Source: an uncultured bacterium
GTDB taxonomy: Bacteria > Muiribacteriota > UBA9980
DNA length: 64,000 nucleotides
Assembly (NCBI GenBank): GCA_964421195.1
Contig: CAYQWL010000003.1
Span: forward strand, 74-64,073
Reading direction: 5' to 3'
Part shown: in pieces, positions 1 to 64,000 of the stretch
Layout of the letters: every line of letters starts with the position of its first letter
Position numbering within the stretch: the stretch's first letter is position 1
Position numbers and translations under genes: made by a program
The notes under the pieces: model-generated
The model's database searches: none
Seen by the model: the letters and a program-made list of their open reading frames with translations, nothing else
Told to the model about the DNA's origin: nothing

Positions 1-18
1 ATATAAAATGAACTTTCG

Positions 19-1281
19 TTAAATAAAATTACGCGGGTCGGTAATTTTTCCGGTAATAGCCGAAGCCGCTACCATGGCCGGCGATCCTAAATAAACTCCC
101 GCCGAGGAAGAGCCCATTCTGCCTTTAAAATTTCTATTTGACGATGCGATCGCGTTTTCGCCGTCGGCAAGAAGGCCTTCGTGCGCGCCAAGGCACGGGC
201 CGCATCCGGGATTCATTACGAGCGCTCCAGCGCTTACCAGATCGGTAATATAGCCTTTTTCGAGCGCCTGTAAAAGAACGGCTCGTGAAGCGGGAAATAC
301 AAGTAATCTTACTGATTTTGCGACTTTTTTTCCTTTTAATATCGATGCCGCTATGGCGATATCGTCGAGCCTGCCGTTGGTGCAGGAGCCAAGCAACGCT
401 TGATGTACAACCGTTTCGGGCATATCGCTTATGTTTTTAACGTTATCTACATTATGCGGGCAGGCTACCTGAGGCTCGATCGCGGCCGCATCGATATCGA
501 GTGTTTGCTCGTATCGTGCGTCCGGGTCGGAATAAACTATTTTTGAAGAATCGTAAGACAGGCCGTTTAATTTAAAAAATTCTTCGCATACTCTGTCGAA
601 CGGTATTAATGCGCATTTTGCGCCCATTTCCATCGAAAGGTTCGCGAGCGTCATGCGTTCTGAAACGCTCATGCCTTCGATCGCTTTTCCATAAAATTCG
701 ACCGATTTATAGTTCGCGCCTTCAACTGTGAGCCGGCCTATTATATATAAAATAAGGTCTTTGGCGTAAACGCCTTTTCTGAATGAGCCGTTAACCGTTA
801 TTTTCAGGGTTTCGGGAACGCGCAGCCATATTTTGCCGGTAGCCCATATAGCGGCCATTTCAGTGGCGCCTATTCCCGTGGAAAGGCAGCTGACCGCGCC
901 GTAGGTTGTCGTGTGTGAATCCGTGCCGACAACGAGTTCACCGGGGCGCGCATGCCCTTTTTCGACCATTACCTGGTGGCATATGCCTTCTATTATATCG
1001 TAAAAATAAGTTATACCCTGTAATTTTACGAATTCACGGATTTCTTTGTGTATGTTCGCTGATTCAACGGATTCAGCTGGAGTTCTATGATCGAGAGGAA
1101 TTACGATTTTATCTTTAGCCCATACTTCTGGAAGTCCGAATTGCTTGAATTGCTTTATGACCAGACCGGCGTTATCATGCGACATGGCAAAATCCGGTTC
1201 CACGGTAACTATCTGACCGGGAACCACGTTTGTGAGTCCGGCCTTTCCGGCTAATATTTTTTCGGCCATTGTCATCCCCAT
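19..1281 (-). CDS. leuC: 3-isopropylmalate dehydratase / homoaconitase large subunit (aconitase family, ~420 aa archaeal-type LeuC)
   Basis: 420 aa ORF with aconitase-family catalytic motifs. Cys ligands appear in CPHNVDN, GSCTNGRLDD and NPGCGPCLGAHEG, and the substrate-binding motif GTDSHTTTYGA is present. The length fits the short LeuC type. Confidence 0.8.
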   Translation of the reverse strand: MGMTMAEKILAGKAGLTNVVPGQIVTVEPDFAMSHDNAGLVIKQFKQFGLPEVWAKDKIVIPLDHRTPAESVESANIHKEIREFVKLQGITYFYDIIEGICHQVMVEKGHARPGELVVGTDSHTTTYGAVSCLSTGIGATEMAAIWATGKIWLRVPETLKITVNGSFRKGVYAKDLILYIIGRLTVEGANYKSVEFYGKAIEGMSVSERMTLANLSMEMGAKCALIPFDRVCEEFFKLNGLSYDSSKIVYSDPDARYEQTLDIDAAAIEPQVACPHNVDNVKNISDMPETVVHQALLGSCTNGRLDDIAIAASILKGKKVAKSVRLLVFPASRAVLLQALEKGYITDLVSAGALVMNPGCGPCLGAHEGLLADGENAIASSNRNFKGRMGSSSAGVYLGSPAMVAASAITGKITDPRNFI

Positions 1282-1510
1282 ATTATTTCACCTCATTCAT
1301 ATTTTTATGTTAATTATTTCTGAAAAAGTGCAATTAAAAAGAAAACAATTAAAAATAAAAAAATTTACTGTTAATTATTTGTATCTGTATGAGTCCATTT
1401 AAAAAAAGTTAATTCTAAAAAATTCATAATATGTTTATAAAAATTTTCATGCTTAATTTTTAGTATTTTTTAATTTTTTATAGCGGGCTTATTTATTACT
1501 TGATGAAACA

Positions 1511-2056
1511 TTATTTATGGAACGGTTCAAAATTAGCGAAATCGGCGTGATTAATGATATATCCTTCAGCGGTTCGTCTTCCGAGATCGCCTTCTTTAGC
1601 GTGAACGGCTATCATATGAGCGATTTCTTCGGGCATATCAAATTTCGCGCAGAGCATTACTCCTGAAAATGGGTGCCGTAAAAGTTCGCCTGAACGGCTT
1701 TTTGCGTATCCGGCTTCGGTTTTTTTATATTCGAGAAGTTTTCCGATATCGTGTAAGAGCGCTCCGGCCGTTAAATAATTTTTATTTAACTTTATTCTTT
1801 CGCCATAAGTTGATGAGATAGCTTCGGCCATAGCTGCGGCCGTTTTAGTTACGCCCCTCGTATGTTCGAGAAAGCTGATGTTGCATTCTTTGATTAAGAG
1901 CGTGAATGGAATTTTATCCAGGTCATCGATTGTCCAGCCGCCGCGTTGAATCGCTTCCTGCCAGACCATAATCACTTTTTTGCGAAGAGTTTGATCGGTT
2001 ATCCAGTCAATTTCAGGTATTTTTTTTATAAGTTCAGCGTTTTCGAAAACAGCCAT
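1511..2056 (-). CDS. HD-domain (HDIG) metal-dependent phosphohydrolase
   Basis: 181 aa. Carries the LLHDIGK motif and His/Asp residues typical of the HD superfamily. Confidence 0.65.
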   Translation of the reverse strand: MAVFENAELIKKIPEIDWITDQTLRKKVIMVWQEAIQRGGWTIDDLDKIPFTLLIKECNISFLEHTRGVTKTAAAMAEAISSTYGERIKLNKNYLTAGALLHDIGKLLEYKKTEAGYAKSRSGELLRHPFSGVMLCAKFDMPEEIAHMIAVHAKEGDLGRRTAEGYIINHADFANFEPFHK

Positions 2057-2269
2057 ATATACATACCCCTTTCTTTGCTTCTTTTTTTATATATTCGGGA
2101 TTATACATTAATTACATTTTTTTGTCAACGATTTATGGTTGAATGTTATTCGAGTTATTTCGTAATATATTAATTTAACATATTTAACTTGAACAAATAA
2201 AAATCATGATGTATAATAAATTACATAACACGTTAAATAGTGAAAATTTTTGAATGAATCGAGATATAA

Positions 2270-3382
2270 ATGACTGATATGAGTATTATTAAAGAAAAAA
2301 AAATATTTTTTTTGATTTCACATCTGGCTGACGGCGGCGCCGAACGAGTGGCGGCAAACCTTTCAAAAATATTTCCTCAAAATATTCAAACGGTTTTTGT
2401 TTTATTTGAAAATAGTGTTGAATATAGCTATAACGGTAGAATTGTATCTTTCGATTTAAAGCCGGCCCGCGGTTTTTTTAATAAGATTATTAATATCATA
2501 AAAAGAGCCGTGAAATTAAAAAAACTTATTAATTCAGAAAAACCTGATGCCATAGTAAGTTTTATGGAAAGCGCTAATTTGATAAATATAATTTGTAATC
2601 CCCGCCGGGCGATCGTGAGCGTTCATATACATCCATCCACCAATTATAAAAATGATTTTTTCAGCCGTTCAATAATAAAATTATATAACGCCGCATTTAA
2701 GGTTATTTGCGTGTCTAACGGCATTAAAGAAGATCTCGCTTCTAATTATTTCGTAAATAAAAATAAAATCGAAGTGATTTATAATCCGATCGATGATGAT
2801 GAGATTAAGCATAAAATGTCTGAACCGCTCGAACCCGAATATGATAATATTTTTAAAAATAACGGTGTTATATTAACCTGCGGCCGGCTCAGCGCGCAAA
2901 AAGATCATGCTTCGCTTTTAAAGGCGTTTGCTCTGGCGCGCGGCCATATAAGCGATGCGCGTTTAATTTTACTGGGACGCGGTGAACTCGAAGAAGATTT
3001 AAAAAGATTAACGTTCGAATTAAATATTTCTGATAAAGTATTTTTTGCCGGATTTCAACGAAACCCCTTTAAATTTATCGCGCGCAGCCGATTATTCGTG
3101 TTATCGAGCATTTTCGAAGGACTCGGCAACACGCTTATAGAAGCTATGATATGCGGCGTTCCGGTTATCAGTTCTGATTGCCCGTGCGGACCGGCCGAAC
3201 TATTCAGCGGCACGCCGGTAAATAATCTTTTCGCTCCGCGCGATATTGGCGCAATGGCTTCAAAGATTATTTCTTTTTATAAAAGAAATAATGCGGACCT
3301 TTTTGAATTTTATAAAAAAAGACTCGAATCTTTATCTAAAGAAAAAATAGCGGCGGCATATCTTAAAGTTTGCGGATGCTAA
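2270..3382 (+). CDS. glycosyltransferase family 4 (GT-B, retaining)
   Basis: C-terminal EGLGNTLIEAMICGVPVISSD motif (E-x7-E GT4 signature). First gene of the glycan cluster. Confidence 0.8.
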   Translation: MTDMSIIKEKKIFFLISHLADGGAERVAANLSKIFPQNIQTVFVLFENSVEYSYNGRIVSFDLKPARGFFNKIINIIKRAVKLKKLINSEKPDAIVSFMESANLINIICNPRRAIVSVHIHPSTNYKNDFFSRSIIKLYNAAFKVICVSNGIKEDLASNYFVNKNKIEVIYNPIDDDEIKHKMSEPLEPEYDNIFKNNGVILTCGRLSAQKDHASLLKAFALARGHISDARLILLGRGELEEDLKRLTFELNISDKVFFAGFQRNPFKFIARSRLFVLSSIFEGLGNTLIEAMICGVPVISSDCPCGPAELFSGTPVNNLFAPRDIGAMASKIISFYKRNNADLFEFYKKRLESLSKEKIAAAYLKVCGC

Positions 3383-3438
3383 TATAAGCAGATTTATAAA
3401 AAATTTATAAATCGAAATACAGGAATGCGGAGAAAAAT

Positions 3439-4359
3439 ATGAACGACGGCAGTTTGAAACTTGAAGGCGGATTAAAATTGACGGGAAAAAGCCGTATTTA
3501 TCTGGAAAATTTTTGCCCGGCTCCAGGCGGCGGCGCAAAAAAACAACCTCCCCTGGTAAGTATTATAACGATAGTATATAACGGCGCGCGTTATTTAGAA
3601 AGTACTTTAGAAAGCGTTTTAACGCAAAATTATAAACGGCTTGAATATATAATAATCGACGGCGGTTCTACCGACGGCACGATCGATATAATAAAAAAAT
3701 ACGAAGATCGTATCGATTACTGGTTAAGCGAAAAAGACGGCGGTATAAGCGATGCTATGAACAAAGGAATAGCGCTCGCAACGGGAGAAATTATAGGCAT
3801 GATACACGCGGGCGACTGGTATGAACCCGGAGTTATAAGCGTTATCGCGGGAACGTATATGAAATATTCGCCCGATATTATATGCGGTTCGCTCAGGCTA
3901 TGGCAGGATGGAAAGCCTTACTATGAAAGCGATTCAGATACGGACGGGCTTGATTATGCAATGAGCGTCTGGCATCCGACCGTCTTTGTACGTTCTTCAG
4001 TGTACAAACAATATGGCGTTTTTAATCTAAAGTATAAAATCGCTATGGACTATGATATTATGCTGCGTTTTAAAAAATCAGGACGTCGATTTTTGAATAT
4101 GCCCGGTTTTTTTATATCAAATATGAGCCGCGGCGGAGTTTCCGAAACTTCCCGCGCGCACGGCCTCGCCGAAGAATATGAAATAAAATTGAAATACGGC
4201 GTAAACCGGTTGAAAGTTTTATATGACAGCATTGAAAAATATTTTTTGTGCTGTACTCTGCAGTCTATAAAACGGACGGTAATTAGCGCTGGAGGCGGCC
4301 CGATAATTGATTTATTAAAGAAAATAAGAAATAGATACGATAAAAGATTTATTAATTAA
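3439..4359 (+). CDS. glycosyltransferase family 2
   Basis: VSIITIVYNGARYLE...IIIDGGSTDGT is a GT-A N-terminal signature with a DxD-type motif. Confidence 0.8.
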   Translation: MNDGSLKLEGGLKLTGKSRIYLENFCPAPGGGAKKQPPLVSIITIVYNGARYLESTLESVLTQNYKRLEYIIIDGGSTDGTIDIIKKYEDRIDYWLSEKDGGISDAMNKGIALATGEIIGMIHAGDWYEPGVISVIAGTYMKYSPDIICGSLRLWQDGKPYYESDSDTDGLDYAMSVWHPTVFVRSSVYKQYGVFNLKYKIAMDYDIMLRFKKSGRRFLNMPGFFISNMSRGGVSETSRAHGLAEEYEIKLKYGVNRLKVLYDSIEKYFLCCTLQSIKRTVISAGGGPIIDLLKKIRNRYDKRFIN

Positions 4360-4430
4360 TAAAATTTTAATTTATTACCGGGCTTTTTTTGAGCCTTTAT
4401 TAAAGATAAAGTGGAGCGAAATGTAATTAT

Positions 4431-6410
4431 ATGTGCAGGATCAACGGTTTCTGGGATTTTCATGAAAATTTACGTTACGACGAAAAAAAAGTCAATGAAT
4501 CGATGCGCGATACCATGATTTATGGCGGCCCGGACGATTCGGGAGCGTTTTATGCCGCAAATGCGCCCGGACGCCTTGCGTTCGCACACCGGCGTCTTTC
4601 CATTATCGATCTTTCTTCGTCGGGCCGCCAGCCGATGATGGCGAACGATTATACCATCGTTTTCAACGGGGAAATTTATAATTATGCTGAAATTAAAGCG
4701 GAGCTTTTAAAAAAAGGCCATACCTTTATTTCTTCGAGCGATACGGAGGTGATTCTTAAATCTTTTATTGAATGGGGCCGAAAAGCGGTCGATAAATTCA
4801 GAGGTATGTGGGCTTTTGCTCTATGGGACGCTAAAAATAAAATTTTAACGCTTTCGCGAGACCGCGTGGGAGTTAAACCGCTGTACTGGTATTATAAAGA
4901 CGGTTTATTTATGTTTTCCTCTGAATTAAAGGCTTTTCATGCGCATCCGGCATTCGATAAAAAAATTGATGAAACATCGCTCGCTCTTTACCTTCAGTAC
5001 GGTTATATAACCGCGCCGCGCACTATATTTCAAAATACTCATAAACTCGAACCCGGAAGTTTTTTAACCATAAATTCGATCCGTGATATTTCCATATTTA
5101 AGTACTGGAGCGTCGAAGAACATTTTCTTCGGGGCGCGCAAACTGAAACGGAATTCCTGACATCCGGCGGAGAAAAAATGGACGAAGAAGCGGCGGCCGA
5201 TGAACTGGAAGCGCTTTTGCTTGAAAGTTTTAATTTAAGAATGGTTTCCGACGTACCCGTCGGAATGTTTTTAAGCGGCGGCGTAGATTCTTCTTTATTG
5301 ACGGCGCTTCTATCAAAAAATCGCTCCGGAGGCCGGACCCTTAAAACTTTTACAATCGGTTTTCGTGAAAAAGAATATGACGAGGCGGCGGACGCGAAAA
5401 AAGTGGCTTCGTTTCTCGGAACCACGCATACCGAAGCTTATTGCGGCCCGCGTGAGGCTTTTGACGTTATAGAAAAATTGCCCGGTATATACGACGAGCC
5501 GCTTGGCGATGTTTCAACGGTTCCGACTTATCTCGTTTCGAAACTCGCGCGCGGCGAAGTAAAAGTATCTCTTTCGGCCGACGGCGGCGATGAACTGTTT
5601 TTTGGATACGGCCGTTACACGATGATGCTCGAACGGATATGCCGCTTCGATTCAAATCCTTTTTTATCGCTTGCGGCAGGCGCGCTTAATTATATAAGCC
5701 CCGGCGCCGCTTATTCCATTTATAAAAATATATTATCGCCGTTTTTGCCGCGCTGGAATAATTTTTATGATAAATTCATTAAGCTGAAAAAAGTATTGAA
5801 TACCCGTGATAAAATAACCCAATATGATATTTCAAATAAGTATTTTATGGATGATTCTCTTCGCGATTTCGGCTATGACGCTTCATCCTGCGCGGCCGGG
5901 CAGCTTTTTAAATACGACCGCGCGCTCGATAAATTAAATATCGCCGCGCGTATGTCATGTTTTGATATAAAAACTTATTTACCCGACGATATTCTCGTTA
6001 AAATCGACCGTGCGGCGATGAGCGTGGCGCTTGAAGGACGCGACCCGTTTCTCGATCATAAAATTATAGAATATGCCGCTCGTCTGCCTTTTTGCCTGAA
6101 ATATAAAAACGGCGTTCAAAAATATATACTTAAAAAAATTCTTTACAGGCATGTTCCGCGCGAATTAATAGACAGGCCGAAGCAGGGATTCGGCATGCCG
6201 GTTTATGAATGGTTCCGCGGCGAATTGCAATCCTGTTATAAAGAGCGCCTCGCTTTTGATAAAATTAAACGTGAGGGAGTTTTCGACGCCGCGGCGGTGA
6301 CACGCCTGCTTGACGATTATTTAAACGGCAGGGGCGTCAATGCTCATAAACTCTGGTTTTTATTCGTGTTTGAATTATGGTATGAAAAGTATATGAATTT
6401 TAAAAATTAA
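4431..6410 (+). CDS. asnB: asparagine synthetase (glutamine-hydrolysing) family amidotransferase
   Basis: N-terminal Met-Cys nucleophile (MCRINGF). A class-II GATase domain is followed by the synthetase domain with SGGVDSS (PP-loop). Length is 659 aa. Confidence 0.85.
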   Translation: MCRINGFWDFHENLRYDEKKVNESMRDTMIYGGPDDSGAFYAANAPGRLAFAHRRLSIIDLSSSGRQPMMANDYTIVFNGEIYNYAEIKAELLKKGHTFISSSDTEVILKSFIEWGRKAVDKFRGMWAFALWDAKNKILTLSRDRVGVKPLYWYYKDGLFMFSSELKAFHAHPAFDKKIDETSLALYLQYGYITAPRTIFQNTHKLEPGSFLTINSIRDISIFKYWSVEEHFLRGAQTETEFLTSGGEKMDEEAAADELEALLLESFNLRMVSDVPVGMFLSGGVDSSLLTALLSKNRSGGRTLKTFTIGFREKEYDEAADAKKVASFLGTTHTEAYCGPREAFDVIEKLPGIYDEPLGDVSTVPTYLVSKLARGEVKVSLSADGGDELFFGYGRYTMMLERICRFDSNPFLSLAAGALNYISPGAAYSIYKNILSPFLPRWNNFYDKFIKLKKVLNTRDKITQYDISNKYFMDDSLRDFGYDASSCAAGQLFKYDRALDKLNIAARMSCFDIKTYLPDDILVKIDRAAMSVALEGRDPFLDHKIIEYAARLPFCLKYKNGVQKYILKKILYRHVPRELIDRPKQGFGMPVYEWFRGELQSCYKERLAFDKIKREGVFDAAAVTRLLDDYLNGRGVNAHKLWFLFVFELWYEKYMNFKN

Positions 6411-6512
6411 GGATAAAAAGCGCAAAATGAACGTTAAACATGAAAACCTTATAACGGCTATTACATTCGCGTTTTTGCGCGCTCATATCCGATAACCCGG
6501 AGTAAAATTATC

Positions 6513-6542
6513 TTGACTAACAGGTCGTAACTGGATTATAAT
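6513..6542 (+). promoter_or_regulatory. candidate sigma70-type promoter upstream of wzm (TTGACT - 18 nt - TATAAT)
   Basis: TTGACT at 6513-6518 and TATAAT at 6537-6542, in the 167-nt AT-rich gap between asnB and wzm. Confidence 0.4.
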
Positions 6543-6577
6543 GGAATGTTATTATTAATTAACATTATACAATAAAC

Positions 6578-7459
6578 ATGTATGTGATATATGCGATGAA
6601 AGGCGATACGGAAGTGTCCGATGCGAGTGAAAGTAAATATAGTCTTCATATCAGTCCTGGCAAGGCCGGCATAAATTATTATAAAGATTTATGGCGCTAC
6701 AGAGAGCTTTTTTTATTTCTTGCCTGGCGCGACGTTCTGGTCCGATATAAACAGACCGTTATAGGCGTTTTATGGAGCGTACTGCGTCCGCTTATAACCA
6801 TGATTATTTTTACTATCGTATTCAGCCGGCTCGCTAATTTGCCTTCTAACGGCGCGCCTTATGGAGTCATGGTTTTCGCGGGGGTTTTACCCTGGCAGTT
6901 TTTTTCGAACTCGCTTGCCGATACCGGCAACAGTCTTGTGGCTAACGCGCACCTGGTATCTAAAGTTTATTTTCCGCGCATTATAATACCGGCTTCCTCG
7001 GTTATCGTGGGTTTTATCGATTTTTTAATCGCATTTATCATCATGCTGGTTTTAATGATATTCTGGTATTCGTTTATTCCGCCCGTATCTATTTTTTTTA
7101 TATTGCCGTTTCTCGTGCCGGCTTTTTTATCTTCTCTCGGACTCGGATTTCTTGTTTCGGCCCTTACCGTTAAATATCGTGATTTTCGTTATATAGTTCC
7201 TTTTATAGTTCAATTCGGCCTTTATATTTCGCCGGTCGGTTTTATGAGTTCGATAGTGCCTGAAAAGTGGCGTTTATTATATTCTTTAAATCCGATAGTC
7301 GGCGTTATAGACGGGTTTCGCTGGGCGATACTCGGCGGCGGTTCTCAACCTTTATGGTGGCCGGGCGTAGCGGTTTCAACCGCGGTCTCGATTATATTAT
7401 TCATGATAGGTTTCGGTTATTTTCGAAATACCGAAAAGGCTTTTGCTGATGTTATTTAA
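6578..7459 (+). CDS. wzm: ABC-2 type polysaccharide exporter permease (Wzm/TagG/KpsM-like)
   Basis: About 6 TM helices and the conserved N-terminal YKDLWRYRELFLFLAWRDVLVRYKQTVIGVLWSVLRPL motif of ABC-2 permeases. The true start may be the internal Met at 6596. Confidence 0.8.
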   Translation: MYVIYAMKGDTEVSDASESKYSLHISPGKAGINYYKDLWRYRELFLFLAWRDVLVRYKQTVIGVLWSVLRPLITMIIFTIVFSRLANLPSNGAPYGVMVFAGVLPWQFFSNSLADTGNSLVANAHLVSKVYFPRIIIPASSVIVGFIDFLIAFIIMLVLMIFWYSFIPPVSIFFILPFLVPAFLSSLGLGFLVSALTVKYRDFRYIVPFIVQFGLYISPVGFMSSIVPEKWRLLYSLNPIVGVIDGFRWAILGGGSQPLWWPGVAVSTAVSIILFMIGFGYFRNTEKAFADVI

Positions 7460-7576
7460 TACAATTATTTTCGGAACATAACAAAGAAAATTATTTATTT
7501 ACATGATTATTTATTCATATAATTAATTATTGTGTTATGCAGCTAAAAAAAGATGATGATAAAGTGAGCTTTATTT

Positions 7577-8890
7577 ATGCCTGATTATGCTATTAAAATA
7601 GATAACCTCGGTAAAAAATATATAATAGGCCATCAAAATCAGGCCGGTTATAAAACATTCCGCGACGCTTTAGTCGAAAAAGTTAAAGCCGCCGCTAATT
7701 TATTGCGGCATCCGTTTTCAGACGGCGCAAATTTTTCTTCTTCTGATTATGAAGAATTCTGGGCGATTCGCGATATCTGTTTAGAAATTAAGGCAGGCGA
7801 GCGCGTAGGGATTATCGGCCGCAATGGCGCCGGTAAATCGACGCTTCTTAAAATTTTAAGTCGCATAACCGACCCTTCCGCCGGCGACATCCGGATAAAC
7901 GGTCGTGTGGCAAGCCTTCTCGAAGTCGGAACCGGGTTTCATCCGGAATTGACCGGACGCGAAAATATTTATTTAAACGGCGCCATTCTCGGCATGGGCC
8001 GCGAAGAGATAAAACGGAAATTCGATGAGATAGTCTCGTTTTCCGAAGTGGAAAAGTTTCTCGATACGCCTGTCAAGCGCTATTCATCAGGCATGTATGT
8101 ACGGCTTGCCTTTGCCGTAGCCGCTCATCTCGAACCTGAAATACTTATCGTCGATGAAGTGCTCGCCGTAGGCGACGCCGCGTTTCAAAAAAAATGCCTC
8201 GGAAAGATGGAAGATGTCGGCAAATCAGGCCGTACCGTGCTTTTTGTAAGCCATAATATGGGAGCTATAATGAGGCTTTGTGAAAAAGCGGCGCTTATGG
8301 ATAACGGCCGACTATTAAAATATGCTATGGCCGAAGATACCGTAGCCGATTATTTAAAATCAGGCGTCGGCAGCCCGGCGCTGCGTGAATGGGAAGAAAA
8401 TGAAGCGCCCGGAAATGAAATTGCGTCTCTTTTAAGCGTGGCGGTAATAGACGAATCGAATGAAATTAAAAGCTCGGCGGCTATTAATAAAAAGATAATT
8501 ATACGTATGAAATTTTTAGTTAAACTGTCAGGCTATGTGTTGACGCCGAATTTTCATTTTTATAACGGCGAAGGCGTCTGCGCTTTTGTGGTTTCTGAAG
8601 TGAAAGGCGAATGGAAACGTAAAGCGCGGCCGGCCGGATATTATATTACGGAAGTTGAAGTTCCGCCAAATTTTTTAAGTGAAGGTACATATTTAGTCGG
8701 CGCGGCCCTGAGCACCATGTCGCCTCTTAACGTTCATTTTTTTGAAAGAGATGCGGTTTCGTTTCAGGTCGCGGACAACGATTCCGGCGAAACCGCGCGC
8801 GGCGATTATTCCGGGCCGATTCCGGGAGTTTTAAGACCGATTTTAAACTGGAAAACAATATTTGAAGATAAATATAAACCGGCGGTTTAA
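7577..8890 (+). CDS. wzt: polysaccharide ABC transporter ATP-binding protein with C-terminal glycan-binding extension (Wzt-like)
   Basis: Walker A GRNGAGKST and an ABC signature. About 190 aa of C-terminal extension lie beyond the NBD, as in Wzt proteins that recognise a terminally modified glycan. Confidence 0.85.
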   Translation: MPDYAIKIDNLGKKYIIGHQNQAGYKTFRDALVEKVKAAANLLRHPFSDGANFSSSDYEEFWAIRDICLEIKAGERVGIIGRNGAGKSTLLKILSRITDPSAGDIRINGRVASLLEVGTGFHPELTGRENIYLNGAILGMGREEIKRKFDEIVSFSEVEKFLDTPVKRYSSGMYVRLAFAVAAHLEPEILIVDEVLAVGDAAFQKKCLGKMEDVGKSGRTVLFVSHNMGAIMRLCEKAALMDNGRLLKYAMAEDTVADYLKSGVGSPALREWEENEAPGNEIASLLSVAVIDESNEIKSSAAINKKIIIRMKFLVKLSGYVLTPNFHFYNGEGVCAFVVSEVKGEWKRKARPAGYYITEVEVPPNFLSEGTYLVGAALSTMSPLNVHFFERDAVSFQVADNDSGETARGDYSGPIPGVLRPILNWKTIFEDKYKPAV

Positions 8891-8913
8891 TTCGTATAAT
8901 TTCGATCGAAAGG

Positions 8914-9699
8914 ATGTCGATAATGAAAGTTGTTATTTTTTGCGGCGGCATAGGAACGCGCCTTAAAGAAGAAACTGAATTCAAGCCTAAACCGATGGTT
9001 AAAATAGGGGATAAACCTATTTTATGGCATATCATGAAGATATTTTCTTATTACGGGTTTGAAGATTTCGTGCTCTGCCTTGGCTATAAAGGCGAAATGA
9101 TACGCGAGTATTTTTATAATTATGAACTTTTTAACAGCGACGTTACTGTCGAGCTCGGAAAGAAAGATAAAATAGCCATACATAAAGGCCATGCCGAAGC
9201 CGGATGGCGCATAACCATGGTGGATACCGGCGAAAAAACTCTGAAAGGCGGACGTTTAAAACAGGTCGAAAACTATATAGATGGTGAAAATTTTTTTCTT
9301 ACCTATGGCGACGGTTTAGCTAATGTTAATATTTCTGAGTTGTTTAAATTTCATCAGGAACATGGAAAATTGGCTACGGTTACCGGCATCAGTCCCGCAT
9401 CGCGTTTCGGCGAGCTTGTCGTTGACGGCCTGAAAGTAACCGCGTTTAATGAAAAACCCGAAAAAAGTTCCGGGCTTATAAACGGCGGTTACATGGTTTT
9501 AAATAAAGGCATTTTTAATTATATAACAGCGGATGAAAATTGTGATTTCGAGATCGGGGCGATGGAAAATATAGCTCATAAAGGCGAATTGATGGTTTAT
9601 AAGCATGAAAAATCATGGGCGTGTATGGATAATATTCGCGACATGGATTATTTAAATAAATTATGGTCGGAAAGCAAAGCTTTCTGGAAGATATGGTAA
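8914..9699 (+). CDS. rfbF: glucose-1-phosphate cytidylyltransferase
   Basis: N-terminus MKVVIFCGGIGTRLKEETEFKPKPMVKIGDKPILWHIMK is nearly the canonical RfbF/DdhA signature. Length 261 aa. Confidence 0.85.
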   Translation: MSIMKVVIFCGGIGTRLKEETEFKPKPMVKIGDKPILWHIMKIFSYYGFEDFVLCLGYKGEMIREYFYNYELFNSDVTVELGKKDKIAIHKGHAEAGWRITMVDTGEKTLKGGRLKQVENYIDGENFFLTYGDGLANVNISELFKFHQEHGKLATVTGISPASRFGELVVDGLKVTAFNEKPEKSSGLINGGYMVLNKGIFNYITADENCDFEIGAMENIAHKGELMVYKHEKSWACMDNIRDMDYLNKLWSESKAFWKIW

Positions 9700-9703
9700 T
9701 AAA

Positions 9704-10795
9704 ATGAATCTTGATTTGAACATATATAAATCTAAAAAAATTTTTGTGACCGGCGATAGCGGATTTAAAGGATCATGGCTTTCAATATGGCTTTTAATGC
9801 TCGGCGCGGAGATCACGGGTTATTCGCTTGAACCGCGTACGGCCGGAGATAATTATTGCATTTGCGGCCTTAAAGATAAATATCACAGGATAAACGCGGA
9901 TGTAAGGGATTACGACAGGTTGAGCAATGAGATTAATAAATTTAAACCTGACTTTATTTTTCATCTCGCAGCGCAGCCTCTCGTACTGGATTCTTATCAA
10001 ATCCCAAGAGAAACATTCGATATTAATGTTATTGGAACGCTTAACGTTCTTGAAGCCGCCAGAAAAACGGATTCGGTGAGAACGGTCATTGTCGTTACCA
10101 GCGATAAATGTTATGATAATAAAGAAACTATATACGCCTATCGTGAAATAGACGCGCTCGGAGGAAAAGATCCTTATAGCGCATCGAAAGGGGCCGCGGA
10201 AATAATAACGGCCTCTTACGCCGCTTCATTTTTTTCGGGTCCGGATACCGCCGCCGTCGCCTCCGTTCGCGCGGGTAATGTTTTCGGCGGGGGCGATTGG
10301 GCGCCAAATAGAATATTTCCTGATTGTATAAGATCGATTTCAGAAGACCGCGAGATTCAGGTCAGAAATCCCGGAGCGGTTCGCCCATGGCAGCATGTTC
10401 TGGAACCGCTCGCGGGCTACCTTGATTTAGGTTCCGCTTTATATAATAATAAATTAAAATATACAGGCGCATGGAATTTCGGCCCTTATTACGATAATAT
10501 CAAACAGGTCGGAGTTCTCGTAAAATATATCATAGAAGCGGCGGGACGAGGCAGCGCGGCGTATTCTGCGCAATTATCTTCACGGTCTGAAGCCGGATTG
10601 CTCTATCTCGATATAGCTAAATCAATAAATTATCTTGGATGGCGGCCCGTTTTCGATTTAAAACAGGCGGTCGCGCTCGCCGTCGAAGAGTATTATGGCG
10701 CCGCGGCATGCGGGACGCCCGAAGAAACTTTTTCACAACGCGTCGAACATATTAAAAAATACATAGAAAACAGGGCAATTAAAAAAATAGAATAA
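9704..10795 (+). CDS. rfbG: CDP-glucose 4,6-dehydratase
   Basis: Extended SDR with VTGDSGFKGSW Rossmann motif and YSASK catalytic dyad. Lies immediately after rfbF. Confidence 0.8.
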   Translation: MNLDLNIYKSKKIFVTGDSGFKGSWLSIWLLMLGAEITGYSLEPRTAGDNYCICGLKDKYHRINADVRDYDRLSNEINKFKPDFIFHLAAQPLVLDSYQIPRETFDINVIGTLNVLEAARKTDSVRTVIVVTSDKCYDNKETIYAYREIDALGGKDPYSASKGAAEIITASYAASFFSGPDTAAVASVRAGNVFGGGDWAPNRIFPDCIRSISEDREIQVRNPGAVRPWQHVLEPLAGYLDLGSALYNNKLKYTGAWNFGPYYDNIKQVGVLVKYIIEAAGRGSAAYSAQLSSRSEAGLLYLDIAKSINYLGWRPVFDLKQAVALAVEEYYGAAACGTPEETFSQRVEHIKKYIENRAIKKIE

Positions 10796-10808
10796 TTGGA
10801 GTCATAAT

Positions 10809-12035
10809 ATGAAATGTAGAAATTGCGGGGCAATTATAAATCAGCCTTTTTTATCGCTCGGCGTTTCGCCGCTTTCTAACTCTTATTTAAAAGCCGGGCA
10901 GTTAAATGTTATGGAACCGTTTTATCCTTTAGAAGTTTATGTCTGCGAATCGTGTTATCTGGTACAATTAGATGAGTTTGAAAAGGCGTCAAATATTTTC
11001 AGCGATGATTATGCATATTATTCGTCTTATTCGGAAAGCTGGCTCGAACATTGCCGTAATTATGCTCTTACGGTTATAAAAAAATTCGGTCTGGACCGTG
11101 AATCATTTGTAGTAGAGGTCGCGAGCAACGACGGTTATTTGCTGCAATATTTTAAGCAGGCGGGCATAGATGTTCTGGGAATAGAGCCGGCGGCGGGAAC
11201 CGCGCAGGCCGCAATGGATAAAGGCGTTAAAACCGATGTAGCTTTTTTTAATTCAGACTATGCCGAAAAAAAATTCGTTAAAGGCAAATGCGCCGATTTA
11301 ATCATCGCTAATAATGTTCTCGCGCATAATCCCGATCTTCTTAATTTCGCGGGCGGCTTTGTAAAAGCCCTTAAGCCTCATGGCGTTTTAACTGTTGAAT
11401 TTCCGCATTTAATGAATTTAATCGCTTATAATCAGTTTGACACGATTTATCATGAGCATTTTTCATATTTCAGCCTTTATAGCGTCTCCGATCTTTTTAA
11501 ACGCTGCGGCCTCGCGGTTTTTGACGTGGAACGAATACCGACTCACGGCGGTTCTTTGAGAATTTATGCGCAAAAAGAAAGCGGCGGCATTCATACGGTA
11601 TCTGAAAATGTCGAAAAGCTTATCGACGAAGAAAAAAGTTTCGGCTTAATGGATAAAAATTTTTATAATTTATTTTCTGAAAAAGTAAAGAAAGTTAAAA
11701 GAGATTTTTTAGCTTTATTAATTGAAATAAAAAATAAAGGCGGTAAAATAGCCGGGTACGGAGCTCCGGCTAAAGGTAATACTTTGCTTAATTATTGCGG
11801 GATAAGAACGGATTTTATAGACTATACGGTAGATTTAAATCCTTATAAACAGAATAAATATCTTCCGGGCACCCGCATACCCGTGAAAGCGCCTGATTTT
11901 TTATTGAAAGACAGGCCGGATTATGTTATAATATTACCGTGGAATATTAAAGATGAAATAATTCAGCAAATAAGTTATGTCCGGGAATGGGGCGCGAAAT
12001 TTATAGTATCCGTTCCCGGCGTAGAGGTTTTTTAA
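10809..12035 (+). CDS. NDP-hexose C-methyltransferase-like class I SAM methyltransferase (N-terminal Zn ribbon)
   Basis: N-terminal CxxC...CxxC zinc-ribbon (CRNCGA...CESCYLVQ). A central SAM-binding fold and C-terminal domain are arranged as in TylCIII-type sugar C-methyltransferases. Confidence 0.65.
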   Translation: MKCRNCGAIINQPFLSLGVSPLSNSYLKAGQLNVMEPFYPLEVYVCESCYLVQLDEFEKASNIFSDDYAYYSSYSESWLEHCRNYALTVIKKFGLDRESFVVEVASNDGYLLQYFKQAGIDVLGIEPAAGTAQAAMDKGVKTDVAFFNSDYAEKKFVKGKCADLIIANNVLAHNPDLLNFAGGFVKALKPHGVLTVEFPHLMNLIAYNQFDTIYHEHFSYFSLYSVSDLFKRCGLAVFDVERIPTHGGSLRIYAQKESGGIHTVSENVEKLIDEEKSFGLMDKNFYNLFSEKVKKVKRDFLALLIEIKNKGGKIAGYGAPAKGNTLLNYCGIRTDFIDYTVDLNPYKQNKYLPGTRIPVKAPDFLLKDRPDYVIILPWNIKDEIIQQISYVREWGAKFIVSVPGVEVF

Positions 12036-12036
12036 C

Positions 12037-12570
12037 GTGAAATTTATTGAAACGGAGCTGAAAGGCGCCTATATTATCGATATTGAAAAAATAGAAGATG
12101 AAAGAGGTTTTTTTGCGAGGGCGTTTTGTAAAAATGAATTCGTAAATTACGGCCTCGAATCGGAATTTGTTCAACATAACGTGTCATTTAATAAAAAAGC
12201 CGGTACTCTCAGGGGAATGCATTTACAGCTCGCCCCGTCCGGTGAAGCAAAGGTTGTTTCATGCATTAAAGGCGCTATTTATGATGTAATAATCGATTTG
12301 CGGCGTCAGTCTCCCACTTTTATGAAATGGATTTCGATTGAATTACACGGCGATAGCGGCAGAATGCTTTATATACCGAAAGATTTCGCGCATGGTTTCC
12401 AGACGCTCGAAGATGAAACCGCGGTATATTACTGGATGTCAGAATTTTATAAACCGGACAGCGCTTTTACGATTAATTTTAACGATCCGTTGTTTTCGAT
12501 AAAATGGCCTGTTAAAAATATCACGGTATCTTCTAAAGACAGTCAGGCTGCATTTATAAAGGAATTTTAA
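12037..12570 (+). CDS. dTDP/CDP-4-keto-6-deoxyhexose 3,5-epimerase (RmlC-like cupin)
   Basis: 177 aa. The IIDIEKIEDERGFFARAF and HGFQTLEDET motifs are typical of RmlC-family cupins. Uses a GTG start. Confidence 0.75.
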   Translation: MKFIETELKGAYIIDIEKIEDERGFFARAFCKNEFVNYGLESEFVQHNVSFNKKAGTLRGMHLQLAPSGEAKVVSCIKGAIYDVIIDLRRQSPTFMKWISIELHGDSGRMLYIPKDFAHGFQTLEDETAVYYWMSEFYKPDSAFTINFNDPLFSIKWPVKNITVSSKDSQAAFIKEF

Positions 12571-12626
12571 ATGGCGGTTTTTGATTTTAACGCATATATT
12601 AGAGCGCCGCTGAGAATCGATATGGA

Positions 12627-13205
12627 GTGATTGTCATGGATCCGCGTCTTACGCGTAATACATTGATCGATGAAGAAAATAAAAATATAAGGGTGTTTTT
12701 GAAACCTTTAGATCCTTCCGACGCTTCACTTATCGTTAAGTGGCGTAACAGTCCTGAGGCAATGGCTAATTTTTTTTCAGATAATCCCGCGACGATCGAA
12801 ACGCATCGGCGCTGGTATGAAAATTATATAAAATCATTTACAAGGCATGAATACATTATTCAAATAAAGGAAAACAACGTTAAAATAGGCACGATAGGAC
12901 TCGATTCCATTGATTTAATCAATATGAGCGCCGAATACGGCAGTGTTATGATCGGCGAGGAAGAATACAAAGGCAGGTCTTACGCTTATGATGCGTCAGT
13001 AGTTCTTTTAAAACATGCGTTTGGTCCGATGGGGCTTAACCGTGTTTTCTTAAGAGTTTTTATCGATAACGCGCCGGCCGCTAAACTGTATAATAAATTA
13101 GGGTTCCGGCATGAAGGAGTTCTCAGAAAAAGTATTAAAAAATTCGGTGAATATCGTGATGTAGCGGTTATGTCGTTAATTAACGGCGAATTTAATATTA
13201 TATAA
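12627..13205 (+). CDS. GNAT family N-acetyltransferase
   Basis: 192 aa. Has an acetyl-CoA-binding segment (RVFLRVFIDNAPAAKLYNKLGF) and overall GNAT topology. Confidence 0.65.
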   Translation: MIVMDPRLTRNTLIDEENKNIRVFLKPLDPSDASLIVKWRNSPEAMANFFSDNPATIETHRRWYENYIKSFTRHEYIIQIKENNVKIGTIGLDSIDLINMSAEYGSVMIGEEEYKGRSYAYDASVVLLKHAFGPMGLNRVFLRVFIDNAPAAKLYNKLGFRHEGVLRKSIKKFGEYRDVAVMSLINGEFNII

Positions 13206-13297
13206 ATACCATACGTTTTTATTTTTTTGTCAGCTGTATGGTATCTTAATATTTTTGTACAATATAATTAAACATCGAATTATTGGAGGAATAATTT

Positions 13298-14029
13298 TTG
13301 AATATTGAATTTGAAAATATGAAAAAAAATATGATAGAGAGCGTTGGCACCGATCCGCACGCGAAAGAGCTTGGAGTAGAATTTATCGATTATACGGCTA
13401 AATATAAATATTCCTACAATTTTACATGGCTCGGCCGGCCTATTATACAATTTCCGCAGGACATCGTCGCCATGCAGGAAATTATATGGAATATCAAACC
13501 CGATTTAATAATAGAAACCGGAATAGCGCATGGCGGTTCATTGATTTTTTATGCTTCCATTCTTGAGTTAATCGGTGAGGACGGCCTGGTTCTTGGTATC
13601 GATATCGATATTCGCGAACATAATCGTATCGAGATTGAAAAACATAAGTTATTTAAAAGAATTAAAATGATACAGGGCTCGTCGATCGATGAACGGGTGG
13701 TAGAGCAAGCGGCTTCCATAGCAAAAGATAAATCCCGCATTCTCGTAGTTTTAGATTCGAACCATACTCATGATCATGTTTTAAAAGAACTTTCACTTTA
13801 CTCCGGTTTCGTTACCAGGGGAAGTTATTTAGTCGTTTTTGACACGGTAGTCGAAGATATGGCCGAGAGTAATTTTGCTGATCGTCCGTGGGGTAAAGGA
13901 AATAATCCAAAAACAGCGGTTCGTGAATTTTTAAAAACAAACGATAGTTTTGAAATAGATTCAATGATCGAAAATAAACTTTTAATAACTGTAGCGCCGC
14001 AGGGCTATTTGAGGCGAATTAAGGAGTGA
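13298..14029 (+). CDS. CmcI/cephalosporin-hydroxylase-family SAM-dependent (sugar O-)methyltransferase
   Basis: The QFPQDIVAMQEIIWNIKPDLIIETGIAHGGSLIFYA motif is characteristic of the CmcI / rhamnosyl O-methyltransferase family. TTG start with a GGAGGA RBS 7 nt upstream. Confidence 0.7.
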   Translation: MNIEFENMKKNMIESVGTDPHAKELGVEFIDYTAKYKYSYNFTWLGRPIIQFPQDIVAMQEIIWNIKPDLIIETGIAHGGSLIFYASILELIGEDGLVLGIDIDIREHNRIEIEKHKLFKRIKMIQGSSIDERVVEQAASIAKDKSRILVVLDSNHTHDHVLKELSLYSGFVTRGSYLVVFDTVVEDMAESNFADRPWGKGNNPKTAVREFLKTNDSFEIDSMIENKLLITVAPQGYLRRIKE

Positions 14030-14033
14030 GATA

Positions 14034-15161
14034 ATGGAAAGAATACCTGTTGCGGGTCCCTGGATTACTCAAAAAGAAATAGATTATGTAAACGATGCCG
14101 TGAGCGGCGGTTGGTACGCTAATGCCAGTAATTATATAAATAAGTTTGAAGCGGCTTTCGCTTCTTATACAGGCGTAAAATATGCCGTGGCGATGCCGTC
14201 ATGTACCGCGGCGATACATATAGCCCTTTTAACATTAAACATAAATGCCGGCGATGAGGTTATAGTTCCCGATATAACGTGGATAGCCACTGCCGCGCCT
14301 ATTAATTATGTCGGCGCCGTTCCGGTATTCGTCGATATCGATAAAAAGACATGGTGTATATCGCCCGAAGCGTTCGAAGCCGCTATTACACCGAAAACTA
14401 AGGCCGTTATTATCGTCGATCTGTACGGCAATGTTTGCGATATGGATAAAATAAAAGAAATAGCGCGTAAAAACGGAATAAAAATAATCGAAGATGCCGC
14501 CCAGGCCGTTGGGGCGGAGTATAAAGGCCGCCGGGCGGGATCGTTCGGCGATGCCGGAGTTTTTAGTTTTCACGGCACTAAAACGCTTACTACCGGCGAA
14601 GGCGGCATGTTTCTTACTGATAGCGATGAAATTTATCAAAGATGTATTTTTTTAAGGGACCACGGGCGGAATACACAGTCGGGAAAAATGTTCTGGAATG
14701 ATGAAGTGGCTTATAAATATAAAATGTCGAACATGCAGGCGGCGCTCGGATTGGCGCAGTTAGAGCGGATCGATGAGTTGATTAAAAGAAAAATCGAAAT
14801 TTTTGAAATGTATGCCGAATTATTATCATCATATAATATGATTACTTTAAATTATCAGGCGGCCGGCACGCGAAGCGCTTACTGGATGGTAACGGCCGTT
14901 CTAAATAAGAAGATCGGCCTGACTAAAGAAGATATAATCAAAAACATGTCTTCTCAAAATATAGATTGCCGGCCGTTTTTTTATCCTTTAAGCAGTATGC
15001 CGGCTTATGAAGGCGTGCCGGGAATCGAAAAAGCGCGGGCAAATAATACCGTCAGTTACGAATTATCGCCGTATGCGGTGAATTTGCCTGGCGCATTAAC
15101 TCTAACTAAGGAAAAAATAGCCTGTGTCTGCGATTCTTTAATTAAAATGTGTAATTTTTAA
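14034..15161 (+). CDS. DegT/DnrJ/EryC1/StrS family PLP-dependent sugar aminotransferase
   Basis: SFHGTKTLTTGEGGM contains the PLP-binding Lys, so this is an aminotransferase rather than an E1 dehydrase. Fold-I AAT features throughout. Confidence 0.85.
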   Translation: MERIPVAGPWITQKEIDYVNDAVSGGWYANASNYINKFEAAFASYTGVKYAVAMPSCTAAIHIALLTLNINAGDEVIVPDITWIATAAPINYVGAVPVFVDIDKKTWCISPEAFEAAITPKTKAVIIVDLYGNVCDMDKIKEIARKNGIKIIEDAAQAVGAEYKGRRAGSFGDAGVFSFHGTKTLTTGEGGMFLTDSDEIYQRCIFLRDHGRNTQSGKMFWNDEVAYKYKMSNMQAALGLAQLERIDELIKRKIEIFEMYAELLSSYNMITLNYQAAGTRSAYWMVTAVLNKKIGLTKEDIIKNMSSQNIDCRPFFYPLSSMPAYEGVPGIEKARANNTVSYELSPYAVNLPGALTLTKEKIACVCDSLIKMCNF

Positions 15162-15256
15162 TGTCAGGATTTCTTAAAAATAAAATTAATGTTTTAATAA
15201 ATTTAACGTTAAAAAATTAAAATAAAATATATTAAATTTGTTATAATAAATGAATT

Positions 15257-16192
15257 ATGATGAATAATCCACTTATAAGCGTTGGAATACCTACTTATAA
15301 TAGACCGTCTGGATTACGCCGCGTTCTTGAAAATATTTGCGCTCAAACGTATGAAAATTTAGAAATAATAATTTCAGATAATTGTTCTGATAACAAAGAC
15401 GTTAAGAAAATAGTACGGGAGTTTATTAAAAACGACAAAAGAATCCGGTATTATTGTCATGAGTGTAATATGGGACCGGTTTATAATTTTAATTTTGCGC
15501 TGCGTAAAGCGCGCGGCGATTATTTTATGTGGGCCGCCGATGATGATGAGTGGCCGCAAAAGAATTATATTTTAAAATGTTTTGAGTTTTTGCGCGATAA
15601 TTCTGATTATTCTTTAGTATGCGGCGAGGTGAAATATTATAATAATAAAATTTATTTCGGCGAGGGTGTAAAAATAAATTTAACCTCGGCAAATCGTTTT
15701 GAAAGAGTTGCTGATTACTATTCACAGGTTATGGATAATTCAACCTTTTACGGCCTTTATGATCTAAAAAAGATTGAAAATTTTTATTTAAAAAATAACC
15801 TCGGCGGCGATTGGTTTTTTATAGCGGCCGCGGCCTTTAAGGGAAAAATTGGATTCTTACCCGATATTTATTTTATAAGAAATTGCGGCGGAGCGACAGT
15901 TAGTTTTGAAAAAATCACGGCTACATTAAACCTTGATTCTATTAATTCAAAATATCCCAATCTAATGATAGCTTTTAATGCGCTTTGCGACATTATGTTC
16001 AGCGCTGAAATATATAAAGCAATTAGTATTTTTGAAAGAATGTATTTTTCATCTATTATTTTCTGGAAAATTTTTTATGCAAGAGCTTTTATGCCATGGT
16101 TCTTAAAACGTCCTTCTTTTATTATAAATACTGCTGTAACAGCAAAAAAAATTATTAAAAATATAGTTTGCTTTAAAATTTTTAAACATTGA
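15257..16192 (+). CDS. glycosyltransferase family 2
   Basis: ISVGIPTYNRPSGLRRVLENICAQTYENLEIIISDNCSD is a GT2 signature. Confidence 0.75.
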   Translation: MMNNPLISVGIPTYNRPSGLRRVLENICAQTYENLEIIISDNCSDNKDVKKIVREFIKNDKRIRYYCHECNMGPVYNFNFALRKARGDYFMWAADDDEWPQKNYILKCFEFLRDNSDYSLVCGEVKYYNNKIYFGEGVKINLTSANRFERVADYYSQVMDNSTFYGLYDLKKIENFYLKNNLGGDWFFIAAAAFKGKIGFLPDIYFIRNCGGATVSFEKITATLNLDSINSKYPNLMIAFNALCDIMFSAEIYKAISIFERMYFSSIIFWKIFYARAFMPWFLKRPSFIINTAVTAKKIIKNIVCFKIFKH

Positions 16193-16263
16193 ATGATAAA
16201 AATAACGGATGCTTCATTTATAACGAACTATTAAAAACTTGATGCACTAATTAAAAGGCTGAT

Positions 16264-17439
16264 ATGAAAATATTATACGATCATCAAATATTCGCTTCGC
16301 AGGTTTATGGCGGCATATCAAGGTATTTTTACGAACTGGCGCATTCGTTATGTTCGCAGTATCAGGACGTGCGCTGTTTGCTGTCTTTGATTTATTCTAA
16401 CAATCATTACTTAAAAGGCGGTAAAACTGTTTTTACTCATAGCGGCGATTATAAACGGATTATCGATTACGATAATTTTTGCGCGGGGTTTAATTTTAAA
16501 GGCAAGTGGAAGTTATTTCAAATAGCGAAAAAAATAAGTTATATTAAAGATTATAGCGCCGCTAATAAAGCGTGCGGCGTTAAAGCCGTTGAAGCAGGCG
16601 ATTATGATATATTTCATCCGACTTATTACGATAATTATTTTTTAAAACATATAGGGCATAAACCTTATGTGCTTACGGTTTACGATATGATACACGAATT
16701 ATTTCCTCATGAATTTCTTCGTGATGAATCTATATGTTATCAAAAGAAAATTTTAATCGAAAATGCCTCGAAAGTAATAGCTATATCTGAAAATACAAAA
16801 AAAGACATAGTAAAATTTTATGGCTGCGAAGAAAAAATAGAGGTCGTACATCTTGGAAATTCACTTATGCCGCCTGAGGCAAATTACGCGGGCGGTAAGG
16901 CCCCGCCGGAAAAATATATTTTATTCGTAGGAAGCCGCCAGAAATATAAAAATTTCGATTTTTTTATTAAATCGGCCGCTCCCATTTTAAAAGATCATAA
17001 TGACCTGAAATTGGTGTGCGCGGGCGGCGGATTATTTAGCATTGATGAAATAAATTTGTTAAAATCACTTGGTGTCGCCGAAAAAGTAACGCAGATGTCT
17101 TTAAGCGACGACGGGCTCGCTTTATTTTATAAAAACGCGCTGGCTTTTATTTTTCCGTCTCTATACGAGGGTTTTGGAATACCGGTTCTTGAATCTTTCG
17201 CGTCAGGCTGTCCTCTTATCGTCAGTAATTCGAGTTCTTTGCCAGAAGTGGCGGGAGACGCCGCTATATATATCGATCCACAGTCCGCCGTTTCGATTCA
17301 AACAGCCGTAGAAAAAGCCGTTACGGATAAAAAACTTCGAGACGAATTACAAGCGAAAGGATTTGAGCAGTTAAAAAAGTTTTCATGGAATATTACCGCT
17401 CAAAAAACGAAAAAAATTTATGAACGAATACTTAATTAA
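16264..17439 (+). CDS. glycosyltransferase family 4
   Basis: EGFGIPVLESFASGCPLIVSNSSSLPEVAG is the GT4 C-terminal motif. Confidence 0.8.
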   Translation: MKILYDHQIFASQVYGGISRYFYELAHSLCSQYQDVRCLLSLIYSNNHYLKGGKTVFTHSGDYKRIIDYDNFCAGFNFKGKWKLFQIAKKISYIKDYSAANKACGVKAVEAGDYDIFHPTYYDNYFLKHIGHKPYVLTVYDMIHELFPHEFLRDESICYQKKILIENASKVIAISENTKKDIVKFYGCEEKIEVVHLGNSLMPPEANYAGGKAPPEKYILFVGSRQKYKNFDFFIKSAAPILKDHNDLKLVCAGGGLFSIDEINLLKSLGVAEKVTQMSLSDDGLALFYKNALAFIFPSLYEGFGIPVLESFASGCPLIVSNSSSLPEVAGDAAIYIDPQSAVSIQTAVEKAVTDKKLRDELQAKGFEQLKKFSWNITAQKTKKIYERILN

Positions 17440-17456
17440 ATTATAAGGCGGCGTTT

Positions 17457-18413
17457 ATGGTTAAAATAATGATTACGGGTTATAACGGGTTTGTCGGCCG
17501 GCACCTTGTGCGTGAATTATATAAAGCCAGGCGCGGCTCAATTGAAGTAATCGGCATCGATAAAACTATAGATTCAGCGGATAATTTGCCGGCCTCCGTC
17601 GAAGAATGTAATTTTCTCGATTTTGCCAATGTGTTTGAAATAATAAAAAAATACTCGCCGGAAGTGATTTTTCATTTCGCCGCTGAAAGTTCCGTCGCGT
17701 CAAGCTGGCATTCACCTTCGTTTATGGTTTCAAATAACGTTAATTCGCAGATTAATCTTTTCGAGGCGCTGCGCAAGCTCGATAAATTAAAAACGCGCGT
17801 GATAATCGCCGGTTCCTCAGAGGAATACGGCGAGGTCGATCCCGAAATGCTGCCGGCAAGCGAAAACTGCGCGTTCCGGCCGCTCAGTTCTTATGCGGTA
17901 AGTAAAATAGCCCAGGATATGACGGCGTTTCAATATTTTAAAAGCTATGGCATGGATGTAATCAGGGTAAGATGCTTTAATCTTTGCGGACCGGGACAGC
18001 TTTCTAAGTACGTTCTCAGTTCGTTCGCGCGTCAGACTGCTCAAATCGAAGCGTCCGGAGCGCGTTCAGGCGTCATAAAAGTCGGAAATCTCGAAATCGC
18101 AAGAGATTATACCGACGTTCGCGACGCTTCTAATTACTATATCGAGTTAGCTGAAAAAGCAGTTTCCGGCGAGGTATATAATCTTTGCTCCGGCAAAATT
18201 TATTATTTAAAAGACTTATTGAATATTTTAATTAAAAAATCTAAAATTGATATTCGAGTTGAAACCGATCCCGAAAAATTAAGGCCCTCCGATTTAAAAT
18301 TAATTTATGGCGATAATTCTAAGTTAAACGCATTATGTAATTACAGGCCGCGTTATAATATCGAAACTACTTTAACTGAAATGCTCGATTATTGGCGAGA
18401 AAATATATCATAA
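17457..18413 (+). CDS. NAD-dependent epimerase/dehydratase (extended SDR; GDP-6-deoxyhexose reductase-like)
   Basis: ITGYNGFVGRHL Rossmann motif and a YAVSK catalytic motif. 318 aa. Confidence 0.7.
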   Translation: MVKIMITGYNGFVGRHLVRELYKARRGSIEVIGIDKTIDSADNLPASVEECNFLDFANVFEIIKKYSPEVIFHFAAESSVASSWHSPSFMVSNNVNSQINLFEALRKLDKLKTRVIIAGSSEEYGEVDPEMLPASENCAFRPLSSYAVSKIAQDMTAFQYFKSYGMDVIRVRCFNLCGPGQLSKYVLSSFARQTAQIEASGARSGVIKVGNLEIARDYTDVRDASNYYIELAEKAVSGEVYNLCSGKIYYLKDLLNILIKKSKIDIRVETDPEKLRPSDLKLIYGDNSKLNALCNYRPRYNIETTLTEMLDYWRENIS

Positions 18414-18533
18414 GAAGGTATAGCGTTTAAAGCGGCTTTTTAAAAACCGCACAAATCGATTTTTGGTTTGATACAGTATGAACAAAATCAATGTCAGGCA
18501 AATTGAATAATGAATGGGAATTAATTATTTTTT

Positions 18534-19397
18534 ATGAACGATACGAAACTACATATAATCCTTCCGGTCCACAACCGCAGGAGCGTGACCGAAAAGTTCA
18601 TAAATTGCCTTGCCGCGCAGTCGTATCAAAACTATCATCTTATATTGGTAGATGACGGTTCGACCGACGGCACGGCTGAAATGGTGCGCGCGAAGATTAA
18701 AAGCCTCACCATTATCCGCGGCGGCGGAAATCTCTGGTGGGGAGGCGCGCTGCATAAAGGGTATTTATGGCTTAAAAATCATGACGCTTTGCTTTCGGAT
18801 GCGGTTTTAATCTGTAACGATGACGTAACGTTCGATAATGATTATCTCGAAACCGGCCTTGAATTTTTAGAGAAAACGCCGGATGCGATGATATTATCTA
18901 CGGTTTATACTTCCGATGGCGAATTTCACGAAGCCGGCGCTGTAGCGGATTTTAAAAACTTTACTTTTAAAAATGCGGCGCCGGGTGAAATAATCAATTG
19001 CGCTACAACGCGCGGCCTGTTTTTTACCGTGTCATCTTTTTTTAAGACGGGCGGATTTTATCCGTTTTTGCTGCCGCATTATCTTTCTGATTTTGAATTT
19101 ACTATCAGGGCTCACCGGCGCGGAATAAAAATTACCGCCTGCAATAAATTAAAGCTTTATATAGATATGTCTTCCACGGGATATTTCGGCTCTATCGACG
19201 ACGAAGGATTTTTAATTTTTTTAAAAAAGTTTTTTTCGATTAAATATCCGAATAATCCGGTATATAAATTAATATTCGTTTTTCTGGCGTGTCCCTGGCG
19301 TTATATAGCGCAAAATACGTTAAAAGTATTATGGACGGCATTCAAGCATATATTTTTTCACGTCAGAAAATCGTTTAAGAATTATTTTAAAAAATGA
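18534..19397 (+). CDS. glycosyltransferase family 2
   Basis: HIILPVHNRRSVTEKFINCLAAQSYQNYHLILVDDGSTDGT is a GT2 signature. Confidence 0.75.
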   Translation: MNDTKLHIILPVHNRRSVTEKFINCLAAQSYQNYHLILVDDGSTDGTAEMVRAKIKSLTIIRGGGNLWWGGALHKGYLWLKNHDALLSDAVLICNDDVTFDNDYLETGLEFLEKTPDAMILSTVYTSDGEFHEAGAVADFKNFTFKNAAPGEIINCATTRGLFFTVSSFFKTGGFYPFLLPHYLSDFEFTIRAHRRGIKITACNKLKLYIDMSSTGYFGSIDDEGFLIFLKKFFSIKYPNNPVYKLIFVFLACPWRYIAQNTLKVLWTAFKHIFFHVRKSFKNYFKK

Positions 19398-19489
19398 CTT
19401 TTTAGCGTTAAAAATAAGTATTAAAAGCTTAAATTTGATTTATAGATTAAATTATGTAAATAAACGAATAAGTAAAGGAAGAAAAAAAT

Positions 19490-20452
19490 ATGAAACCGTT
19501 AAGAATACTTGTAACCGGCGGGGCAGGGTTTATAGGAAGCCATCTTTGTGAGAAACTTTTAAAAGAAGGGCATGAAGTAATATGTCTTGATAATTTTTTT
19601 ACGGGGCGTAAAAAAAATGTCAGTCATTTACTCGATGATAAAAAATTCGAACTGATAAGGCATGATATTACCGAAGAAATAAGGCTTGAATCAGATCGTA
19701 TATATAATCTGGCGTGTCCGGCGTCGCCCGTTCATTATCAGTATAACGCGATTAAAACCGTTAAAACTAATGTAATGGGCGCTCTGATCACTCTCGGCAT
19801 GGCTAAAAGGGTGAAAGCGAGAATATTGCAAGCATCTACCAGCGAGGTTTATGGCGATCCGGCCGTCCACCCGCAGGTTGAAGGATACTGGGGCAACGTC
19901 AATCCGATCGGCATCAGAAGCTGCTATGATGAAGGAAAGCGCGTCGCCGAAACTTTATTCATGGATTATCACAGACAGAATAATGTTCAGGTGAGAATCG
20001 TACGTATTTTCAATACTTACGGTCCGCGTATGCTTGAAAACGACGGCCGCGTGGTGTCTAATTTTATCGTGCAGGCCCTTAAAAATGAAGATATAACTAT
20101 TTATGGCAGCGGAGAGCAGACACGTAGTTTTTGTTTCGTAAGCGATTTGATAGACGGCATGGTCCGTATGATGGAAAATACCGAAGATTTTATCGGACCG
20201 GTTAATCTCGGCAATCCTCAGGAATATACCATACTTGAGCTTGCTAAAACCATTATAGAATTAACCGGCTCGAAATCAAAACTGGTTTTCAAGCCATTAC
20301 CAGAAGACGATCCGTGCCGCAGAAAGCCCGATATATCACTTGCTCAAACAAAGCTTGGCGGATGGTCGCCGCAGGTTCCGGTGAAAGATGGTTTGCTTCG
20401 GACTATAGAATATTTTGAAAATGAATTAAAAGACGTGCATGACGCAAAGTAA
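19490..20452 (+). CDS. uxs: UDP-glucuronate decarboxylase (UDP-xylose synthase)
   Basis: [38 protein letters not shown] is the hallmark N-terminus of UXS. A YDEGK catalytic motif is present. 320 aa. Confidence 0.85.
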
Positions 20453-20556
20453 TGACCTGTTGATTGCAATCGCGAATAGCGCGGTATAAATTTTTATAAA
20501 AGATATTTCAGGATTCGAGGCCGCAATAATTGCCAACATAATGTTATGATATAAAT

Positions 20557-21510
20557 ATGGGAGATGCTATGAATGAAATTACATTACATGTGCCGGTTTT
20601 ATTTTTAGTTTTCAATCGGCCTGATACGACCGGACGGGTTTTTGAGCGTATAAGGGCGGCACGGCCGGCGAAGCTTTTTATTGCCGCGGATGGCCCGCGT
20701 GCCGGACGTAAAGACGATATTGAAAAATGCGGAGCGGTTAAAAAAATCGTGTCCGAAATTGATTGGCCGTGTAATGTCGAAACGCTTTTTCGTGATAAAA
20801 ATCTCGGCTGCGGACGGGCGGTAAGTTCAGCTATTTCATGGTTTTTTGAAAAAAACGAAGCTGGCATTATACTCGAAGATGATTGCCTGCCTGATATTAC
20901 GTTTTTTAGCTATGCGTCCGAGCTGCTTGAAAAATATAAGGAAGACGAACGCATGGGCATAATTTGCGGCGCGAATTTTCAGTTCGGCAAAAGGCGCGGC
21001 ACGGCCGGTTATTATTTTTCGCGTTATCCGCATATATGGGGCTGGGCTTCATGGCGGCGAGTATGGCATAGTTATGATTTCGGCATGAATAATTGGGAAA
21101 ATATAAAAAACGGCGGCTGGCTTATGGATTATTTTGGCGATGCCGTTCGCTGTAAATATTGGAGCGGCATTTTTGACGCGGTCCGCACGGGTAAAATAAA
21201 CACGTGGGACTATCAACTGTTTTTAACGTTCATAGCCAATAATTATTTATCTATAGTGCCTGCTGTAAATATGATATCTAATTTAGGATATTGCGGTGAA
21301 GCTACCCATACGGCTGGCGGAAACGACAGACTTTCCGAAATCGCCGCCGGTGCGTTTGAATTCCCGATAGTGCATCCCGATTTTATAATCCGGGATTCGG
21401 CAGCCGATAAAAGGACTGAAAAGCTTTTTTTTAAACCGCACGGAACATTAGAATTACTCAAACATAATATAAAAACTTCTATAAAGCGAATGTTAAAGAT
21501 TAAAAAATAA
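20557..21510 (+). CDS. putative GT-A fold nucleotide-sugar transferase (HlpA-like family)
   Basis: An N-terminal beta-alpha fold (HVPVLFLVFNRPD...LFIAADGP) with the ILEDDCLPD acidic motif resembles GT-A transferases. The family assignment is uncertain. Confidence 0.45.
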   Translation: MGDAMNEITLHVPVLFLVFNRPDTTGRVFERIRAARPAKLFIAADGPRAGRKDDIEKCGAVKKIVSEIDWPCNVETLFRDKNLGCGRAVSSAISWFFEKNEAGIILEDDCLPDITFFSYASELLEKYKEDERMGIICGANFQFGKRRGTAGYYFSRYPHIWGWASWRRVWHSYDFGMNNWENIKNGGWLMDYFGDAVRCKYWSGIFDAVRTGKINTWDYQLFLTFIANNYLSIVPAVNMISNLGYCGEATHTAGGNDRLSEIAAGAFEFPIVHPDFIIRDSAADKRTEKLFFKPHGTLELLKHNIKTSIKRMLKIKK

Positions 21511-21633
21511 CATCGTTACAAATTATAAAAATTGTTATCTGGCCTGTAATAAAATATGCCGGATGCCAGATATAAATAAAGATAAAGATATTTAACATTA
21601 ATACATAGTAAAATTTAAAAATAACGGTAATTT

Positions 21634-22458
21634 ATGAAAAAAGAAAAATGCGCTGTTTGCGGCGGCGTTTCTGAAAAAATATTTTCATCTAAAATAATGG
21701 AAAAATATGATATTTCATATTTTTATTGTTCGCGTTGTTGTTTTTTACAAACTGAAAGGCCTTACTGGCTTGATGAAGCTTATAAAAGCCCTATCAATGA
21801 AGCTGATACCGGTCTTATTGCGCGTAATTTACAAAACGCCTCATTAACGGCTCCATTATTATATCATTATTTTGGAACGCCGAAGCTGAAAAGGCCTTTT
21901 TTTCTTGACTATGCCGGAGGATACGGCGTATTTGTCAGGCTGATGCGCGATGCCGGCTTTGATTTTTATTGGAATGATCCATATACCAATAATATTTTTG
22001 CAAAAGGTTTTGATTATGCGCCGCATGCCGATGATTTAAAAATATCCGCCCTGACGGCGTTTGAAGTTTTTGAACATTTTTCCGACCCGCTTATAGAGAT
22101 AGAAAAAATGCTTAATATATCCCGTAATATTATATTCAGTACATTTCTCATTCCGGCCTCATTTCCTCCGCAACCTTCGCACTGGTGGTATTATGGACTT
22201 GATCACGGCCAGCATATTTCATTTTATTCGAAGAAAACTCTGGAATTTATAGCTTCCAGGTACGGACTTTTTTTTCATTCTTATAATTCTTGCTTTCATA
22301 TATTTACTGAATTTAAAATATCATCCGCCGTCTTTTATTGTTTATGCAGGTTTAATAAATATTATAATTCGCTTGTTATTAACAGGCGTTTGAAAAGTCT
22401 TATAACGTCAGATGCTTTAAAACTTATACAAAAAAAAGGCGGCAAATTTGATGAGTGA
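21634..22458 (+). CDS. class I SAM-dependent methyltransferase with N-terminal Zn-ribbon
   Basis: CAVCGG...CSRCC zinc ribbon and motif I FLDYAGGYG. Confidence 0.6.
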   Translation: MKKEKCAVCGGVSEKIFSSKIMEKYDISYFYCSRCCFLQTERPYWLDEAYKSPINEADTGLIARNLQNASLTAPLLYHYFGTPKLKRPFFLDYAGGYGVFVRLMRDAGFDFYWNDPYTNNIFAKGFDYAPHADDLKISALTAFEVFEHFSDPLIEIEKMLNISRNIIFSTFLIPASFPPQPSHWWYYGLDHGQHISFYSKKTLEFIASRYGLFFHSYNSCFHIFTEFKISSAVFYCLCRFNKYYNSLVINRRLKSLITSDALKLIQKKGGKFDE

Positions 22459-23167
22459 AGATATGTATCGTTCTTATTTTGAAAATCATTGTGTTTCATT
22501 TGATGAGTATCGTGATTTTAAAATTCCCGGTTATCTTATCGAAGAACTTCCGTGCTCGAAAGATTCCGCTATACTTGACATTGGCTGCGGCCCCGGACAT
22601 TTTCTTTCCAGCTTGAAAAAAATGGGCTATGCTAATTTAAACGGAGTAGATATTTCAGATGAGGCGGTAGAATATGGCAAAAAAAATGGGCTTAATATAA
22701 CGAAAATTTCCAGCGTTATAAAATATTGCAGAGAAACCCGGAATCGTTATGATTTTATTATAATGAGCCATGTCGCCGAACATATAGATAAAAATGAAAT
22801 TATTCCAACTTTAAAAGCCGTGCGTGAAAATCTAATGAAAGCCGGCGCATGTTTTTTTATAGCCGTACCCAATGCGCAGTCTAATACAGGATGTTATTGG
22901 GCCTATGAAGATTTTACACATACGACGCTTTTTACCGCCGGAAGCCTTCTTTTTGTTTTAAAGACCGCCGGGTTTAAAACAATTAAATTTCTCGATCCGC
23001 TCGGTATTTATAACAGCGGATTTTTGGCTCGTATTTTTAAAAAAATACTGTTTCGCGTTTATAAATGTAACATTGAATTCTGGAACAGAGTCACCGGAAG
23101 TTCGTATCATAAACAAAGCCCATCTATATATACTTTTGATATAAAATGTACGGCTAAAAATGATTAA
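22448..23167 (+). CDS. class I SAM-dependent methyltransferase
   Basis: ILDIGCGPGHF motif I and the acidic motif II DFIIMSHVAEH. Confidence 0.65.
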   Translation: MMSEDMYRSYFENHCVSFDEYRDFKIPGYLIEELPCSKDSAILDIGCGPGHFLSSLKKMGYANLNGVDISDEAVEYGKKNGLNITKISSVIKYCRETRNRYDFIIMSHVAEHIDKNEIIPTLKAVRENLMKAGACFFIAVPNAQSNTGCYWAYEDFTHTTLFTAGSLLFVLKTAGFKTIKFLDPLGIYNSGFLARIFKKILFRVYKCNIEFWNRVTGSSYHKQSPSIYTFDIKCTAKND

Positions 23168-24353
23168 ATTTATTAAAAAAATAATAAAATATGATTTTAT
23201 TTCTCTTTCGCTAACGGATTATCTGGCCGCTCGAAAAGGCGCTAAGATTCGTCTGGCGGCAAAAAAAAACGGCTTTGATGTAAAACGGCTTTTAATAATA
23301 AAACTTGATCATCTCGGAGATTATATTCTTTTTCGAAATTTTTTAAAAAGAATAAGAGAAAGTGAAAAGTTTAAAAATTATAAAATCACATTTCTGGGAA
23401 ATATTATTTTAAAAGAACTGGCGGAAAAGCTGGATTCAAAATATGTCGATGAATTTATATGGATAAATTTAAAGGATTTTTTTACCGAATATAAATCCGG
23501 ATATCGTTATAATGTTATTAAAAAAGTTTCTTCACTTTATTACGATATAGCTTTTCAGCCTTCGTACTCAAGAAATTATTTCTGGGGCGATTCTATTATG
23601 CGCGCCGTTGATGCAGGGGAAAAAATAGGCTTTGATGGTGATTTGAATAATTTAAAGGGCGTTTTGAAAAAAAAAGCCGATAGTTTTTATTCGCGGCTTA
23701 TTAAATTGCCTGATAATGTAGTTTTTGAATTTGATAAAAACAGATTCATAGTTGATGAATTACTTAAAAATAATTCGCATAATATTAATTTACCATTTAT
23801 TGAAACCGTCCCGGCGTTTTTAAAGCATGAGAGCGGCGAATACTGCGTAATTTTTGCCGGCGCCAGTTCCGCCAGGCGCCGATGGGGAATTGAAAAATTT
23901 GCTAAAGTCGCTGATTATATAGTTGAAAATTCTGGCTATAAGATTTTTCTTGCCGGAAGTACGGCGGAAGAAAATTTAGCTTTTGAAGTCTCGGCGGCCA
24001 TGAAAAGTGAAAAAAAGGAAATAATATGCCGTACCGCGGGGCTTTTTGACACAGCATGCCTGCTTGCCGGCGCCGCCGTGGTTATATGCGGCGATACGGG
24101 AGCCGTTCACATGGCGATGGCGGCCGGGGCCGCAAAAGTAATTTGTATTTCTAACGCCAATCACTATTTACGCTTTGTTCCTTATCCTGCCGGCCTTGAC
24201 GACAGGTTATTTTGTGTATTTCCAGACGTCATAGACGATATGATAGTTAAAAAAGGCGTCGCGGCTGTCATCGAAGCGTTTAAATACGGTTCTGATATAG
24301 ACATAAATCTTGTTTCGGCGGATAAGGTTATACGCATTTTAAACGAAAAATAA
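23160..24353 (+). CDS. glycosyltransferase family 9 (heptosyltransferase-like)
   Basis: LDHLGDYILF N-terminal motif and C-terminal CGDTGAVHMAMAAGA, which matches the GT9 GxDSGxxHLAAA signature. Confidence 0.7.
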   Translation: MIKFIKKIIKYDFISLSLTDYLAARKGAKIRLAAKKNGFDVKRLLIIKLDHLGDYILFRNFLKRIRESEKFKNYKITFLGNIILKELAEKLDSKYVDEFIWINLKDFFTEYKSGYRYNVIKKVSSLYYDIAFQPSYSRNYFWGDSIMRAVDAGEKIGFDGDLNNLKGVLKKKADSFYSRLIKLPDNVVFEFDKNRFIVDELLKNNSHNINLPFIETVPAFLKHESGEYCVIFAGASSARRRWGIEKFAKVADYIVENSGYKIFLAGSTAEENLAFEVSAAMKSEKKEIICRTAGLFDTACLLAGAAVVICGDTGAVHMAMAAGAAKVICISNANHYLRFVPYPAGLDDRLFCVFPDVIDDMIVKKGVAAVIEAFKYGSDIDINLVSADKVIRILNEK

Positions 24354-24424
24354 AGTTACTTGTTTTTTTAAAAATTTATGTGAATGAAAAATGAAATTTG
24401 TTATATTAAAAATAGAGGTTTATA

Positions 24425-25378
24425 ATGAAATGCCCTGCGTGTTTTTCTGAGAATTTAACCGTTAAATATAAAGATTTATTATATGACGACAGGTATGCTT
24501 ATCCGGGAAGGTTTTCTCTTCTCGTGTGCGGGCAATGCGGTCACGGCCGGCTTGACAGAGAATTTTCCGGCCATGAAATAACAAATTTATATACAGGGTA
24601 TTATCCCCGGTCTTCATATAGCATATCGGATTATAAACCGGTATGTATCGCTTCGGGCCTGGACGCTTTATTTGACGCGTCGGGCAGTTTTGCGTATAAA
24701 TATGTGCCGGAGCGTGTTCGTGTGCTTGATATTGGTTGCGGTTATTGCGAAACGTTAGGATATCATGAAAGCAGGGGATGCGATGCGTATGGCTGCGAGG
24801 CCGATGCCAATGTAAGAATGGTAGCTGAAAAATATGGGTTTAAAGTGCATATAGGGGTGTTTGATCATTCGGCTTATGAAGCGGGGTTTTTTGATTATAT
24901 CACAATGGATCAACTTATAGAACATATCGGCAATCCGGCCGAAATATTAATGGGGGCTTCACGTATTTTAAAAAAAGGCGGCCGGCTGATTATAAGCACG
25001 CCTAATATGAATGGCTTTTTCGCCCGCCTGCTTAAAGCTCGATGGCTGCACTGGCATGTTCCTTATCATATGAATTTTTTTACAAAGGAATCCATGACGG
25101 CTTTAGCGGAAAGAGCGGTTTTAAAATTAGTGTCATGGCGTACCATAACGGACCCTTCCTGGCTTACTCATCAGCAGATACATTTTACGGCCAGGCCGAT
25201 CGAAGGCGAAGCTTCTATATTCTGGTCGCCGGCGGCAAAACGCGGATTACTTGATAAAATAAAACATAAATTATTTCCTTATGCGTTTCATAAATTTTAT
25301 ATAAATCATTTATTAACAAAAATGCTCGATACCGCGGGTATTGGCGATAATCAATTGTTTATATTTGAAAAGCAATGA
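24425..25378 (+). CDS. class I SAM-dependent methyltransferase with N-terminal Zn-ribbon
   Basis: CPACF...CGQCGHG zinc ribbon and VLDIGCGYCETLG motif I. Confidence 0.6.
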   Translation: MKCPACFSENLTVKYKDLLYDDRYAYPGRFSLLVCGQCGHGRLDREFSGHEITNLYTGYYPRSSYSISDYKPVCIASGLDALFDASGSFAYKYVPERVRVLDIGCGYCETLGYHESRGCDAYGCEADANVRMVAEKYGFKVHIGVFDHSAYEAGFFDYITMDQLIEHIGNPAEILMGASRILKKGGRLIISTPNMNGFFARLLKARWLHWHVPYHMNFFTKESMTALAERAVLKLVSWRTITDPSWLTHQQIHFTARPIEGEASIFWSPAAKRGLLDKIKHKLFPYAFHKFYINHLLTKMLDTAGIGDNQLFIFEKQ

Positions 25379-25594
25379 ATGCGCGGCCGTTTAATAAAAT
25401 TTATCCGTACCGATGAATAATAAATTTATTCAGGCCGGCAGATGAATTTAAAATATTTTTAAAATTTAAAATTTAATTATAATTGATTTTATAATTGAAT
25501 TATGTTATGATAATGTGCAAAAGCATTCGTTTAATAATAATATTTTTATTAACTGAATCTTTTAAGGTTCTAAAATTATCGACGGAGGTATTTT

Positions 25595-26062
25595 ATGAAA
25601 GGCAATAAAAAATTAGTAGAAACGTTAAACAGCCTTCTTGCGGATGAACTAACCGCTATCAATCAGTATATGGTGCATTCAGAAATGTGCGACGACTGGG
25701 GTTATGAAAAACTCCATAAACATTTTGAAAAACGCGCTATCGATGAAATGAAACATGCGGAAAAGCTTATCGGCCGTATTTTATTTTTAGAAGGTACGCC
25801 TGTCGTAAGCGAGCTTAAAAAGATATTTATCGGTTCCGACGTGGAAAAGCAGTTCACTAACGATCATAAAGCCGAAGCGGAAGCTATAAAAGCTTATAAC
25901 GATGCGATAAAACTCGCGGGTGAAGTCGGCGATTTCGCTACTCGCGATCTGCTCGATTCAATTTTAAAAGACGAAGACGCTCATATCGACGATATAGAAT
26001 CGATGCAGAGCCGTATTGAACAGATGAGCCTGCCAATATTTTTAACTACTCAGGTAGGCTAA
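25595..26062 (+). CDS. bfr: bacterioferritin
   Basis: 155 aa. LNSLLADELTAINQYMVHSEMC...DEMKHAEKLIGRILFLEG holds ferroxidase-centre Glu/His and the heme-ligand Met. GGAGG RBS 8 nt upstream. Confidence 0.85.
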   Translation: MKGNKKLVETLNSLLADELTAINQYMVHSEMCDDWGYEKLHKHFEKRAIDEMKHAEKLIGRILFLEGTPVVSELKKIFIGSDVEKQFTNDHKAEAEAIKAYNDAIKLAGEVGDFATRDLLDSILKDEDAHIDDIESMQSRIEQMSLPIFLTTQVG

Positions 26063-26144
26063 TTGATTGGTTTCATTTTTTCTATTTTAAAAAATTGTTT
26101 TTAAATGTTATATTAGTTGAAATTAATATATTTGTTTTGAGTTC

Positions 26145-26190
26145 AAAGGGTTGTTCATAAAAATAAAATTGGACAGCCCTTTCTAATTTC
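26145..26190 (+). terminator. candidate intrinsic terminator after bfr
   Basis: AAAGGGTTGT (26145-26154) pairs with ACAGCCCTTT (26173-26182). This gives a 10-bp stem with one G-U pair and an 18-nt loop, followed by tTcTaaTTTcTTTT. Confidence 0.3.
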
Positions 26191-26352
26191 TTTTGAGCAG
26201 GTATCGTTAACCGGAGAATACATTAAAATTTTTATTATTTTATTTACTTTTCGTAAAATTTTAAGGCGTATAACTTATAAAAATTAAAATTTAAAATTCG
26301 CTAATTATATAAACTTTAAAATGATATTATATTAAAATATTCATTTAATTGA

Positions 26353-27996
26353 CTATTCAGCAAAAAGATAATGTATTATGAAAATAATAGCAGTTGCGGT
26401 AATGAAACCGAATAAATAAGAAGCGGCCATGCCGGCGATAAAGTAGCCGGCGGCGCTTGCTATTATAGCGCATATCACATTTAAAAATTGCGTTTTAACA
26501 TGGTAAATGGGCGTAATTTTACATGCGGCGGCCGTCATGACACTTTTATCGGAGTAAGGCACTAAATGAGCGCCTGATATCGCGCCGGTAACTACCGCGC
26601 CTGATATCACCGGTATAAGCGTGGTTCCGGCATGCGCCGCGGCCATTTGATAAGCGACGGGCATCATTATAGCCATAGAACTCCAGCTAAAACCTGTCGC
26701 TACCGTAATTAACATGGAAGTAATAAAAATTATAGCCGGCAGAATAGCTTCGGTTACAAAACCGCCCGCCATGCCCGTTATATATTGCCCGGTGCCAAGA
26801 TCGTTCGATATTTTCGCCAGGCCGTTAGAAAGCATTATTATAAGCGCGGCATGAGACATGCCGAATTTTCCGATTAAAAATATTTTAAAATAAGATTTTC
26901 CGGCCAGCACGCCGTCTTTTTTCATAAGATAAACGCAAAGGATAGTGGCTGCTATGGCGGAAAAAAGAAGCACTTCTATCGTAGGAGATTTCGATAATAT
27001 GTTAATTAGAGTGGCGGGTTCATTTCCATCACGTCTTAACAAAAAATATCCGCTTATAAAAAGTCCGCCAAATGCAATGGCGATAAGAGAGAGTATCGGA
27101 ACTAAAAAATGGTGCGTTCTGACGCATTTATCCATGCCGTCTTTATCATTACTACGCTCCGTTTCGGTTATAAATTCATCATTATGTAATGAACCGGTAA
27201 CTGCATTTATTTCATTAATCACATTTATCGTATTTGTTTTTTTTGCTTTTATTTCGATCAGGTTTTTTGCTTGATATTCAGGGCTTTTTTCTTTTTTTGC
27301 GTCTATTATTGTTTTAGTTTCCGCATCAGGGCGTTCAAAGCGAGTTCCGAGCCATTTGCCGCTGTATGCCGTTAAAAACGTAAAAATTATTCCAAGATAA
27401 GTATAAAAATGATATGGCAGCGAGGCAATAAGCAGTTCCATAGAACTTTTTTTCAGGCCAAATTTAAGCGAAGCTTCAAGCATGAGCGATCCTTCGTATG
27501 CGGCCCAGGTTGAGATTATAGCTACTGACGCTATTTCCGAAACGATATCCACTATATAACCCGCCTGCGCGATAGATACACGGTTAATAAAATTTATTTT
27601 TCTCATGGAAGAACCGGCGATAAGCACGTTGGCATAATCATCGAAGAAAATGAAAATTCCAATTAACCAGGTAGCCAGACGCGATTTCACGGCCGTGTCT
27701 AATTTGCGAGAAAGCGTGTCGGCAAGCATATAGTACGCGCCCGATGCCGACATTATTTCAAGCAGCCCGCCTATAAGCATCACGAATATAGATATTTCTA
27801 TACGTTCAGCGTCCGCGAAGGTAGCTTCGATGTAATGAAAAGTTTTTTCGAATATTATAGCCGCGTTTGCGCCGGATATTACAATAACGCCCGAAAATAT
27901 TCCAAGCGCGAGCGCGGCAATTACATTATGCGTTGCGACCGATACGATAATAGTAACTATCGCAGGCATTAATGAATGGAATGAATAATCCTGCAT
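26353..27996 (-). CDS. NhaC-family antiporter (Na+/H+ antiporter NhaC-like); candidate substrate/product antiporter for the adjacent decarboxylase
   Basis: 547 aa with about 12 TM segments in two halves around a hydrophilic central loop, which matches NhaC topology. Its start overlaps the decarboxylase stop by 1 nt. Confidence 0.7.
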   Translation of the reverse strand: MQDYSFHSLMPAIVTIIVSVATHNVIAALALGIFSGVIVISGANAAIIFEKTFHYIEATFADAERIEISIFVMLIGGLLEIMSASGAYYMLADTLSRKLDTAVKSRLATWLIGIFIFFDDYANVLIAGSSMRKINFINRVSIAQAGYIVDIVSEIASVAIISTWAAYEGSLMLEASLKFGLKKSSMELLIASLPYHFYTYLGIIFTFLTAYSGKWLGTRFERPDAETKTIIDAKKEKSPEYQAKNLIEIKAKKTNTINVINEINAVTGSLHNDEFITETERSNDKDGMDKCVRTHHFLVPILSLIAIAFGGLFISGYFLLRRDGNEPATLINILSKSPTIEVLLFSAIAATILCVYLMKKDGVLAGKSYFKIFLIGKFGMSHAALIIMLSNGLAKISNDLGTGQYITGMAGGFVTEAILPAIIFITSMLITVATGFSWSSMAIMMPVAYQMAAAHAGTTLIPVISGAVVTGAISGAHLVPYSDKSVMTAAACKITPIYHVKTQFLNVICAIIASAAGYFIAGMAASYLFGFITATAIIFIIHYLFAE

Positions 27997-29933
27997 TAGA
28001 ACAAAACATCCTTTATGTTAATTCCACGCCGTGTAAGTTCGTCTTCTTCGTCTTTTTTCATAACGCTTATTTCGCCGTTATTTAATCCATGAATTTCAAC
28101 GCCGTAATCTCTGTAAAAATCAAGTATTTCAATGATTTCGGCGGTAATAAGCTGGCCTGGAACTAAAAGCGGGATGCCCGGCGGATAAGGCACTATCATG
28201 GCGGTTGATACACGATTTACTGAATCTTTGAGCATAATTTTTTCTCCGGTGCAATAAAAGAACGCATAGCGCGGTCTAAAGCACATAGGTGAAAGCGTGA
28301 GCCTGAAATCGTCGAGAATTTTACCTTTAGATCGCGGACTGCCGTTACCGCTGTTTTTTTCGATGTTTTCAAGCGCAAAGTAAAGCCTGTTTATTTTAGA
28401 TTGCGTTGCGCCTATGGTGATTAAAATGGATATAGTGTTAAATGTGGTTTTTTCAATTTGTATGTTATATTTATTAGACAGGATATGTTCAATTTCGCGC
28501 GCGGTCATTCCCGTTTGCGAAACATCTATTGTTAATTTTGTTTTATCGAGACGAACACGATCGTTTTTTATTTCATCTGAAATAAGATCTTTTAATTCGA
28601 GCACCCTGAATTTTTTTAATGAGTTAACGGCCTTTGTAAGTGAATCTGACATTTCGAGCGCATGTGAAAGCAGCGTATATCCTTCAAGCGCCATTTGCTT
28701 GCGCGCGGCGTCAAGCGAGGCGATCATTGGATATTGCGGCGAAGTGGATGTGTGCATATTTAAATTTTCCATAAAAAAATCTTCGATTTGCTCGAAATCA
28801 GGATCATTAACGTGAATCATTGACGCCTGGCTGAATGCGCTCATGGTTTTATGCGTCGATTGCGTGGCGTAATCGGCGCCGGCGGCCATAGCGCAGGGAT
28901 AAAATTCATGATGAAAACGCGCGTACCCGAACCATGCCTCGTCAACTATAACTTTAATGCGGCGTTTATGAGCTTCTTTTACGATATCGGCGATATCATA
29001 AATAAGACCGTCATAAGTGCAGTTGGTAAGAAGGAGCACTTTTACTTTTTTTCCGGCGGCGATGGCCCTGTCCATAGTTTCGATAATCCGTTTTTTAGGA
29101 ACGGGGCCAAATATTCCATATTTGTTATTTACGGAAGGCATTAAATAAACAGGCTCGGCGCCGCTGATTATAATGCCGTAATGTACCGATTTATGACAAT
29201 TCCGGTCTAAGATAACGGATTCGCCTGGTTTGATAAGCGTTTGCAGCAATATTTTATTTGACGTAGAAGTGCCGTTGGTCGAAAAAAAAGTGCGCCGGGC
29301 GCTGAACGCCCTTGCCGCGAGTTCCTGCGCTTCTTTAATCACGCCTTTAGGATTGAGCAATGAGTCGAGCATTGGCACCGATACCGAAATATCGGATGTA
29401 AAAAGGTTCTGGCCGAAGAAATTAAAGTAATCGTTCATCCAGGGCGAGTTTTTAACCGAATATCCCGATGCATGGCCTGGCGTGTGCCATGCGTCGCTTG
29501 CTTTTTTAGAATATTCGACGAGTTTTTCGAAAAACGGCGCCCGAAATTTAGAGTTAATAAATTCAGATTTTACCTTAACGGCTATGTCGTCAAAATCCCG
29601 ATCGCCTTTATAAAAATAACCGTTAAGATTTTCACCGTTAAGCACTTTTTGCGCGTTTCGTTCGGCGGTATATAAAAATATGTTAATATCGTAACGAATT
29701 TTTAAAAATTCGTTTATCATTTCACGGCCGCTGATTTTTCGAGCTTTTCTTTGCTCGGTAATTAATTCCCATTCGGTAAGAAGGGTATGTATATTGCCGT
29801 CATTTTTAAGATATTCAAACGCTTCGTCGAAATTCGAAGCGGTGACTATTTTCAAACCGCGCGTCGTCAATTCCTTTTCTTCTTCTAATAGATCGCTTAA
29901 ATTCGGGTTTATTAGTAAAACTTTATATTGCAT
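27996..29933 (-). CDS. fold-I Orn/Lys/Arg decarboxylase (LdcI/AdiA/SpeF-type, with N-terminal wing domain)
   Basis: N-terminal receiver-like wing domain, an HTPGH motif, and the PLP-Lys motif STHKTMSAFSQASMIHV, which closely matches the LdcI/CadA SxHK...SQxSxIH signature. 645 aa. Confidence 0.85.
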   Translation of the reverse strand: MQYKVLLINPNLSDLLEEEKELTTRGLKIVTASNFDEAFEYLKNDGNIHTLLTEWELITEQRKARKISGREMINEFLKIRYDINIFLYTAERNAQKVLNGENLNGYFYKGDRDFDDIAVKVKSEFINSKFRAPFFEKLVEYSKKASDAWHTPGHASGYSVKNSPWMNDYFNFFGQNLFTSDISVSVPMLDSLLNPKGVIKEAQELAARAFSARRTFFSTNGTSTSNKILLQTLIKPGESVILDRNCHKSVHYGIIISGAEPVYLMPSVNNKYGIFGPVPKKRIIETMDRAIAAGKKVKVLLLTNCTYDGLIYDIADIVKEAHKRRIKVIVDEAWFGYARFHHEFYPCAMAAGADYATQSTHKTMSAFSQASMIHVNDPDFEQIEDFFMENLNMHTSTSPQYPMIASLDAARKQMALEGYTLLSHALEMSDSLTKAVNSLKKFRVLELKDLISDEIKNDRVRLDKTKLTIDVSQTGMTAREIEHILSNKYNIQIEKTTFNTISILITIGATQSKINRLYFALENIEKNSGNGSPRSKGKILDDFRLTLSPMCFRPRYAFFYCTGEKIMLKDSVNRVSTAMIVPYPPGIPLLVPGQLITAEIIEILDFYRDYGVEIHGLNNGEISVMKKDEEDELTRRGINIKDVLF

Positions 29934-30086
29934 TTTTTCCTCGCAAGACTTTATTTATGTTATTATACATCGCCATTATTTGTGAAAAATAAAATAAGCA
30001 GCGCGGCGGCCTGCGCCCGCTACTTACGAATATCGTTTACTTAAAAAAATTAATCTGGTAAAATTAAATAACTATTTATGGTTCAA

Positions 30087-30111
30087 ACGGCCCGGCGGCC
30101 GTCATATTTTT
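30087..30111 (+). terminator. orphan GC-rich hairpin + T-tract (terminator-like) in the decarboxylase upstream region
   Basis: ACGGCC-CGGC-GGCCGT forms a perfect 6-bp GC stem with a 4-nt loop (30087-30102), followed by CATATTTTT. No + strand ORF lies upstream. Confidence 0.25.
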
Positions 30112-30491
30112 AAATAAAAAACTTTTAAAAACGATTTTTAAAGTATAAAAATACATATTGATATTGATTGTTTAACCGTTTTTATTTTATATAATAAAAA
30201 TCGTCATAAAAATCATTAGTAATTTAAAAAGTATTATATAATAATTTTAATTAAATATCAATAGCGTTTAATAAATATTATAAAATTCCAGGAAACAAAA
30301 AGCCGTTTTATTATTTATAACACTAATTTTTCTTAAATTCTTGAGTATAGTTAATTTTAATTATTTTTATTTATAATTATTTGAGTTTTTTTCAAACAAT
30401 TATAATTTTAAAATGGTATAACCTTAAAACCGATTATCATGGAAATAAATTTAAATGGAGATAAATCGAGGTAAATGGAGGTAAATTTAAA

Positions 30492-31496
30492 ATGAAAAAA
30501 ATATTTATTTTGTCAGTAGCTTTTGCGCTTTTATCATACGTTTCGATTTGTTTTGCGGGTGATGCGAATACCGCGGCGGCAAAATCAAGTGTTTCAACCA
30601 CTTATAATACCGATATAATGGGCAATCAGATAATCCACCACGATATTAATCATACCCCGGAAGAAAGTTATAAAGAAGGAATTTCCAGAGGCCGGTATAA
30701 ACAATACTGCAATTATTCAGAGCTTTTTTCAAATCTTACTATAAATGATGGACTTATTGATGAAATGATCGCTTATCCTGAAACTTCTATGGCAAAAAAA
30801 ATTAATGCTGCCGGTAATATACAAAACAAATCATCATCGAATAATAAAATGATTTTTGTTGAAAACGATCATCATTACGATGAAAAATCCTTGAATAAAG
30901 GAATTAAAGATGGCATGGCTGAATATGAACACGAACTTCTTCACGATACTGAAAATGGATCGCTTTTAACAATTGAACAGCATTTTAATATGGGGTTAAC
31001 TTATATTAATTCAAAAAATTTCGAAAACGCCCTGTTGCATTTTAATGTTATAGTAAAAAACGGCGGCGAATCCAATCCGTATTATTATAAAGCTATCTGG
31101 TATAACGCATATTCAAACATGAATATAAAATATAATGAACGTATTGCTCTTAAAGTATTAATAACATATTTTAATCATTTTGATAAAGAAATAAAAGCTG
31201 ATTCGATTTTTTATGCAGGTAAGCTTTTAGTAGATATTTCCTGGAATAATGAAAACATGTCGAAAAAATATTATGAAAAAGCTGTGTTATTGCTTTCCTC
31301 ATGGACAAATAAATATGAAAAAAATAAAAATTATCTTGAAGCGTTATTAAAATTAGCTACGGCGCAAGAAAAAATTAAAGAATACGGGGCGGCGTATAAT
31401 ACTTATAAAAAAATTGTACGTTTGTTCCCCAATTCTACGATTGCAAAAGAGGCTGAAAAAAGAATGGAATATCTTGCAGTTTACTTTCCATACTAA
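30492..31496 (+). CDS. secreted TPR-like repeat protein (signal peptide)
   Basis: N-terminal signal peptide (KKIFILSVAFALLSYVSICFAG). The C-terminal half has helical repeats with TPR-like spacing. No catalytic motif was recognised. Confidence 0.45.
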   Translation: MKKIFILSVAFALLSYVSICFAGDANTAAAKSSVSTTYNTDIMGNQIIHHDINHTPEESYKEGISRGRYKQYCNYSELFSNLTINDGLIDEMIAYPETSMAKKINAAGNIQNKSSSNNKMIFVENDHHYDEKSLNKGIKDGMAEYEHELLHDTENGSLLTIEQHFNMGLTYINSKNFENALLHFNVIVKNGGESNPYYYKAIWYNAYSNMNIKYNERIALKVLITYFNHFDKEIKADSIFYAGKLLVDISWNNENMSKKYYEKAVLLLSSWTNKYEKNKNYLEALLKLATAQEKIKEYGAAYNTYKKIVRLFPNSTIAKEAEKRMEYLAVYFPY

Positions 31497-31534
31497 ATAT
31501 AATGCCTCATGTATAAAACCCGAAAATTTACCTC

Positions 31535-31939
31535 TCAAACAGTCCGTTTTAAAAAAGGTATTTTTTTTAGTTCGTCAACGGCCGAATCAAAATCATTGTT
31601 AGCTTTAACGATTTTACGAAGCAGTTTAACAGCGGCCGGCGTTTTATTCATCCACCAGACGATGTCAGATACATCCATATCGTTTTTATCATCTTCTTTA
31701 ATTAATCGAGCATCAAGCCCGCCTTCAAGAAACCAATCGATATCAACGCCAAATTTTCTCTTAAGTGAAATCAAAAGATCGCAACCCGGAGCTTTTTTTC
31801 CCGCTTCAATTTCACAGATAAAACTAACCGAAGTTTCAAGTGCATCAGCAAAACGTTGCTGCGTTAATTTTCTCGTTAATCTGATTTCTTTTAACCGCTC
31901 CCCCAGCCCGATAAGTTCTTCTTTAGATAAACGGCTCAA
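31535..31939 (-). CDS. XRE-family helix-turn-helix transcriptional regulator
   Basis: LKEIRLTRKLTQQRFADALETSVSFICEIEAGKKAP is a canonical Cro/C1-type HTH. Confidence 0.7.
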   Translation of the reverse strand: MSRLSKEELIGLGERLKEIRLTRKLTQQRFADALETSVSFICEIEAGKKAPGCDLLISLKRKFGVDIDWFLEGGLDARLIKEDDKNDMDVSDIVWWMNKTPAAVKLLRKIVKANNDFDSAVDELKKIPFLKRTV

Positions 31940-31967
31940 ATTATTTCCTCATTTTTTAAAATTTTTC

Positions 31968-31996
31968 TTGACATTTTTCTCTTAAGCGAGTAGAAT
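31968..31996 (+). promoter_or_regulatory. candidate sigma70-type promoter (TTGACA - 17 nt - TAGAAT) reading toward the chemotaxis operon
   Basis: TTGACA at 31968-31973 and TAGAAT at 31991-31996, immediately beyond the start of the divergent XRE regulator gene. Confidence 0.35.
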
Positions 31997-32494
31997 AAAA
32001 AAGAAAAACGACAAATAAAAGAAATTAGAAAATATTTTTTTCGCTAAAACGAAAAAAATAAATTCACATCGGCGGCATAAAAACCCAAAAATAACTACCC
32101 GCTAAAAATTATTTTTCATGCGTCCGAATGGTTATTTTTTATTTTTGAAAAATACTATACCATAATTCATTCAATAAATAAAGTAAATTATTGTAAAAAT
32201 TGAAAAACGACGCGCTTTATGAAGAAATTTTCACTCTCTATATTATAAATTACAGCTACATTAAATAAACGAAAAAAAATTATTCCAGACCGTCTTTAAA
32301 AAGTATTAAAAATACGTTATTTTTTTACATAAATCAGCCTTTTTTTACTCTTTAAAAACAAATCGATTATATTTTTATTCCAGACGATTATAAATCATTT
32401 ATAAACCTACGGTAAAAGATTAAAATCAGAACGGCAAAACGGCATTTTTAACTTAATAAATAAGCGAATACAGACGAAAAGAGGCAGCTGCATA

Positions 32495-32941
32495 ATGAAT
32501 AATATTATAAATAACGAAAAAAGAAAATTAATATCTGAAAACATCAATACCGGCAATAAACTTTTAAATGATATAGAATCTTCGGAAATCGCCGGCGAAG
32601 AAAACTACATTTCATACAATAAAACAACCCCTGAAGTTTTAAATGCTATTTTTAGAATTTTTTATGCCGTCAAAGGTACGGCTTTTTTTATCGATTCACA
32701 AACGATTACCAATATAACCTATGAAACCAAAATTCTTCTCGCTATTTTTAAAAAAGAAAAAATCGTTCTTTGCTCCGAACATTTATCCCTTCTTTATCGA
32801 ACGAGCGATTTCATTAAAAACATTCTTAACATCATAGAAAAACAACTCATTAAAAAAACAACTCTTGTTTGTGATCACGCCGCTAAAATAAATAACGACA
32901 TACTTCATTTTTGTACTGAACCGTCCAAAAATGAACCATAA
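32495..32941 (+). CDS. stand-alone degenerate Hpt (CheA P1-like) domain protein; phospho-acceptor His replaced by Tyr
   Basis: 148 aa paralog of CheA residues 1-130 in this window. It has EVLNAIFRIFYAVKGTAFF where CheA has EILNTIFRLFHTLKGTASF, giving Tyr57 (codon 32663-32665, TAT) at the CheA His57 position. Confidence 0.6.
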   Translation: MNNIINNEKRKLISENINTGNKLLNDIESSEIAGEENYISYNKTTPEVLNAIFRIFYAVKGTAFFIDSQTITNITYETKILLAIFKKEKIVLCSEHLSLLYRTSDFIKNILNIIEKQLIKKTTLVCDHAAKINNDILHFCTEPSKNEP

Positions 32942-33069
32942 CATCCATTAAATGAACCGTTTGGTTCATATTTTTATTGACCGATGTACCATGAAATACA
33001 TAAACATTTCTAATTATTGCATTCCAGCCCGATGGCACATTAATTGCTTTTTAAAATAACGTTTTAATA

Positions 33070-33597
33070 ATGGCCATTGTTAAAAACAGGAGGCTGATTA
33101 AATTGAATATTTTGATAATCGATGATGATCCCGGCTGTCTCGACAGTTTGAGCAGTTCACTACAACTTTATTCACACAACTGCGAAGCGCATACCAACGC
33201 GCTAAACGCTCTTAAAATATACAAAGAAAATCATTCAAAGTACGATCTCGTTATTACCGACATGAAAATGCCTGCCATAAGCGGGATTGAAGTTTTAAAA
33301 AGGGCGCTTGAAATAAACCGCAACGCAAAAGTAATTATTATCACGGCTTACGGTGACGTAGAAACGGCTATTTCCGCCGTCAACAATCACGCTTATGCAT
33401 TTTTTGGAAAACCGATTAATTTTCAAGAATTACTCGAAACAATCGAAAAAATCGAAAATGAAAACTCGATCAAAAAATTACCGGAAGAAGAACTGAAAAA
33501 AATAATCGACGAATACGCTAAATTGAAAAAAGCCTATGAAGAACTTCGGTCGTTGTTAAGTAAAAAAAATAACGACGGGGAGGGCAATAAGAAATGA
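33070..33597 (+). CDS. single-domain response regulator (CheY-like receiver) with C-terminal coiled coil
   Basis: The REC residues are intact: IIDDDP, VITDMKMP (phospho-Asp), IITAYG (Thr) and FFGKP (Lys). A 45 aa charged C-terminal helix follows. The stop overlaps the cheA ATG (ATGA). Confidence 0.8.
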   Translation: MAIVKNRRLIKLNILIIDDDPGCLDSLSSSLQLYSHNCEAHTNALNALKIYKENHSKYDLVITDMKMPAISGIEVLKRALEINRNAKVIIITAYGDVETAISAVNNHAYAFFGKPINFQELLETIEKIENENSIKKLPEEELKKIIDEYAKLKKAYEELRSLLSKKNNDGEGNKK

Positions 33598-35891
33598 GTA
33601 GTATAATAAATGACGAAAAAATGGAATTCATTGCTGAATTTGTAAATTCAAGCCGTGAACTTCTCGACGATGTAGAACCGCAAATAATCGCTTTAGAAAA
33701 AAGTTCCAATGCATACGGCGAGGTAGATCCGGAAATTTTAAACACTATTTTCAGATTATTTCACACATTAAAAGGCACCGCTTCTTTCGTCGATTTACAA
33801 ACTATAACAAGCGTAACTCACGAAGCTGAAACACTTCTCGACATCTTCAGAAAAGAAAAAATCAGCCTTCGCACCGAGCATATCGATCTGCTCTGCCGCA
33901 CAAATGATTTCATCCGTAACATTCTCGATACGGTCGAGCGCCAGCTCGACGATAAAGGATTCGAAAGCATTGCCACGCAAATCGTAGGAGATTTAAAAAG
34001 CACCATAGCCGCAGTTTCTTCCGAAAACACGCCTCAAAATTTATCTCCAAATAATTTCAGCGGCGCATCTACATTAAAAGCTTCCAACGCGGACGGCGAA
34101 ACTTTTCAAAACGCGCCAGACGGCGATAAAACAGCCGAAGAATTCGAGGAAGAGCTTAAATTAATTATTTCACCAGAAATGAAAACGCGCTTTACTCAAG
34201 AAACCGGGGAATTATGTGAAGAAGCCGAAATGATGCTTCTTGCTTTTGAAAGAGTGCCCGACAATCTTGAACTTGCCGCCAACGCATTCAGAGCTCTTCA
34301 CAGTATTAAAGGAAACGCAGGATTTTTTGGCTTCGTAGAACTTGAAAAAATCAGTCATGCCACTGAAAATATACTTGACTCTCTCAGAAACGCATCACGC
34401 AAACCCGACAAAAACTTAATGTCCGTAATATTAACAGCCATAGATTATTTAAGAAATGGCGCAAAAAAAATCAACGAAGGGCTTCGTATAAATGAATCCG
34501 AAACTACCAATTTATTATCATCTCTTGAATCTCTTAACCCTTCAAATCCGGACAACGGCAAATCAAATACCGAAACTATCGCAACGCAGGACGGCATAAA
34601 TAATATCGGAAATACCGGAAACGATTTAAAAATCGAAAAAACGGAAACTGCGCCAAATGAAGAAACCGCGCGCGACGCTTCAAAAAATTCCGTCCCGGCT
34701 TCATCAGTACCACAAACATCGCAATATATTCGTATCGACACCGATAAACTCGATTCTCTTCTCGATCTCGTGGGCGAAATGGTAATCGCCGAATCGATGG
34801 TAGCTAACTGTCCGGAATTAAAAGGATTTCAGCTTGAAAAATTTGAAAAGGCAATACACCATTTAAATAAAATCACCCGTGATATTCAGGAAACCGCTCT
34901 TGCCATGAGAATGATACCATTATCATCTACTTTCCATAAAATGGAAAGGCTCGTACGCGACCTATCGAATAAATTCAATAAAAAAATTAAACTCGAAATC
35001 GCAGGTGAAGAAACCGAAGTAGATAAAACTATAATCGAACAAATATCCGATCCTCTTGTTCATATAATCCGCAATTCCATCGACCACGGACTCGAATCAA
35101 ACGAAGAACGCATAAAATCGGGCAAACCCGCCGCGGGAACCATAAAAATCGAAGCCCGCCACTCCGCCGGAGAAGTCTGGATTATTATCGAAGATGACGG
35201 ACGCGGACTCGACCGGGATAAAATAATTAAAAAAGCGATAGAAAATTCACTTATTAAAAGCGACGGTTCAGATCTTAAAGACGAAGAAATATGGAAACTA
35301 ATATTCGAACCGGGCTTTTCAACCGCCGAAAAAGTATCGAATATTTCGGGACGCGGCGTCGGAATGGACGTAGTAAAACGAAATATAGAAAAACTTCGCG
35401 GCAGAGTAGATATCAGAACTCAAAAAAACGCCGGAACCATTATAATTTTAAGAATACCGCTCACGCTGGCTATAATCGACGGAATGGAAATAGCCGTAGG
35501 CAAAGCGCGTTATATAATTCCCATAAATTCGATAAGACAATCATTTAAAACAGTCCAAAATAAAATATCGCATACACCCGATGGTAATGAAATAGTCAAT
35601 GTACGCGGCGAACTGCTTCCCGTAATCAGACTTCATAAAATGTATGATATAGTTCCGCTTTACACTAAACTCGAAGACGGACTTTTAATAATAGTCGAAA
35701 ACAACGAACAAAAATGCTGCCTTTTCGTCGATGAATTAATCGGACAACAGCAGATAGTAATTAAAGGGCTTTCTAACTATCTTGGAAGAGTGCGGGGCGT
35801 TTCCGGCTGCGCTATAATGGGCGACGGCGAAATAAGCCTGATCCTCGATATAGGCGATCTTATAAGCAGCATCGAAACGGCGGCAATATAA
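33594..35891 (+). CDS. cheA: chemotaxis histidine kinase CheA with two N-terminal Hpt domains
   Basis: Hpt-1 carries FRLFHTLKG. Hpt-2 carries FRALHSIKGNAGFFGF, close to the E. coli P1 motif. A Ser/Asn/Thr-rich linker follows, then P3 (IRIDTDKLDSLLDLVGEMVI), an HATPase_c domain (IRNSIDHGLE...GRGVGMDVV) and a CheW-like P5 domain. Confidence 0.9.
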   Translation: MSSIINDEKMEFIAEFVNSSRELLDDVEPQIIALEKSSNAYGEVDPEILNTIFRLFHTLKGTASFVDLQTITSVTHEAETLLDIFRKEKISLRTEHIDLLCRTNDFIRNILDTVERQLDDKGFESIATQIVGDLKSTIAAVSSENTPQNLSPNNFSGASTLKASNADGETFQNAPDGDKTAEEFEEELKLIISPEMKTRFTQETGELCEEAEMMLLAFERVPDNLELAANAFRALHSIKGNAGFFGFVELEKISHATENILDSLRNASRKPDKNLMSVILTAIDYLRNGAKKINEGLRINESETTNLLSSLESLNPSNPDNGKSNTETIATQDGINNIGNTGNDLKIEKTETAPNEETARDASKNSVPASSVPQTSQYIRIDTDKLDSLLDLVGEMVIAESMVANCPELKGFQLEKFEKAIHHLNKITRDIQETALAMRMIPLSSTFHKMERLVRDLSNKFNKKIKLEIAGEETEVDKTIIEQISDPLVHIIRNSIDHGLESNEERIKSGKPAAGTIKIEARHSAGEVWIIIEDDGRGLDRDKIIKKAIENSLIKSDGSDLKDEEIWKLIFEPGFSTAEKVSNISGRGVGMDVVKRNIEKLRGRVDIRTQKNAGTIIILRIPLTLAIIDGMEIAVGKARYIIPINSIRQSFKTVQNKISHTPDGNEIVNVRGELLPVIRLHKMYDIVPLYTKLEDGLLIIVENNEQKCCLFVDELIGQQQIVIKGLSNYLGRVRGVSGCAIMGDGEISLILDIGDLISSIETAAI

Positions 35892-36059
35892 TGCACGGTT
35901 GAAATTAATAAAATAACATTTTTATGAATCAATTTAAAAATCAATACTATAAACAATAATAAATTCATTAAATAGCAACGCGATACTTATAAATAAATAA
36001 TTAAATTAAAATTCGTTAAGCCGCCTCTTACCATATTGAGTTTAATTAAACATAACGTA

Positions 36060-36230
36060 CACAAAATATAAAATAGTATAATATTATATAGTATAACATT
36101 ATATAGTATATTTTAATGCACTTTATATTACGGCATATATAGTTTAGTATAATATAGCGTTGTATAATATAGTATAGTGTTGTATAGTGTAGTGTAGTAT
36201 GATTAAAATCAATATTTATTATAGACACAT
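36060..36230. repeat. AT-rich degenerate tandem repeat (TATAGTATA / TGTATAGTG units) upstream of the first MCP gene
   Basis: Reiterated units ...aaatagtataatattatatagtataacattatatagtatatttta...gtataatatagcgttgtataatatagtatagtgttgtatagtgtagtgtagtatg. The ORF-track 60 aa ORF here is translated low-complexity sequence. Confidence 0.5.
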
Positions 36231-36254
36231 TTTTAAAAAAAGAGGTGGAGTTTT

Positions 36255-38753
36255 ATGTTGAGTAATTTTACAATAGGAGCGAAGTTAAGACTCAGTTTTT
36301 TAGTGCTGACCTGCATGTGTATTTTCGTGGGTTATTCGGGTTATAAAGGATTAAGCTACACCACGGCGTCATTGAATAAGATGGCCAGCCAGAATGTACC
36401 TTCAATGGCCGCTATAGCCGATATGAAAGAAGGATTGATGGGCGTTATAGTCGGAGAGCGCGGCCTTATAAACCACAGAATGACGGGCGACGTCAGAACC
36501 GCCCAGTACGCATACATAGAAAAAAACACGGAATTGGTAACGAACGGATTTGAAAATTATAAAAAAATCCCCCGCTCGTCAAATGAAGAAGTTATATTTC
36601 AGGAACTCAGCGCGGGCTGGGAACCCTGGAAAACCGCGAGCAACAAAGTGGTAACGATGTCCCGTGAAAAAGACGCGACGCTCGCGCGCGGCGTAAGCAG
36701 CGAAGACGCCTCTATAAACGATTTCGATCAAAAAGTATTCGACGCATCTCTTGAATCAAAATCTAAATTTTTAGCTCTCGATAATACGCTTAACAAAATA
36801 AAAGCCGAAATAATCAACCGCACCAATAACGATTCTAAATCCGCATCGGAAAACGCGGCGAATAACATTTTAAAAATAATATATGTTATAATCGCGGCTG
36901 TAATTCTGGCGATAATAATCGGCGAAGTTCTTTCGCGCGGCGTAAAATCCATTTTAGACGCGCTTATGAGCGAGACGCGCGCCATAATATCGAGCGCGCT
37001 TAACGGCGATCTTTCAGCCAGAGCAAATGTTTCAAAAATCAACTTTGAATTCAGGCCCATAGCCGAAGGAATCAACAATCTTCTCGAAGCGCTTATAAAA
37101 CCTTTAAACATAGCCGCGGATTATGTCGATAAAATAGCGAAAGGCAACTTACCTGAAAAGATAACCGAAAATTACAACGGCGATTTCAATAAGCTCAAAA
37201 ATAACCTCAATCAGTGTATCGACGCCATAAACGCGCTTATAAAAGACGCCGGTATGCTTGCGTCCGCGGCGGTCAACGGCGATTTCAGCGTAAGGGCTGA
37301 TTCGTCGAAACATCAGGGAGATTACGCGAAAATCATCGACGGAATGAATGAAACCACCGGAGCTTTTGTAGGCGTACTCAACCGCACCATAGAACATCTC
37401 GAAAATATAAGCAAAGGCGCGATCGACGAAAATATTACACGCGAATATAAAGGCGAATTTAACCGCCTGAAAGTTAGTTTTAATAAATGCTTCGAAGCCG
37501 TAAGGCGCCTGACGGCGGATTCAAATATGCTTGTAGAAGCCGCGCTCGACGGTAAATTAGCGACTCGCGCGGACATAACGAAACACGAAGGCGATTTTCA
37601 AAAAATAGTTGACGGAGTAAATAAAACCCTCGACGCGGTAATTAAACCGGTAGAAGAAGCTTCCGGATGCCTGGAACAGATGGCGGCGGGCAACCTCGAC
37701 GTATCCATGAAAGGCGATTATAAAGGCGATCACGCGAAAATTAAAGACGCTTTAAATAAAACCATAGATTCAATGAATGAAATACTATCACAGGTGGCTA
37801 TCGCCGTCGATCAGGTCGATACCGGTTCACGCCAGGTATCCGACGCCAGCCAGTCGCTTTCGCAATCGGCCACCGAATCGGCCAGCTCTATCGAAGAAAT
37901 CAGCGCCACGATGCAGGAAATCAATTCGCAGACCAGACAGAATGCGGAAAACGCTACTCAGGCAAATAAACTTTCAGGCGATGCGCGCAATTCAGCCGAA
38001 GAAGGGAACGATAAAATGCGCGATATGAAAAAAGCCATGGCGGAAATAAACGAAGCGTCGGCGAACGTGGCAAAAATTATTAAAGCCATAGACGAAATAG
38101 CGTTTCAAACCAACCTGCTCGCGCTTAACGCCGCCGTAGAAGCGGCGCGCGCCGGAAAACACGGCAAAGGCTTTACGGTAGTAGCTGAAGAAGTCCGCAA
38201 CCTCGCCCAGCGCAGCGCGAAAGCCGCAAAGGAAACCGCTGAAATGATAGAAGGCTCGATCAAAAAAGCTGAAAATGGCGCTAAAATAGCCGAAGATACG
38301 GCGAAGTCACTCGAAATAATCGTCGCTGGCTCCGCGAAAGTAACCGATTTAATAGGTGAAATAGCCGCCGCGGCCCGCGAACAGGAAAAAGCCGTAACGC
38401 AGGTAAATCAGGGACTCACGCAAATCGATCAGGTAACCCAGCAAAATACCGCTACGGCGGAAGAAGCCGCTGCCGCTTCAGAAGAATTATCAAGCCAGGC
38501 AGCCGAGTTAAAAGGAATGCTCGCTAAATTCTCGCTCAAAAAATCCGCTTCGACGGTAAATGCGTACGTAGCCAAACAACCGGCAGCGGCTAATTCACAG
38601 CGCGCCATCATTAAACAGATAGCACATAAACCCGAAAAAAACAAACCGGCCGCAAAAATGCCCACGGCAGCCCCGGCCGATAACCGCAAAAAAGAAAAAA
38701 TAAACCCTGAAGATGTAATTTCATTAGACGATAACGAATTTGGAAAATTTTAA
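36255..38753 (+). CDS. methyl-accepting chemotaxis protein (4-helix-bundle-like periplasmic domain, poly-HAMP array)
   Basis: Two TM segments flank a ~170 aa periplasmic domain. Repeated HAMP-like units follow (NGDxSxRA motifs). The MA domain carries the highly conserved [41 protein letters not shown] core. Confidence 0.9.
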
Positions 38754-38770
38754 TGAACGGAGGTTAAATT

Positions 38771-39292
38771 ATGTCAATAAACGATAAAATCAAAAACAAT
38801 AATACGATGCTCGATGATGATATGGATGAAGAAATGGAAGACACTCAGGAAGACAAGTATTTAACTTTCGTTCTTAACCGCGAAGAATATGGCATTGAAA
38901 TCAAGCATGTAATCGAAATAATCGGAATTCAAAACATTACAAGTATTCCGGATATGCCTCACTATATAAAAGGCGTCATTAACCTTCGCGGAAAAGTAAT
39001 ACCGGTAATGGACGTGCGCATGCGTTTTAATATCAGCGAACAGGCCTATAACGAACGTACCTGCATAATAGTCATAACCGTCAGCGAACAGCTTGTCGGC
39101 CTTATAGTCGATGAAGTTTCCGAAGTGCTCGATATTCCCAAAACCAGCGTCGAACCCTCGCCAAAAGTTAATAAAGGCGAAGGAAGCAAATTCGTTCAGG
39201 GAATGGGAAAAATAGGCGACGCCGTTAAAATACTGCTCAACGTAGATAAACTTTTATTCGAAGAAGACCTCGAAAAAATAGCGGCGTTGTAA
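38771..39292 (+). CDS. cheW: chemotaxis coupling protein CheW
   Basis: 173 aa single CheW domain (YLTFVLNREEYGIEIKHVIEII...GVINLRGKVIPVMDVR). Confidence 0.85.
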   Translation: MSINDKIKNNNTMLDDDMDEEMEDTQEDKYLTFVLNREEYGIEIKHVIEIIGIQNITSIPDMPHYIKGVINLRGKVIPVMDVRMRFNISEQAYNERTCIIVITVSEQLVGLIVDEVSEVLDIPKTSVEPSPKVNKGEGSKFVQGMGKIGDAVKILLNVDKLLFEEDLEKIAAL

Positions 39293-39332
39293 ACCGGAAT
39301 CATTCATAATAAAAAATAGCGAGAGGTGAAAT

Positions 39333-42248
39333 ATGTTAAAAACGATAAAATCTAAAATAATTTTCGCGGGAATTTTAGCCGTCATAATACCCGTAGTTTT
39401 TATATTGACGCTCGTCAATAAAGAAAAAACGGAAATATCCACGACCGTAATAAACGAAGCGGCCAAACAGCTTAACGATCACATGCGAAGCGTAGCGCTG
39501 GACGCTTATTCATTATGTGAAAGTCAGCAGGAACTTCTTGAAAAAGTTATGCGCGCTAATATGAACGTACTTTTAGATAAAATCGAAACGCACGGCGGCC
39601 TCTCGCTCACGTCAAATACGGCGGAATGGCGTGCCGTAAATCAGGATAACCTTACGGAAACAATTACCGTCCTTCCCGAAATGAAATACGGAAAAACCGA
39701 AAACGGCTGGCTCGATCAAAGCGATCCGGCGAACGCCGGTTCGATAATTAAATCAAATTACGAACCCGGCGTTCCCACCGAAGTTATAGACGAAGTCGCG
39801 AACCTTGTCGGAGGCACCTGCACAATATTTCAGCGTATGAACGAAGCTGGCGACATGCTTCGAATAGCGACGAACGTTTTAACTAAAGACGGCAAACGCG
39901 CCATAGGCACATATATACCGGCCGTTAACGCATCCGGCGTCAAAAACATTATAATACAAAACATTCTCGCGTCAAAACCATATTCAGGAAGAGCGTTCGT
40001 CGTAAATGCCTGGTATGCGGCAAATTATACGCCCATCAAAGATCATACCGGTAAAATTATCGGCATGGCCTATGTGGGAGTAAAGCAGGAATCGGTCGAA
40101 AGCCTTAGAAAAGCCGTAATGGACATAAAAATAGGCGAAAGCGGATACGTATTCGTTCTGGGCGGCAGCGGCTCGCACATGGGAAACTACATAATATCAT
40201 ATAAAGGCGCGGCGGACGGGAAAAATATTTACGATACGAAAGATCCGTCCGGCCGCCAGGTCATCAAAGAAATGATAGAACTTTCTAAAAACGCGAACGG
40301 CAAGCCTGTATTTTATCAATACCAATGGCAAAACAAAGGCGAAGCCGCGCCGCGCCTTAAAATGGCTTCGGTCGTCTATTTTGAAAAATGGGACTGGGTA
40401 ATCGGCGCAAGCGCATATCTCGACGAATTCACCCGAACTACGGACATAATTAACGGCAATATAGATAAACTATTCGTTCATTCGATTTACGCGGCTTTAT
40501 TCTCGTTAATCCTCGCGCTTATACTGACCGTCACAATCGGCAACGGCGTCGGAAAAAATATCGCCGCGATATTATCTACCATAAAAAATCTTACCGACAA
40601 TATAGCCGCCGGAAAACTCGCCATACGCGGCGACAAAAATTCAGTCACCGATGAATTCGCGCCCGTCGTCGAAGGAGTAAACCGCGTTATGGACGCGTAT
40701 AAAAAACCCGTAGAACTCGCCGTAAGCTATATAAGCAGCGTATCTCAGGGTGTTTTACCCGAAAAAATATCCGAAACATATCACGGCGATTTTAATAAAA
40801 TTAAAGACAGCCTTAACAATTTAATCGATACTCTCGGCGATTTCTCGTCTCAGATGAAAAACATATTTAAAGACCATAGCGCGGGCGAAATCGACGTTAA
40901 ATTAAACCTTGATAAGTTTAAAGGCATTTATCTCGATATCGGCGAAAGCGTTTCTAAAACGATTAACTATCATATAAGCGCAATGCTGAAAGTGCTTTCT
41001 ATAATCGAAGAATACGGCGTAAAAGGCGATTTTGCCAGAAACCTCGAAAAATTTCCGGGTAAACAGATCATCGCCAATCAAATGGTTGACGCGCTTAAAG
41101 ACAATTTGAAAAACGTTATCGCCGAAACAAAAATGCTCGCCGCGGCCGGCATCGAAGGAAGGCTTAAAATCAGAGGCGACGCTTCCAGATTCGTGGGCGA
41201 TTACAGCGAAATAATAAAAGGCATTAACCACACGCTCGATTCGGTTATTAAACCCGTAGAAGAAGCCACAAAAACTCTCGAAGCTATGGCGCGCGGAGAT
41301 TTAAGCGTCGAAATGAAAGGTAATTACGCCGGAGACCACGCTATATTGAAAAATTCACTTAACGCGACCCTCGATTCAATGAATGATATAATCGCGCAGG
41401 TTCTTATAGCCGCCGATCAGGTCGAATCAGGATCTACACAGGTAGCCGATGCAAGCCAATCGCTCTCGCAGGCCGCCACGGAACAGGCAAGCTCGCTCGA
41501 AGAAATAAGCGCCACCATGCAGCAAATCAATTCTCAGGCCGGACGTAATGAACAAAGCGCGGGACAGGCTTCCTCGCTCGCCGTCGAAACAAGAAAATCA
41601 GCCGAGGAAGGCAATATGAAAATGGCGAATATGCAAAAAGCCATGGCCGAAATCAACGAAGCTTCGGCAAGCGTCGCTAAAATAATAAAAGCTATCGACG
41701 AAATAGCTTTTCAAACCAACCTTCTCGCCCTCAACGCCGCGGTAGAAGCCGCCCGCGCCGGCAAGCACGGAAAAGGCTTTACCGTCGTGGCCGAAGAAGT
41801 GCGTAATCTCGCGCAGCGCAGCGCAAAAGCGGCTAAAGAAACCGCTGAAATGATAGAAGGCTCCATCACGAAAGCCGAAGCGGGCTCTAAAATCGCCGAA
41901 GACACATCGAAATCGCTCGCCGAAATAAATAACAGCGTAACTAAAGTAACCGATTTAATAGGCGAAATAGCCGCGGCCTCAAAAGAACAAACTACAGGCA
42001 CTGTGCAGGTAAATCAGGGGCTTACTCAAATTGATCAGGTAACTCAGCAAAACACCGCGACAGCGGAAGAAGCGGCTGCCGCTTCGGAAGAGCTTTCAAG
42101 CCAGGCGCGCGAACTTAAAGGCATGCTTACTAAATTCAAATTAAAAAACAAAACTGACGGCGGAAAGACTTATAACGCCTATTTAAAAACCGACACTATA
42201 AACCATAAAAATAATAAAAATAAAAATAAACCTGAAATGTTAAAATAA
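39333..42248 (+). CDS. methyl-accepting chemotaxis protein with Cache-type periplasmic sensor and poly-HAMP array
   Basis: N-terminal TM, then a ~350 aa periplasmic region with a Cache-like fold (GTYIPAV...[28 protein letters not shown]). A TM segment, HAMP repeats and an MA domain follow. The MA core is identical to that of the first MCP. Confidence 0.9.
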
Positions 42249-42283
42249 AAACTTGACTATTATAGTAACGATGGTGGTATAAT

Positions 42284-43120
42284 ATGAGTATGGTCGGAAT
42301 AACGGAAGAAGAATTTAAAACTATAAGCGGATTTGTCTATGATAAATTCGGAATAAAGCTCGGCGATCAAAAGAAGACTTTGATCATCGAACGGCTTCAA
42401 AAAATATTACGCACCGGCGGGTTCGATAGCTTCAAACAATATTTTGAACACATCATCAGCGAACCCACCGGAGAAGCCATTCTCACTTTCATAGATAAAG
42501 TATCCACACATCATACATTTTTTTTCAGAGAAAACGACCATTTCGAGTTTTTAAGTAACCACGCGCTTCCTTATTTACTCGATAAATGCACACGCTCCGG
42601 AGAAAGCCCCGACATTAGAATCTGGTGCGCCGGCTGCTCTTCGGGCGAAGAGCCTTACACCGTCGCTATATGCGCAAACGAATTCATCCAGAATAATAAA
42701 TTAAAAATTTCAGATATATCCATCCTCGCCACCGATATTTCAGTCACATCCATATCCAGAGCGTCAAACGGCATATATCCGGCCGCATCGCTCGCCCATG
42801 TTCCGCCGCTGTACAGGCAAAAATATTTCACGCCGGGTCAGGAAGGCGAATTTATAATAAAACCTTTTTTAAAAGACATTATCTTATTCAGACGCCTTAA
42901 TTTAATGCGCGAAAATTATCCATTTAAAGGGCGCTTCGATATAATTTTCTGCCGCAACGTAATGATCTATTTCGATTCGCCCACGCGCGCGGCGCTCATA
43001 AATCGATTCCACCATTATACTAAAGATGGAGGTTATTTATTTATAGGCCATTCAGAATCCATAAACAGAACGACTTCCATTTATAAATATATTAAACCGG
43101 CGGTTTATCAAAAATTATAG
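42284..43120 (+). CDS. cheR: chemotaxis protein methyltransferase CheR
   Basis: An N-terminal helical domain is followed by a SAM-MT fold with IRIWCAGCSSGEEPYTVAI and FCRNVMIYFD motifs. Confidence 0.85.
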   Translation: MSMVGITEEEFKTISGFVYDKFGIKLGDQKKTLIIERLQKILRTGGFDSFKQYFEHIISEPTGEAILTFIDKVSTHHTFFFRENDHFEFLSNHALPYLLDKCTRSGESPDIRIWCAGCSSGEEPYTVAICANEFIQNNKLKISDISILATDISVTSISRASNGIYPAASLAHVPPLYRQKYFTPGQEGEFIIKPFLKDIILFRRLNLMRENYPFKGRFDIIFCRNVMIYFDSPTRAALINRFHHYTKDGGYLFIGHSESINRTTSIYKYIKPAVYQKL

Positions 43121-43252
43121 CAAAATAATATATTAATGCAATGGTTGTAATGTAGTGCATTATGGTGTAAATACAGATATTATATTATGTAGCATAATAA
43201 CCGCACCGCATTATTGTGATGAATACAACATAATTAGTAATAAAAAATAAAA

Positions 43253-44317
43253 ATGCTTATGAATGAAAAACGAATAAAAGTCTTAATAATAGATGATTCA
43301 GCGTTGGTCCGCGAAATCCTTTCAAAAGGGCTCGCGCTCGACAAAGAGCTCGAAATAGTCGGAACGGCTTCCGACCCTTTTATCGCTCGCGATAAAATCA
43401 TTGAATTAAAACCCGATGTTTTAACGCTCGATGTTGAAATGCCGCGTATGGACGGGGTCGAATTTTTAAAAAAACTAATGCCGCAATACCCGCTTCCGGT
43501 AGTAATCGTAAGCGCATTAACTAAAAAAGGCGCCCGGATAACTTTAGAAGCTTTTGAAGCCGGCGCCGTCGAAGTCGTTACCAAACCTTCAAGCGATGTC
43601 GCCCGCGGCCTTACCGCCATGCTCAACGATCTTCGGGCCAAAATAAAAATAGCCGCCGGCACTAACGTATCGGCATGGAAAATAAATAAAAAACCCTCCG
43701 CCGTTATTAAAGCCGACAGTAAAGCGCTTGCCGAATCAACCGATAAAGTAATAGCGATAGGCGCTTCTACAGGCGGCACGGAAGCTATCCGTAAAATTTT
43801 AAAAACTTTTCCAGCCTCGATGCCGGGCGTAATTATCGTTCAGCACATGCCGGCTGGTTTTACGGCGCATTTCGCCGAAAGTCTCAACGCGAACTGCGCT
43901 ATGGAAGTTAAAGAGGCCGTCCATGGCGACCGCATTATGCCCGGCAGAGTGCTCGTAGCGCCAGGCGGCGAAAAACAATGCAGAGTTTTACGTTCCGGCG
44001 GTATTTATATAGCCGATTTAAAACAGGGCGAAAAAGTATGCGGCCATTGTCCGTCGGTAGAAGTAATGTTCGAATCCGTCGCTAAATACGCAGGAGCTAA
44101 CGCTATAGGAATCATTCTCACGGGTATGGGAAGCGACGGCGCCGGCGGAATGCTTATGATGCGTCAGGCGGGTGCGCGAACCATAGCGCAGGACGAACAG
44201 AGCTCGGTGGTTTTCGGCATGCCGAAAGTAGCTTATGAACGCGGCGGCGCCGAAAAATTAGTTCCGCTTTCAGATATAACGCAACGGGTTATATCTATTT
44301 TAGAAGGCCGCGAATAA
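43253..44317 (+). CDS. cheB: chemotaxis response regulator protein-glutamate methylesterase CheB
   Basis: REC domain (VLIIDDSALVRE...VLTLDVEMPRMDG) plus a methylesterase domain with IAIGASTGGTEA and HMPAGFT motifs. Confidence 0.9.
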   Translation: MLMNEKRIKVLIIDDSALVREILSKGLALDKELEIVGTASDPFIARDKIIELKPDVLTLDVEMPRMDGVEFLKKLMPQYPLPVVIVSALTKKGARITLEAFEAGAVEVVTKPSSDVARGLTAMLNDLRAKIKIAAGTNVSAWKINKKPSAVIKADSKALAESTDKVIAIGASTGGTEAIRKILKTFPASMPGVIIVQHMPAGFTAHFAESLNANCAMEVKEAVHGDRIMPGRVLVAPGGEKQCRVLRSGGIYIADLKQGEKVCGHCPSVEVMFESVAKYAGANAIGIILTGMGSDGAGGMLMMRQAGARTIAQDEQSSVVFGMPKVAYERGGAEKLVPLSDITQRVISILEGRE

Positions 44318-44361
44318 GGCTGTGAATAAAGTTTCCATTTATTAAATATAAGGAACAAATT

Positions 44362-44847
44362 ATGAATAATATAATCGTAGGCATAGGCGGAATAGGAATT
44401 TCAAATAAACCGGGCGATATAATAAAAACACTGGCGCTCGGTTCATGCGTGGGCGTTATGGTTTATTCGCCCAAACTATCGCTTGCCGGCCTGATTCACG
44501 TAGCACTGCCCGATTCAAAAATAAACGCCAGCCTCGCTCATGAAAAGCCATGTTATTTCGCGGATACCGGTATTCCTTTTTTACTGGCGGCGCTCGCTAA
44601 ATTCGGATGCCTGCTTTACAGCGATTTAATTATTAAATTAGCGGGAGGCGCTAATATAATGGATCCAGAACAGCGTTTTGATATAGGAACGCGCAATATT
44701 CTCGCCGTCAAAAAAAATCTGTGGCGTTATAAACTCGGACCGCTCGCAGAAGACACCGCCGATACGATCAGCCGTACGGTAAAACTCGAAGTCGCTACGG
44801 GACGGGTTATTTTATCTTCGCCTTCAATTGGGGAGTGGGAAATATGA
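44362..44847 (+). CDS. cheD: chemoreceptor glutamine deamidase CheD
   Basis: 161 aa. LGSCVGVMVYSP matches the CheD catalytic Cys region. The 3' end overlaps cheY. Confidence 0.8.
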   Translation: MNNIIVGIGGIGISNKPGDIIKTLALGSCVGVMVYSPKLSLAGLIHVALPDSKINASLAHEKPCYFADTGIPFLLAALAKFGCLLYSDLIIKLAGGANIMDPEQRFDIGTRNILAVKKNLWRYKLGPLAEDTADTISRTVKLEVATGRVILSSPSIGEWEI

Positions 44848-45215
44848 GCATAGAAACCATAATGATAGTAGATGATTCAGCTATGGCAAGGCTTATCATG
44901 AAACAATGCCTTGAAATAGCCGGATACCGCGGCAAACAATTTATCGAAGCGATCAACGGAAAAGACGCGCTCGAAAAATTAATTAAACAAAAAGCGGACC
45001 TCGTCGTTACTGACCTTAATATGCCGGTAATGGAAGGAAACGCTTTATTAGACAATATAAAAAATACGCCGGAGCTCAAAGAAACACCGGTGATAATAAT
45101 TACAAGCAACAGCAATTCCGCGCGTGAAACGGAATTAAAAAATAAAGGGGCCTTCGCGGTTATCAACAAACCGATTTCACCGGCCGTAATCCATAAAATA
45201 TGTTCTCAATTATAA
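44835..45215 (+). CDS. cheY: chemotaxis response regulator CheY
   Basis: 126 aa REC domain with IMIVDDSAMAR, VVTDLNMPVMEG, IIITSNS and VINKP. Confidence 0.85.
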   Translation: MGNMSIETIMIVDDSAMARLIMKQCLEIAGYRGKQFIEAINGKDALEKLIKQKADLVVTDLNMPVMEGNALLDNIKNTPELKETPVIIITSNSNSARETELKNKGAFAVINKPISPAVIHKICSQL

Positions 45216-45227
45216 AGGAGGAAAACC

Positions 45228-45701
45228 GTGAATCAGTCCTGCGATTATAAAAAAATACTGACGGATTCAATAATGCGCACTCTCGAAGAAATCGCCTTCA
45301 TCCAGCTTATCGAAATTCAGACGGAAACGCTCGATACGACGAGCCCCGATTACATGCAGGACATGCTTTCCGTATATATGCCGGTTAAAGCCAAATATGG
45401 CATTTTAATAATGAGCGCTTCAAGTGAAATATTAGAAGAAACGGCGTGCAACATATTTGCATTAGAACCCGGAACACGGCCTGGACCCGAAATGATCAAC
45501 GACACTCTTTCAGAATTATTAAATACGATTTCCGGACAATTCATGAGGGCCATAACTCCCGTAAACGAATTTTACGAACTCGGACTTCCGGTAACTGGAA
45601 ATTTTGATCTAAAAACGATCGAAGGCGAAGCCGTCAACTGCGCTTTTGAAAACGAAAACGGCGCGAAACTTTTAATTTCTTATATAAAAATATCGAAATA
45701 A
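45228..45701 (+). CDS. cheX: CheX/CheC-family CheY-P phosphatase (single-motif, CheX-like)
   Basis: 157 aa. LSELLNTISGQF fits the CheC/CheX-family E-x2-N active motif. Size and single motif favour CheX, and the gene lies directly after cheY. Confidence 0.55.
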   Translation: MNQSCDYKKILTDSIMRTLEEIAFIQLIEIQTETLDTTSPDYMQDMLSVYMPVKAKYGILIMSASSEILEETACNIFALEPGTRPGPEMINDTLSELLNTISGQFMRAITPVNEFYELGLPVTGNFDLKTIEGEAVNCAFENENGAKLLISYIKISK

Positions 45702-45803
45702 CCGTTAAAAATATTTCTTTATTAACCTTATAAATAATCAAAAACGGGCGTAAAAAAGCGATATTATACTTTTTTAATAATATAAATGTAATTATTTTTA
45801 AAA

Positions 45804-47696
45804 TTAAAAATTAGCGGCCGATGAAGTTCCGAGCGCCGCCGCTCCTATAGCGCCCATAAACTGCGCGTCGGGCGGAACTATTATTTTTTTAAAACCTGAG
45901 TTAGATTTTAGTATTTCTAAAAAAGCTTTATTATGGCTTATACCCGATGTTACTACGAGAATTCCCGACTGCGAACGATGCGCTTCAAGAAGAGGAGCGA
46001 TACGGGCATAAACGGTATAATTAACGCCCGCCATTATTTTTTTAATATCCACTCCGGCTATTAATTTAGCGATCAGTTCAGTCTCTCCAAATGTCGCACA
46101 GGTTATAGAAAGCGGTTCAGGATCAAGATAATGTTTTGATATTTCACCAAGATCCGCCTTTAAAATTCGAGCCATATTTTCTATATACCTTCCTGAACCG
46201 GCGGCGCACTTATCGTTCATTGAAAAACCTTCAACGGCGCCTCCGCTCACTTCCATTACCTTAATATCCTGTCCGCCGACGTCAAGAAGCGTAAAGTTTT
46301 TAAGGCCTGATGCGTAAACCGCGCCAGCCGCATGACATTCTATTTCGGAAAAAGGCATTGCATCGAAAATTGAAGCCCTATAACGGCCGTATCCGGTAGA
46401 AAAATATTCCATTTTATTAATATTTTCAATATTTTTTTCACCCGATGTCTCAAAAAGATTCAAAATATCCGAATTAAATCTTTCGAAAGCGTTATGTTTA
46501 TTTTCTACGCTTAAATATTTAATTATAAAATCCATAGTTTCATAAATTTCTAAAAATTTGCGGCCGTTTACGAAACAGGCTATTTTAACCGAACGAGATC
46601 CAAGATCTATTCCGGCGGCGCAACGAATACGATTCATTAAATCGATCTTTTTCGATTTCCGTCTATATTTTTTCTTTTCAACGTTTAAAATAAAGCTTTC
46701 AATTTTAAGCCGGTCATTTTCATTAAGCGGCGCCGGACGATCACCTTCGATCGTAAGCACGGGAAAATCGCCAAGCTCGTTTTTTAAAATTCCATCTTCT
46801 ATTTGATGAAAACAAAAACTTTGAACATAATGTATCAAACAATCGAGCCGTCTTTCGTCAACGGCTTTTTTTATATCTTTCAGACGGTTGCTAAAAGAAT
46901 AAGGATATGTATAATTACGGTACGTTTCGCAAAGATCGAGTCCTATACAGTCTATCAACGAAAACTGCTTTTGAGTTTCGTTATAAATAATTTCTGAACC
47001 GAACGAAGAAATATAATCATAATAATCGCTGAAAACCGGAGGTATTCCGACATGGCCGATGCGCAGTGAAACGCTTTTAGACGGCCGCGCTTCGACTTGT
47101 TTTAAAAACGATTTCATGTCTTCATAAAATACAGCCGGATTACGATTAAAATCAGAAGCCGAAATTAAATTGAGATGGTTTTCAAATCCGCTCACCTTAA
47201 GTTCTTTATAAGTAAGTTCATCCATACGCTTTAATATTAAGCGGCAGCGATCAAATTCCGATTTGATTTTTTCGCATGAATCAATATCGGCGCCATAATA
47301 ATTTATAAACCGCATAATTTCATTTTCAAGCCTTTTACGGTCGCCGTTCAAAGGATACTCGAACGAAAATATTTTAATATTATGATAAGCTAATATATCT
47401 GAAATTGGAATGGTGTGAGCGCAATCGCCTTCGGTAACGATTACCGCGTTTTTTAATTTTAAAAACACGGCCGCCGCCATTACGCCGCGCGTCCAGCAGC
47501 ATACCGCGCGAGGCGCAAGCCCCGAAGAAAGTTTTAACAGCTCATCCGGCGAGCGGGACGCTATAAAAATATTATTTAAATCGACCGGGATCAGGCCGGC
47601 CGAATAAATAACTTCGATTGGTACAGTAGAACTTATACCTACAAGCTTTTCAATATCGTTTTTTAATTCGGAATAATTCGAAAGGATATCTATCAT
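45804..47696 (-). CDS. fusion protein: 2-hydroxyacyl-CoA dehydratase D/beta-component-like domain + BadF/BadG/BcrA/BcrD (HgdC-like) ATPase activator
   Basis: The N-terminal ~360 aa has Cys motifs (CCWTRG, GDCAH) as in HgdB-like dehydratase components. The C-terminal ~270 aa has the actin-fold start AAGIDLGSRSVKIA and the cluster-bridging NDKCAAGSGRY motif of dehydratase activators. Confidence 0.65.
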   Translation of the reverse strand: MIDILSNYSELKNDIEKLVGISSTVPIEVIYSAGLIPVDLNNIFIASRSPDELLKLSSGLAPRAVCCWTRGVMAAAVFLKLKNAVIVTEGDCAHTIPISDILAYHNIKIFSFEYPLNGDRKRLENEIMRFINYYGADIDSCEKIKSEFDRCRLILKRMDELTYKELKVSGFENHLNLISASDFNRNPAVFYEDMKSFLKQVEARPSKSVSLRIGHVGIPPVFSDYYDYISSFGSEIIYNETQKQFSLIDCIGLDLCETYRNYTYPYSFSNRLKDIKKAVDERRLDCLIHYVQSFCFHQIEDGILKNELGDFPVLTIEGDRPAPLNENDRLKIESFILNVEKKKYRRKSKKIDLMNRIRCAAGIDLGSRSVKIACFVNGRKFLEIYETMDFIIKYLSVENKHNAFERFNSDILNLFETSGEKNIENINKMEYFSTGYGRYRASIFDAMPFSEIECHAAGAVYASGLKNFTLLDVGGQDIKVMEVSGGAVEGFSMNDKCAAGSGRYIENMARILKADLGEISKHYLDPEPLSITCATFGETELIAKLIAGVDIKKIMAGVNYTVYARIAPLLEAHRSQSGILVVTSGISHNKAFLEILKSNSGFKKIIVPPDAQFMGAIGAAALGTSSAANF

Positions 47697-47813
47697 TTAT
47701 TTATAATAGCATCAGATAAAATAACAAAACCTACCTGCCATAATATATATTATGTAGATAGCAACATAAATTATTAAATTTTTCAATGCGTATTTTTAAA
47801 AAATAAAAATTAT

Positions 47814-48077
47814 TTATTTTCCGCTCTGAACTATAAATTTAATCGCCGTTTTTTCTTCGTTATTAATTTCAATTTTATAAAAAGCTATAACAGTAACTAA
47901 ATTTATACCTTTTGGCGCCACAAATCCCCGCGCTATAGCGATAGCTTTTACCGCCTGATTTACCGCCGCCGCTCCGACCGCATGAAGTTCGACTTCTTTG
48001 TCTTTTTCAACCACTGCTGCAAGAGCGCCAGCGACCGCTTTTGAATTCGACTGTGCTGCGACTTTAAGCTGTTCCAC
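47814..48077 (-). CDS. spoVS: SpoVS-family protein (stage V sporulation protein S homolog)
   Basis: 87 aa. LKVAAQSNSKAVAGALAAVV...AVGAAAVNQAVKAIAIARGFVAPKGINLV is near-identical in pattern to Bacillus SpoVS. Confidence 0.8.
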   Translation of the reverse strand: MEQLKVAAQSNSKAVAGALAAVVEKDKEVELHAVGAAAVNQAVKAIAIARGFVAPKGINLVTVIAFYKIEINNEEKTAIKFIVQSGK

Positions 48078-48106
48078 TTAGATGCCTCCTTACTAACGAT
48101 TGGCCG

Positions 48107-49225
48107 TTATATTAATTTTTTAATATAGCGCATTAAAACGCCCGGCCGGGTTAATGCGTATGCTGGTTCATTATTTTCTGCCGATATTAGTATATAATCC
48201 ATTATGTCGTTATTATATAACATTTTATTTTTAAATTCAAGAAATAAATCATTATTTTTAATAATATTATTTTTTTTATACCCTACTAAATAATTCAAGA
48301 TTTTTTCTTCAAGAACGGAAATTATAATTTTATATTTTATATCGAATTTTTCACGAATTATATCATAAACCACTGAATGGATAAGTCCTTCGGCGATTTC
48401 TCTTAAATTAGGATAAGCCGGACCCGCAAGCGCCTGCTTGCGAAAATTATCATTTTCTAATATTCCAGCTCTTATTACCTTAATTTTATTTAATTCAAAT
48501 ACCGCCATCGCATAAGCGGTTTCTTCTATAAGTTCATCGTCCGGACGCGGTTTAAATTTACCTTCATTAAAAAGTCCGCCAAGTTTAGAGCCCGAAAGAA
48601 CGCATAACGGATGAATTCTTACATAATCAGGCGAAAGAGCGACGGTTCTGGCCACGTCATCTTTAAAAATAAGACGGTCCTGTCCGGGCAGGCCGCACAT
48701 TAAATGAACGCTTAATTCAAAGCCGTATCGTTTTATAGATTCACATGCGCCGGCGGCCGTTTGCGGGCCGTAACCGCGTCCCGATTTTTCAAGCACGCCG
48801 GCGTTAAAAGATTCTACTCCTATTTCAATAATTTTAACCATATTTTTTTTTAAATAAGACAATATTTCATCGTTTATATAATCCGGTCTGGTAGCGACAC
48901 GAAATCCTTTAAATTCGATGCCGTGTTTTGTAATATCCGCCAGATTCATAGCGGCGTTAGCCGATTCAAAATACAAACCCTGACGTTTTATGGAAAGCGC
49001 CGTAAACGTGCCTCCATAAAAAGCGATTTCAATATCACATCTTTTTTTCTCATGACCGTCCTTAATAAGAGCGGATATAAAATTTTCAATATAAGCTTTT
49101 ACATCTTCAGCCTCGCAGGGCGCGCCGCCGGACGCCGCCTGGTTACAAAATACGCACCTGCCGGCATCCGGGCATCCGGCATTATTCAAAAAAATGGGTA
49201 TAATAATATAATTAAGACGGCCCAT
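48107..49225 (-). CDS. radical SAM protein (ELP3/YhcC-like core with C-terminal extension)
   Basis: GCPDAGRCVFCN is a Cx5Cx2C cluster motif near the N-terminus. A TIM-barrel-like radical SAM core follows (FYGGTFTA, IEIGVESF), then ~90 aa of extension. The stop lies 29 nt upstream of spoVS. Confidence 0.65.
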   Translation of the reverse strand: MGRLNYIIIPIFLNNAGCPDAGRCVFCNQAASGGAPCEAEDVKAYIENFISALIKDGHEKKRCDIEIAFYGGTFTALSIKRQGLYFESANAAMNLADITKHGIEFKGFRVATRPDYINDEILSYLKKNMVKIIEIGVESFNAGVLEKSGRGYGPQTAAGACESIKRYGFELSVHLMCGLPGQDRLIFKDDVARTVALSPDYVRIHPLCVLSGSKLGGLFNEGKFKPRPDDELIEETAYAMAVFELNKIKVIRAGILENDNFRKQALAGPAYPNLREIAEGLIHSVVYDIIREKFDIKYKIIISVLEEKILNYLVGYKKNNIIKNNDLFLEFKNKMLYNNDIMDYILISAENNEPAYALTRPGVLMRYIKKLI

Positions 49226-49395
49226 TCAGGACACATCCTCTCTATCCAATCAAAAATTTAATGCTTTATCGCCTATATCCATTATAATTTTGAGAGTTTT
49301 GATAAATAGCTCCGAACATATACAATAAAAAATAAGCTCTTTTTTATTTTGTATGGGTAGTCGGGTGCCAGAAAATATATTCATAATAAACTTTT

Positions 49396-50136
49396 TTATT
49401 TTTCGTGGCGGGAATTTTTATAATCGCTTTCGACTTCCATAATATGTTTATAAGCATTAGCAGCGGATATTTGCTCGGCCTCTTTTCTGACTCTGGCCAT
49501 ACCGGTTCCAAGCTGAATTTCATTTATTTCAACGGCCACTATAAATGTTTTGTCATGTTCAGGGCCGAGAGTTTTAATAAGCCGGTAATCAGGCTTGACT
49601 CCGTAATTTTTTAAAGCATACTCCTGAAGAATGGATTTATGGTTTACGCCTTCGTCTTTACGGGTAAATTTCACTATTTCCGGATAAAGATTATGTATAA
49701 CAAATTCATAAGCGAAATCAATTTTTTTTGAATCGAGATAAATAGCCGAAACTATGGCTTCAAATACATCCGCAAGTATCGACGGCTTGTTTTTACCGCC
49801 GTTTTGTTCTTCACCCCTGCCCAATTGTATATATTCATTGATATTAATTTTAGCCGCGGCCTTCGCCAGAGCAGCTTCAGACACTACAAAATTCTTTATT
49901 TTCGAAATTTCGCCTTCTTTTAACTCCGAATTCGAATTAAACAAAAAATCGACCACGATAAAACCGAGAAGAGAATCACCAAGTACTTCGAGCCTCTCGT
50001 AATCGTAATCGATTTTATGTTCATTCGCGAACGAAGCGTGCGTTAACGCTTCGTTCAATAAAGACAGATCGTTAAATTTATAATTTAAATTGCATTCAAA
50101 AGTATGAAGCGTGGTTCTTCTTATAAAATCATCCAT
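49396..50136 (-). CDS. rnc: ribonuclease III
   Basis: EALTHASFANE...ERLEVLGDSLL is the RNase III signature. A C-terminal dsRBD is present. 246 aa. Confidence 0.9.
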   Translation of the reverse strand: MDDFIRRTTLHTFECNLNYKFNDLSLLNEALTHASFANEHKIDYDYERLEVLGDSLLGFIVVDFLFNSNSELKEGEISKIKNFVVSEAALAKAAAKININEYIQLGRGEEQNGGKNKPSILADVFEAIVSAIYLDSKKIDFAYEFVIHNLYPEIVKFTRKDEGVNHKSILQEYALKNYGVKPDYRLIKTLGPEHDKTFIVAVEINEIQLGTGMARVRKEAEQISAANAYKHIMEVESDYKNSRHEK

Positions 50137-50142
50137 TAACGG

Positions 50143-51381
50143 TTAAACGTATTTCTTCAAACAAATCGTAGCATTATGACCGCCGAATCCGAATGAATTC
50201 GAAATAGCGAAATTAATTATCCGTTCTTTAACCGTATTGGGTGTATAATCGAGATCGAGTTCGGGATCGGGATTAATATAATTAATCGTCGGCGGTATTT
50301 TATTTTCTTTAATAGCCATAGCGGAAGCTATAGCCTCGACCGCCGCTGCCGCTCCAAGTAAATGGCCCGTCATGGATTTAGTCGAAGAAATAGACACTTT
50401 CTTCGCATAATCGCCAAATACCGCTTTAATAGCCATAGTTTCGTATTTATCGTTAAGATCGGTCGATGTTCCATGAGCGTTTATATAATCGATTTTATCA
50501 GGTTGTATCCGGGCTTCTTTTAAAGCGAGCTGCATACATTTAATCGCGCCCGCGCCGCTGTCGCTCGGAGCGGTTATATGAAACGCGTCACAGGTTGCGC
50601 CATATCCAATAATTTCGGCATATATTTTAGCGCCGCGCGCTTTCGCGTGTTCTAACTCTTCGAGTATCAAAACCCCGGCTCCCTCGCCGATAACAAAACC
50701 ATCGCGGTCTTTATTAAAAGGACGCGACGCGGTTTTAACGTCGTCGTTTCTCTGTGAAAACGCACGCAGCGAAGAAAAACCGGCATAAGTCAGCGGAGTG
50801 ATAGCGGCTTCCGAGCCGCCTGTAAACATTATATCCTGGGCCCCTCGTTTAATAGTTTCAAAAGCCTCGCCGATAGCATGATTTGCAGACGCGCAGGCCG
50901 TAACCGTAGTAAAGTTAACGCCGCGCGCGCCTAATTGAATGGCGATCTGCCCGGCGGCCATATTTCCTATCATCATCGGCACTAAAAGAGGCGAAACGCG
51001 TCCAGGTCCTTTAGCTTTTAAAACCTCGTACTGCGCTTCAAAAGTCTGTATTCCGCCGATACCCGAACCGAGAATAACGCCAAGCATATCCCGGTCGATG
51101 GAATCGAGATTAATGCCCGAATCAGCGAGCGCCATTTTAGCGGCCGCGACGCCGAATTGAGTAAAACGGTCCATTCTTTTAGCGTCTTTTTTTTCTATAA
51201 ATTCTTCGCAGTTGAAGTCTTTAACTTCAGCCGCCATTTTTGACGAATAATTCGTTATATCGAAGGCTTTAACCACATCCACGCCATTAGCGCCGGTTAA
51301 AAGGCCGTTCCAGAATTTTTCGAGACCGGTTCCGATAGGGCTTACTACGCCCATACCTGTTATTACCACCCTGCGGGACAT
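50143..51381 (-). CDS. fabF: 3-oxoacyl-[ACP] synthase II
   Basis: 412 aa KAS II. Active-site Cys is in TVTACASANHAI and the His/His are in YINAHGTST and GHLLGAAAA. Confidence 0.9.
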   Translation of the reverse strand: MSRRVVITGMGVVSPIGTGLEKFWNGLLTGANGVDVVKAFDITNYSSKMAAEVKDFNCEEFIEKKDAKRMDRFTQFGVAAAKMALADSGINLDSIDRDMLGVILGSGIGGIQTFEAQYEVLKAKGPGRVSPLLVPMMIGNMAAGQIAIQLGARGVNFTTVTACASANHAIGEAFETIKRGAQDIMFTGGSEAAITPLTYAGFSSLRAFSQRNDDVKTASRPFNKDRDGFVIGEGAGVLILEELEHAKARGAKIYAEIIGYGATCDAFHITAPSDSGAGAIKCMQLALKEARIQPDKIDYINAHGTSTDLNDKYETMAIKAVFGDYAKKVSISSTKSMTGHLLGAAAAVEAIASAMAIKENKIPPTINYINPDPELDLDYTPNTVKERIINFAISNSFGFGGHNATICLKKYV

Positions 51382-51491
51382 CTTATCGTTTCCTCCAATC
51401 GTTTTTTACGCTCATCAAATAACATAGCCCGATTATCAATCATATACCGGAAGGTAAACATTGATAAAAGGGCTATCAAGTCGTTCTATGA

Positions 51492-51749
51492 TTAAGCTTT
51501 TGCTTTCATTATATATTCTACGGCCTGATGAACGGTCCTGATTTTTTCAGATTCATCATCAGGTATGTTAATGTCGAATTCTTCTTCGAGCTTCATTATG
51601 ATTTCAACTAACGCTAACGAATCAGCGTTGAGATCTTCCTGAAAATTAGATTCTTTTTTTATCGATGATTCTTCGACACCCAGTTCTTCGACAGCTATTT
51701 TTACCACTTTTTCATAAACGCTTTCGTAGGTAAGACTCACTTGCGTCAC
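51492..51749 (-). CDS. acpP: acyl carrier protein
   Basis: 85 aa with the phosphopantetheine-attachment motif DLNADSLALVEIIM. Confidence 0.85.
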   Translation of the reverse strand: MTQVSLTYESVYEKVVKIAVEELGVEESSIKKESNFQEDLNADSLALVEIIMKLEEEFDINIPDDESEKIRTVHQAVEYIMKAKA

Positions 51750-51754
51750 CCCCT

Positions 51755-52486
51755 TTACATATACATTCCGCCATCTATAGTTAAAACCTGGCCCGTTATG
51801 TAAGACGCCTTTTCGGACGCTAAAAAAACGCAGGCAGACGCCACGTCTTCAGCTTTGCCAAAACGCTTCATAGGTATTTGTTTTTGATATTCTTTTTTTA
51901 TATCTTCACCGAGAGCGGCGGTCATATCGGTTTCGATAAAACCCGGCGCTACGGCGTTTACTCGAATACCGCGAGATCCGTATTCTTTAGCGATAGATTT
52001 GGTAAGTCCAAGCATTCCGGCCTTGGATGAGCAATAATTAGCCTGACCGGCATTTCCCATAAGGCCTACGACCGAACTTACGTTTACGATCGCCCCGCCG
52101 GCGCGGCCCATTACTTTTATAGCATTTTTGCAGGTAAGAAAACATGAATTCAAGTTTGTATTAATGACTTTTGTAAAATCTTCAAAAGTCATTCTTAAAA
52201 GTAACTTATCATTGGTTATACCTGCATTATTAATTAACACATCAAGACGATTATATTTATCTTCGAGCTGCTTAAACAAAGCCGTAACTTCCGTTTCGTT
52301 CGTAACGTCGCATTTAACGGCAAGAGCCTGAACTCCATACGTTTTTAATTCATCGATAACGCCGTCAGGCACGCTCGAATTATATGTAAAAACTACATCA
52401 TAACCGGATTTAGCGAATTCAAAAACTATGGCTTTTCCAATGCCGCGCGCGCCACCGGTTATTAAAGCGACTTTTCTACCTTCCAT
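51755..52486 (-). CDS. fabG: 3-oxoacyl-[ACP] reductase
   Basis: SDR with TGGARGIGKAI, NNAGI and the YCSSKAG catalytic motif. 243 aa. Confidence 0.9.
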   Translation of the reverse strand: MEGRKVALITGGARGIGKAIVFEFAKSGYDVVFTYNSSVPDGVIDELKTYGVQALAVKCDVTNETEVTALFKQLEDKYNRLDVLINNAGITNDKLLLRMTFEDFTKVINTNLNSCFLTCKNAIKVMGRAGGAIVNVSSVVGLMGNAGQANYCSSKAGMLGLTKSIAKEYGSRGIRVNAVAPGFIETDMTAALGEDIKKEYQKQIPMKRFGKAEDVASACVFLASEKASYITGQVLTIDGGMYM

Positions 52487-53459
52487 CGGTCATATCTCCC
52501 ATACGAGTATTTTCGAGAACTTCGAGAGTTTTTTCAAAAGTTTTTATATCTTCAATATTAAGAACGTTAATTTCACGATTTATCTTTCTTACAAGGCCCT
52601 TCAATACAGTTTTAGGCCCGAGTTCTATCATGGTGCGCACACCCATATCGTAAAGCGCGTTAACGCAATTCACCCATAATAAAGGCTGATAAATTTGACG
52701 AATAATAGCATCGGCTATAGTAGCAGTATCGTCGGTAAGATTACCGGGAACATTCATCGCTATCGGATAATCCGGCTGATAAAAATTAATTTCTTCCATA
52801 GTCTTCATAAGATTATCAGCCGCACCCTTCATTATATTCGAATGGAAAGCGCCGGAAACTGAAAGTGGAAATACCGATGCCCCTTCGGCTTTAGCTTTTT
52901 CGCCGGCCGCACGGACGCCCTCGACGGTTCCCGAAATTACAATCTGTTCAGGCGAATTAAATATAGCGACTGCAACATAATTACCCGATTCAGTGATTTC
53001 AAGACATAATTTATCGAGCTGCGGCTTTGTCATTCCCACTATCGCCGACATGGTGCCGTTCGTATTCTGGCCGGCTTCATGCATAAATTTTGCCCTGTTA
53101 TAAACAAATTTCAAGCCATCGGCGAAAGAATAGACATTCGCCGCGCATAAAGCGCTATATTCGCCAAGGCTATGGCCCGCTACGGCCGCCGGAACAATTT
53201 TTTTACCGTTGATTTCACGGGCGGTCAATAATCTATGGCATGCAGCCGACATGGTGTAAATCGCAGGCTGCGCATTAATGGTCTGCGTCAAAACTTCGTT
53301 CGGCGCTTCAAAGCACATTTTAGCAAGGTCATAGCCTAAAACCGACTGCGCTTCGTTAAATACATCGCGCACTTCGTTATATGCCGCATAAAGTTCGGCG
53401 CACATTCCACTGTACTGAGAACCCTGGCCTGGAAATATAAAAGCAATCCTGTTATTCAT
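52476..53459 (-). CDS. fabD: malonyl-CoA:ACP transacylase
   Basis: IAFIFPGQGSQYSGM and the GHSLGEYSAL active-site Ser motif. Confidence 0.9.
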   Translation of the reverse strand: MNNRIAFIFPGQGSQYSGMCAELYAAYNEVRDVFNEAQSVLGYDLAKMCFEAPNEVLTQTINAQPAIYTMSAACHRLLTAREINGKKIVPAAVAGHSLGEYSALCAANVYSFADGLKFVYNRAKFMHEAGQNTNGTMSAIVGMTKPQLDKLCLEITESGNYVAVAIFNSPEQIVISGTVEGVRAAGEKAKAEGASVFPLSVSGAFHSNIMKGAADNLMKTMEEINFYQPDYPIAMNVPGNLTDDTATIADAIIRQIYQPLLWVNCVNALYDMGVRTMIELGPKTVLKGLVRKINREINVLNIEDIKTFEKTLEVLENTRMGDMTDGR

Positions 53460-53560
53460 GATAATCCGGTAAAACTCCCTTCGTAAGTATCGCGCACATT
53501 ATGCGCGGATAAAAACCGCGGCTGTGCTGTAAAACTGCATAAAAAAAGCAAGACCGGGGA

Positions 53561-54565
53561 TTAAAAAAGCCCTGCTATGTCCTGCTTTATTTTTTCATTG
53601 ATTTTTTCGGCTACGAATTTTTCAGCCACGCCAATCGCGTTTTTAATAGCCTTAGCCCGCGAAGAGCCGTGTGAAATAATACACGTTCCCGGAACGCCGA
53701 GCAGCGGAGCGCCGCCATATTCGGCATAATCTAATTTTTTCTGCATATCGTCTATTACTTTCATAACCGGGCCGCCCCGGACGGTCTGATCGTTCGAGCC
53801 ATGCATATCTTTTTCTGAAGCGGCGCTTATAATTTTTTTCGCGGTCGATATAATCATTTCACATGTCGATTCAATGCTTTTAAGCATTATATTACCGGCG
53901 AACCCATCGCACACGATAACATCGCACATATTTTTAAAAACGCTCGAACCTTCTACGTTGCCTATAAAATTTAACTTAGAGTTTTTTAACAGCCCGAAAG
54001 TTTCGAGCGTGAGTTTATTTCCCTTACGATCTTCGGTGCCGTTAGAAAGCAGGCCGATTCGCGGGCTTTTACGGCCGAATATACGCTCGCTATAAATAGA
54101 GCCCATAATGGCAAATTGATAAAGATTTAAAGGTTTACAATCAGCCGTAGCTCCGGCATCGATTAATATCACCTCGCCATGCGGCGTGGGTATAGGCGTT
54201 GGAATGGCCGGCCGGTCGATACCGTCGATTTTTTTCCAGTTAATAACCGCGGCGGCCATACAGGCGCCTGTATTTCCAGCCGAAACATAAGCGTCGGCGG
54301 CATTTTCTTTTACAAGATTACAGCAGGCCGCGATGGTATTTTCACGCGAACGGGAAACCGGGCCGTCGTTAAATGAAATCACCCCGGTAACATGATGGAT
54401 CGATAAATTAGAAAGCTCTTTATAACCTTCGACTTTTTTAATCGCTTCTTCATCGCCGACTAAAATTATTTCAATGCCCGCCGAATTTTCAGCGGCCCCG
54501 ATTGCGCCTTTAACGATCTGTTCCGGAGCATAATCGCCGCCCATTGCATCAACCGCTATTTTCAC
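53561..54565 (-). CDS. plsX: phosphate acyltransferase PlsX
   Basis: MKIAVDAMGGDYAPE N-terminus and a conserved PlsX core. 334 aa. Confidence 0.9.
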   Translation of the reverse strand: MKIAVDAMGGDYAPEQIVKGAIGAAENSAGIEIILVGDEEAIKKVEGYKELSNLSIHHVTGVISFNDGPVSRSRENTIAACCNLVKENAADAYVSAGNTGACMAAAVINWKKIDGIDRPAIPTPIPTPHGEVILIDAGATADCKPLNLYQFAIMGSIYSERIFGRKSPRIGLLSNGTEDRKGNKLTLETFGLLKNSKLNFIGNVEGSSVFKNMCDVIVCDGFAGNIMLKSIESTCEMIISTAKKIISAASEKDMHGSNDQTVRGGPVMKVIDDMQKKLDYAEYGGAPLLGVPGTCIISHGSSRAKAIKNAIGVAEKFVAEKINEKIKQDIAGLF

Positions 54566-54627
54566 AAAGACCCTTCCCTTATATTAAATTTTACTTCAAA
54601 AAAGCAAAAACAGGCCTGACTATAAAT

Positions 54628-54828
54628 TTACTTTTTTTCCTTAATTTCAATAACTTTTTTTCCGCCGTAATTACCGCATGCAAGGCATACATGATGAGGA
54701 AGAACCGGTTGTTTGCATTCAGGATTAGAGCAAACTGAAATAGTTTTAGCGGTTTCTATTCTTTTCGACCATACCGCTCTGTCACGTCTGTTTCTGGTTT
54801 TACTATGTTTATGCTTTGGATTAGGCAT
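54628..54828 (-). CDS. rpmF: 50S ribosomal protein L32
   Basis: 66 aa. MPNPKHKHSKTRNRRDR N-terminus and a C4 zinc motif (CSNPEC...CLACG). Confidence 0.85.
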   Translation of the reverse strand: MPNPKHKHSKTRNRRDRAVWSKRIETAKTISVCSNPECKQPVLPHHVCLACGNYGGKKVIEIKEKK

Positions 54829-54865
54829 AATTCACTCTCCTGTCAAATTAATTTTAGGTCAGTAA

Positions 54866-54895
54866 ATTATATAATAAAAATCATTCAATTGTCAA
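54866..54895 (-). promoter_or_regulatory. candidate sigma70-type promoter for rpmF-plsX-fab operon (TTGACA - 18 nt - TATAAT on minus strand)
   Basis: The minus-strand sequence reads agttcTTGACAattgaatgatttttattaTATAATttact, divergent from the pel promoter. Confidence 0.3.
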
Positions 54896-54953
54896 GAACT
54901 GTTTTTATTTGTTTTTTATTTTATAAAAAATTATTATCTTCAAAACTTAATCG

Positions 54954-54982
54954 TTGACATTAAATTGTTGTTAATGTATTAT
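54954..54982 (+). promoter_or_regulatory. candidate sigma70-type promoter for the pel-like locus (TTGACA - 17 nt - TATTAT)
   Basis: TTGACA at 54954-54959 and TATTAT at 54977-54982, about 120 nt upstream of the first pel-locus ORF. Confidence 0.4.
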
Positions 54983-55102
54983 AAGCATGTTTATTTAGTT
55001 TATTATATTTTTATTTTTATTAAACACTTATTAAATACAATAATACATCAATACAAATAATGGTGCGATAACGCATCAAAAAGGCATCATGAATATAACG
55101 CA

Positions 55103-56248
55103 ATGCAGTTTAATATTTTTTATTTATTTTTAAACGGATATTTCAAAGCGCGGCAAACCGGAAGCGAAGTAACCCTGACACCAAAAACTAATATCAATTT
55201 AACATTTTTAGCCAATCGTTTCTGGCGGTTTTTAATTATTTCGCCGGGAATGTATTTTTTATTTTTATGTTTTTTACTTTATTTTACCATAATGCCGGAT
55301 CGCGGCTCCGCATTCGCTCAAAATAATTTTCATTCTGACCTTTTCAACGATGTCAATTCTTATGCTAACGCTTATGGAAATTATAATACAAAAGCGCTTA
55401 ATAAATTTTTAAAATTCGATCTGATTATTATAGAACCGTACAATGTACCGGATATCGATTTTTTAAAAAAACTCAAAAAAAAGGGGATTAAAATCATAGC
55501 ATATATAAGCGTCGGCGAAGCCGACTATAACAGACGTTATTTAAAAAACTGGCGTTCTTATCACAACACTCCCGATAACCCGAATATTCCACGTTCAAAA
55601 ATCAGCCCCGGCAACGCCGTTTTTTTAGGCGAAAACCCTGGATGGCCGGGATCGTATTACGCAGACACATCAAATGAAAAATGGCATAATATAATATTAC
55701 GCGAAGAACTTCCTTACATTTTATGGCTTGGAGGAGGCATATATGACGGTTTTTTTCTTGACGTTCTCGATGCGGCCGAAGTTTATAAAACAAAAAATAA
55801 CGGACATGAAATGACGAACGGTCTTATAAAACTCATTAAGAAAATCAAAGAAACTTATCCTGATAAAATTTTAATAGCAAACCGCGGATTCTCTATTTTA
55901 AAAGAAATCGCCCCTTATATAGACGCTCTTAAATATGAAGAATTTACCTCCGCTTATGGAAATATAAAAAATGAAGCGCATTATAAAAAATATTATTTAA
56001 AAATCGATAAAAAAGGACGCCGTATTAATTCAGACGAAATCGAAATTATTAAAGAAGCGCTGAAAATAAACCCGCGAATACTCATACTTGTTTTAGATCA
56101 CATAAAAACAAAACCACGCAATATAAAAATCGCAAAACTTTGCTTTCGAGAATCTCAAAAATTAGCCGATAATTTAAATTGTAAGGTTTTATGGTACGCC
56201 AATGCGGTGGAGCAGGATCTGCCGCTCTGGCCGGAATTCAAAAAATAG
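55103..56248 (+). CDS. GH114-like (PelA hydrolase-domain-like) putative exopolysaccharide glycoside hydrolase, secreted or membrane-anchored
   Basis: FDLIIIEPYNVPDIDFLKKLKKKGIKIIAYISVGEADYNRRY resembles the Glyco_hydro_114 TIM-barrel core of PelA_h and TM1410. A hydrophobic N-terminus is present. The alternative start at 55250 (MYFLFLCFLLYFTIM...AFA) would give a signal peptide. Confidence 0.5.
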   Translation: MQFNIFYLFLNGYFKARQTGSEVTLTPKTNINLTFLANRFWRFLIISPGMYFLFLCFLLYFTIMPDRGSAFAQNNFHSDLFNDVNSYANAYGNYNTKALNKFLKFDLIIIEPYNVPDIDFLKKLKKKGIKIIAYISVGEADYNRRYLKNWRSYHNTPDNPNIPRSKISPGNAVFLGENPGWPGSYYADTSNEKWHNIILREELPYILWLGGGIYDGFFLDVLDAAEVYKTKNNGHEMTNGLIKLIKKIKETYPDKILIANRGFSILKEIAPYIDALKYEEFTSAYGNIKNEAHYKKYYLKIDKKGRRINSDEIEIIKEALKINPRILILVLDHIKTKPRNIKIAKLCFRESQKLADNLNCKVLWYANAVEQDLPLWPEFKK

Positions 56249-56363
56249 CGGCCTTCCGGCAATATCTAACAAATTAACCACGCCGCATCGTTCCATTTAT
56301 AAACTCAAGGATTTTTCAAGGATTTTAATGTAGCTTTTTAACATGAATTATGATATAATTCAT

Positions 56364-56400
56364 AGGTTACATTTATCGATTATGTTACAGGTTACATTTA
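56364..56400 (+). promoter_or_regulatory. 12-nt direct repeat AGGTTACATTTA x2 upstream of pelD
   Basis: Exact copies at 56364-56375 and 56389-56400, 13 nt apart, in the 295-nt gap between the pelA-like gene and pelD. Confidence 0.3.
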
Positions 56401-56543
56401 CGATAAAATTAGTAAACTTTTAAAAAAATATAATAATAATTAAAAAAATATGATAATAAGTGCCATAATTAAAAATATGCATAAAATAATGCATTTTATT
56501 ATTAAACAGATTACGACCAGAACTAGAACGAGAGACGCAAGAA

Positions 56544-57944
56544 GTGTATCTAATAGAATCCGTTATATTTTCGGTATTTATTGCCGCTATAAATTACTTT
56601 TATTATCCATTGTCTTTTTTATTTATTGGAGACGCGGCCAATCCATACCAGATTTTATCAATATGCATGGCGGTAAGATACGGCTCATCTAAAGGCTTTT
56701 TTTCTTTTATCATTATAATTTCAATGGCTATAACGGCTGGAACTTTAAACAGCTCGGCTGATAGGCTATTACAAAACGAATCGATATATTTCATGCTTTC
56801 GGTACTTCTTACAACGCATATAGCGGGACAATTAAAAGATCATCAGGACTATCAATATAACCGCCTTAAATCGAAACACGAAAAATTATCGGCCGATTTT
56901 GAAAAATGCGCGCTCAATAACCTTATGCTCGAAGACGCCAACAAAGAGCTCACAAAAAAAATAGTAACCCGCTTTCAATCGCTTTCGACGGTTTATGAAG
57001 CGGCAAAAAGGCTTGAAACCCTCGATTACGATAAATTATTCCCTGCGGTGCTTCAAATACTCGAAAACCATATAAACGTTAAATCAGCGGCGTTTTACAT
57101 AAGAGAAAACGAACAACTTATTTTAAAAGCCGTTTCGGGTTCGTTCGGCGAAGAATTAGAAAATCGAATTAATATTTCAAGCCGCGCTTTATTCAATTAC
57201 GTCATAAAAAACAAAAAAACCATTTCATTACTTGACGACCTTCTATTAAACGAATCGTTGCCGGACAAAAAAGAATTCGAACGTTTTACCGCCGTATCGC
57301 CCGTTATATTCAATGACGTAATTTATGGAATTATCGCCGTGAAAGACCTTTCCTTCGATAATTTAAACGACACGTCGATAAGGATGATCTCCATGGTCGC
57401 CGAATGGGCCGGAATGTGCCTTAATAAAATCAATAATTTTACTCAAATCGAATCTGAAGTTCCGTTCGACCAAAAAATAAAATGTTATAAACCCGGCCAT
57501 TTAAAGCAATTAATAAAATCAGAAATATATAAAGCCGTAAGATATAAGCTCGAATTATCAATATGCAAAATCAGTATAATTAGTAATGATGTTATACCCG
57601 ATAATATTAAAACTTCGGTATATTTTTCTATAGGTTATATAATTAAAAATTCGATAAGGGAAATCGATATTTACGGCGCGTGCATGCAAAACGGATGTTT
57701 TATAATAATACTTCCGGTAACGGATATAAAAGGGGCGGGCGTTCTTCTTTCACGTTTAATCTCCGAAATTAATAATTTTAAAATAAAGCCGTATCACACC
57801 GACGAAGAGTTACATTTCGAAGCGAGCGCTCATTCGCTTGATGAAATAGCCGGCGGCAAAAAAATCGAAAAAATGACTTTAGGAAATTTAAACGAAGAAT
57901 CATATAAAATTTACAAAAAAATGATAGAGTATATAAACATTTAA
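56544..57944 (+). CDS. pelD: PelD-like c-di-GMP receptor (N-terminal TM helices, GAF domain, degenerate GGDEF domain with intact RxxD I-site)
   Basis: About 4 TM helices are followed by a GAF-like region. The C-terminal IREIDIYGACMQNGCFIIILPVTDIKGAGVLLSRLISEI aligns to the GGDEF domain C-terminus, with QNGCF replacing GG(D/E)EF and an upstream REID (RxxD). It sits next to pelF and pelG homologs. Confidence 0.7.
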   Translation: MYLIESVIFSVFIAAINYFYYPLSFLFIGDAANPYQILSICMAVRYGSSKGFFSFIIIISMAITAGTLNSSADRLLQNESIYFMLSVLLTTHIAGQLKDHQDYQYNRLKSKHEKLSADFEKCALNNLMLEDANKELTKKIVTRFQSLSTVYEAAKRLETLDYDKLFPAVLQILENHINVKSAAFYIRENEQLILKAVSGSFGEELENRINISSRALFNYVIKNKKTISLLDDLLLNESLPDKKEFERFTAVSPVIFNDVIYGIIAVKDLSFDNLNDTSIRMISMVAEWAGMCLNKINNFTQIESEVPFDQKIKCYKPGHLKQLIKSEIYKAVRYKLELSICKISIISNDVIPDNIKTSVYFSIGYIIKNSIREIDIYGACMQNGCFIIILPVTDIKGAGVLLSRLISEINNFKIKPYHTDEELHFEASAHSLDEIAGGKKIEKMTLGNLNEESYKIYKKMIEYINI

Positions 57945-57985
57945 GGTAAAATACGTCAAATACATTTTCATGGTGGCCATAATTA

Positions 57986-60160
57986 ATGCTTCAGGATAAA
58001 ATTTATTATACATCAATATTTACATGGCTTTCGATAATGATGTTATTCGTTATTTTTTCGCTTTTAACAGGGCTGCCCCCGGCGGATATTTTTATTACGC
58101 GATTTATTTTGATTAACACAGCGGGAGCTATTATATTCCTGCTGACATACGAGTTAATATATTCGTTAAATTTTGATTTTAAAGACGAAAACAATTTCAC
58201 AAAAAAAGATCTCACTTTTTTATTTCTTCTTATATTCGGTCCGGCGGGTTTATTACCGGTCAGCTTCATAATTCTCGCCTGCCTCGACAAACCTTCAAGA
58301 AATTTCGATACTATTATGACTGAAGACATAATTAAAGAGACAATTAAAACATCTTTTAATTATATAGACGTAGCGGCTGAATATCAAAAACAGATGTTTA
58401 AAGAAGCGGTTATCGACTCGATAATGTCGGAAAATAATTTCAAAAAAAGAAACGCCATCGACATATTATCGAAAATGAAAAACAGACAGGCGATAGCCGC
58501 GCTAAAATTAATGGCAAAAGACAAAGATCATGAAATAAGATTTATGGCCATAAATAAACTTAACGCGATAGAAGACGAATACATGCATGAATTCGACTGG
58601 TACAAAACCGCTATAAAAGTATGCGGCGCGGTTCCCGAATTAGTCTTTCAATACGCGGCGCTTATTTTAAAATTTTGCCGCCTTGAAATAATGTATAACG
58701 ATCTTTCTTATTTATATTATAAAAAAGCGGCCGGCCTTTTTAAAGCGCTTATCGATGAAAATCATTACCCGGACGAATCTTTATACGCTTATGCGGTATG
58801 CCTCCGAAATACGTCAAATGCATCCGGCGCGGCGGCGCTTCTTGAAAAGCGCCTTAACGAATTAAGCGGCAAAGCCGTCGATGAACTTGCCGCATGTTAC
58901 TACGACATAAAAAATAATAACGGACTGAAATATTTAATCGATAAAGCCGGAAAAAATGAAATACAATACGGCCCGAAACTTGGAGGCATAATTTCTAAAA
59001 ATACCGACGAAAAGTCAGAAAACGACGAATACGACGGCAGCGGCAATGAAAACTCCAGTCAAAATGAATTATACAGTATTTACAATATAAACGAATTTCT
59101 TCAAATATTTAAAAGCTGCCAGAATCTAAATTTCGACCAATATTACGCGCGCCTTAAAACGGTAACAAATACAGCCATGTATCCCGCTATTTTTAATGAA
59201 ATTTACAAAATGCCAAAATTTTCTAAAATATTATATTTAAAGCTGTTGAAAGGTCAGCTCGAAACGGAAAACGCAAGAAATTTAAAATATTTTTTATATG
59301 ATCCCGACCCGGCGCTCGTTTTTTTTGCCGCCGATGTATTATGCACCACGGAATTACCTCTGCGCAATGAAATATTTACAGGCCTTATTTTACATCCGCT
59401 CGACGAAGTAAAAATACTGTCAGTAAAATTTGCCGGTTTGAAAAGAATGCGCAGAACCGTCAGACTTCTTATAAAATTATTAAAATCTTCAAAAACGCAA
59501 CCGCCTCTAAAAAAAGAAATAATTACCGCCCTGATTAAAATAGGCGATAATTATGCTAATTCAGCAATATCCGCGGGTTTAAAAAACGATGAAGATCATT
59601 TTAAAATTCATGCGCTCAACGAAATTAAAAATTTTAACGCCCGTTTATTTCTCGACGATATCATTCAATTAATAGATTCATCGCCGATCGCCATTAAAAT
59701 CGCCGGTTTGAACGCAGCCGCTTCTTTTGGAGGCGAACAGGTTTTTAAAAAATTAACGCGCTATCTTAAAGATGACTGCGATGATATTTTACGCGAAGCG
59801 GCAACCGCCGAATTCTGCCGTGCGATGCGTCCTGAAGCCATAGAATGCGCCGTTAAATATTATTCCCGCGCGGCGGATAATAAAAAAATCGAAATTTATA
59901 ATAATTATTTTTCTTATTTAAGTAAAACCGCCATAGAAAATTATATAAAAAAATTAATAGATTCAAAAAATTATATCGGAAATGATTTTTTAAATATAAT
60001 TTTTAAATTTCGTCATGAGCTTGTATCATCCATAGCGGAAAATAATAAAAAAGAAGATAACGCTTTTTACGAATATTGCGAACAATTCATAAGCCGGCCA
60101 AAAATAAAACCGAACAAAGATATGCCTGCAGGCGCAAAACCGGGTGAGCGCAATGGCTGA
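57986..60160 (+). CDS. PelE-like membrane-anchored TPR/HEAT-repeat protein (enlarged, 724 aa)
   Basis: Four predicted N-terminal TM helices are followed by ~600 aa of alpha-helical TPR/HEAT-like repeats (KLMAKDKDHEIRFMAINKL..., DPDPALVFFAADVL..., DILREAATAEF). Lies between the pelD and pelF homologs. Confidence 0.5.
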   Translation: MLQDKIYYTSIFTWLSIMMLFVIFSLLTGLPPADIFITRFILINTAGAIIFLLTYELIYSLNFDFKDENNFTKKDLTFLFLLIFGPAGLLPVSFIILACLDKPSRNFDTIMTEDIIKETIKTSFNYIDVAAEYQKQMFKEAVIDSIMSENNFKKRNAIDILSKMKNRQAIAALKLMAKDKDHEIRFMAINKLNAIEDEYMHEFDWYKTAIKVCGAVPELVFQYAALILKFCRLEIMYNDLSYLYYKKAAGLFKALIDENHYPDESLYAYAVCLRNTSNASGAAALLEKRLNELSGKAVDELAACYYDIKNNNGLKYLIDKAGKNEIQYGPKLGGIISKNTDEKSENDEYDGSGNENSSQNELYSIYNINEFLQIFKSCQNLNFDQYYARLKTVTNTAMYPAIFNEIYKMPKFSKILYLKLLKGQLETENARNLKYFLYDPDPALVFFAADVLCTTELPLRNEIFTGLILHPLDEVKILSVKFAGLKRMRRTVRLLIKLLKSSKTQPPLKKEIITALIKIGDNYANSAISAGLKNDEDHFKIHALNEIKNFNARLFLDDIIQLIDSSPIAIKIAGLNAAASFGGEQVFKKLTRYLKDDCDDILREAATAEFCRAMRPEAIECAVKYYSRAADNKKIEIYNNYFSYLSKTAIENYIKKLIDSKNYIGNDFLNIIFKFRHELVSSIAENNKKEDNAFYEYCEQFISRPKIKPNKDMPAGAKPGERNG

Positions 60161-61631
60161 TATATGTCTGATACTCGAAGGCACATATCCTTATATAACC
60201 GGAGGCGTATCGAGCTGGATACACGATATAATAACAAACCTCGATGATTTTACCTTCGATATTATAGCGATTTTACCTTCTAAAAATTATGTACGTGAAT
60301 ATAAATTTAAAATACCGCCAAACGTAAATACAATAAATAACCTTTATTTAAACGAAATAAATGATGAATCGAATAAAATATCAAGCTCTATTAAAAATCA
60401 AAATTTTTTTAATGAATTATCGGCATGTTTCATCGGGCAAAAAGAACTTAAATTAAATGAATTAAGCTCTATCGTTAATATTTTCGATAAATATAAACCA
60501 TCTCTCGGAGATTTTATAAATACAAAAGAAGGATGGAATTTTTTTTTAAAATTATATGAAACTTTCGATCCTGATTTTTCATTTATAGATTTTTTCTGGA
60601 CTACGCGTTTTATATTAGTTCCTATAATCAACATTATAAATTTTATACCGCCTGACTGCAAATGTTTTCACAGCGTTTCTACAGGCTATGCCGGCCTGTT
60701 AGCGGGACTTTCGCGGCTTCGTTTTAAAAAACCGCTTCTATTAACCGAACATGGTATTTATACGAATGAAAGGCTCCTCGAAATAATCAATGCCAGATGG
60801 ATATATGATCAGCATATAGATTCAATAGATATCAGCCGTGATCTATCGCCGCTAAAAAGATTGTGGATAAATCTTTTTATCTATATAGGAAAAATTACCT
60901 ATTACTGTTCTGACAAAATAATAACGCTTTTTAAAGAAAACATGCGGCTTCAAATTAAATTAGGCGCGCCGGCCGAAAAATGCGTAGTAATACCTAACGG
61001 CATCGATTGCGCGCGTTTTAACCAGAAAAGAACTAAAATACCATCAGCGCCTGATTATACGGTAGGTTTCGCGGGAAGAATAGTTCAAATTAAAGATATT
61101 AAAACCCTGTTATACGCCGCCAGATTTGTTATCGACAGACTGCCCGGCGCGAAATTTATATTAAAAGGGCCGATCGATGAAGAAAAATCATATTATAAAG
61201 AGTGCCGCGTGCTCGCCGAATTGCTTAACTTAAATAACGGAGTAATATTCGCGGGGCCGGGAGACGTAAGCGGTTTTTATAAAGATATAGATCTCTTAGT
61301 ACTTTCTTCCATTTCAGAAGCTCAACCGCTCGCGCTTTTAGAAGCTAATTTATGCAAAGTGCCAGTAGTTTCGACAGATACAGGCGCCGTGCGCGAACTC
61401 ATTTATGGAGCTGATGAAGAAGATGCCAGAATAGGCCCGTCAGGCGCCGTAGTACCCGTTAAATCACCCGAAGCGCTCGGCTTACAAATTATTAAATTAT
61501 TGACCGAACCCGATACGAACATCAAATTCGGAGAAAACGGAGAAAAAAGAGTAATGCGTTATTATAAAAAAGAAGATTTAATAAATAAATACCATAAAAT
61601 ATATAGTGAATTAATAGAGGAGCGCGATTAA
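60144..61631 (+). CDS. pelF: PelF-like cytoplasmic GT4 glycosyltransferase
   Basis: The N-terminus ADICLILEGTYPYITGGVSSWIHDII matches the PelF-specific N-terminal domain as recalled. The C-terminal GT4 E-x7-E region is PLALLEANLCKVPVVSTDTG. 495 aa. Confidence 0.8.
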   Translation: MSAMADICLILEGTYPYITGGVSSWIHDIITNLDDFTFDIIAILPSKNYVREYKFKIPPNVNTINNLYLNEINDESNKISSSIKNQNFFNELSACFIGQKELKLNELSSIVNIFDKYKPSLGDFINTKEGWNFFLKLYETFDPDFSFIDFFWTTRFILVPIINIINFIPPDCKCFHSVSTGYAGLLAGLSRLRFKKPLLLTEHGIYTNERLLEIINARWIYDQHIDSIDISRDLSPLKRLWINLFIYIGKITYYCSDKIITLFKENMRLQIKLGAPAEKCVVIPNGIDCARFNQKRTKIPSAPDYTVGFAGRIVQIKDIKTLLYAARFVIDRLPGAKFILKGPIDEEKSYYKECRVLAELLNLNNGVIFAGPGDVSGFYKDIDLLVLSSISEAQPLALLEANLCKVPVVSTDTGAVRELIYGADEEDARIGPSGAVVPVKSPEALGLQIIKLLTEPDTNIKFGENGEKRVMRYYKKEDLINKYHKIYSELIEERD

Positions 61632-61632
61632 A

Positions 61633-63117
61633 ATGGCGGGAATAGGGTTCAGATTTCGTGAAATAGCCGAAAACGGAAGCTATCTCGGCGCCGTAAAAAG
61701 CTATGCTTATTCTTCAATTTTCGCGGCGGGGCCGTGGATACTGACCATGATCACCATATCCGCGTTAAACGCCATAGCGCCTCCCGAAATAAGCGGAACC
61801 ACATTGCTCGAATTCCGCGCGCTTCTTTCATACATTTTTTCATTCAGCCTCATTCTTACCGGAACTTTTCAACTCGCGATAGTAAGATATATTGCAGATA
61901 AAATTTCCGACAAAGACCGCGAAGAACTATTATCGCTTTTCATAGGCACTAACTTTTTTTTCTCAATTTTATCCATAACATTCGGCGCATTTTTCTTTTC
62001 AGGCACGAACGGCTCCGCAATTTTAAGAATAACGGCGATAATGCTTTTTTGCGTAATCTGCCTTATATGGAACGGAATGGCTTTTTTAACCGCTATTAAA
62101 GATTATAAATTCATAATTTTCGTTTTTTCTTCCGGAACAATCGCTTCTATAATTTTATGCGCATATCTAAAAAATATTTATGGTTTAAATGGATATCTAT
62201 TCGGATTTTTTCTGGGACAATTATATGTTTTTTCAGGAATCACCGCCGAAATAACCCGCGAATTTTTTAATAAAAAAGGAGTAACCTATTATTTTTTCGG
62301 CTATTTTAAAAAATATTTTATTCTAATTATCGCGGGACTCGCTTATAATACCGGAATCTGGATAGATAAATTTATAATCTGGAATTCGGCTGAAAACCAG
62401 TGTTATCTTGGAAATTTAAGAGTATCGGGTAATTTCGATCTGGCGGTTTTCGTGGCATACTTATCCATAATACCCGCGCTTGGATATTTTTTCGCCCGAA
62501 TCGAAACCGACTTTTACGATCTTTATAAATCATATTTTAATTCAATATTTAATAAAGACAGCTTTCAAAAAATAAATCAAAAAAAAGATGATATTATAAA
62601 AATGGCCGACGAATCGATATTAAATCTCATTAAAATACAGGGAACACTGACTTTATTATGCTATTTAAATGCCGATATCATAATGAAACGGTTCGGAGGA
62701 GGAGGCGATGCCGTCTGCGCTTCCATTTATAAATTAGCCGTAATAGGAGTATTTTTTCATATTTTATTTTTATTTTTAACTATTTTTATGATGTATTTCG
62801 AATTTTACAGAGCCCTTTTAACGGCCAATTTATCTTTTTTAATACTCAACGCCGCGCTCACCCGGTATGCGTTATGTTATGATTACAATCCGGCGGCGGG
62901 CTATACGGTGGCGGCGGGCATATGCTGTTTACTTTCTTTTTTTCTTTTTCATTATAAAATTAAAGATCTTCCATTTTATACCTTCGTAGAACAACCGATA
63001 ACTCCGGCGCTCGAAGAAAAAGCAGTATTCGATGCTTTTAAAACCCTTGAAACGGCGGGCATCAAAAACGTATGTAAATCAGAAACGCTCAAAGGAGTAA
63101 ATATAGATGAGCTATAA
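61633..63117 (+). CDS. pelG: PelG-like polytopic membrane protein (MOP/MATE-like exporter family)
   Basis: MAGIGFRFREIAENGSYLGAVKSYAYSSIFAAGPW matches the characteristic PelG N-terminus (MAGIGFEL...). About 12 TM helices. 494 aa. Confidence 0.8.
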   Translation: MAGIGFRFREIAENGSYLGAVKSYAYSSIFAAGPWILTMITISALNAIAPPEISGTTLLEFRALLSYIFSFSLILTGTFQLAIVRYIADKISDKDREELLSLFIGTNFFFSILSITFGAFFFSGTNGSAILRITAIMLFCVICLIWNGMAFLTAIKDYKFIIFVFSSGTIASIILCAYLKNIYGLNGYLFGFFLGQLYVFSGITAEITREFFNKKGVTYYFFGYFKKYFILIIAGLAYNTGIWIDKFIIWNSAENQCYLGNLRVSGNFDLAVFVAYLSIIPALGYFFARIETDFYDLYKSYFNSIFNKDSFQKINQKKDDIIKMADESILNLIKIQGTLTLLCYLNADIIMKRFGGGGDAVCASIYKLAVIGVFFHILFLFLTIFMMYFEFYRALLTANLSFLILNAALTRYALCYDYNPAAGYTVAAGICCLLSFFLFHYKIKDLPFYTFVEQPITPALEEKAVFDAFKTLETAGIKNVCKSETLKGVNIDEL

Positions 63118-64000
63118 AAATAAAATTATATTATTATTTACACTATTTGAATTATCATCGGTTATATTTTTTTCCGCCGTCCCGCTTCGCGGCGAAGACA
63201 GTATTTACAGACAAAACGAATTAAACATAAGCCTCGATATAAAAAACGCTCTTTCAGATTATAAAAGTGCGGCGCAAACCGCTTTATATGCAGGTTCTCT
63301 TGAAATCGCCCTTAAATTCGGCAAAAAAAGTCTTGAAACAAAAGCGGACGACACAGCTACGGTTCTTATAGTGGCGCAGTCTCTCTTATGGACTTCGAAA
63401 GCGGACGAGGCGGAAAAATATTATAAAAAATACTTCAAACTAAAAGGAACGAAAACTGCTTCTATTTATTATCAGTTTGCCGAATGTCTTAATTCATCCG
63501 GCAAAGCCGATAAGGCTTTGCATTACTTTAACGAAGCCATGAAATTAGCCGGCACGGACGAAACGGAACTTAAAGGCAATATCAATATCGCTAAAGGTTA
63601 TTATTATCTCGAAAAAAACGATTTTATAAAAGCAAAAAATTATTTTTACAGCGCTCTTAAATATGATCTCAAAGCGAAATATCTTGAAGCGATGGGCGAT
63701 TATCACGTCAAATTAGCGGCCGTACAAATTCCTGAAATTTATTTCGATATCGAAACGAAAACCATAATTAAAAAATATTCAGATAAAGATACCAGGCGCG
63801 CTTATGATTATTATAAAAGAAGCCTGAACGAAAAACCCGATAATAAATACATTAAAATTAAAATAAGCGACGCGCGCTGGGCGCTCGGCAAAAAGAAACA
63901 GGCGGTAAGCCTGATGCGCGCCGCGGCGGACGAAACTTTATCTAACTACGCCTTTAGCAGGCTTTCATATTTTTTAAAAGAAGAAAATAAAACAAACGAA
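63107..64000 (+). CDS. secreted TPR-repeat protein, 3'-truncated by the window end (candidate PelB-like N-terminus)
   Basis: Read manually as 63107 ATG (AAGGAG RBS 8 nt upstream, 11-nt overlap with the pelG end) to 64000 with no stop. It shows MSYKNKIILLFTLFELSSVIFFSAVP (signal-peptide-like) followed by TPR-like helical repeats. It is absent from the ORF track because it lacks a stop. Confidence 0.45.
   Translation, partial: MSYKNKIILLFTLFELSSVIFFSAVPLRGEDSIYRQNELNISLDIKNALSDYKSAAQTALYAGSLEIALKFGKKSLETKADDTATVLIVAQSLLWTSKADEAEKYYKKYFKLKGTKTASIYYQFAECLNSSGKADKALHYFNEAMKLAGTDETELKGNINIAKGYYYLEKNDFIKAKNYFYSALKYDLKAKYLEAMGDYHVKLAAVQIPEIYFDIETKTIIKKYSDKDTRRAYDYYKRSLNEKPDNKYIKIKISDARWALGKKKQAVSLMRAAADETLSNYAFSRLSYFLKEENKTNE

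Follow-up and report, generated by a model that had tools for sequence, protein, structure and literature searches.

Pel is among the most widespread biofilm matrix polymers, and its inner-membrane synthase is well conserved. Outside Pseudomonas and Bacillus, little is understood of its modification or of its passage through the envelope. Here we ask whether a group of genes from an uncultured bacterium of a low-GC lineage encodes a Pel-type system and, if so, by what route its product would leave the cell. The genes lie at one end of the window, the 64,000-nucleotide stretch of DNA that was analysed. A preliminary description had placed a Pel-type locus on the + strand at positions 55103-64000, and all six of its ORFs were found there.

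Layout and setting of the locus

The locus consists of six consecutive ORFs of the synthase-dependent exopolysaccharide type (Table 1). They are tightly packed, with a 17-nt overlap between pelE and pelF, 1 nt between pelF and pelG and an 11-nt overlap between pelG and the TPR protein gene, so that the spacer between the GH114 hydrolase gene and pelD is the sole real gap. The complete order is pelA_H, pelD, a long pelE, pelF, pelG, a gene for a TPR/beta-rich exporter and pelA_DA; pelA_DA and most of the exporter gene lie past the window end. This order is kept in at least eight loci (L001, L002, L003, L004, L011, L013, L014 and L015) and, as described previously, differs from the pelABCDEFG order of Pseudomonas (here A_H-D-E-F-G-B'-A_DA).

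Table 1. Positions in the window of the genes and promoter-like sites of the Pel-type locus.
Feature	Position	Strand	Details
Promoter-like site opposite the GH114 promoter-like site	54895-54866	-	12/12 consensus match
Promoter-like site upstream of GH114 gene	54954-54982	+	TTGACA-17-TATTAT, 11/12 matches, consensus match alone
GH114 hydrolase gene (PelA_H-like)	55103-56248	+	381 aa
Intergenic spacer, GH114 gene to pelD	56249-56543	+	295 nt
pelD	56544-57944	+	466 aa
pelE, extended	57986-60160	+	724 aa
pelF	60144-61631	+	495 aa
pelG	61633-63117	+	494 aa
TPR protein gene	63107 to beyond 64000	+	298 aa seen, cut by window end

The + strand site ahead of the GH114 gene may function as a promoter, and the opposing site on the - strand would serve rpmF-plsX-fab. 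When four loci are aligned, a TATAAT-like box and the block AAGTGCCATTTAAAAATTTTACA both prove conserved in the spacer ahead of pelD; together they are probably an internal promoter or operator. An Rfam search of this spacer returned no family, even at E <= 1. The GC content of the locus is 0.35, compared with 0.39 for the remainder of the window.

A Wzm/Wzt O-antigen-like cluster that includes a GT9 gene lies elsewhere in the window, and Wallbacteria, the only named relative, are treated as diderm (Terrabacteria). From this cluster and this relative, we infer that the host organism is diderm. Neither galE nor a gene for a diguanylate cyclase was found adjoining the locus; two UDP-sugar epimerase-type genes are present elsewhere in the window.

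Inner-membrane synthase components

Curated models securely place PelF as a GT4 glycosyltransferase and the predicted polymerase of the system. The NCBIfam equivalog NF038011 matches it over its full length (residues 6-487, 425.6 bits against a cut-off of 100), and it contains both the DUF3492 N-terminal domain (E 3.8e-76) and Glycos_transf_1 (E 7.5e-24); its identity to annotated PelF proteins is 33-37%. PelG is placed just as securely as a polytopic inner-membrane protein of the exporter type, aligning with Pfam PF16933 across profile positions 1-452 of 452 (361 bits against 29, E 1.1e-107). These matches are far beyond chance and are to Pel-specific models, not merely to generic GT4 or MATE families. 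The Pel assignment made in the preliminary description withstands each of the refuting conditions set there.

PelD, as had been predicted, combines transmembrane segments, a GAF domain and a degenerate GGDEF domain with QNGCF at the active-site position. The expected match to Pfam PelD_GGDEF did not materialize, with just sub-threshold GAF hits to the locus protein, and none of 64 distant PelD homologues matches this model either; general sequence tools also miss the published B. cereus PelD (PMC7112168). By contrast with the Pfam result, comparison with a profile of annotated, canonical PelD gave a clear relationship (hhalign 99.5%, E 2.3e-23, 376 columns). The AF2 model (pLDDT 75.5) has a GAF-GGDEF fold, and Foldseek matched it to GAF-GGDEF cyclases and to P. 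aeruginosa PelD (4etx/4dmz/4dn0, E ~1e-8), with PelD among the top PDB hits.

The c-di-GMP I-site of PelD is kept beside the degenerate motif, as R372-E-I-D375 together with R404. All three residues are invariant within the clade, and R372 and D375 are conserved in at least 90% of the 64 distant homologues. Neither GGDEF nor GGEEF occurs in any of these homologues. R372, D375 and R404 align with R367/D370/R402 of P. aeruginosa and R363/D366/R395 of B. cereus, residues needed for c-di-GMP binding (PMC7112168). These results suggest that PelD is a membrane-anchored c-di-GMP receptor.

PelE, encoded between pelD and pelF, was correctly described as a membrane protein with helical repeats. Three hydrophobic helices at its N-terminus are followed by a region, residues 144-337, that aligns with a six-sequence profile of canonical PelE (hhalign 94.6%, E 7e-8, 185 columns) across the whole soluble part of that profile. 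The remainder is a HEAT-repeat extension of ~390 aa, absent from canonical PelE, with a Pfam HEAT_2 match of 63 bits and alphaRep/HEAT matches in the PDB at residues 456-607 (E 6e-29). The N-terminal half thus belongs to the PelE family by sequence, as PelF, PelG, PelD, PelA_H and PelA_DA do to theirs; the extension may have a role of its own.

In the mechanism that we propose, c-di-GMP would bind the I-site (R372/D375/R404) in the degenerate GGDEF domain of membrane-bound PelD, and the ligand-bound receptor would activate an inner-membrane PelD-PelE-PelF-PelG complex. PelF would then polymerize a UDP-sugar, most likely UDP-GalNAc, and PelG would move the chain through the inner membrane.

Split PelA and the export route

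The first gene encodes a predicted GH114-type endo-alpha-1,4-N-acetylgalactosaminidase. PelA_H exceeds the gathering score of Pfam GH114 PF03537 (41.9 bits against 27), matches TM1410 (E 2e-5) and PelA (9cgy, E 5e-5; 5tcb, E 1e-3) in the PDB, and is related both to the N-terminal hydrolase domains of canonical PelA (hhalign 98.7%, E 2.6e-16) and to pel-linked stand-alone polygalactosaminidases (hhalign 99.5%, E 4e-22). It contains the motifs GEAD138, FFLDVLD217 and YEE278, and the point at which the alignments end suggests that the catalytic Glu lies in YEE278-280. Its one N-terminal hydrophobic segment spans residues 43-61, which suggests that the true start may be ATG 55250.

The lack of a PelA deacetylase reported in the preliminary description holds for the window but not for the organism, in which the deacetylase would be the last operon gene, past the window end. 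In eight related loci the last gene encodes a PelA-like protein without the hydrolase domain, and there is a copy, P0018, on a 68,991-base NCBI contig. This contig equals in length the one that carries the window's own PelD and is therefore taken to be the same, which would put P0018 just past the window end. The PelA_DA profile matches PelA in the PDB (9cgy, E 1.1e-55). The AF2 model (pLDDT 91.7) also has 9cgy as its best Foldseek match (E 6.5e-43, TM-score 0.66, 705 columns, 21% identity in the structural alignment), the next match being 37 orders of magnitude weaker. Residues H280/D282/D284/H351/H355/E480/H518 correspond to H526/D528/D530/H600/H604/E723/H761 of PaPelA, whose roles in de-N-acetylation have been described (bioRxiv 10.1101/2024.06.28.601253). 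Across 70 homologues D282, D284, H351 and H355 do not vary, and conservation is at least 90% for H280, E480 and H518. A C-terminal transmembrane helix is followed by a Lys/Arg-rich tail. Judged by its sequence, PelA_DA is a PelA-type de-N-acetylase that retains all catalytic and metal-binding residues.

Compared with its orthologues, P0018 as called lacks ~137 aa at the N-terminus, which raises the possibility that the deacetylase gene of this genome is damaged, for example by a frameshift, and that the locus is decaying and no longer functional. The start of P0018 at orthologue residue ~137, although the gene is expected to be internal to the contig, and the lower GC content of the locus are consistent with such decay. 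However, P0018 keeps the C-terminal anchor and the motifs HIDGDGF and SHSWYHPF, start-codon choice or an assembly error could produce a short gene call, and in the window all six ORFs are uninterrupted, match their orthologues in length and are translationally coupled. We therefore regard decay as very improbable.

In a functional system, the separate de-N-acetylase, with its C-terminal helix in the membrane, would partly deacetylate the chain outside the cytoplasm, and the separate GH114-type hydrolase would trim or free the polymer. The retention of both PelA-type enzymes is our sole ground for suggesting that the product is partially de-N-acetylated alpha-1,4-GalNAc.

The last ORF of the window had been described as a TPR protein with a signal peptide that runs off the end; it does begin with a hydrophobic segment, after which come TPR repeats, with TPR_12, TPR_19 and TPR_8 above Pfam gathering scores. 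The window holds the N-terminal 298 aa of a protein that reaches 940-1080 aa in relatives, for which we used full-length orthologues from seven relatives and a C-terminal fragment in L016. In these relatives the protein ends in a beta-rich domain of ~320 aa, in which G/S/T/N/Y make up 35-43% of residues compared with ~26% upstream. The beta-to-alpha hydrophobic-moment ratio of this domain exceeds 1, as it does in the controls, the porin domains from three canonical PelB proteins. The domain also contains at least 11 conserved dyad-repeat segments, and its last strand (...YLKYYLKL or ...YLHKF) has the alternating hydrophobic pattern that is typical of outer-membrane barrels. The earlier label 'PelB-like' may suit the architecture, in which the porin domain is putative. 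It does not extend to sequence, as no similarity to PelB was detected by profile-profile comparison (hhalign probability 2% for the full length, 0.1% for the C-terminal domains), and the C-terminal domain had no match in Pfam, NCBIfam or the PDB.

PelC, which is essential in P. aeruginosa, had been named as a component to look for downstream. A four-sequence HMM run against all six-frame ORFs of at least 40 aa from the window and nine related loci found no PelC (best E 0.77). A PelC-sized lipoprotein lies near L013 and L014 and has no similarity to PelC.

We propose that the TPR protein is a functional analogue of PelB, acting as periplasmic scaffold and putative outer-membrane pore: it would lead the chain outward, and its beta-rich C-terminal domain would form the pore. 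We lean slightly towards this domain providing the outer-membrane step. The protein might instead serve as a scaffold, periplasmic or anchored in a membrane, whose beta-rich domain is soluble and perhaps carbohydrate-binding; the core would still be Pel-like, and its polymer would stay cell-associated or leave by an unlinked route. Such a scaffold would fit the lack of similarity to PelB or any porin family and the PelC result; the case for a pore consists of composition, beta periodicity and the hydrophobicity of the last strand. Against this, the composition shifts in the C-terminal domain, the moment ratio resembles that of the PelB porin controls, conserved dyad repeats are present, the terminal strand is OMP-like, synthase-dependent systems have as their standard exporter a TPR region joined to a C-terminal barrel, and the gene is translationally coupled to pelG through their overlap. 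We consider the scaffold unlikely.

The machinery might also be derived from Pel and yet make a different polymer, with another sugar or linkage, in which case the name would be chemically wrong. The low identities of PelF and PelA_DA to their counterparts, the unrelated exporter, the extra domain in PelE and the lack of a linked galE would all accommodate this. But both a PelA_h-type hydrolase and a PelA-type esterase with every catalytic and metal residue are kept, the window does contain epimerase-type genes, and Pel chemistry has so far been conserved from Pseudomonas to Bacillus (PMC7112168). A different polymer thus seems distinctly improbable, and we conclude that the locus very probably encodes a functional-looking Pel-type synthase-dependent exopolysaccharide system that works as proposed here.

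Comparison with known Pel systems

According to the preliminary description, the polymer and its export route would be new data if the lineage were as divergent as its codon usage suggests; this overstated the novelty, as separate PelA hydrolases and deacetylases and rearranged pel loci are documented (PMC7112168, PMC7112194), and a split PelA beside PelB and PelC genes is already annotated in a proteobacterial plasmid. What is unusual is the order of the genes, together with several of the accessory proteins; the core machinery is ordinary. Like the P. aeruginosa/Burkholderia-type pelABCDEFG operon (reference locus L005), the locus encodes homologous PelD, PelE core, PelF and PelG in the same D-E-F-G order, keeps the I-site, specifies both the hydrolase and the de-N-acetylase activity of PelA, and includes a large TPR protein whose C-terminus is beta-rich, as that of PelB is. 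Unlike in that operon, PelA is divided between two genes at opposite operon ends, the deacetylase part has a C-terminal membrane anchor, PelE is twice as long because of its HEAT extension, PelC was not found, and the TPR protein is shorter than PelB (1164-1315 aa) and without detectable similarity to it.

The Gram-positive pelDEA_DAFG locus with accessory pelA_H of Bacillus cereus ATCC 10987 (PMC7112168, PMC13254593) shares a stand-alone hydrolase and a membrane-anchored deacetylase with alpha/beta and beta-rich domains. It also shares a PelD whose degenerate GGDEF is missed by general HMMs, with 29 residues from the I-site Asp to the third Arg in both (D366 to R395 in B. cereus). In B. cereus, however, an N-terminal helix anchors the deacetylase, whose gene lies between pelE and pelF, whereas here the anchoring helix is at the C-terminus and the gene comes last; pelA_H is divergently transcribed there and co-directional and first here; and B. 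cereus has no TPR exporter gene, which here follows pelG.

Stand-alone polygalactosaminidase genes also adjoin pel genes in two annotated genomes, on an Azospirillum thermophilum plasmid (NZ_CP029356.1, L007) and in Cetobacterium somerae (NZ_CP092520.1, L006). The former, ordered GH114, a 755-aa hypothetical protein, two TPR proteins, PelC(GNA1162), GAF/PelD, PelE, PelF and PelG, differs from our locus in keeping PelC and the A-B-C-D-E-F-G order. The latter, ordered GH114, GAF/PelD, DUF2194 (PelA_DA), a hypothetical protein, PelF and PelG, differs in having the deacetylase between D and E and no TPR exporter gene. Both lack a long HEAT-extended PelE and a deacetylase as last gene.

It is tempting, if rather doubtful, to suppose that the clade, possibly related to Wallbacteria, carries an intermediate form of Pel, with a Firmicute-like split PelA whose deacetylase is membrane-anchored, a non-PelB, PelC-independent outer-membrane exporter and a PelE in which the HEAT extension newly contributes docking or regulation in the cytoplasm. 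In that case the step of Pel export across the outer membrane would have been invented or replaced independently, and the split of PelA would be older than the event by which monoderms lost their outer membrane. Pel biosynthesis as generally understood is unchanged by these findings, and since the organism is uncultured the practical value of the locus is comparative. The clade joins traits that had been described separately: a Gram-positive-like split PelA with a membrane-anchored deacetylase, a Gram-negative-like TPR exporter gene whose product has no detectable homology to PelB, and loci in which PelC was not found, with the HEAT-extended PelE as a further module of interest. It thereby offers a natural test of whether PelC is needed for export, and of whether the PelA-PelB interaction described in P. 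aeruginosa has a counterpart where an inner-membrane tether holds the deacetylase.

Gene content and packing of the Pel locus

All six plus-strand open reading frames (ORFs) that a preliminary description had assigned to a Pel-type exopolysaccharide locus are present where it placed them (table). The genes are packed as in an operon, with a 17-nt overlap of pelE and pelF, 1 nt between pelF and pelG and an 11-nt overlap of pelG and the gene for the TPR protein (the proposed exporter); the sole real gap, of 295 nt, follows the first gene. Upstream, on the opposite strand, lie rpmF, plsX, fabD, fabG, acpP, fabF and rnc. Two elements of the spacer between the GH114 gene and pelD are kept in four genomes (alignment A12), a TATAAT-like box and a ~23-nt block (AAGTGCCATTTAAAAATTTTACA), the remainder of the spacer not being alignable among them. 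This spacer may act as an internal promoter or operator for pelD onwards. Rfam searches detected no riboswitch or other RNA, either across the whole window at gathering thresholds or in 54850-56600 at E <= 1.

Features of the window, with the Pel locus and other gene clusters
Feature	Position	Strand	Length
ORF 1, GH114 hydrolase	55103-56248	+	381 aa
Spacer between GH114 gene and pelD	56249-56543		
ORF 2, PelD	56544-57944	+	466 aa
ORF 3, PelE	57986-60160	+	724 aa
ORF 4, PelF	60144-61631	+	495 aa
ORF 5, PelG	61633-63117	+	494 aa
ORF 6, proposed TPR exporter	63107 to window end	+	298 aa read
Promoter-like site upstream of the GH114 gene, facing the next	54954-54982	+	
Promoter-like site facing the previous	54895-54866	-	
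rpmF-plsX-fabD(-fabG-acpP-fabF-rnc)	49396-54900	-	
Glycan-biosynthesis cluster	2270-25378	+	
Wzm/Wzt ABC exporter	6578-8890		
Sugar C-methyltransferase	10809-12035		
GT9 heptosyltransferase-like gene	23160-24353		
Chemotaxis cluster	33070-44317	+	

The proposed PelF passed the NCBIfam equivalog model NF038011 over residues 6-487, scoring 425.6 bits where the cut-off is 100, and contains DUF3492 (E = 3.8e-76) and Glycos_transf_1 domains. The proposed PelG matched the whole of Pfam PF16933 (E = 1.1e-107). The first gene, described as a GH114-like hydrolase, scored above the Pfam GH114 gathering score (41.9 versus 27). Its profile aligned with the hydrolase domains taken from three full-length, canonical PelA proteins (98.7%, E = 2.6e-16) and with "endo alpha-1,4 polygalactosaminidase" genes that stand alone and are linked to pel (99.5%, E = 4e-22), and a PDB sequence search reached TM1410 and PelA.

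A PelG-based scan combined with contig look-ups identified nine related loci, all from uncultured bacteria (L001-L004, L011 and L013-L016; L012 duplicates L011), one of them labelled Candidatus Wallbacteria. Linkage of a GH114 gene to the 5' side of pelD is limited to the closer relatives (L001/L013, L003 and L014), because in the two most distant, L002 and L004, the gene at this position is not GH114: with identities of 17-19%, the ORFs upstream of pelD were ruled out as GH114 homologues. The region upstream of pelD encodes an RND efflux pair in L002 (274-4602; AcrB family, E = 2.7e-289) and, in L004 (1157-4694), a 760-aa TPR protein and a 445-aa protein without Pfam hits.

PelD, a predicted receptor, and HEAT-extended PelE

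The window PelD did not match Pfam PelD_GGDEF, general models gave sub-threshold GAF domains only, and, at the sequence level, P. aeruginosa PelD was not among the PDB entries reached by a profile of the PelD clade. Single-sequence hhalign comparisons with B. thailandensis PelD, PelE and PelB were too weak, and multi-locus profiles were needed. Using a reference PelD profile built from annotated pel loci on plasmid records (B. thailandensis, Pseudoalteromonas, Azonexus, Azospirillum and Cetobacterium), we found that the window clade aligned over 376 columns with 99.5% probability (E = 2.3e-23, hhalign), which upholds its assignment as PelD. In an AlphaFold2 model (pLDDT 75.5), helices at the N-terminus and one long helix accompany a GAF and a GGDEF-like domain, and Foldseek matched the model to GAF-GGDEF cyclases and to P. 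aeruginosa PelD (4etx, 4dmz, 4dn0) at ~1e-8.

Invariant in the window PelD clade are R404 and the pair R372-x-x-D375, which precedes the GGDEF-motif position, here reading QNGCF. All three correspond in the alignment to the residues that bind c-di-GMP in PelD from P. aeruginosa (R367/D370/R402) and B. cereus (R363/D366/R395) (PMC7112168). An exhaustive HMMER search with PelD returned 5208 relatives. The possibility that distant TM-GAF-GGDEF homologues are active cyclases was rejected, as GGDEF or GGEEF was present in none of 64 sampled relatives; the RxxD pair was kept in at least 90%. Judged by these motifs, the PelD relatives are a large family of degenerate, I-site-retaining predicted receptors.

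The third ORF, proposed to be PelE-like, begins with three hydrophobic helices, and its residues 144-337 align with the entire soluble portion of a PelE profile made from six sequences (94.6%, E = 7e-8), in agreement with the proposal. HEAT repeats make up the other ~390 residues (63 bits for Pfam HEAT_2), and alphaRep proteins in the PDB match residues 456-607 (E = 6e-29). Unlike canonical PelE, which has ~330 residues and no such extension, the 724-aa window protein carries these repeats, and they are kept in all relatives examined. The HEAT extension may serve as a cytoplasmic docking platform.

Deacetylase and proposed exporter across the window end

In all loci long enough, pelD-E-F-G is followed by a gene for a TPR protein of 940-1080 aa and then by one for a protein of 783-805 aa, with which the operon ends. 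The preliminary description had reported no deacetylase in the window, and none lies there, but one is the last operon gene in the relatives and probably also follows beyond the window end. By profile and model, this last protein is PelA lacking the hydrolase domain (PelA_DA). Its profile matched P. thermotolerans PelA (9cgy) with E = 1.1e-55 over residues 272-756, and its AlphaFold2 model (pLDDT 91.7, pTM 0.89) aligned with 9cgy over 705 columns (E = 6.5e-43, TM-score 0.66; next best match 8e-6). In PelA_DA, residues H280, D282, D284, H351, H355, E480 and H518 are the conserved counterparts of PaPelA H526, D528, D530, H600, H604, E723 and H761, which comprise the catalytic base, the metal triad, the catalytic acid and their helper residues (bioRxiv 10.1101/2024.06.28.601253). 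At its C-terminus PelA_DA has a hydrophobic helix and then a tail rich in Lys and Arg, from which we predict an inner-membrane tether that leaves most of the protein outside the cytoplasm.

P0018, a PelA_DA homologue, and P0001, which is 100% identical to the window PelD, each sit on a 68,991-base NCBI contig, and we take P0018 to be the window genome's own copy of PelA_DA. Exact-sequence look-ups with P0018, P0001 and the window PelG matched no record. P0018 retains HIDGDGF, SHSWYHPF and the C-terminal anchor. Although expected to be internal to its contig, P0018 is called ~137 residues short at the N-terminus compared with all orthologues, which may reflect a frameshift, an assembly error or the choice of start codon.

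Cut off by the end of the window, the TPR protein carries a hydrophobic stretch at its N-terminus and TPR repeats that score above Pfam thresholds; a homologue search with its 298-aa fragment in the window gave no matches. The suggestion that it is PelB-like may hold for its architecture, TPR repeats with a beta-rich domain, but has no support from its sequence: no similarity to canonical PelB was detected with full-length orthologues (2% overall; 0.1% in the C-terminal 340-360 residues), and the C-terminal domain had no match in Pfam, NCBIfam or PDB. Over the last ~320 residues, G+S+T+N+Y rises from ~26% to 35-43% while A+L+E+K falls from ~45% to 25-29%. Periodicity in this domain is stronger for beta structure than for helix, which also holds for the porin domains of three PelB proteins used as controls. 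At least 11 alternating-hydrophobic segments are conserved, and the extreme C-terminus reads ...YLKYYLKL or ...YLHKF, as is typical of outer-membrane barrels. From the compositional shift, beta periodicity, hydrophobic segments and C-terminal strand, we consider the exporter, with moderate confidence, to be a putative functional analogue of PelB that is not a member of the PelB family.

The reported absence of PelC from the window was borne out with a PelC HMM, which found no PelC-like ORF either there or in any of the nine related loci. Some 3 kb downstream of their pel genes, L013 (15269-15790) and L014 (15374-15865) encode a conserved lipoprotein of 163-173 aa with the lipobox FAAGC. This protein is PelC-sized, but similarity to PelC is absent (E about 1), and it has a weak FxLYD-domain match.

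Envelope, inheritance and relation to known Pel systems

The window also carries a long glycan-biosynthesis cluster encoding GT4 and GT2 transferases, an asparagine-synthase-like amidotransferase, a Wzm/Wzt ABC exporter with a Wzt_C domain, a nucleotidyl-transferase, dehydratase/epimerases, a sugar C-methyltransferase, a DegT aminotransferase, a GT9 heptosyltransferase-like protein and SAM methyltransferases. Its gene content suggests an O-antigen pathway that depends on an ABC transporter and uses a C-methylated amino-deoxy sugar. The Wzm/Wzt cluster together with the GT9 gene is consistent with an outer membrane that bears LPS. The literature treats Wallbacteria as diderm Terrabacteria; our literature search found no papers linking them to exopolysaccharides. 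A separate chemotaxis cluster encodes a CheY-like receiver, CheA with a fused CheW domain, two large MCPs with HAMP_2 arrays, of which one has a Cache_3-Cache_2 sensor, and then CheR and CheB.

In both the window and the related locus L015, the rpmF-plsX-fab cluster (12471-14854 in L015) sits beside the pel genes, in differing relative orientation. Identity between the two genomes is 75% for PlsX and 81% for FabD, and 53% for PelD, 63% for PelF, 56% for PelG and 36% for PelE. Because the neighboring cluster is shared and housekeeping identity is higher than Pel identity, this comparison suggests that the pel locus has been vertically inherited within the clade, with the Pel proteins evolving faster.

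Pel loci are widespread and rearranged, and their periplasmic and outer-membrane parts are the most variable (PMC7112194). In Gram-positives, PelA is as a rule split into a hydrolase and a membrane-anchored deacetylase (PMC7112168; PMC13254593), and a stand-alone GH114 gene lies ahead of the pel genes in Cetobacterium somerae and, with PelB and PelC, in Azospirillum thermophilum. What is particular to the window clade is the order A_H-D-E-F-G-exporter-A_DA in combination with a deacetylase that has a C-terminal helix as its anchor, an exporter without recognizable PelB homology, no PelC and a HEAT-extended PelE; the literature searched holds no description of an arrangement with all five features. 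The Pel finding is real and its earlier interpretation essentially right, and the Pel locus of this clade represents a variation on a well-known system rather than one new in kind.

Follow-up and report, generated by a model that had tools for sequence, protein, structure and literature searches.

The PelD protein of Pseudomonas aeruginosa (455 aa) is composed of four transmembrane (TM) helices, a juxtamembrane helix, a GAF domain and a degenerate GGDEF domain. The I-site of this last domain is formed by R367, D370 and R402 in P. aeruginosa and by R363, D366 and R395 in Bacillus cereus, and in both proteins ITC and mutagenesis showed that the triad binds c-di-GMP and that biofilm formation depends on it (PMC7112168). 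In B. cereus ATCC 10987, where the operon is organised as pelDEA_DAFG, the GGDEF domain of PelD evades both BLAST and HMMER and binds c-di-GMP with a KD of ~100 nM through the RxxD motif and a distal arginine (Whitfield et al. 2020, PMC7112168).

Here we compare these systems with a gene found in the window, by which we mean the whole 64-kb stretch of DNA that was analysed. An earlier note on this DNA had described the gene as encoding a PelD-like receptor, and the architecture, the lost catalytic residues, the kept triad, the pel neighbours and the synteny on which that description can be judged all hold. The domain order, the conserved I-site, the pel cluster and the profile and fold matches together argue for a divergent PelD orthologue, which we take, with a probability of roughly 80%, to be a c-di-GMP receptor gating the Pel synthase complex.

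The PelD-like protein and the pel cluster

Two sets of homologues were used for the comparisons, a close set of 11 homologues of the window protein with identities down to 36%, and a wider set of 88 family members (~20% identity) obtained in the second profile iteration. The open reading frame has its limits at exactly 56544..57944 on the plus strand, begins with a GTG start codon and encodes 466 aa, and its N-terminus (MYLIES) agrees with the N-termini of the homologues. The ORF listing, the homologues, the profile and Foldseek together give a TM region, a juxtamembrane helix, a GAF domain and a degenerate GGDEF domain, and the protein is similar to P. aeruginosa PelD both in size (466 aa vs 455 aa) and in domain order. 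Standard domain annotation labels it only as a "GAF domain-containing protein".

The N-terminal membrane region comprises residues 1-98 (56544..56837, plus strand), and the AlphaFold2 (AF2) secondary structure predicts helices at residues 2-20, 34-46, 48-68 and 78-98, whereas the hydropathy profile has strong segments at 1-19 and 50-70, the only two above a strict Kyte-Doolittle threshold. The earlier count of about four N-terminal TM helices thus agrees with the AF2 model and exceeds the strict hydropathy count, and we regard it as plausible. Pfam DUF4118, a membrane domain, is matched by 9 of the 88 family members. A long juxtamembrane helix (residues ~99-159; 56838..57020, plus strand) runs on from the last TM helix as part of one AF2 helix covering residues 78-159; it carries a NKELTKKIVTRFQSLSTVYEAA motif that is strongly conserved in the close-homologue alignment, and it likely forms a dimerising coiled coil. 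The GAF domain follows (residues ~160-300; 57021..57443, plus strand) and was recognised through Pfam, the profile and Foldseek. The match to Pfam GAF_2 (E 2.6e-4) is under the gathering score, the 11-sequence profile reaches the GAF domain of 4g3v at E 0.0013, and the alpha/beta GAF fold that comes after helix 78-159 in the AF2 model matches GAF structures with a target-normalised TM-score (TMt) of 0.61-0.71, in support of the GAF-like region reported earlier.

The gene is part of a tightly packed and apparently complete pel cluster on the plus strand with the order GH114 hydrolase, PelD-like protein, TM+HEAT protein, PelF, PelG and TPR protein. The first gene (55103..56248) encodes a membrane-anchored GH114/TM1410-like glycoside hydrolase (Pfam PF03537, E 8.7e-11) with a single hydrophobic segment at residues 40-64, a counterpart of the PelA hydrolase domain; its real start probably lies downstream of 55103, and the gene is kept upstream of pelD in the related loci L002-L004. 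The position of PelE is taken by a 724-aa membrane protein with HEAT repeats (57986..60160; Pfam HEAT_2, E 3.1e-17), which has hydrophobic segments at its N-terminus and is syntenic in all related loci. The end of its gene is overlapped by 17 nt by the start of pelF (60144..61631), encoding a GT4 glycosyltransferase that matches the NCBIfam PelF equivalog at 425.6 bits (cut-off 100) as well as Pfam DUF3492 and Glycos_transf_1. The polytopic membrane protein encoded by pelG (61633..63117) matches Pfam PelG over its full length (E 1.1e-107, 361 bits), and it is followed by the 5' part of a gene for a PelB-like TPR protein (63107..64000, running off the window; Pfam TPR_12 and TPR_19) with a hydrophobic or signal segment at the N-terminus, whose homologue in locus L001 has 941 aa and also comes after pelG. 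A promoter and terminator scan around the pel operon gave no enrichment over shuffles.

The pel gene cluster is conserved in five independent related MAGs. The homologue P0011 (about 36% identity) is found in a cluster of PelD-like protein, HEAT protein, PelF and PelG, and a distant member with 23% identity in a cluster that reads GH114, TPR, TPR, PelD-like, HEAT, PelF and a cut ORF. The pelD gene of P. aeruginosa and the window gene both lie directly upstream of counterparts of pelE, pelF and pelG, and the operons differ in that the window has the hydrolase as a separate gene upstream and the TPR gene after pelG rather than before pelD. The window and B. cereus have in common the gene order D-E-...-F-G and the hydrolase part of PelA as a gene of its own, whereas the window, unlike the B. 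cereus operon, has no deacetylase gene between pelE and pelF. A further difference concerns export: the monoderm B. cereus has no PelB-like TPR/porin gene, whereas the large TPR protein after pelG in the window suggests a diderm-type export step.

Homology and fold of the cytoplasmic domains

The C-terminal domain (residues ~309-445; 57468..57878, plus strand) was delimited with the family HMM and Foldseek. Searches that start from the protein itself or from its close homologues stay below significance. No GGDEF, PelD_GGDEF or PelD-specific Pfam model matches the protein at E<=1, the NCBIfam GGDEF match (E=0.024) is far under its cut-off, and a phmmer search with the single protein against the PDB gave no significant GGDEF or PelD match (PelD at E ~1). 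The 11-sequence profile against the PDB also reached PelD at a non-significant E of ~1, and when the same 11 sequences were aligned with the GGDEF domain of PleD by hhalign, the comparison returned the expected register at a non-significant E of 0.2. The family profile search yielded 5208 matches, mostly of ~460 aa and over the full length, and the 88-member profile matched the sequences of the P. aeruginosa PelD crystal structures with E 1.6e-15 across profile positions 174-443, which cover both GAF and GGDEF, and solved GGDEF domains with E down to 7.8e-21. The family HMM finds the PleD GGDEF domain with E 1.9e-14 and the window protein with E 1.5e-43, and because the hhalign comparison with PleD was not significant, the residue register was taken from this HMM, which aligns both proteins. 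Residues of PelD were mapped via PleD, with a PleD sequence checked against the PDB, and via published residue numbers (PMC7112168); B. cereus PelD was compared through these numbers.

The comparison of an AlphaFold model with the PelD structure, which the earlier note had put forward as a check, was carried out and a GGDEF fold is adopted in the model. The pLDDT is 75 for the full-length AF2 model and 84.5 for residues 150-466. The best Foldseek matches are GAF-GGDEF proteins, and all crystal forms of P. aeruginosa PelD (PA3061; PDB 4DN0, 4DMZ, 4ETX, 4ETZ, 4EU0, 4EUV) are among them; as with the profile, the matches to PelD span both cytoplasmic domains. E-values are ~1e-10 for GAF-GGDEF cyclases and PelD overall and 5e-10 to 3e-9 for PelD over ~295-300 columns, and isolated GGDEF domains are matched with a TMt of 0.64-0.69. 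Against PelD the model has a low global TM-score of 0.34-0.39 and a large rmsd of ~18 Å, because its GAF and GGDEF domains are predicted to be oriented towards each other differently than in P. aeruginosa PelD, and the structural alignment gives an identity of only ~14%. With the single-sequence and 11-sequence searches falling short of PelD, the homology rests on the iterated profile and the predicted structure, and it is by profile and structure methods only that the GGDEF fold is borne out.

Lost active site and kept I-site

In the register of the family HMM, D327, N335 and D344 of PleD correspond to S344, P352 and T357 of the window protein, R366 is replaced by A, E370 by N383 and E371 by C385, and the guanine-binding segment has a 4-residue deletion. 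When compared with active diguanylate cyclases (PF00990), the protein is missing the motif and the metal- and GTP-binding residues, and MQNGCF is found where GGEEF would be expected. Translation, HMM and AF2 place this degenerate hairpin, M381-Q-N-G-C-F386, at 57684..57701 on the plus strand, with QNGCF at residues 382-386 (nt 57687-57701, checked by translation), and the alignment confirms that GG(D/E)EF has been replaced as was first read from the sequence. In the AF2 model the hairpin turn is put between strands 376-380 and 385-391. The hairpin is one residue longer than in canonical cyclases, so that the GGDEF register is QNGCF if strand beta3 is taken as the anchor or MQN(G)CF if the HMM is, and the hairpin is degenerate in either register.

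The enzymes Dcsbis/PA2771, PleD, WspR and DgcR share with the window protein the GGDEF fold and the RxxD and alpha3 Arg of product inhibition, but they have an intact GG(D/E)EF and the metal and GTP residues, all of which the window protein has lost; the site serves feedback inhibition in these enzymes, whereas in the window protein it would serve to control a polysaccharide synthase. Dcsbis and other active GAF-GGDEF cyclases are among the best Foldseek matches and 49 of the 88 family members match Pfam GGDEF, and from these observations one could propose that the protein is active, at least under certain conditions, as a GAF-GGDEF diguanylate cyclase and feeds c-di-GMP locally to the Pel machinery. 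The replacement of all catalytic and GTP-binding positions, together with the deletion and the missing GG[DE]EF, effectively rules this out.

The RxxD motif R372-E-I-D375 (57657..57668, plus strand), which precedes the degenerate hairpin by the five to six residues expected of a PelD I-site, was located by translation and alignments, and R404 (57753..57755, plus strand), the third I-site residue in helix alpha3, by HMM register and conservation. In the alignments and the family HMM the triad R372/D375/R404 corresponds to R359/D362/R390 of PleD and is the same as R367/D370/R402 of P. aeruginosa PelD; the earlier note had placed REID correctly at the I-site and had overlooked R404. The spacing between the two arginines is 32 residues, equal to that in B. 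cereus PelD (R363 to R395), and 35 in P. aeruginosa PelD, and the B. cereus protein also resembles the window protein in having a divergent GGDEF domain that standard annotation misses. In the AF2 model REID lies between helix alpha2 and strand beta2, the location of the I-site, where the geometry was judged from secondary-structure position. By eye, REID is the sole R-x-x-D spotted in the protein, and its weight comes from position and conservation, not from bare occurrence.

The triad is invariant across the 11 close homologues, down to 36% identity. Within the wider family, R372 is present in 75/88 (85%) and D375 in 83/88 (94%), RxxD is intact in 75/88, and an R or K occupies the third position in only 63/88. 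D375 ranks among the ten best-conserved columns of the 88-member alignment and R372 is also among the best conserved, whereas GG[DE]EF occurs anywhere in only one of the 88 members and the columns of the hairpin vary strongly. A kept triad amid a scrambled active site points to selection acting on the I-site specifically, and the loss of all metal- and GTP-binding residues leaves the protein with no nucleotide site other than the I-site.

This pattern bears on whether the protein might be a structural PelD subunit deaf to c-di-GMP, which would scaffold PelE/F/G via its membrane and GAF parts and retain the triad as a relic of the fold. Against a relic, the triad is invariant in the clade while adjoining hairpin residues vary, and R372 and D375 stay frequent in the 88 members while the former active site is scrambled. 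Streptococcal pel loci function with a PelD that has no GGDEF domain, and a scaffold role was proposed there (PMC7112168), a precedent that is joined by the divergence of the GGDEF domain beyond the reach of Pfam and by the lack of c-di-GMP enzymes in the 64-kb window. The streptococci, however, dropped the entire domain instead of retaining a dead one, and we consider a non-sensing PelD unlikely.

Proposed source of the signal and output

The GG[DE]EF motif is absent from all six frames of the 64-kb window, the GGDEF-domain HMM matches no other window ORF (next best E=0.15), and neither an EAL motif nor an HD-GYP domain is found within it; one HD protein (1511-2056, minus strand) has a generic HD domain, not HD-GYP. 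We found no c-di-GMP riboswitch or any other Rfam family in the whole window at the gathering score or in the leader regions of the operon at E<=1. The earlier remark that the window lacks a diguanylate cyclase is therefore true, but such a lack is not unusual. In P. aeruginosa, too, the genes of the cyclases that control Pel lie outside the pel operon. The Pel-controlling cyclase/phosphodiesterase CdgF/CdgE of B. cereus was found via the full genomic set of cdg genes (PMC7112168), so that a missing cyclase in the window is no anomaly, and with this precedent we reject the absence of a nearby cyclase as a meaningful sign.

Pel synthesis is most likely gated by binding of c-di-GMP at the predicted I-site. 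By analogy with the PelD proteins of P. aeruginosa and B. cereus, the c-di-GMP that binds this site would come from cyclases whose genes lie elsewhere in the genome, ligand binding would change how the GAF-GGDEF module is placed with respect to the membrane part, and this change would let the PelD-PelE-PelF-PelG complex make a GalNAc-rich polymer and export it. The PelD-like protein would then act as a post-translational checkpoint through which the level of the second messenger determines the production of biofilm matrix. The understanding of the mechanism of PelD is unchanged by this gene. If the proposed gating is right, c-di-GMP-gated Pel production reaches an uncultured lineage whose MAGs are labelled Candidatus Wallbacteria, UBP16 or ADurb.Bin243, and in which neither biofilms nor second-messenger signalling are known to us. 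The case shows that PelD-type receptors are systematically overlooked by standard domain annotation, which implies that censuses of c-di-GMP effectors undercount.

The GAF domain is conserved and well folded in the AF2 model, and the same pocket or the GAF domain could in principle receive a different ligand, with Pel answering a signal other than c-di-GMP. The GAF domain of P. aeruginosa PelD has no ligand that we know of, which counts against such a reading, and no sequence feature of the window protein indicates an alternative nucleotide such as cGAMP, c-di-AMP or (p)ppGpp. Structures of PleD (9g85, 9g86) do hold c-di-GMP together with ppGpp or pppGpp, and the clade has extra conserved cysteines around the degenerate hairpin; R-x-x-D with a distal arginine is nevertheless the specific signature of a c-di-GMP I-site, validated in two distant PelD proteins (PMC7112168), and a receptor for another ligand seems to us quite improbable.

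The same cysteines invite a more speculative extension of the c-di-GMP receptor reading, in which the dead hairpin has been reused as a second sensory site with the cysteines as a redox or metal switch, Pel would integrate c-di-GMP at the I-site with a second signal (thiol, redox or metal) at the old active site, and the unusually large 724-aa HEAT protein at the PelE position would be a lineage-specific adaptor; we hold this, too, to be improbable. Every member of the clade has C314 and C341. C380 and C385 sit on either side of the turn (YGAC-MQNG-CF); they are conserved in 90% or more of the clade but occur in few members of the wider PelD family.

The gene, its family and its predicted fold

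The pelD-like gene occupies 56544-57944 on the forward strand, as the earlier note had placed it, and encodes a 466-aa protein from a GTG start codon, with an N-terminus (MYLIES) that agrees with the annotated N-termini of its homologues. The segment 57657-57755 translates to REIDIYGACMQNGCFIIILPVTDIKGAGVLLSR, which places REID at residues 372-375 and QNGCF at residues 382-386. An 80-aa mechanical ORF that overlaps the start of pelD (56450-56692) is likely to be spurious. A strongly AT-rich gap of 295 nt (56249-56543) separates pelD from the GH114 gene, although the genes downstream are closely packed; we found neither an Rfam family nor a c-di-GMP riboswitch in it.

Pfam detected no GGDEF-type family in the protein at E<=1, and its GAF matches were sub-threshold only (best E 2.6e-4, under the gathering score). 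The NCBIfam GGDEF model gave E 0.024 (cut-off 37 bits), and a phmmer search against PDB sequences returned no meaningful match. Routine annotation is thus near-blind here, and the GGDEF fold needed testing by other routes. Among 5.8 billion clustered proteins there are only 11 close relatives (the clade), all metagenomic and 36-76% identical; one cluster member carries the source name 'GAF domain-containing protein [Candidatus Wallbacteria bacterium]', and in species-representative genomes close relatives occur in uncultured MAGs (UBP16_UBA6123, ADurb.Bin243 and several 'uncultured bacterium' bins). Searching 1.84 billion representatives with a profile of the 11 sequences retrieved 5208 proteins at E<=1e-3 (128 at E<=1e-30), and most of those retrieved are ~455-475 aa long and matched end to end. 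We aligned 88 of the 5208 (mean identity 26%), and Pfam recognises GAF_3 in 63 and GGDEF in 49 of these members. Searched as a profile, this alignment matches GGDEF domains of solved structure with E down to 7.8e-21 and the P. aeruginosa PelD crystal-structure sequences with E 1.6e-15, the latter in one stretch, positions 174-443, which corresponds to GAF plus GGDEF.

The full-length AF2 model (pLDDT 75) has four helices within residues 2-98 and an unbroken helix from 78 to 159, then an alpha/beta GAF domain, a linker helix, and a C-terminal domain with the order beta-alpha-alpha-beta-beta-alpha-beta. For residues 150-466 the model reaches pLDDT 84.5, with values >90 across much of the C-terminal domain. 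The top Foldseek matches in the PDB include the GAF-GGDEF cyclase Dcsbis (E 1e-10) and all PelD crystal forms (E 5e-10 to 3e-9, ~295-300 aligned columns). The global TM-score to PelD is low (0.34-0.39, rmsd ~18 A), which we attribute to a differing relative orientation of the GAF and GGDEF domains, because the single-domain matches are good: TMt is 0.64-0.67 for WspR and 0.69 for 3ign among isolated GGDEF domains, and 0.61-0.71 for isolated GAF domains. Both the GGDEF fold of the C-terminal domain and the GAF-like region that the earlier note had proposed are recovered in the predicted structure.

Active site and I-site

We compared the protein with the reference cyclase PleD in a common frame, a family HMM made from the GGDEF-region columns of the 88-member alignment, which matches PleD with E 1.9e-14 and the window protein with E 1.5e-43; the PDB PleD chains match the reference sequence except at one residue, and the numbering is taken from 2wb4 and 9g85. 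PleD R359, D362 and R390, which form the I-site (the c-di-GMP inhibitory site), correspond in this frame to R372, D375 and R404. The catalytic or substrate-contact positions compared are all substituted, with S344 at D327, P352 at N335, T357 at D344, A379 at R366, N383 at E370 and C385 at E371. The guanine-binding segment carries a four-residue deletion, and the hairpin is one residue longer than in canonical cyclases, so that the motif reads QNGCF if strand beta3 serves as the anchor and MQN(G)CF in the HMM. Cyclases retrieved with the same peptide pattern have IKNxIRDID-xxxRY-GGDEF-xIILPET, and the window protein has IKNSIREID-IYGAC-MQNGCF-IIILPVT. By its sequence, the GGDEF motif is dead in either register, as had been claimed. 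Residual cyclase activity would be extremely improbable.

R372, D375 and R404 are invariant across the 11-member clade. Within the 88-member family, D375 is kept in 83 and ranks in the top ten columns for conservation; 75 members keep R372, and 63 have R or K at position 404. The hairpin columns are near-random, and GG[DE]EF occurs anywhere in only one member. This pattern indicates that selection has kept the I-site and left the active site to decay, the signature expected of a receptor. The AF2 model of residues 150-466 places REID after helix alpha2 and before strand beta2 (376-380), with MQNG forming the turn, strand beta3 at 385-391 and R404 on the next helix; judged by secondary-structure position, REID and R404 occupy the topological position of the I-site in this model. 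The proposed RxxD at the I-site position is upheld by this placement together with the alignment to PleD R359/D362.

In the two PelD proteins examined by experiment the same triad is R367/D370/R402 (P. aeruginosa) and R363/D366/R395 (B. cereus), and changing it to alanine in the B. cereus protein eliminates both binding of c-di-GMP (KD ~100 nM) and formation of biofilm (PMC7112168). In B. cereus PelD the spacing between the two arginines is 32, the same as in the window protein. The main rival reading, a PelD that has turned signal-blind, has to be weighed against the invariant triad, and we consider it unlikely; a ligand other than c-di-GMP seems less likely still.

The clade has cysteines of its own in this region (57417-57701): C314 and C341 are invariant, and at least 90% of its members keep C292, C380 and C385, the last two of which bracket the turn of the degenerate hairpin (YGAC-MQNG-CF). 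At positions 380 and 385 P0011, the most divergent homologue, has Thr, and Cys is rare in the wider family. These cysteines may form a redox or metal site.

The pel cluster

Upstream of the cluster, the opposite strand carries the housekeeping genes plsX-fabD-fabG-fabF-rnc. In the divergent plsX/GH114 region (54866-54982) there are back-to-back near-perfect sigma-70-like promoters, matching at 12/12 on the plsX side (minus) and 11/12 on the GH114 side (plus); the promoter count overall is not above shuffles. On the forward strand, a membrane-anchored GH114/TM1410-like hydrolase (55103-56248; PF03537 E 8.7e-11) precedes the PelD-like gene, identified by profile, fold and I-site, and is followed after it by a 724-aa membrane protein with HEAT repeats in the PelE position (57986-60160; PF13646 E 3e-17), PelF (60144-61631; NCBIfam equivalog 425.6 bits, cut-off 100), PelG (61633-63117; Pfam E 1.1e-107) and, extending past the window end, a TPR protein (63107-64000) whose N-terminus carries a hydrophobic or signal segment. 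The PelE-position gene starts 41 nt after the pelD end, and from it through the TPR gene, whose start overlaps the pelG end, adjacent genes overlap or sit <=1 base apart.

The order D-E-F-G-TPR is repeated in five independent MAGs at 52-78% protein identity, a count that covers sufficiently long contigs only and takes the loci L001 and L006 as one contig. P0011 (about 36% identity) lies within a PelD-like - HEAT - PelF - PelG cluster, and the cluster of P0022, a family member of 23% identity, consists of GH114, TPR, TPR, PelD-like, HEAT (343 aa), PelF and an ORF cut at the contig end, which is essentially the canonical pelA-B-D-E-F-G order. Because distant members keep the pel context, the profile-retrieved wider family is the PelD family, with the window gene included.

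The PelE-position protein has hydrophobic N-terminal helices followed by HEAT repeats. It is about double the size of P. aeruginosa PelE (~330 aa), and the 343-aa HEAT protein that occupies this position in a distant pel cluster (L014/L015) is about half its length. Between the two sub-clades the identity of the PelE-position protein is only 32%, against 59% for PelF. The related L001 locus encodes a 941-aa homologue of the TPR protein (16227-19052), followed by a gene (19128-21117) for >660 aa with a sub-threshold polysaccharide-deacetylase match only (E 0.0038); the TPR protein and a gene of this type may represent the system's PelB-like and PelA-deacetylase-like components, the latter beyond the window. 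Pel operons have already been surveyed in many phyla, with pelA and pelB rearranged, and some PelD copies are so divergent that finding them took iterative HMMs (PMC7112194).

A receptor reading and the missing cyclase

Architecture, loss of the catalytic residues, I-site conservation and pel operon membership bear out the PelD-like c-di-GMP receptor of the earlier note, with binding argued by analogy. We give a probability of roughly 80% to the whole explanation, a PelD-type c-di-GMP receptor gating the Pel complex. c-di-GMP would bind at R372, D375 and R404 and would activate a PelD-PelE-PelF-PelG complex, which would polymerise and export a GalNAc-type polymer; the GH114 enzyme would trim it, and the TPR protein and the gene downstream of the TPR gene would serve export and modification. 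The protein adds a highly divergent new member, from an uncultured lineage, to a receptor family that is already well characterised, and the sole non-textbook features are the clade cysteines at the dead hairpin, the doubled PelE-position protein and a domain that standard models miss.

The earlier note had also remarked that no diguanylate cyclase lies in the window. This is true for the 64 kb: none of the six frames contains GG[DE]EF, there is no EAL-type motif, no other window ORF matches the GGDEF-domain HMM (next best E 0.15), and a search of the window for riboswitches turned up none. The sole HD protein in the window (1511-2056, reverse strand, 181 aa, HDIGK) matches the generic HD family PF01966 and not the HD-GYP type, and so offers no evidence for c-di-GMP turnover. 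The weight given to the absence is another matter. The cyclases that control Pel in P. aeruginosa are encoded apart from the pel operon. In B. cereus, the Pel-controlling enzymes CdgF and CdgE were identified by going through the full genomic set of cdg genes (PMC7112168). Given these cases, the absence of a linked cyclase is not anomalous.

Elsewhere in the window, a chemotaxis block at 43253-45701 on the forward strand comprises a CheB methylesterase/response regulator, CheD and a CheX-like phosphatase (under the Pfam cut-off), and larger genes lie upstream of it at 33.6-43.1 kb. The GC content is 0.30-0.32 at 30000-34000, compared with ~0.38-0.44 in the rest of the window, and the GC skew flips in sign near 30 kb.
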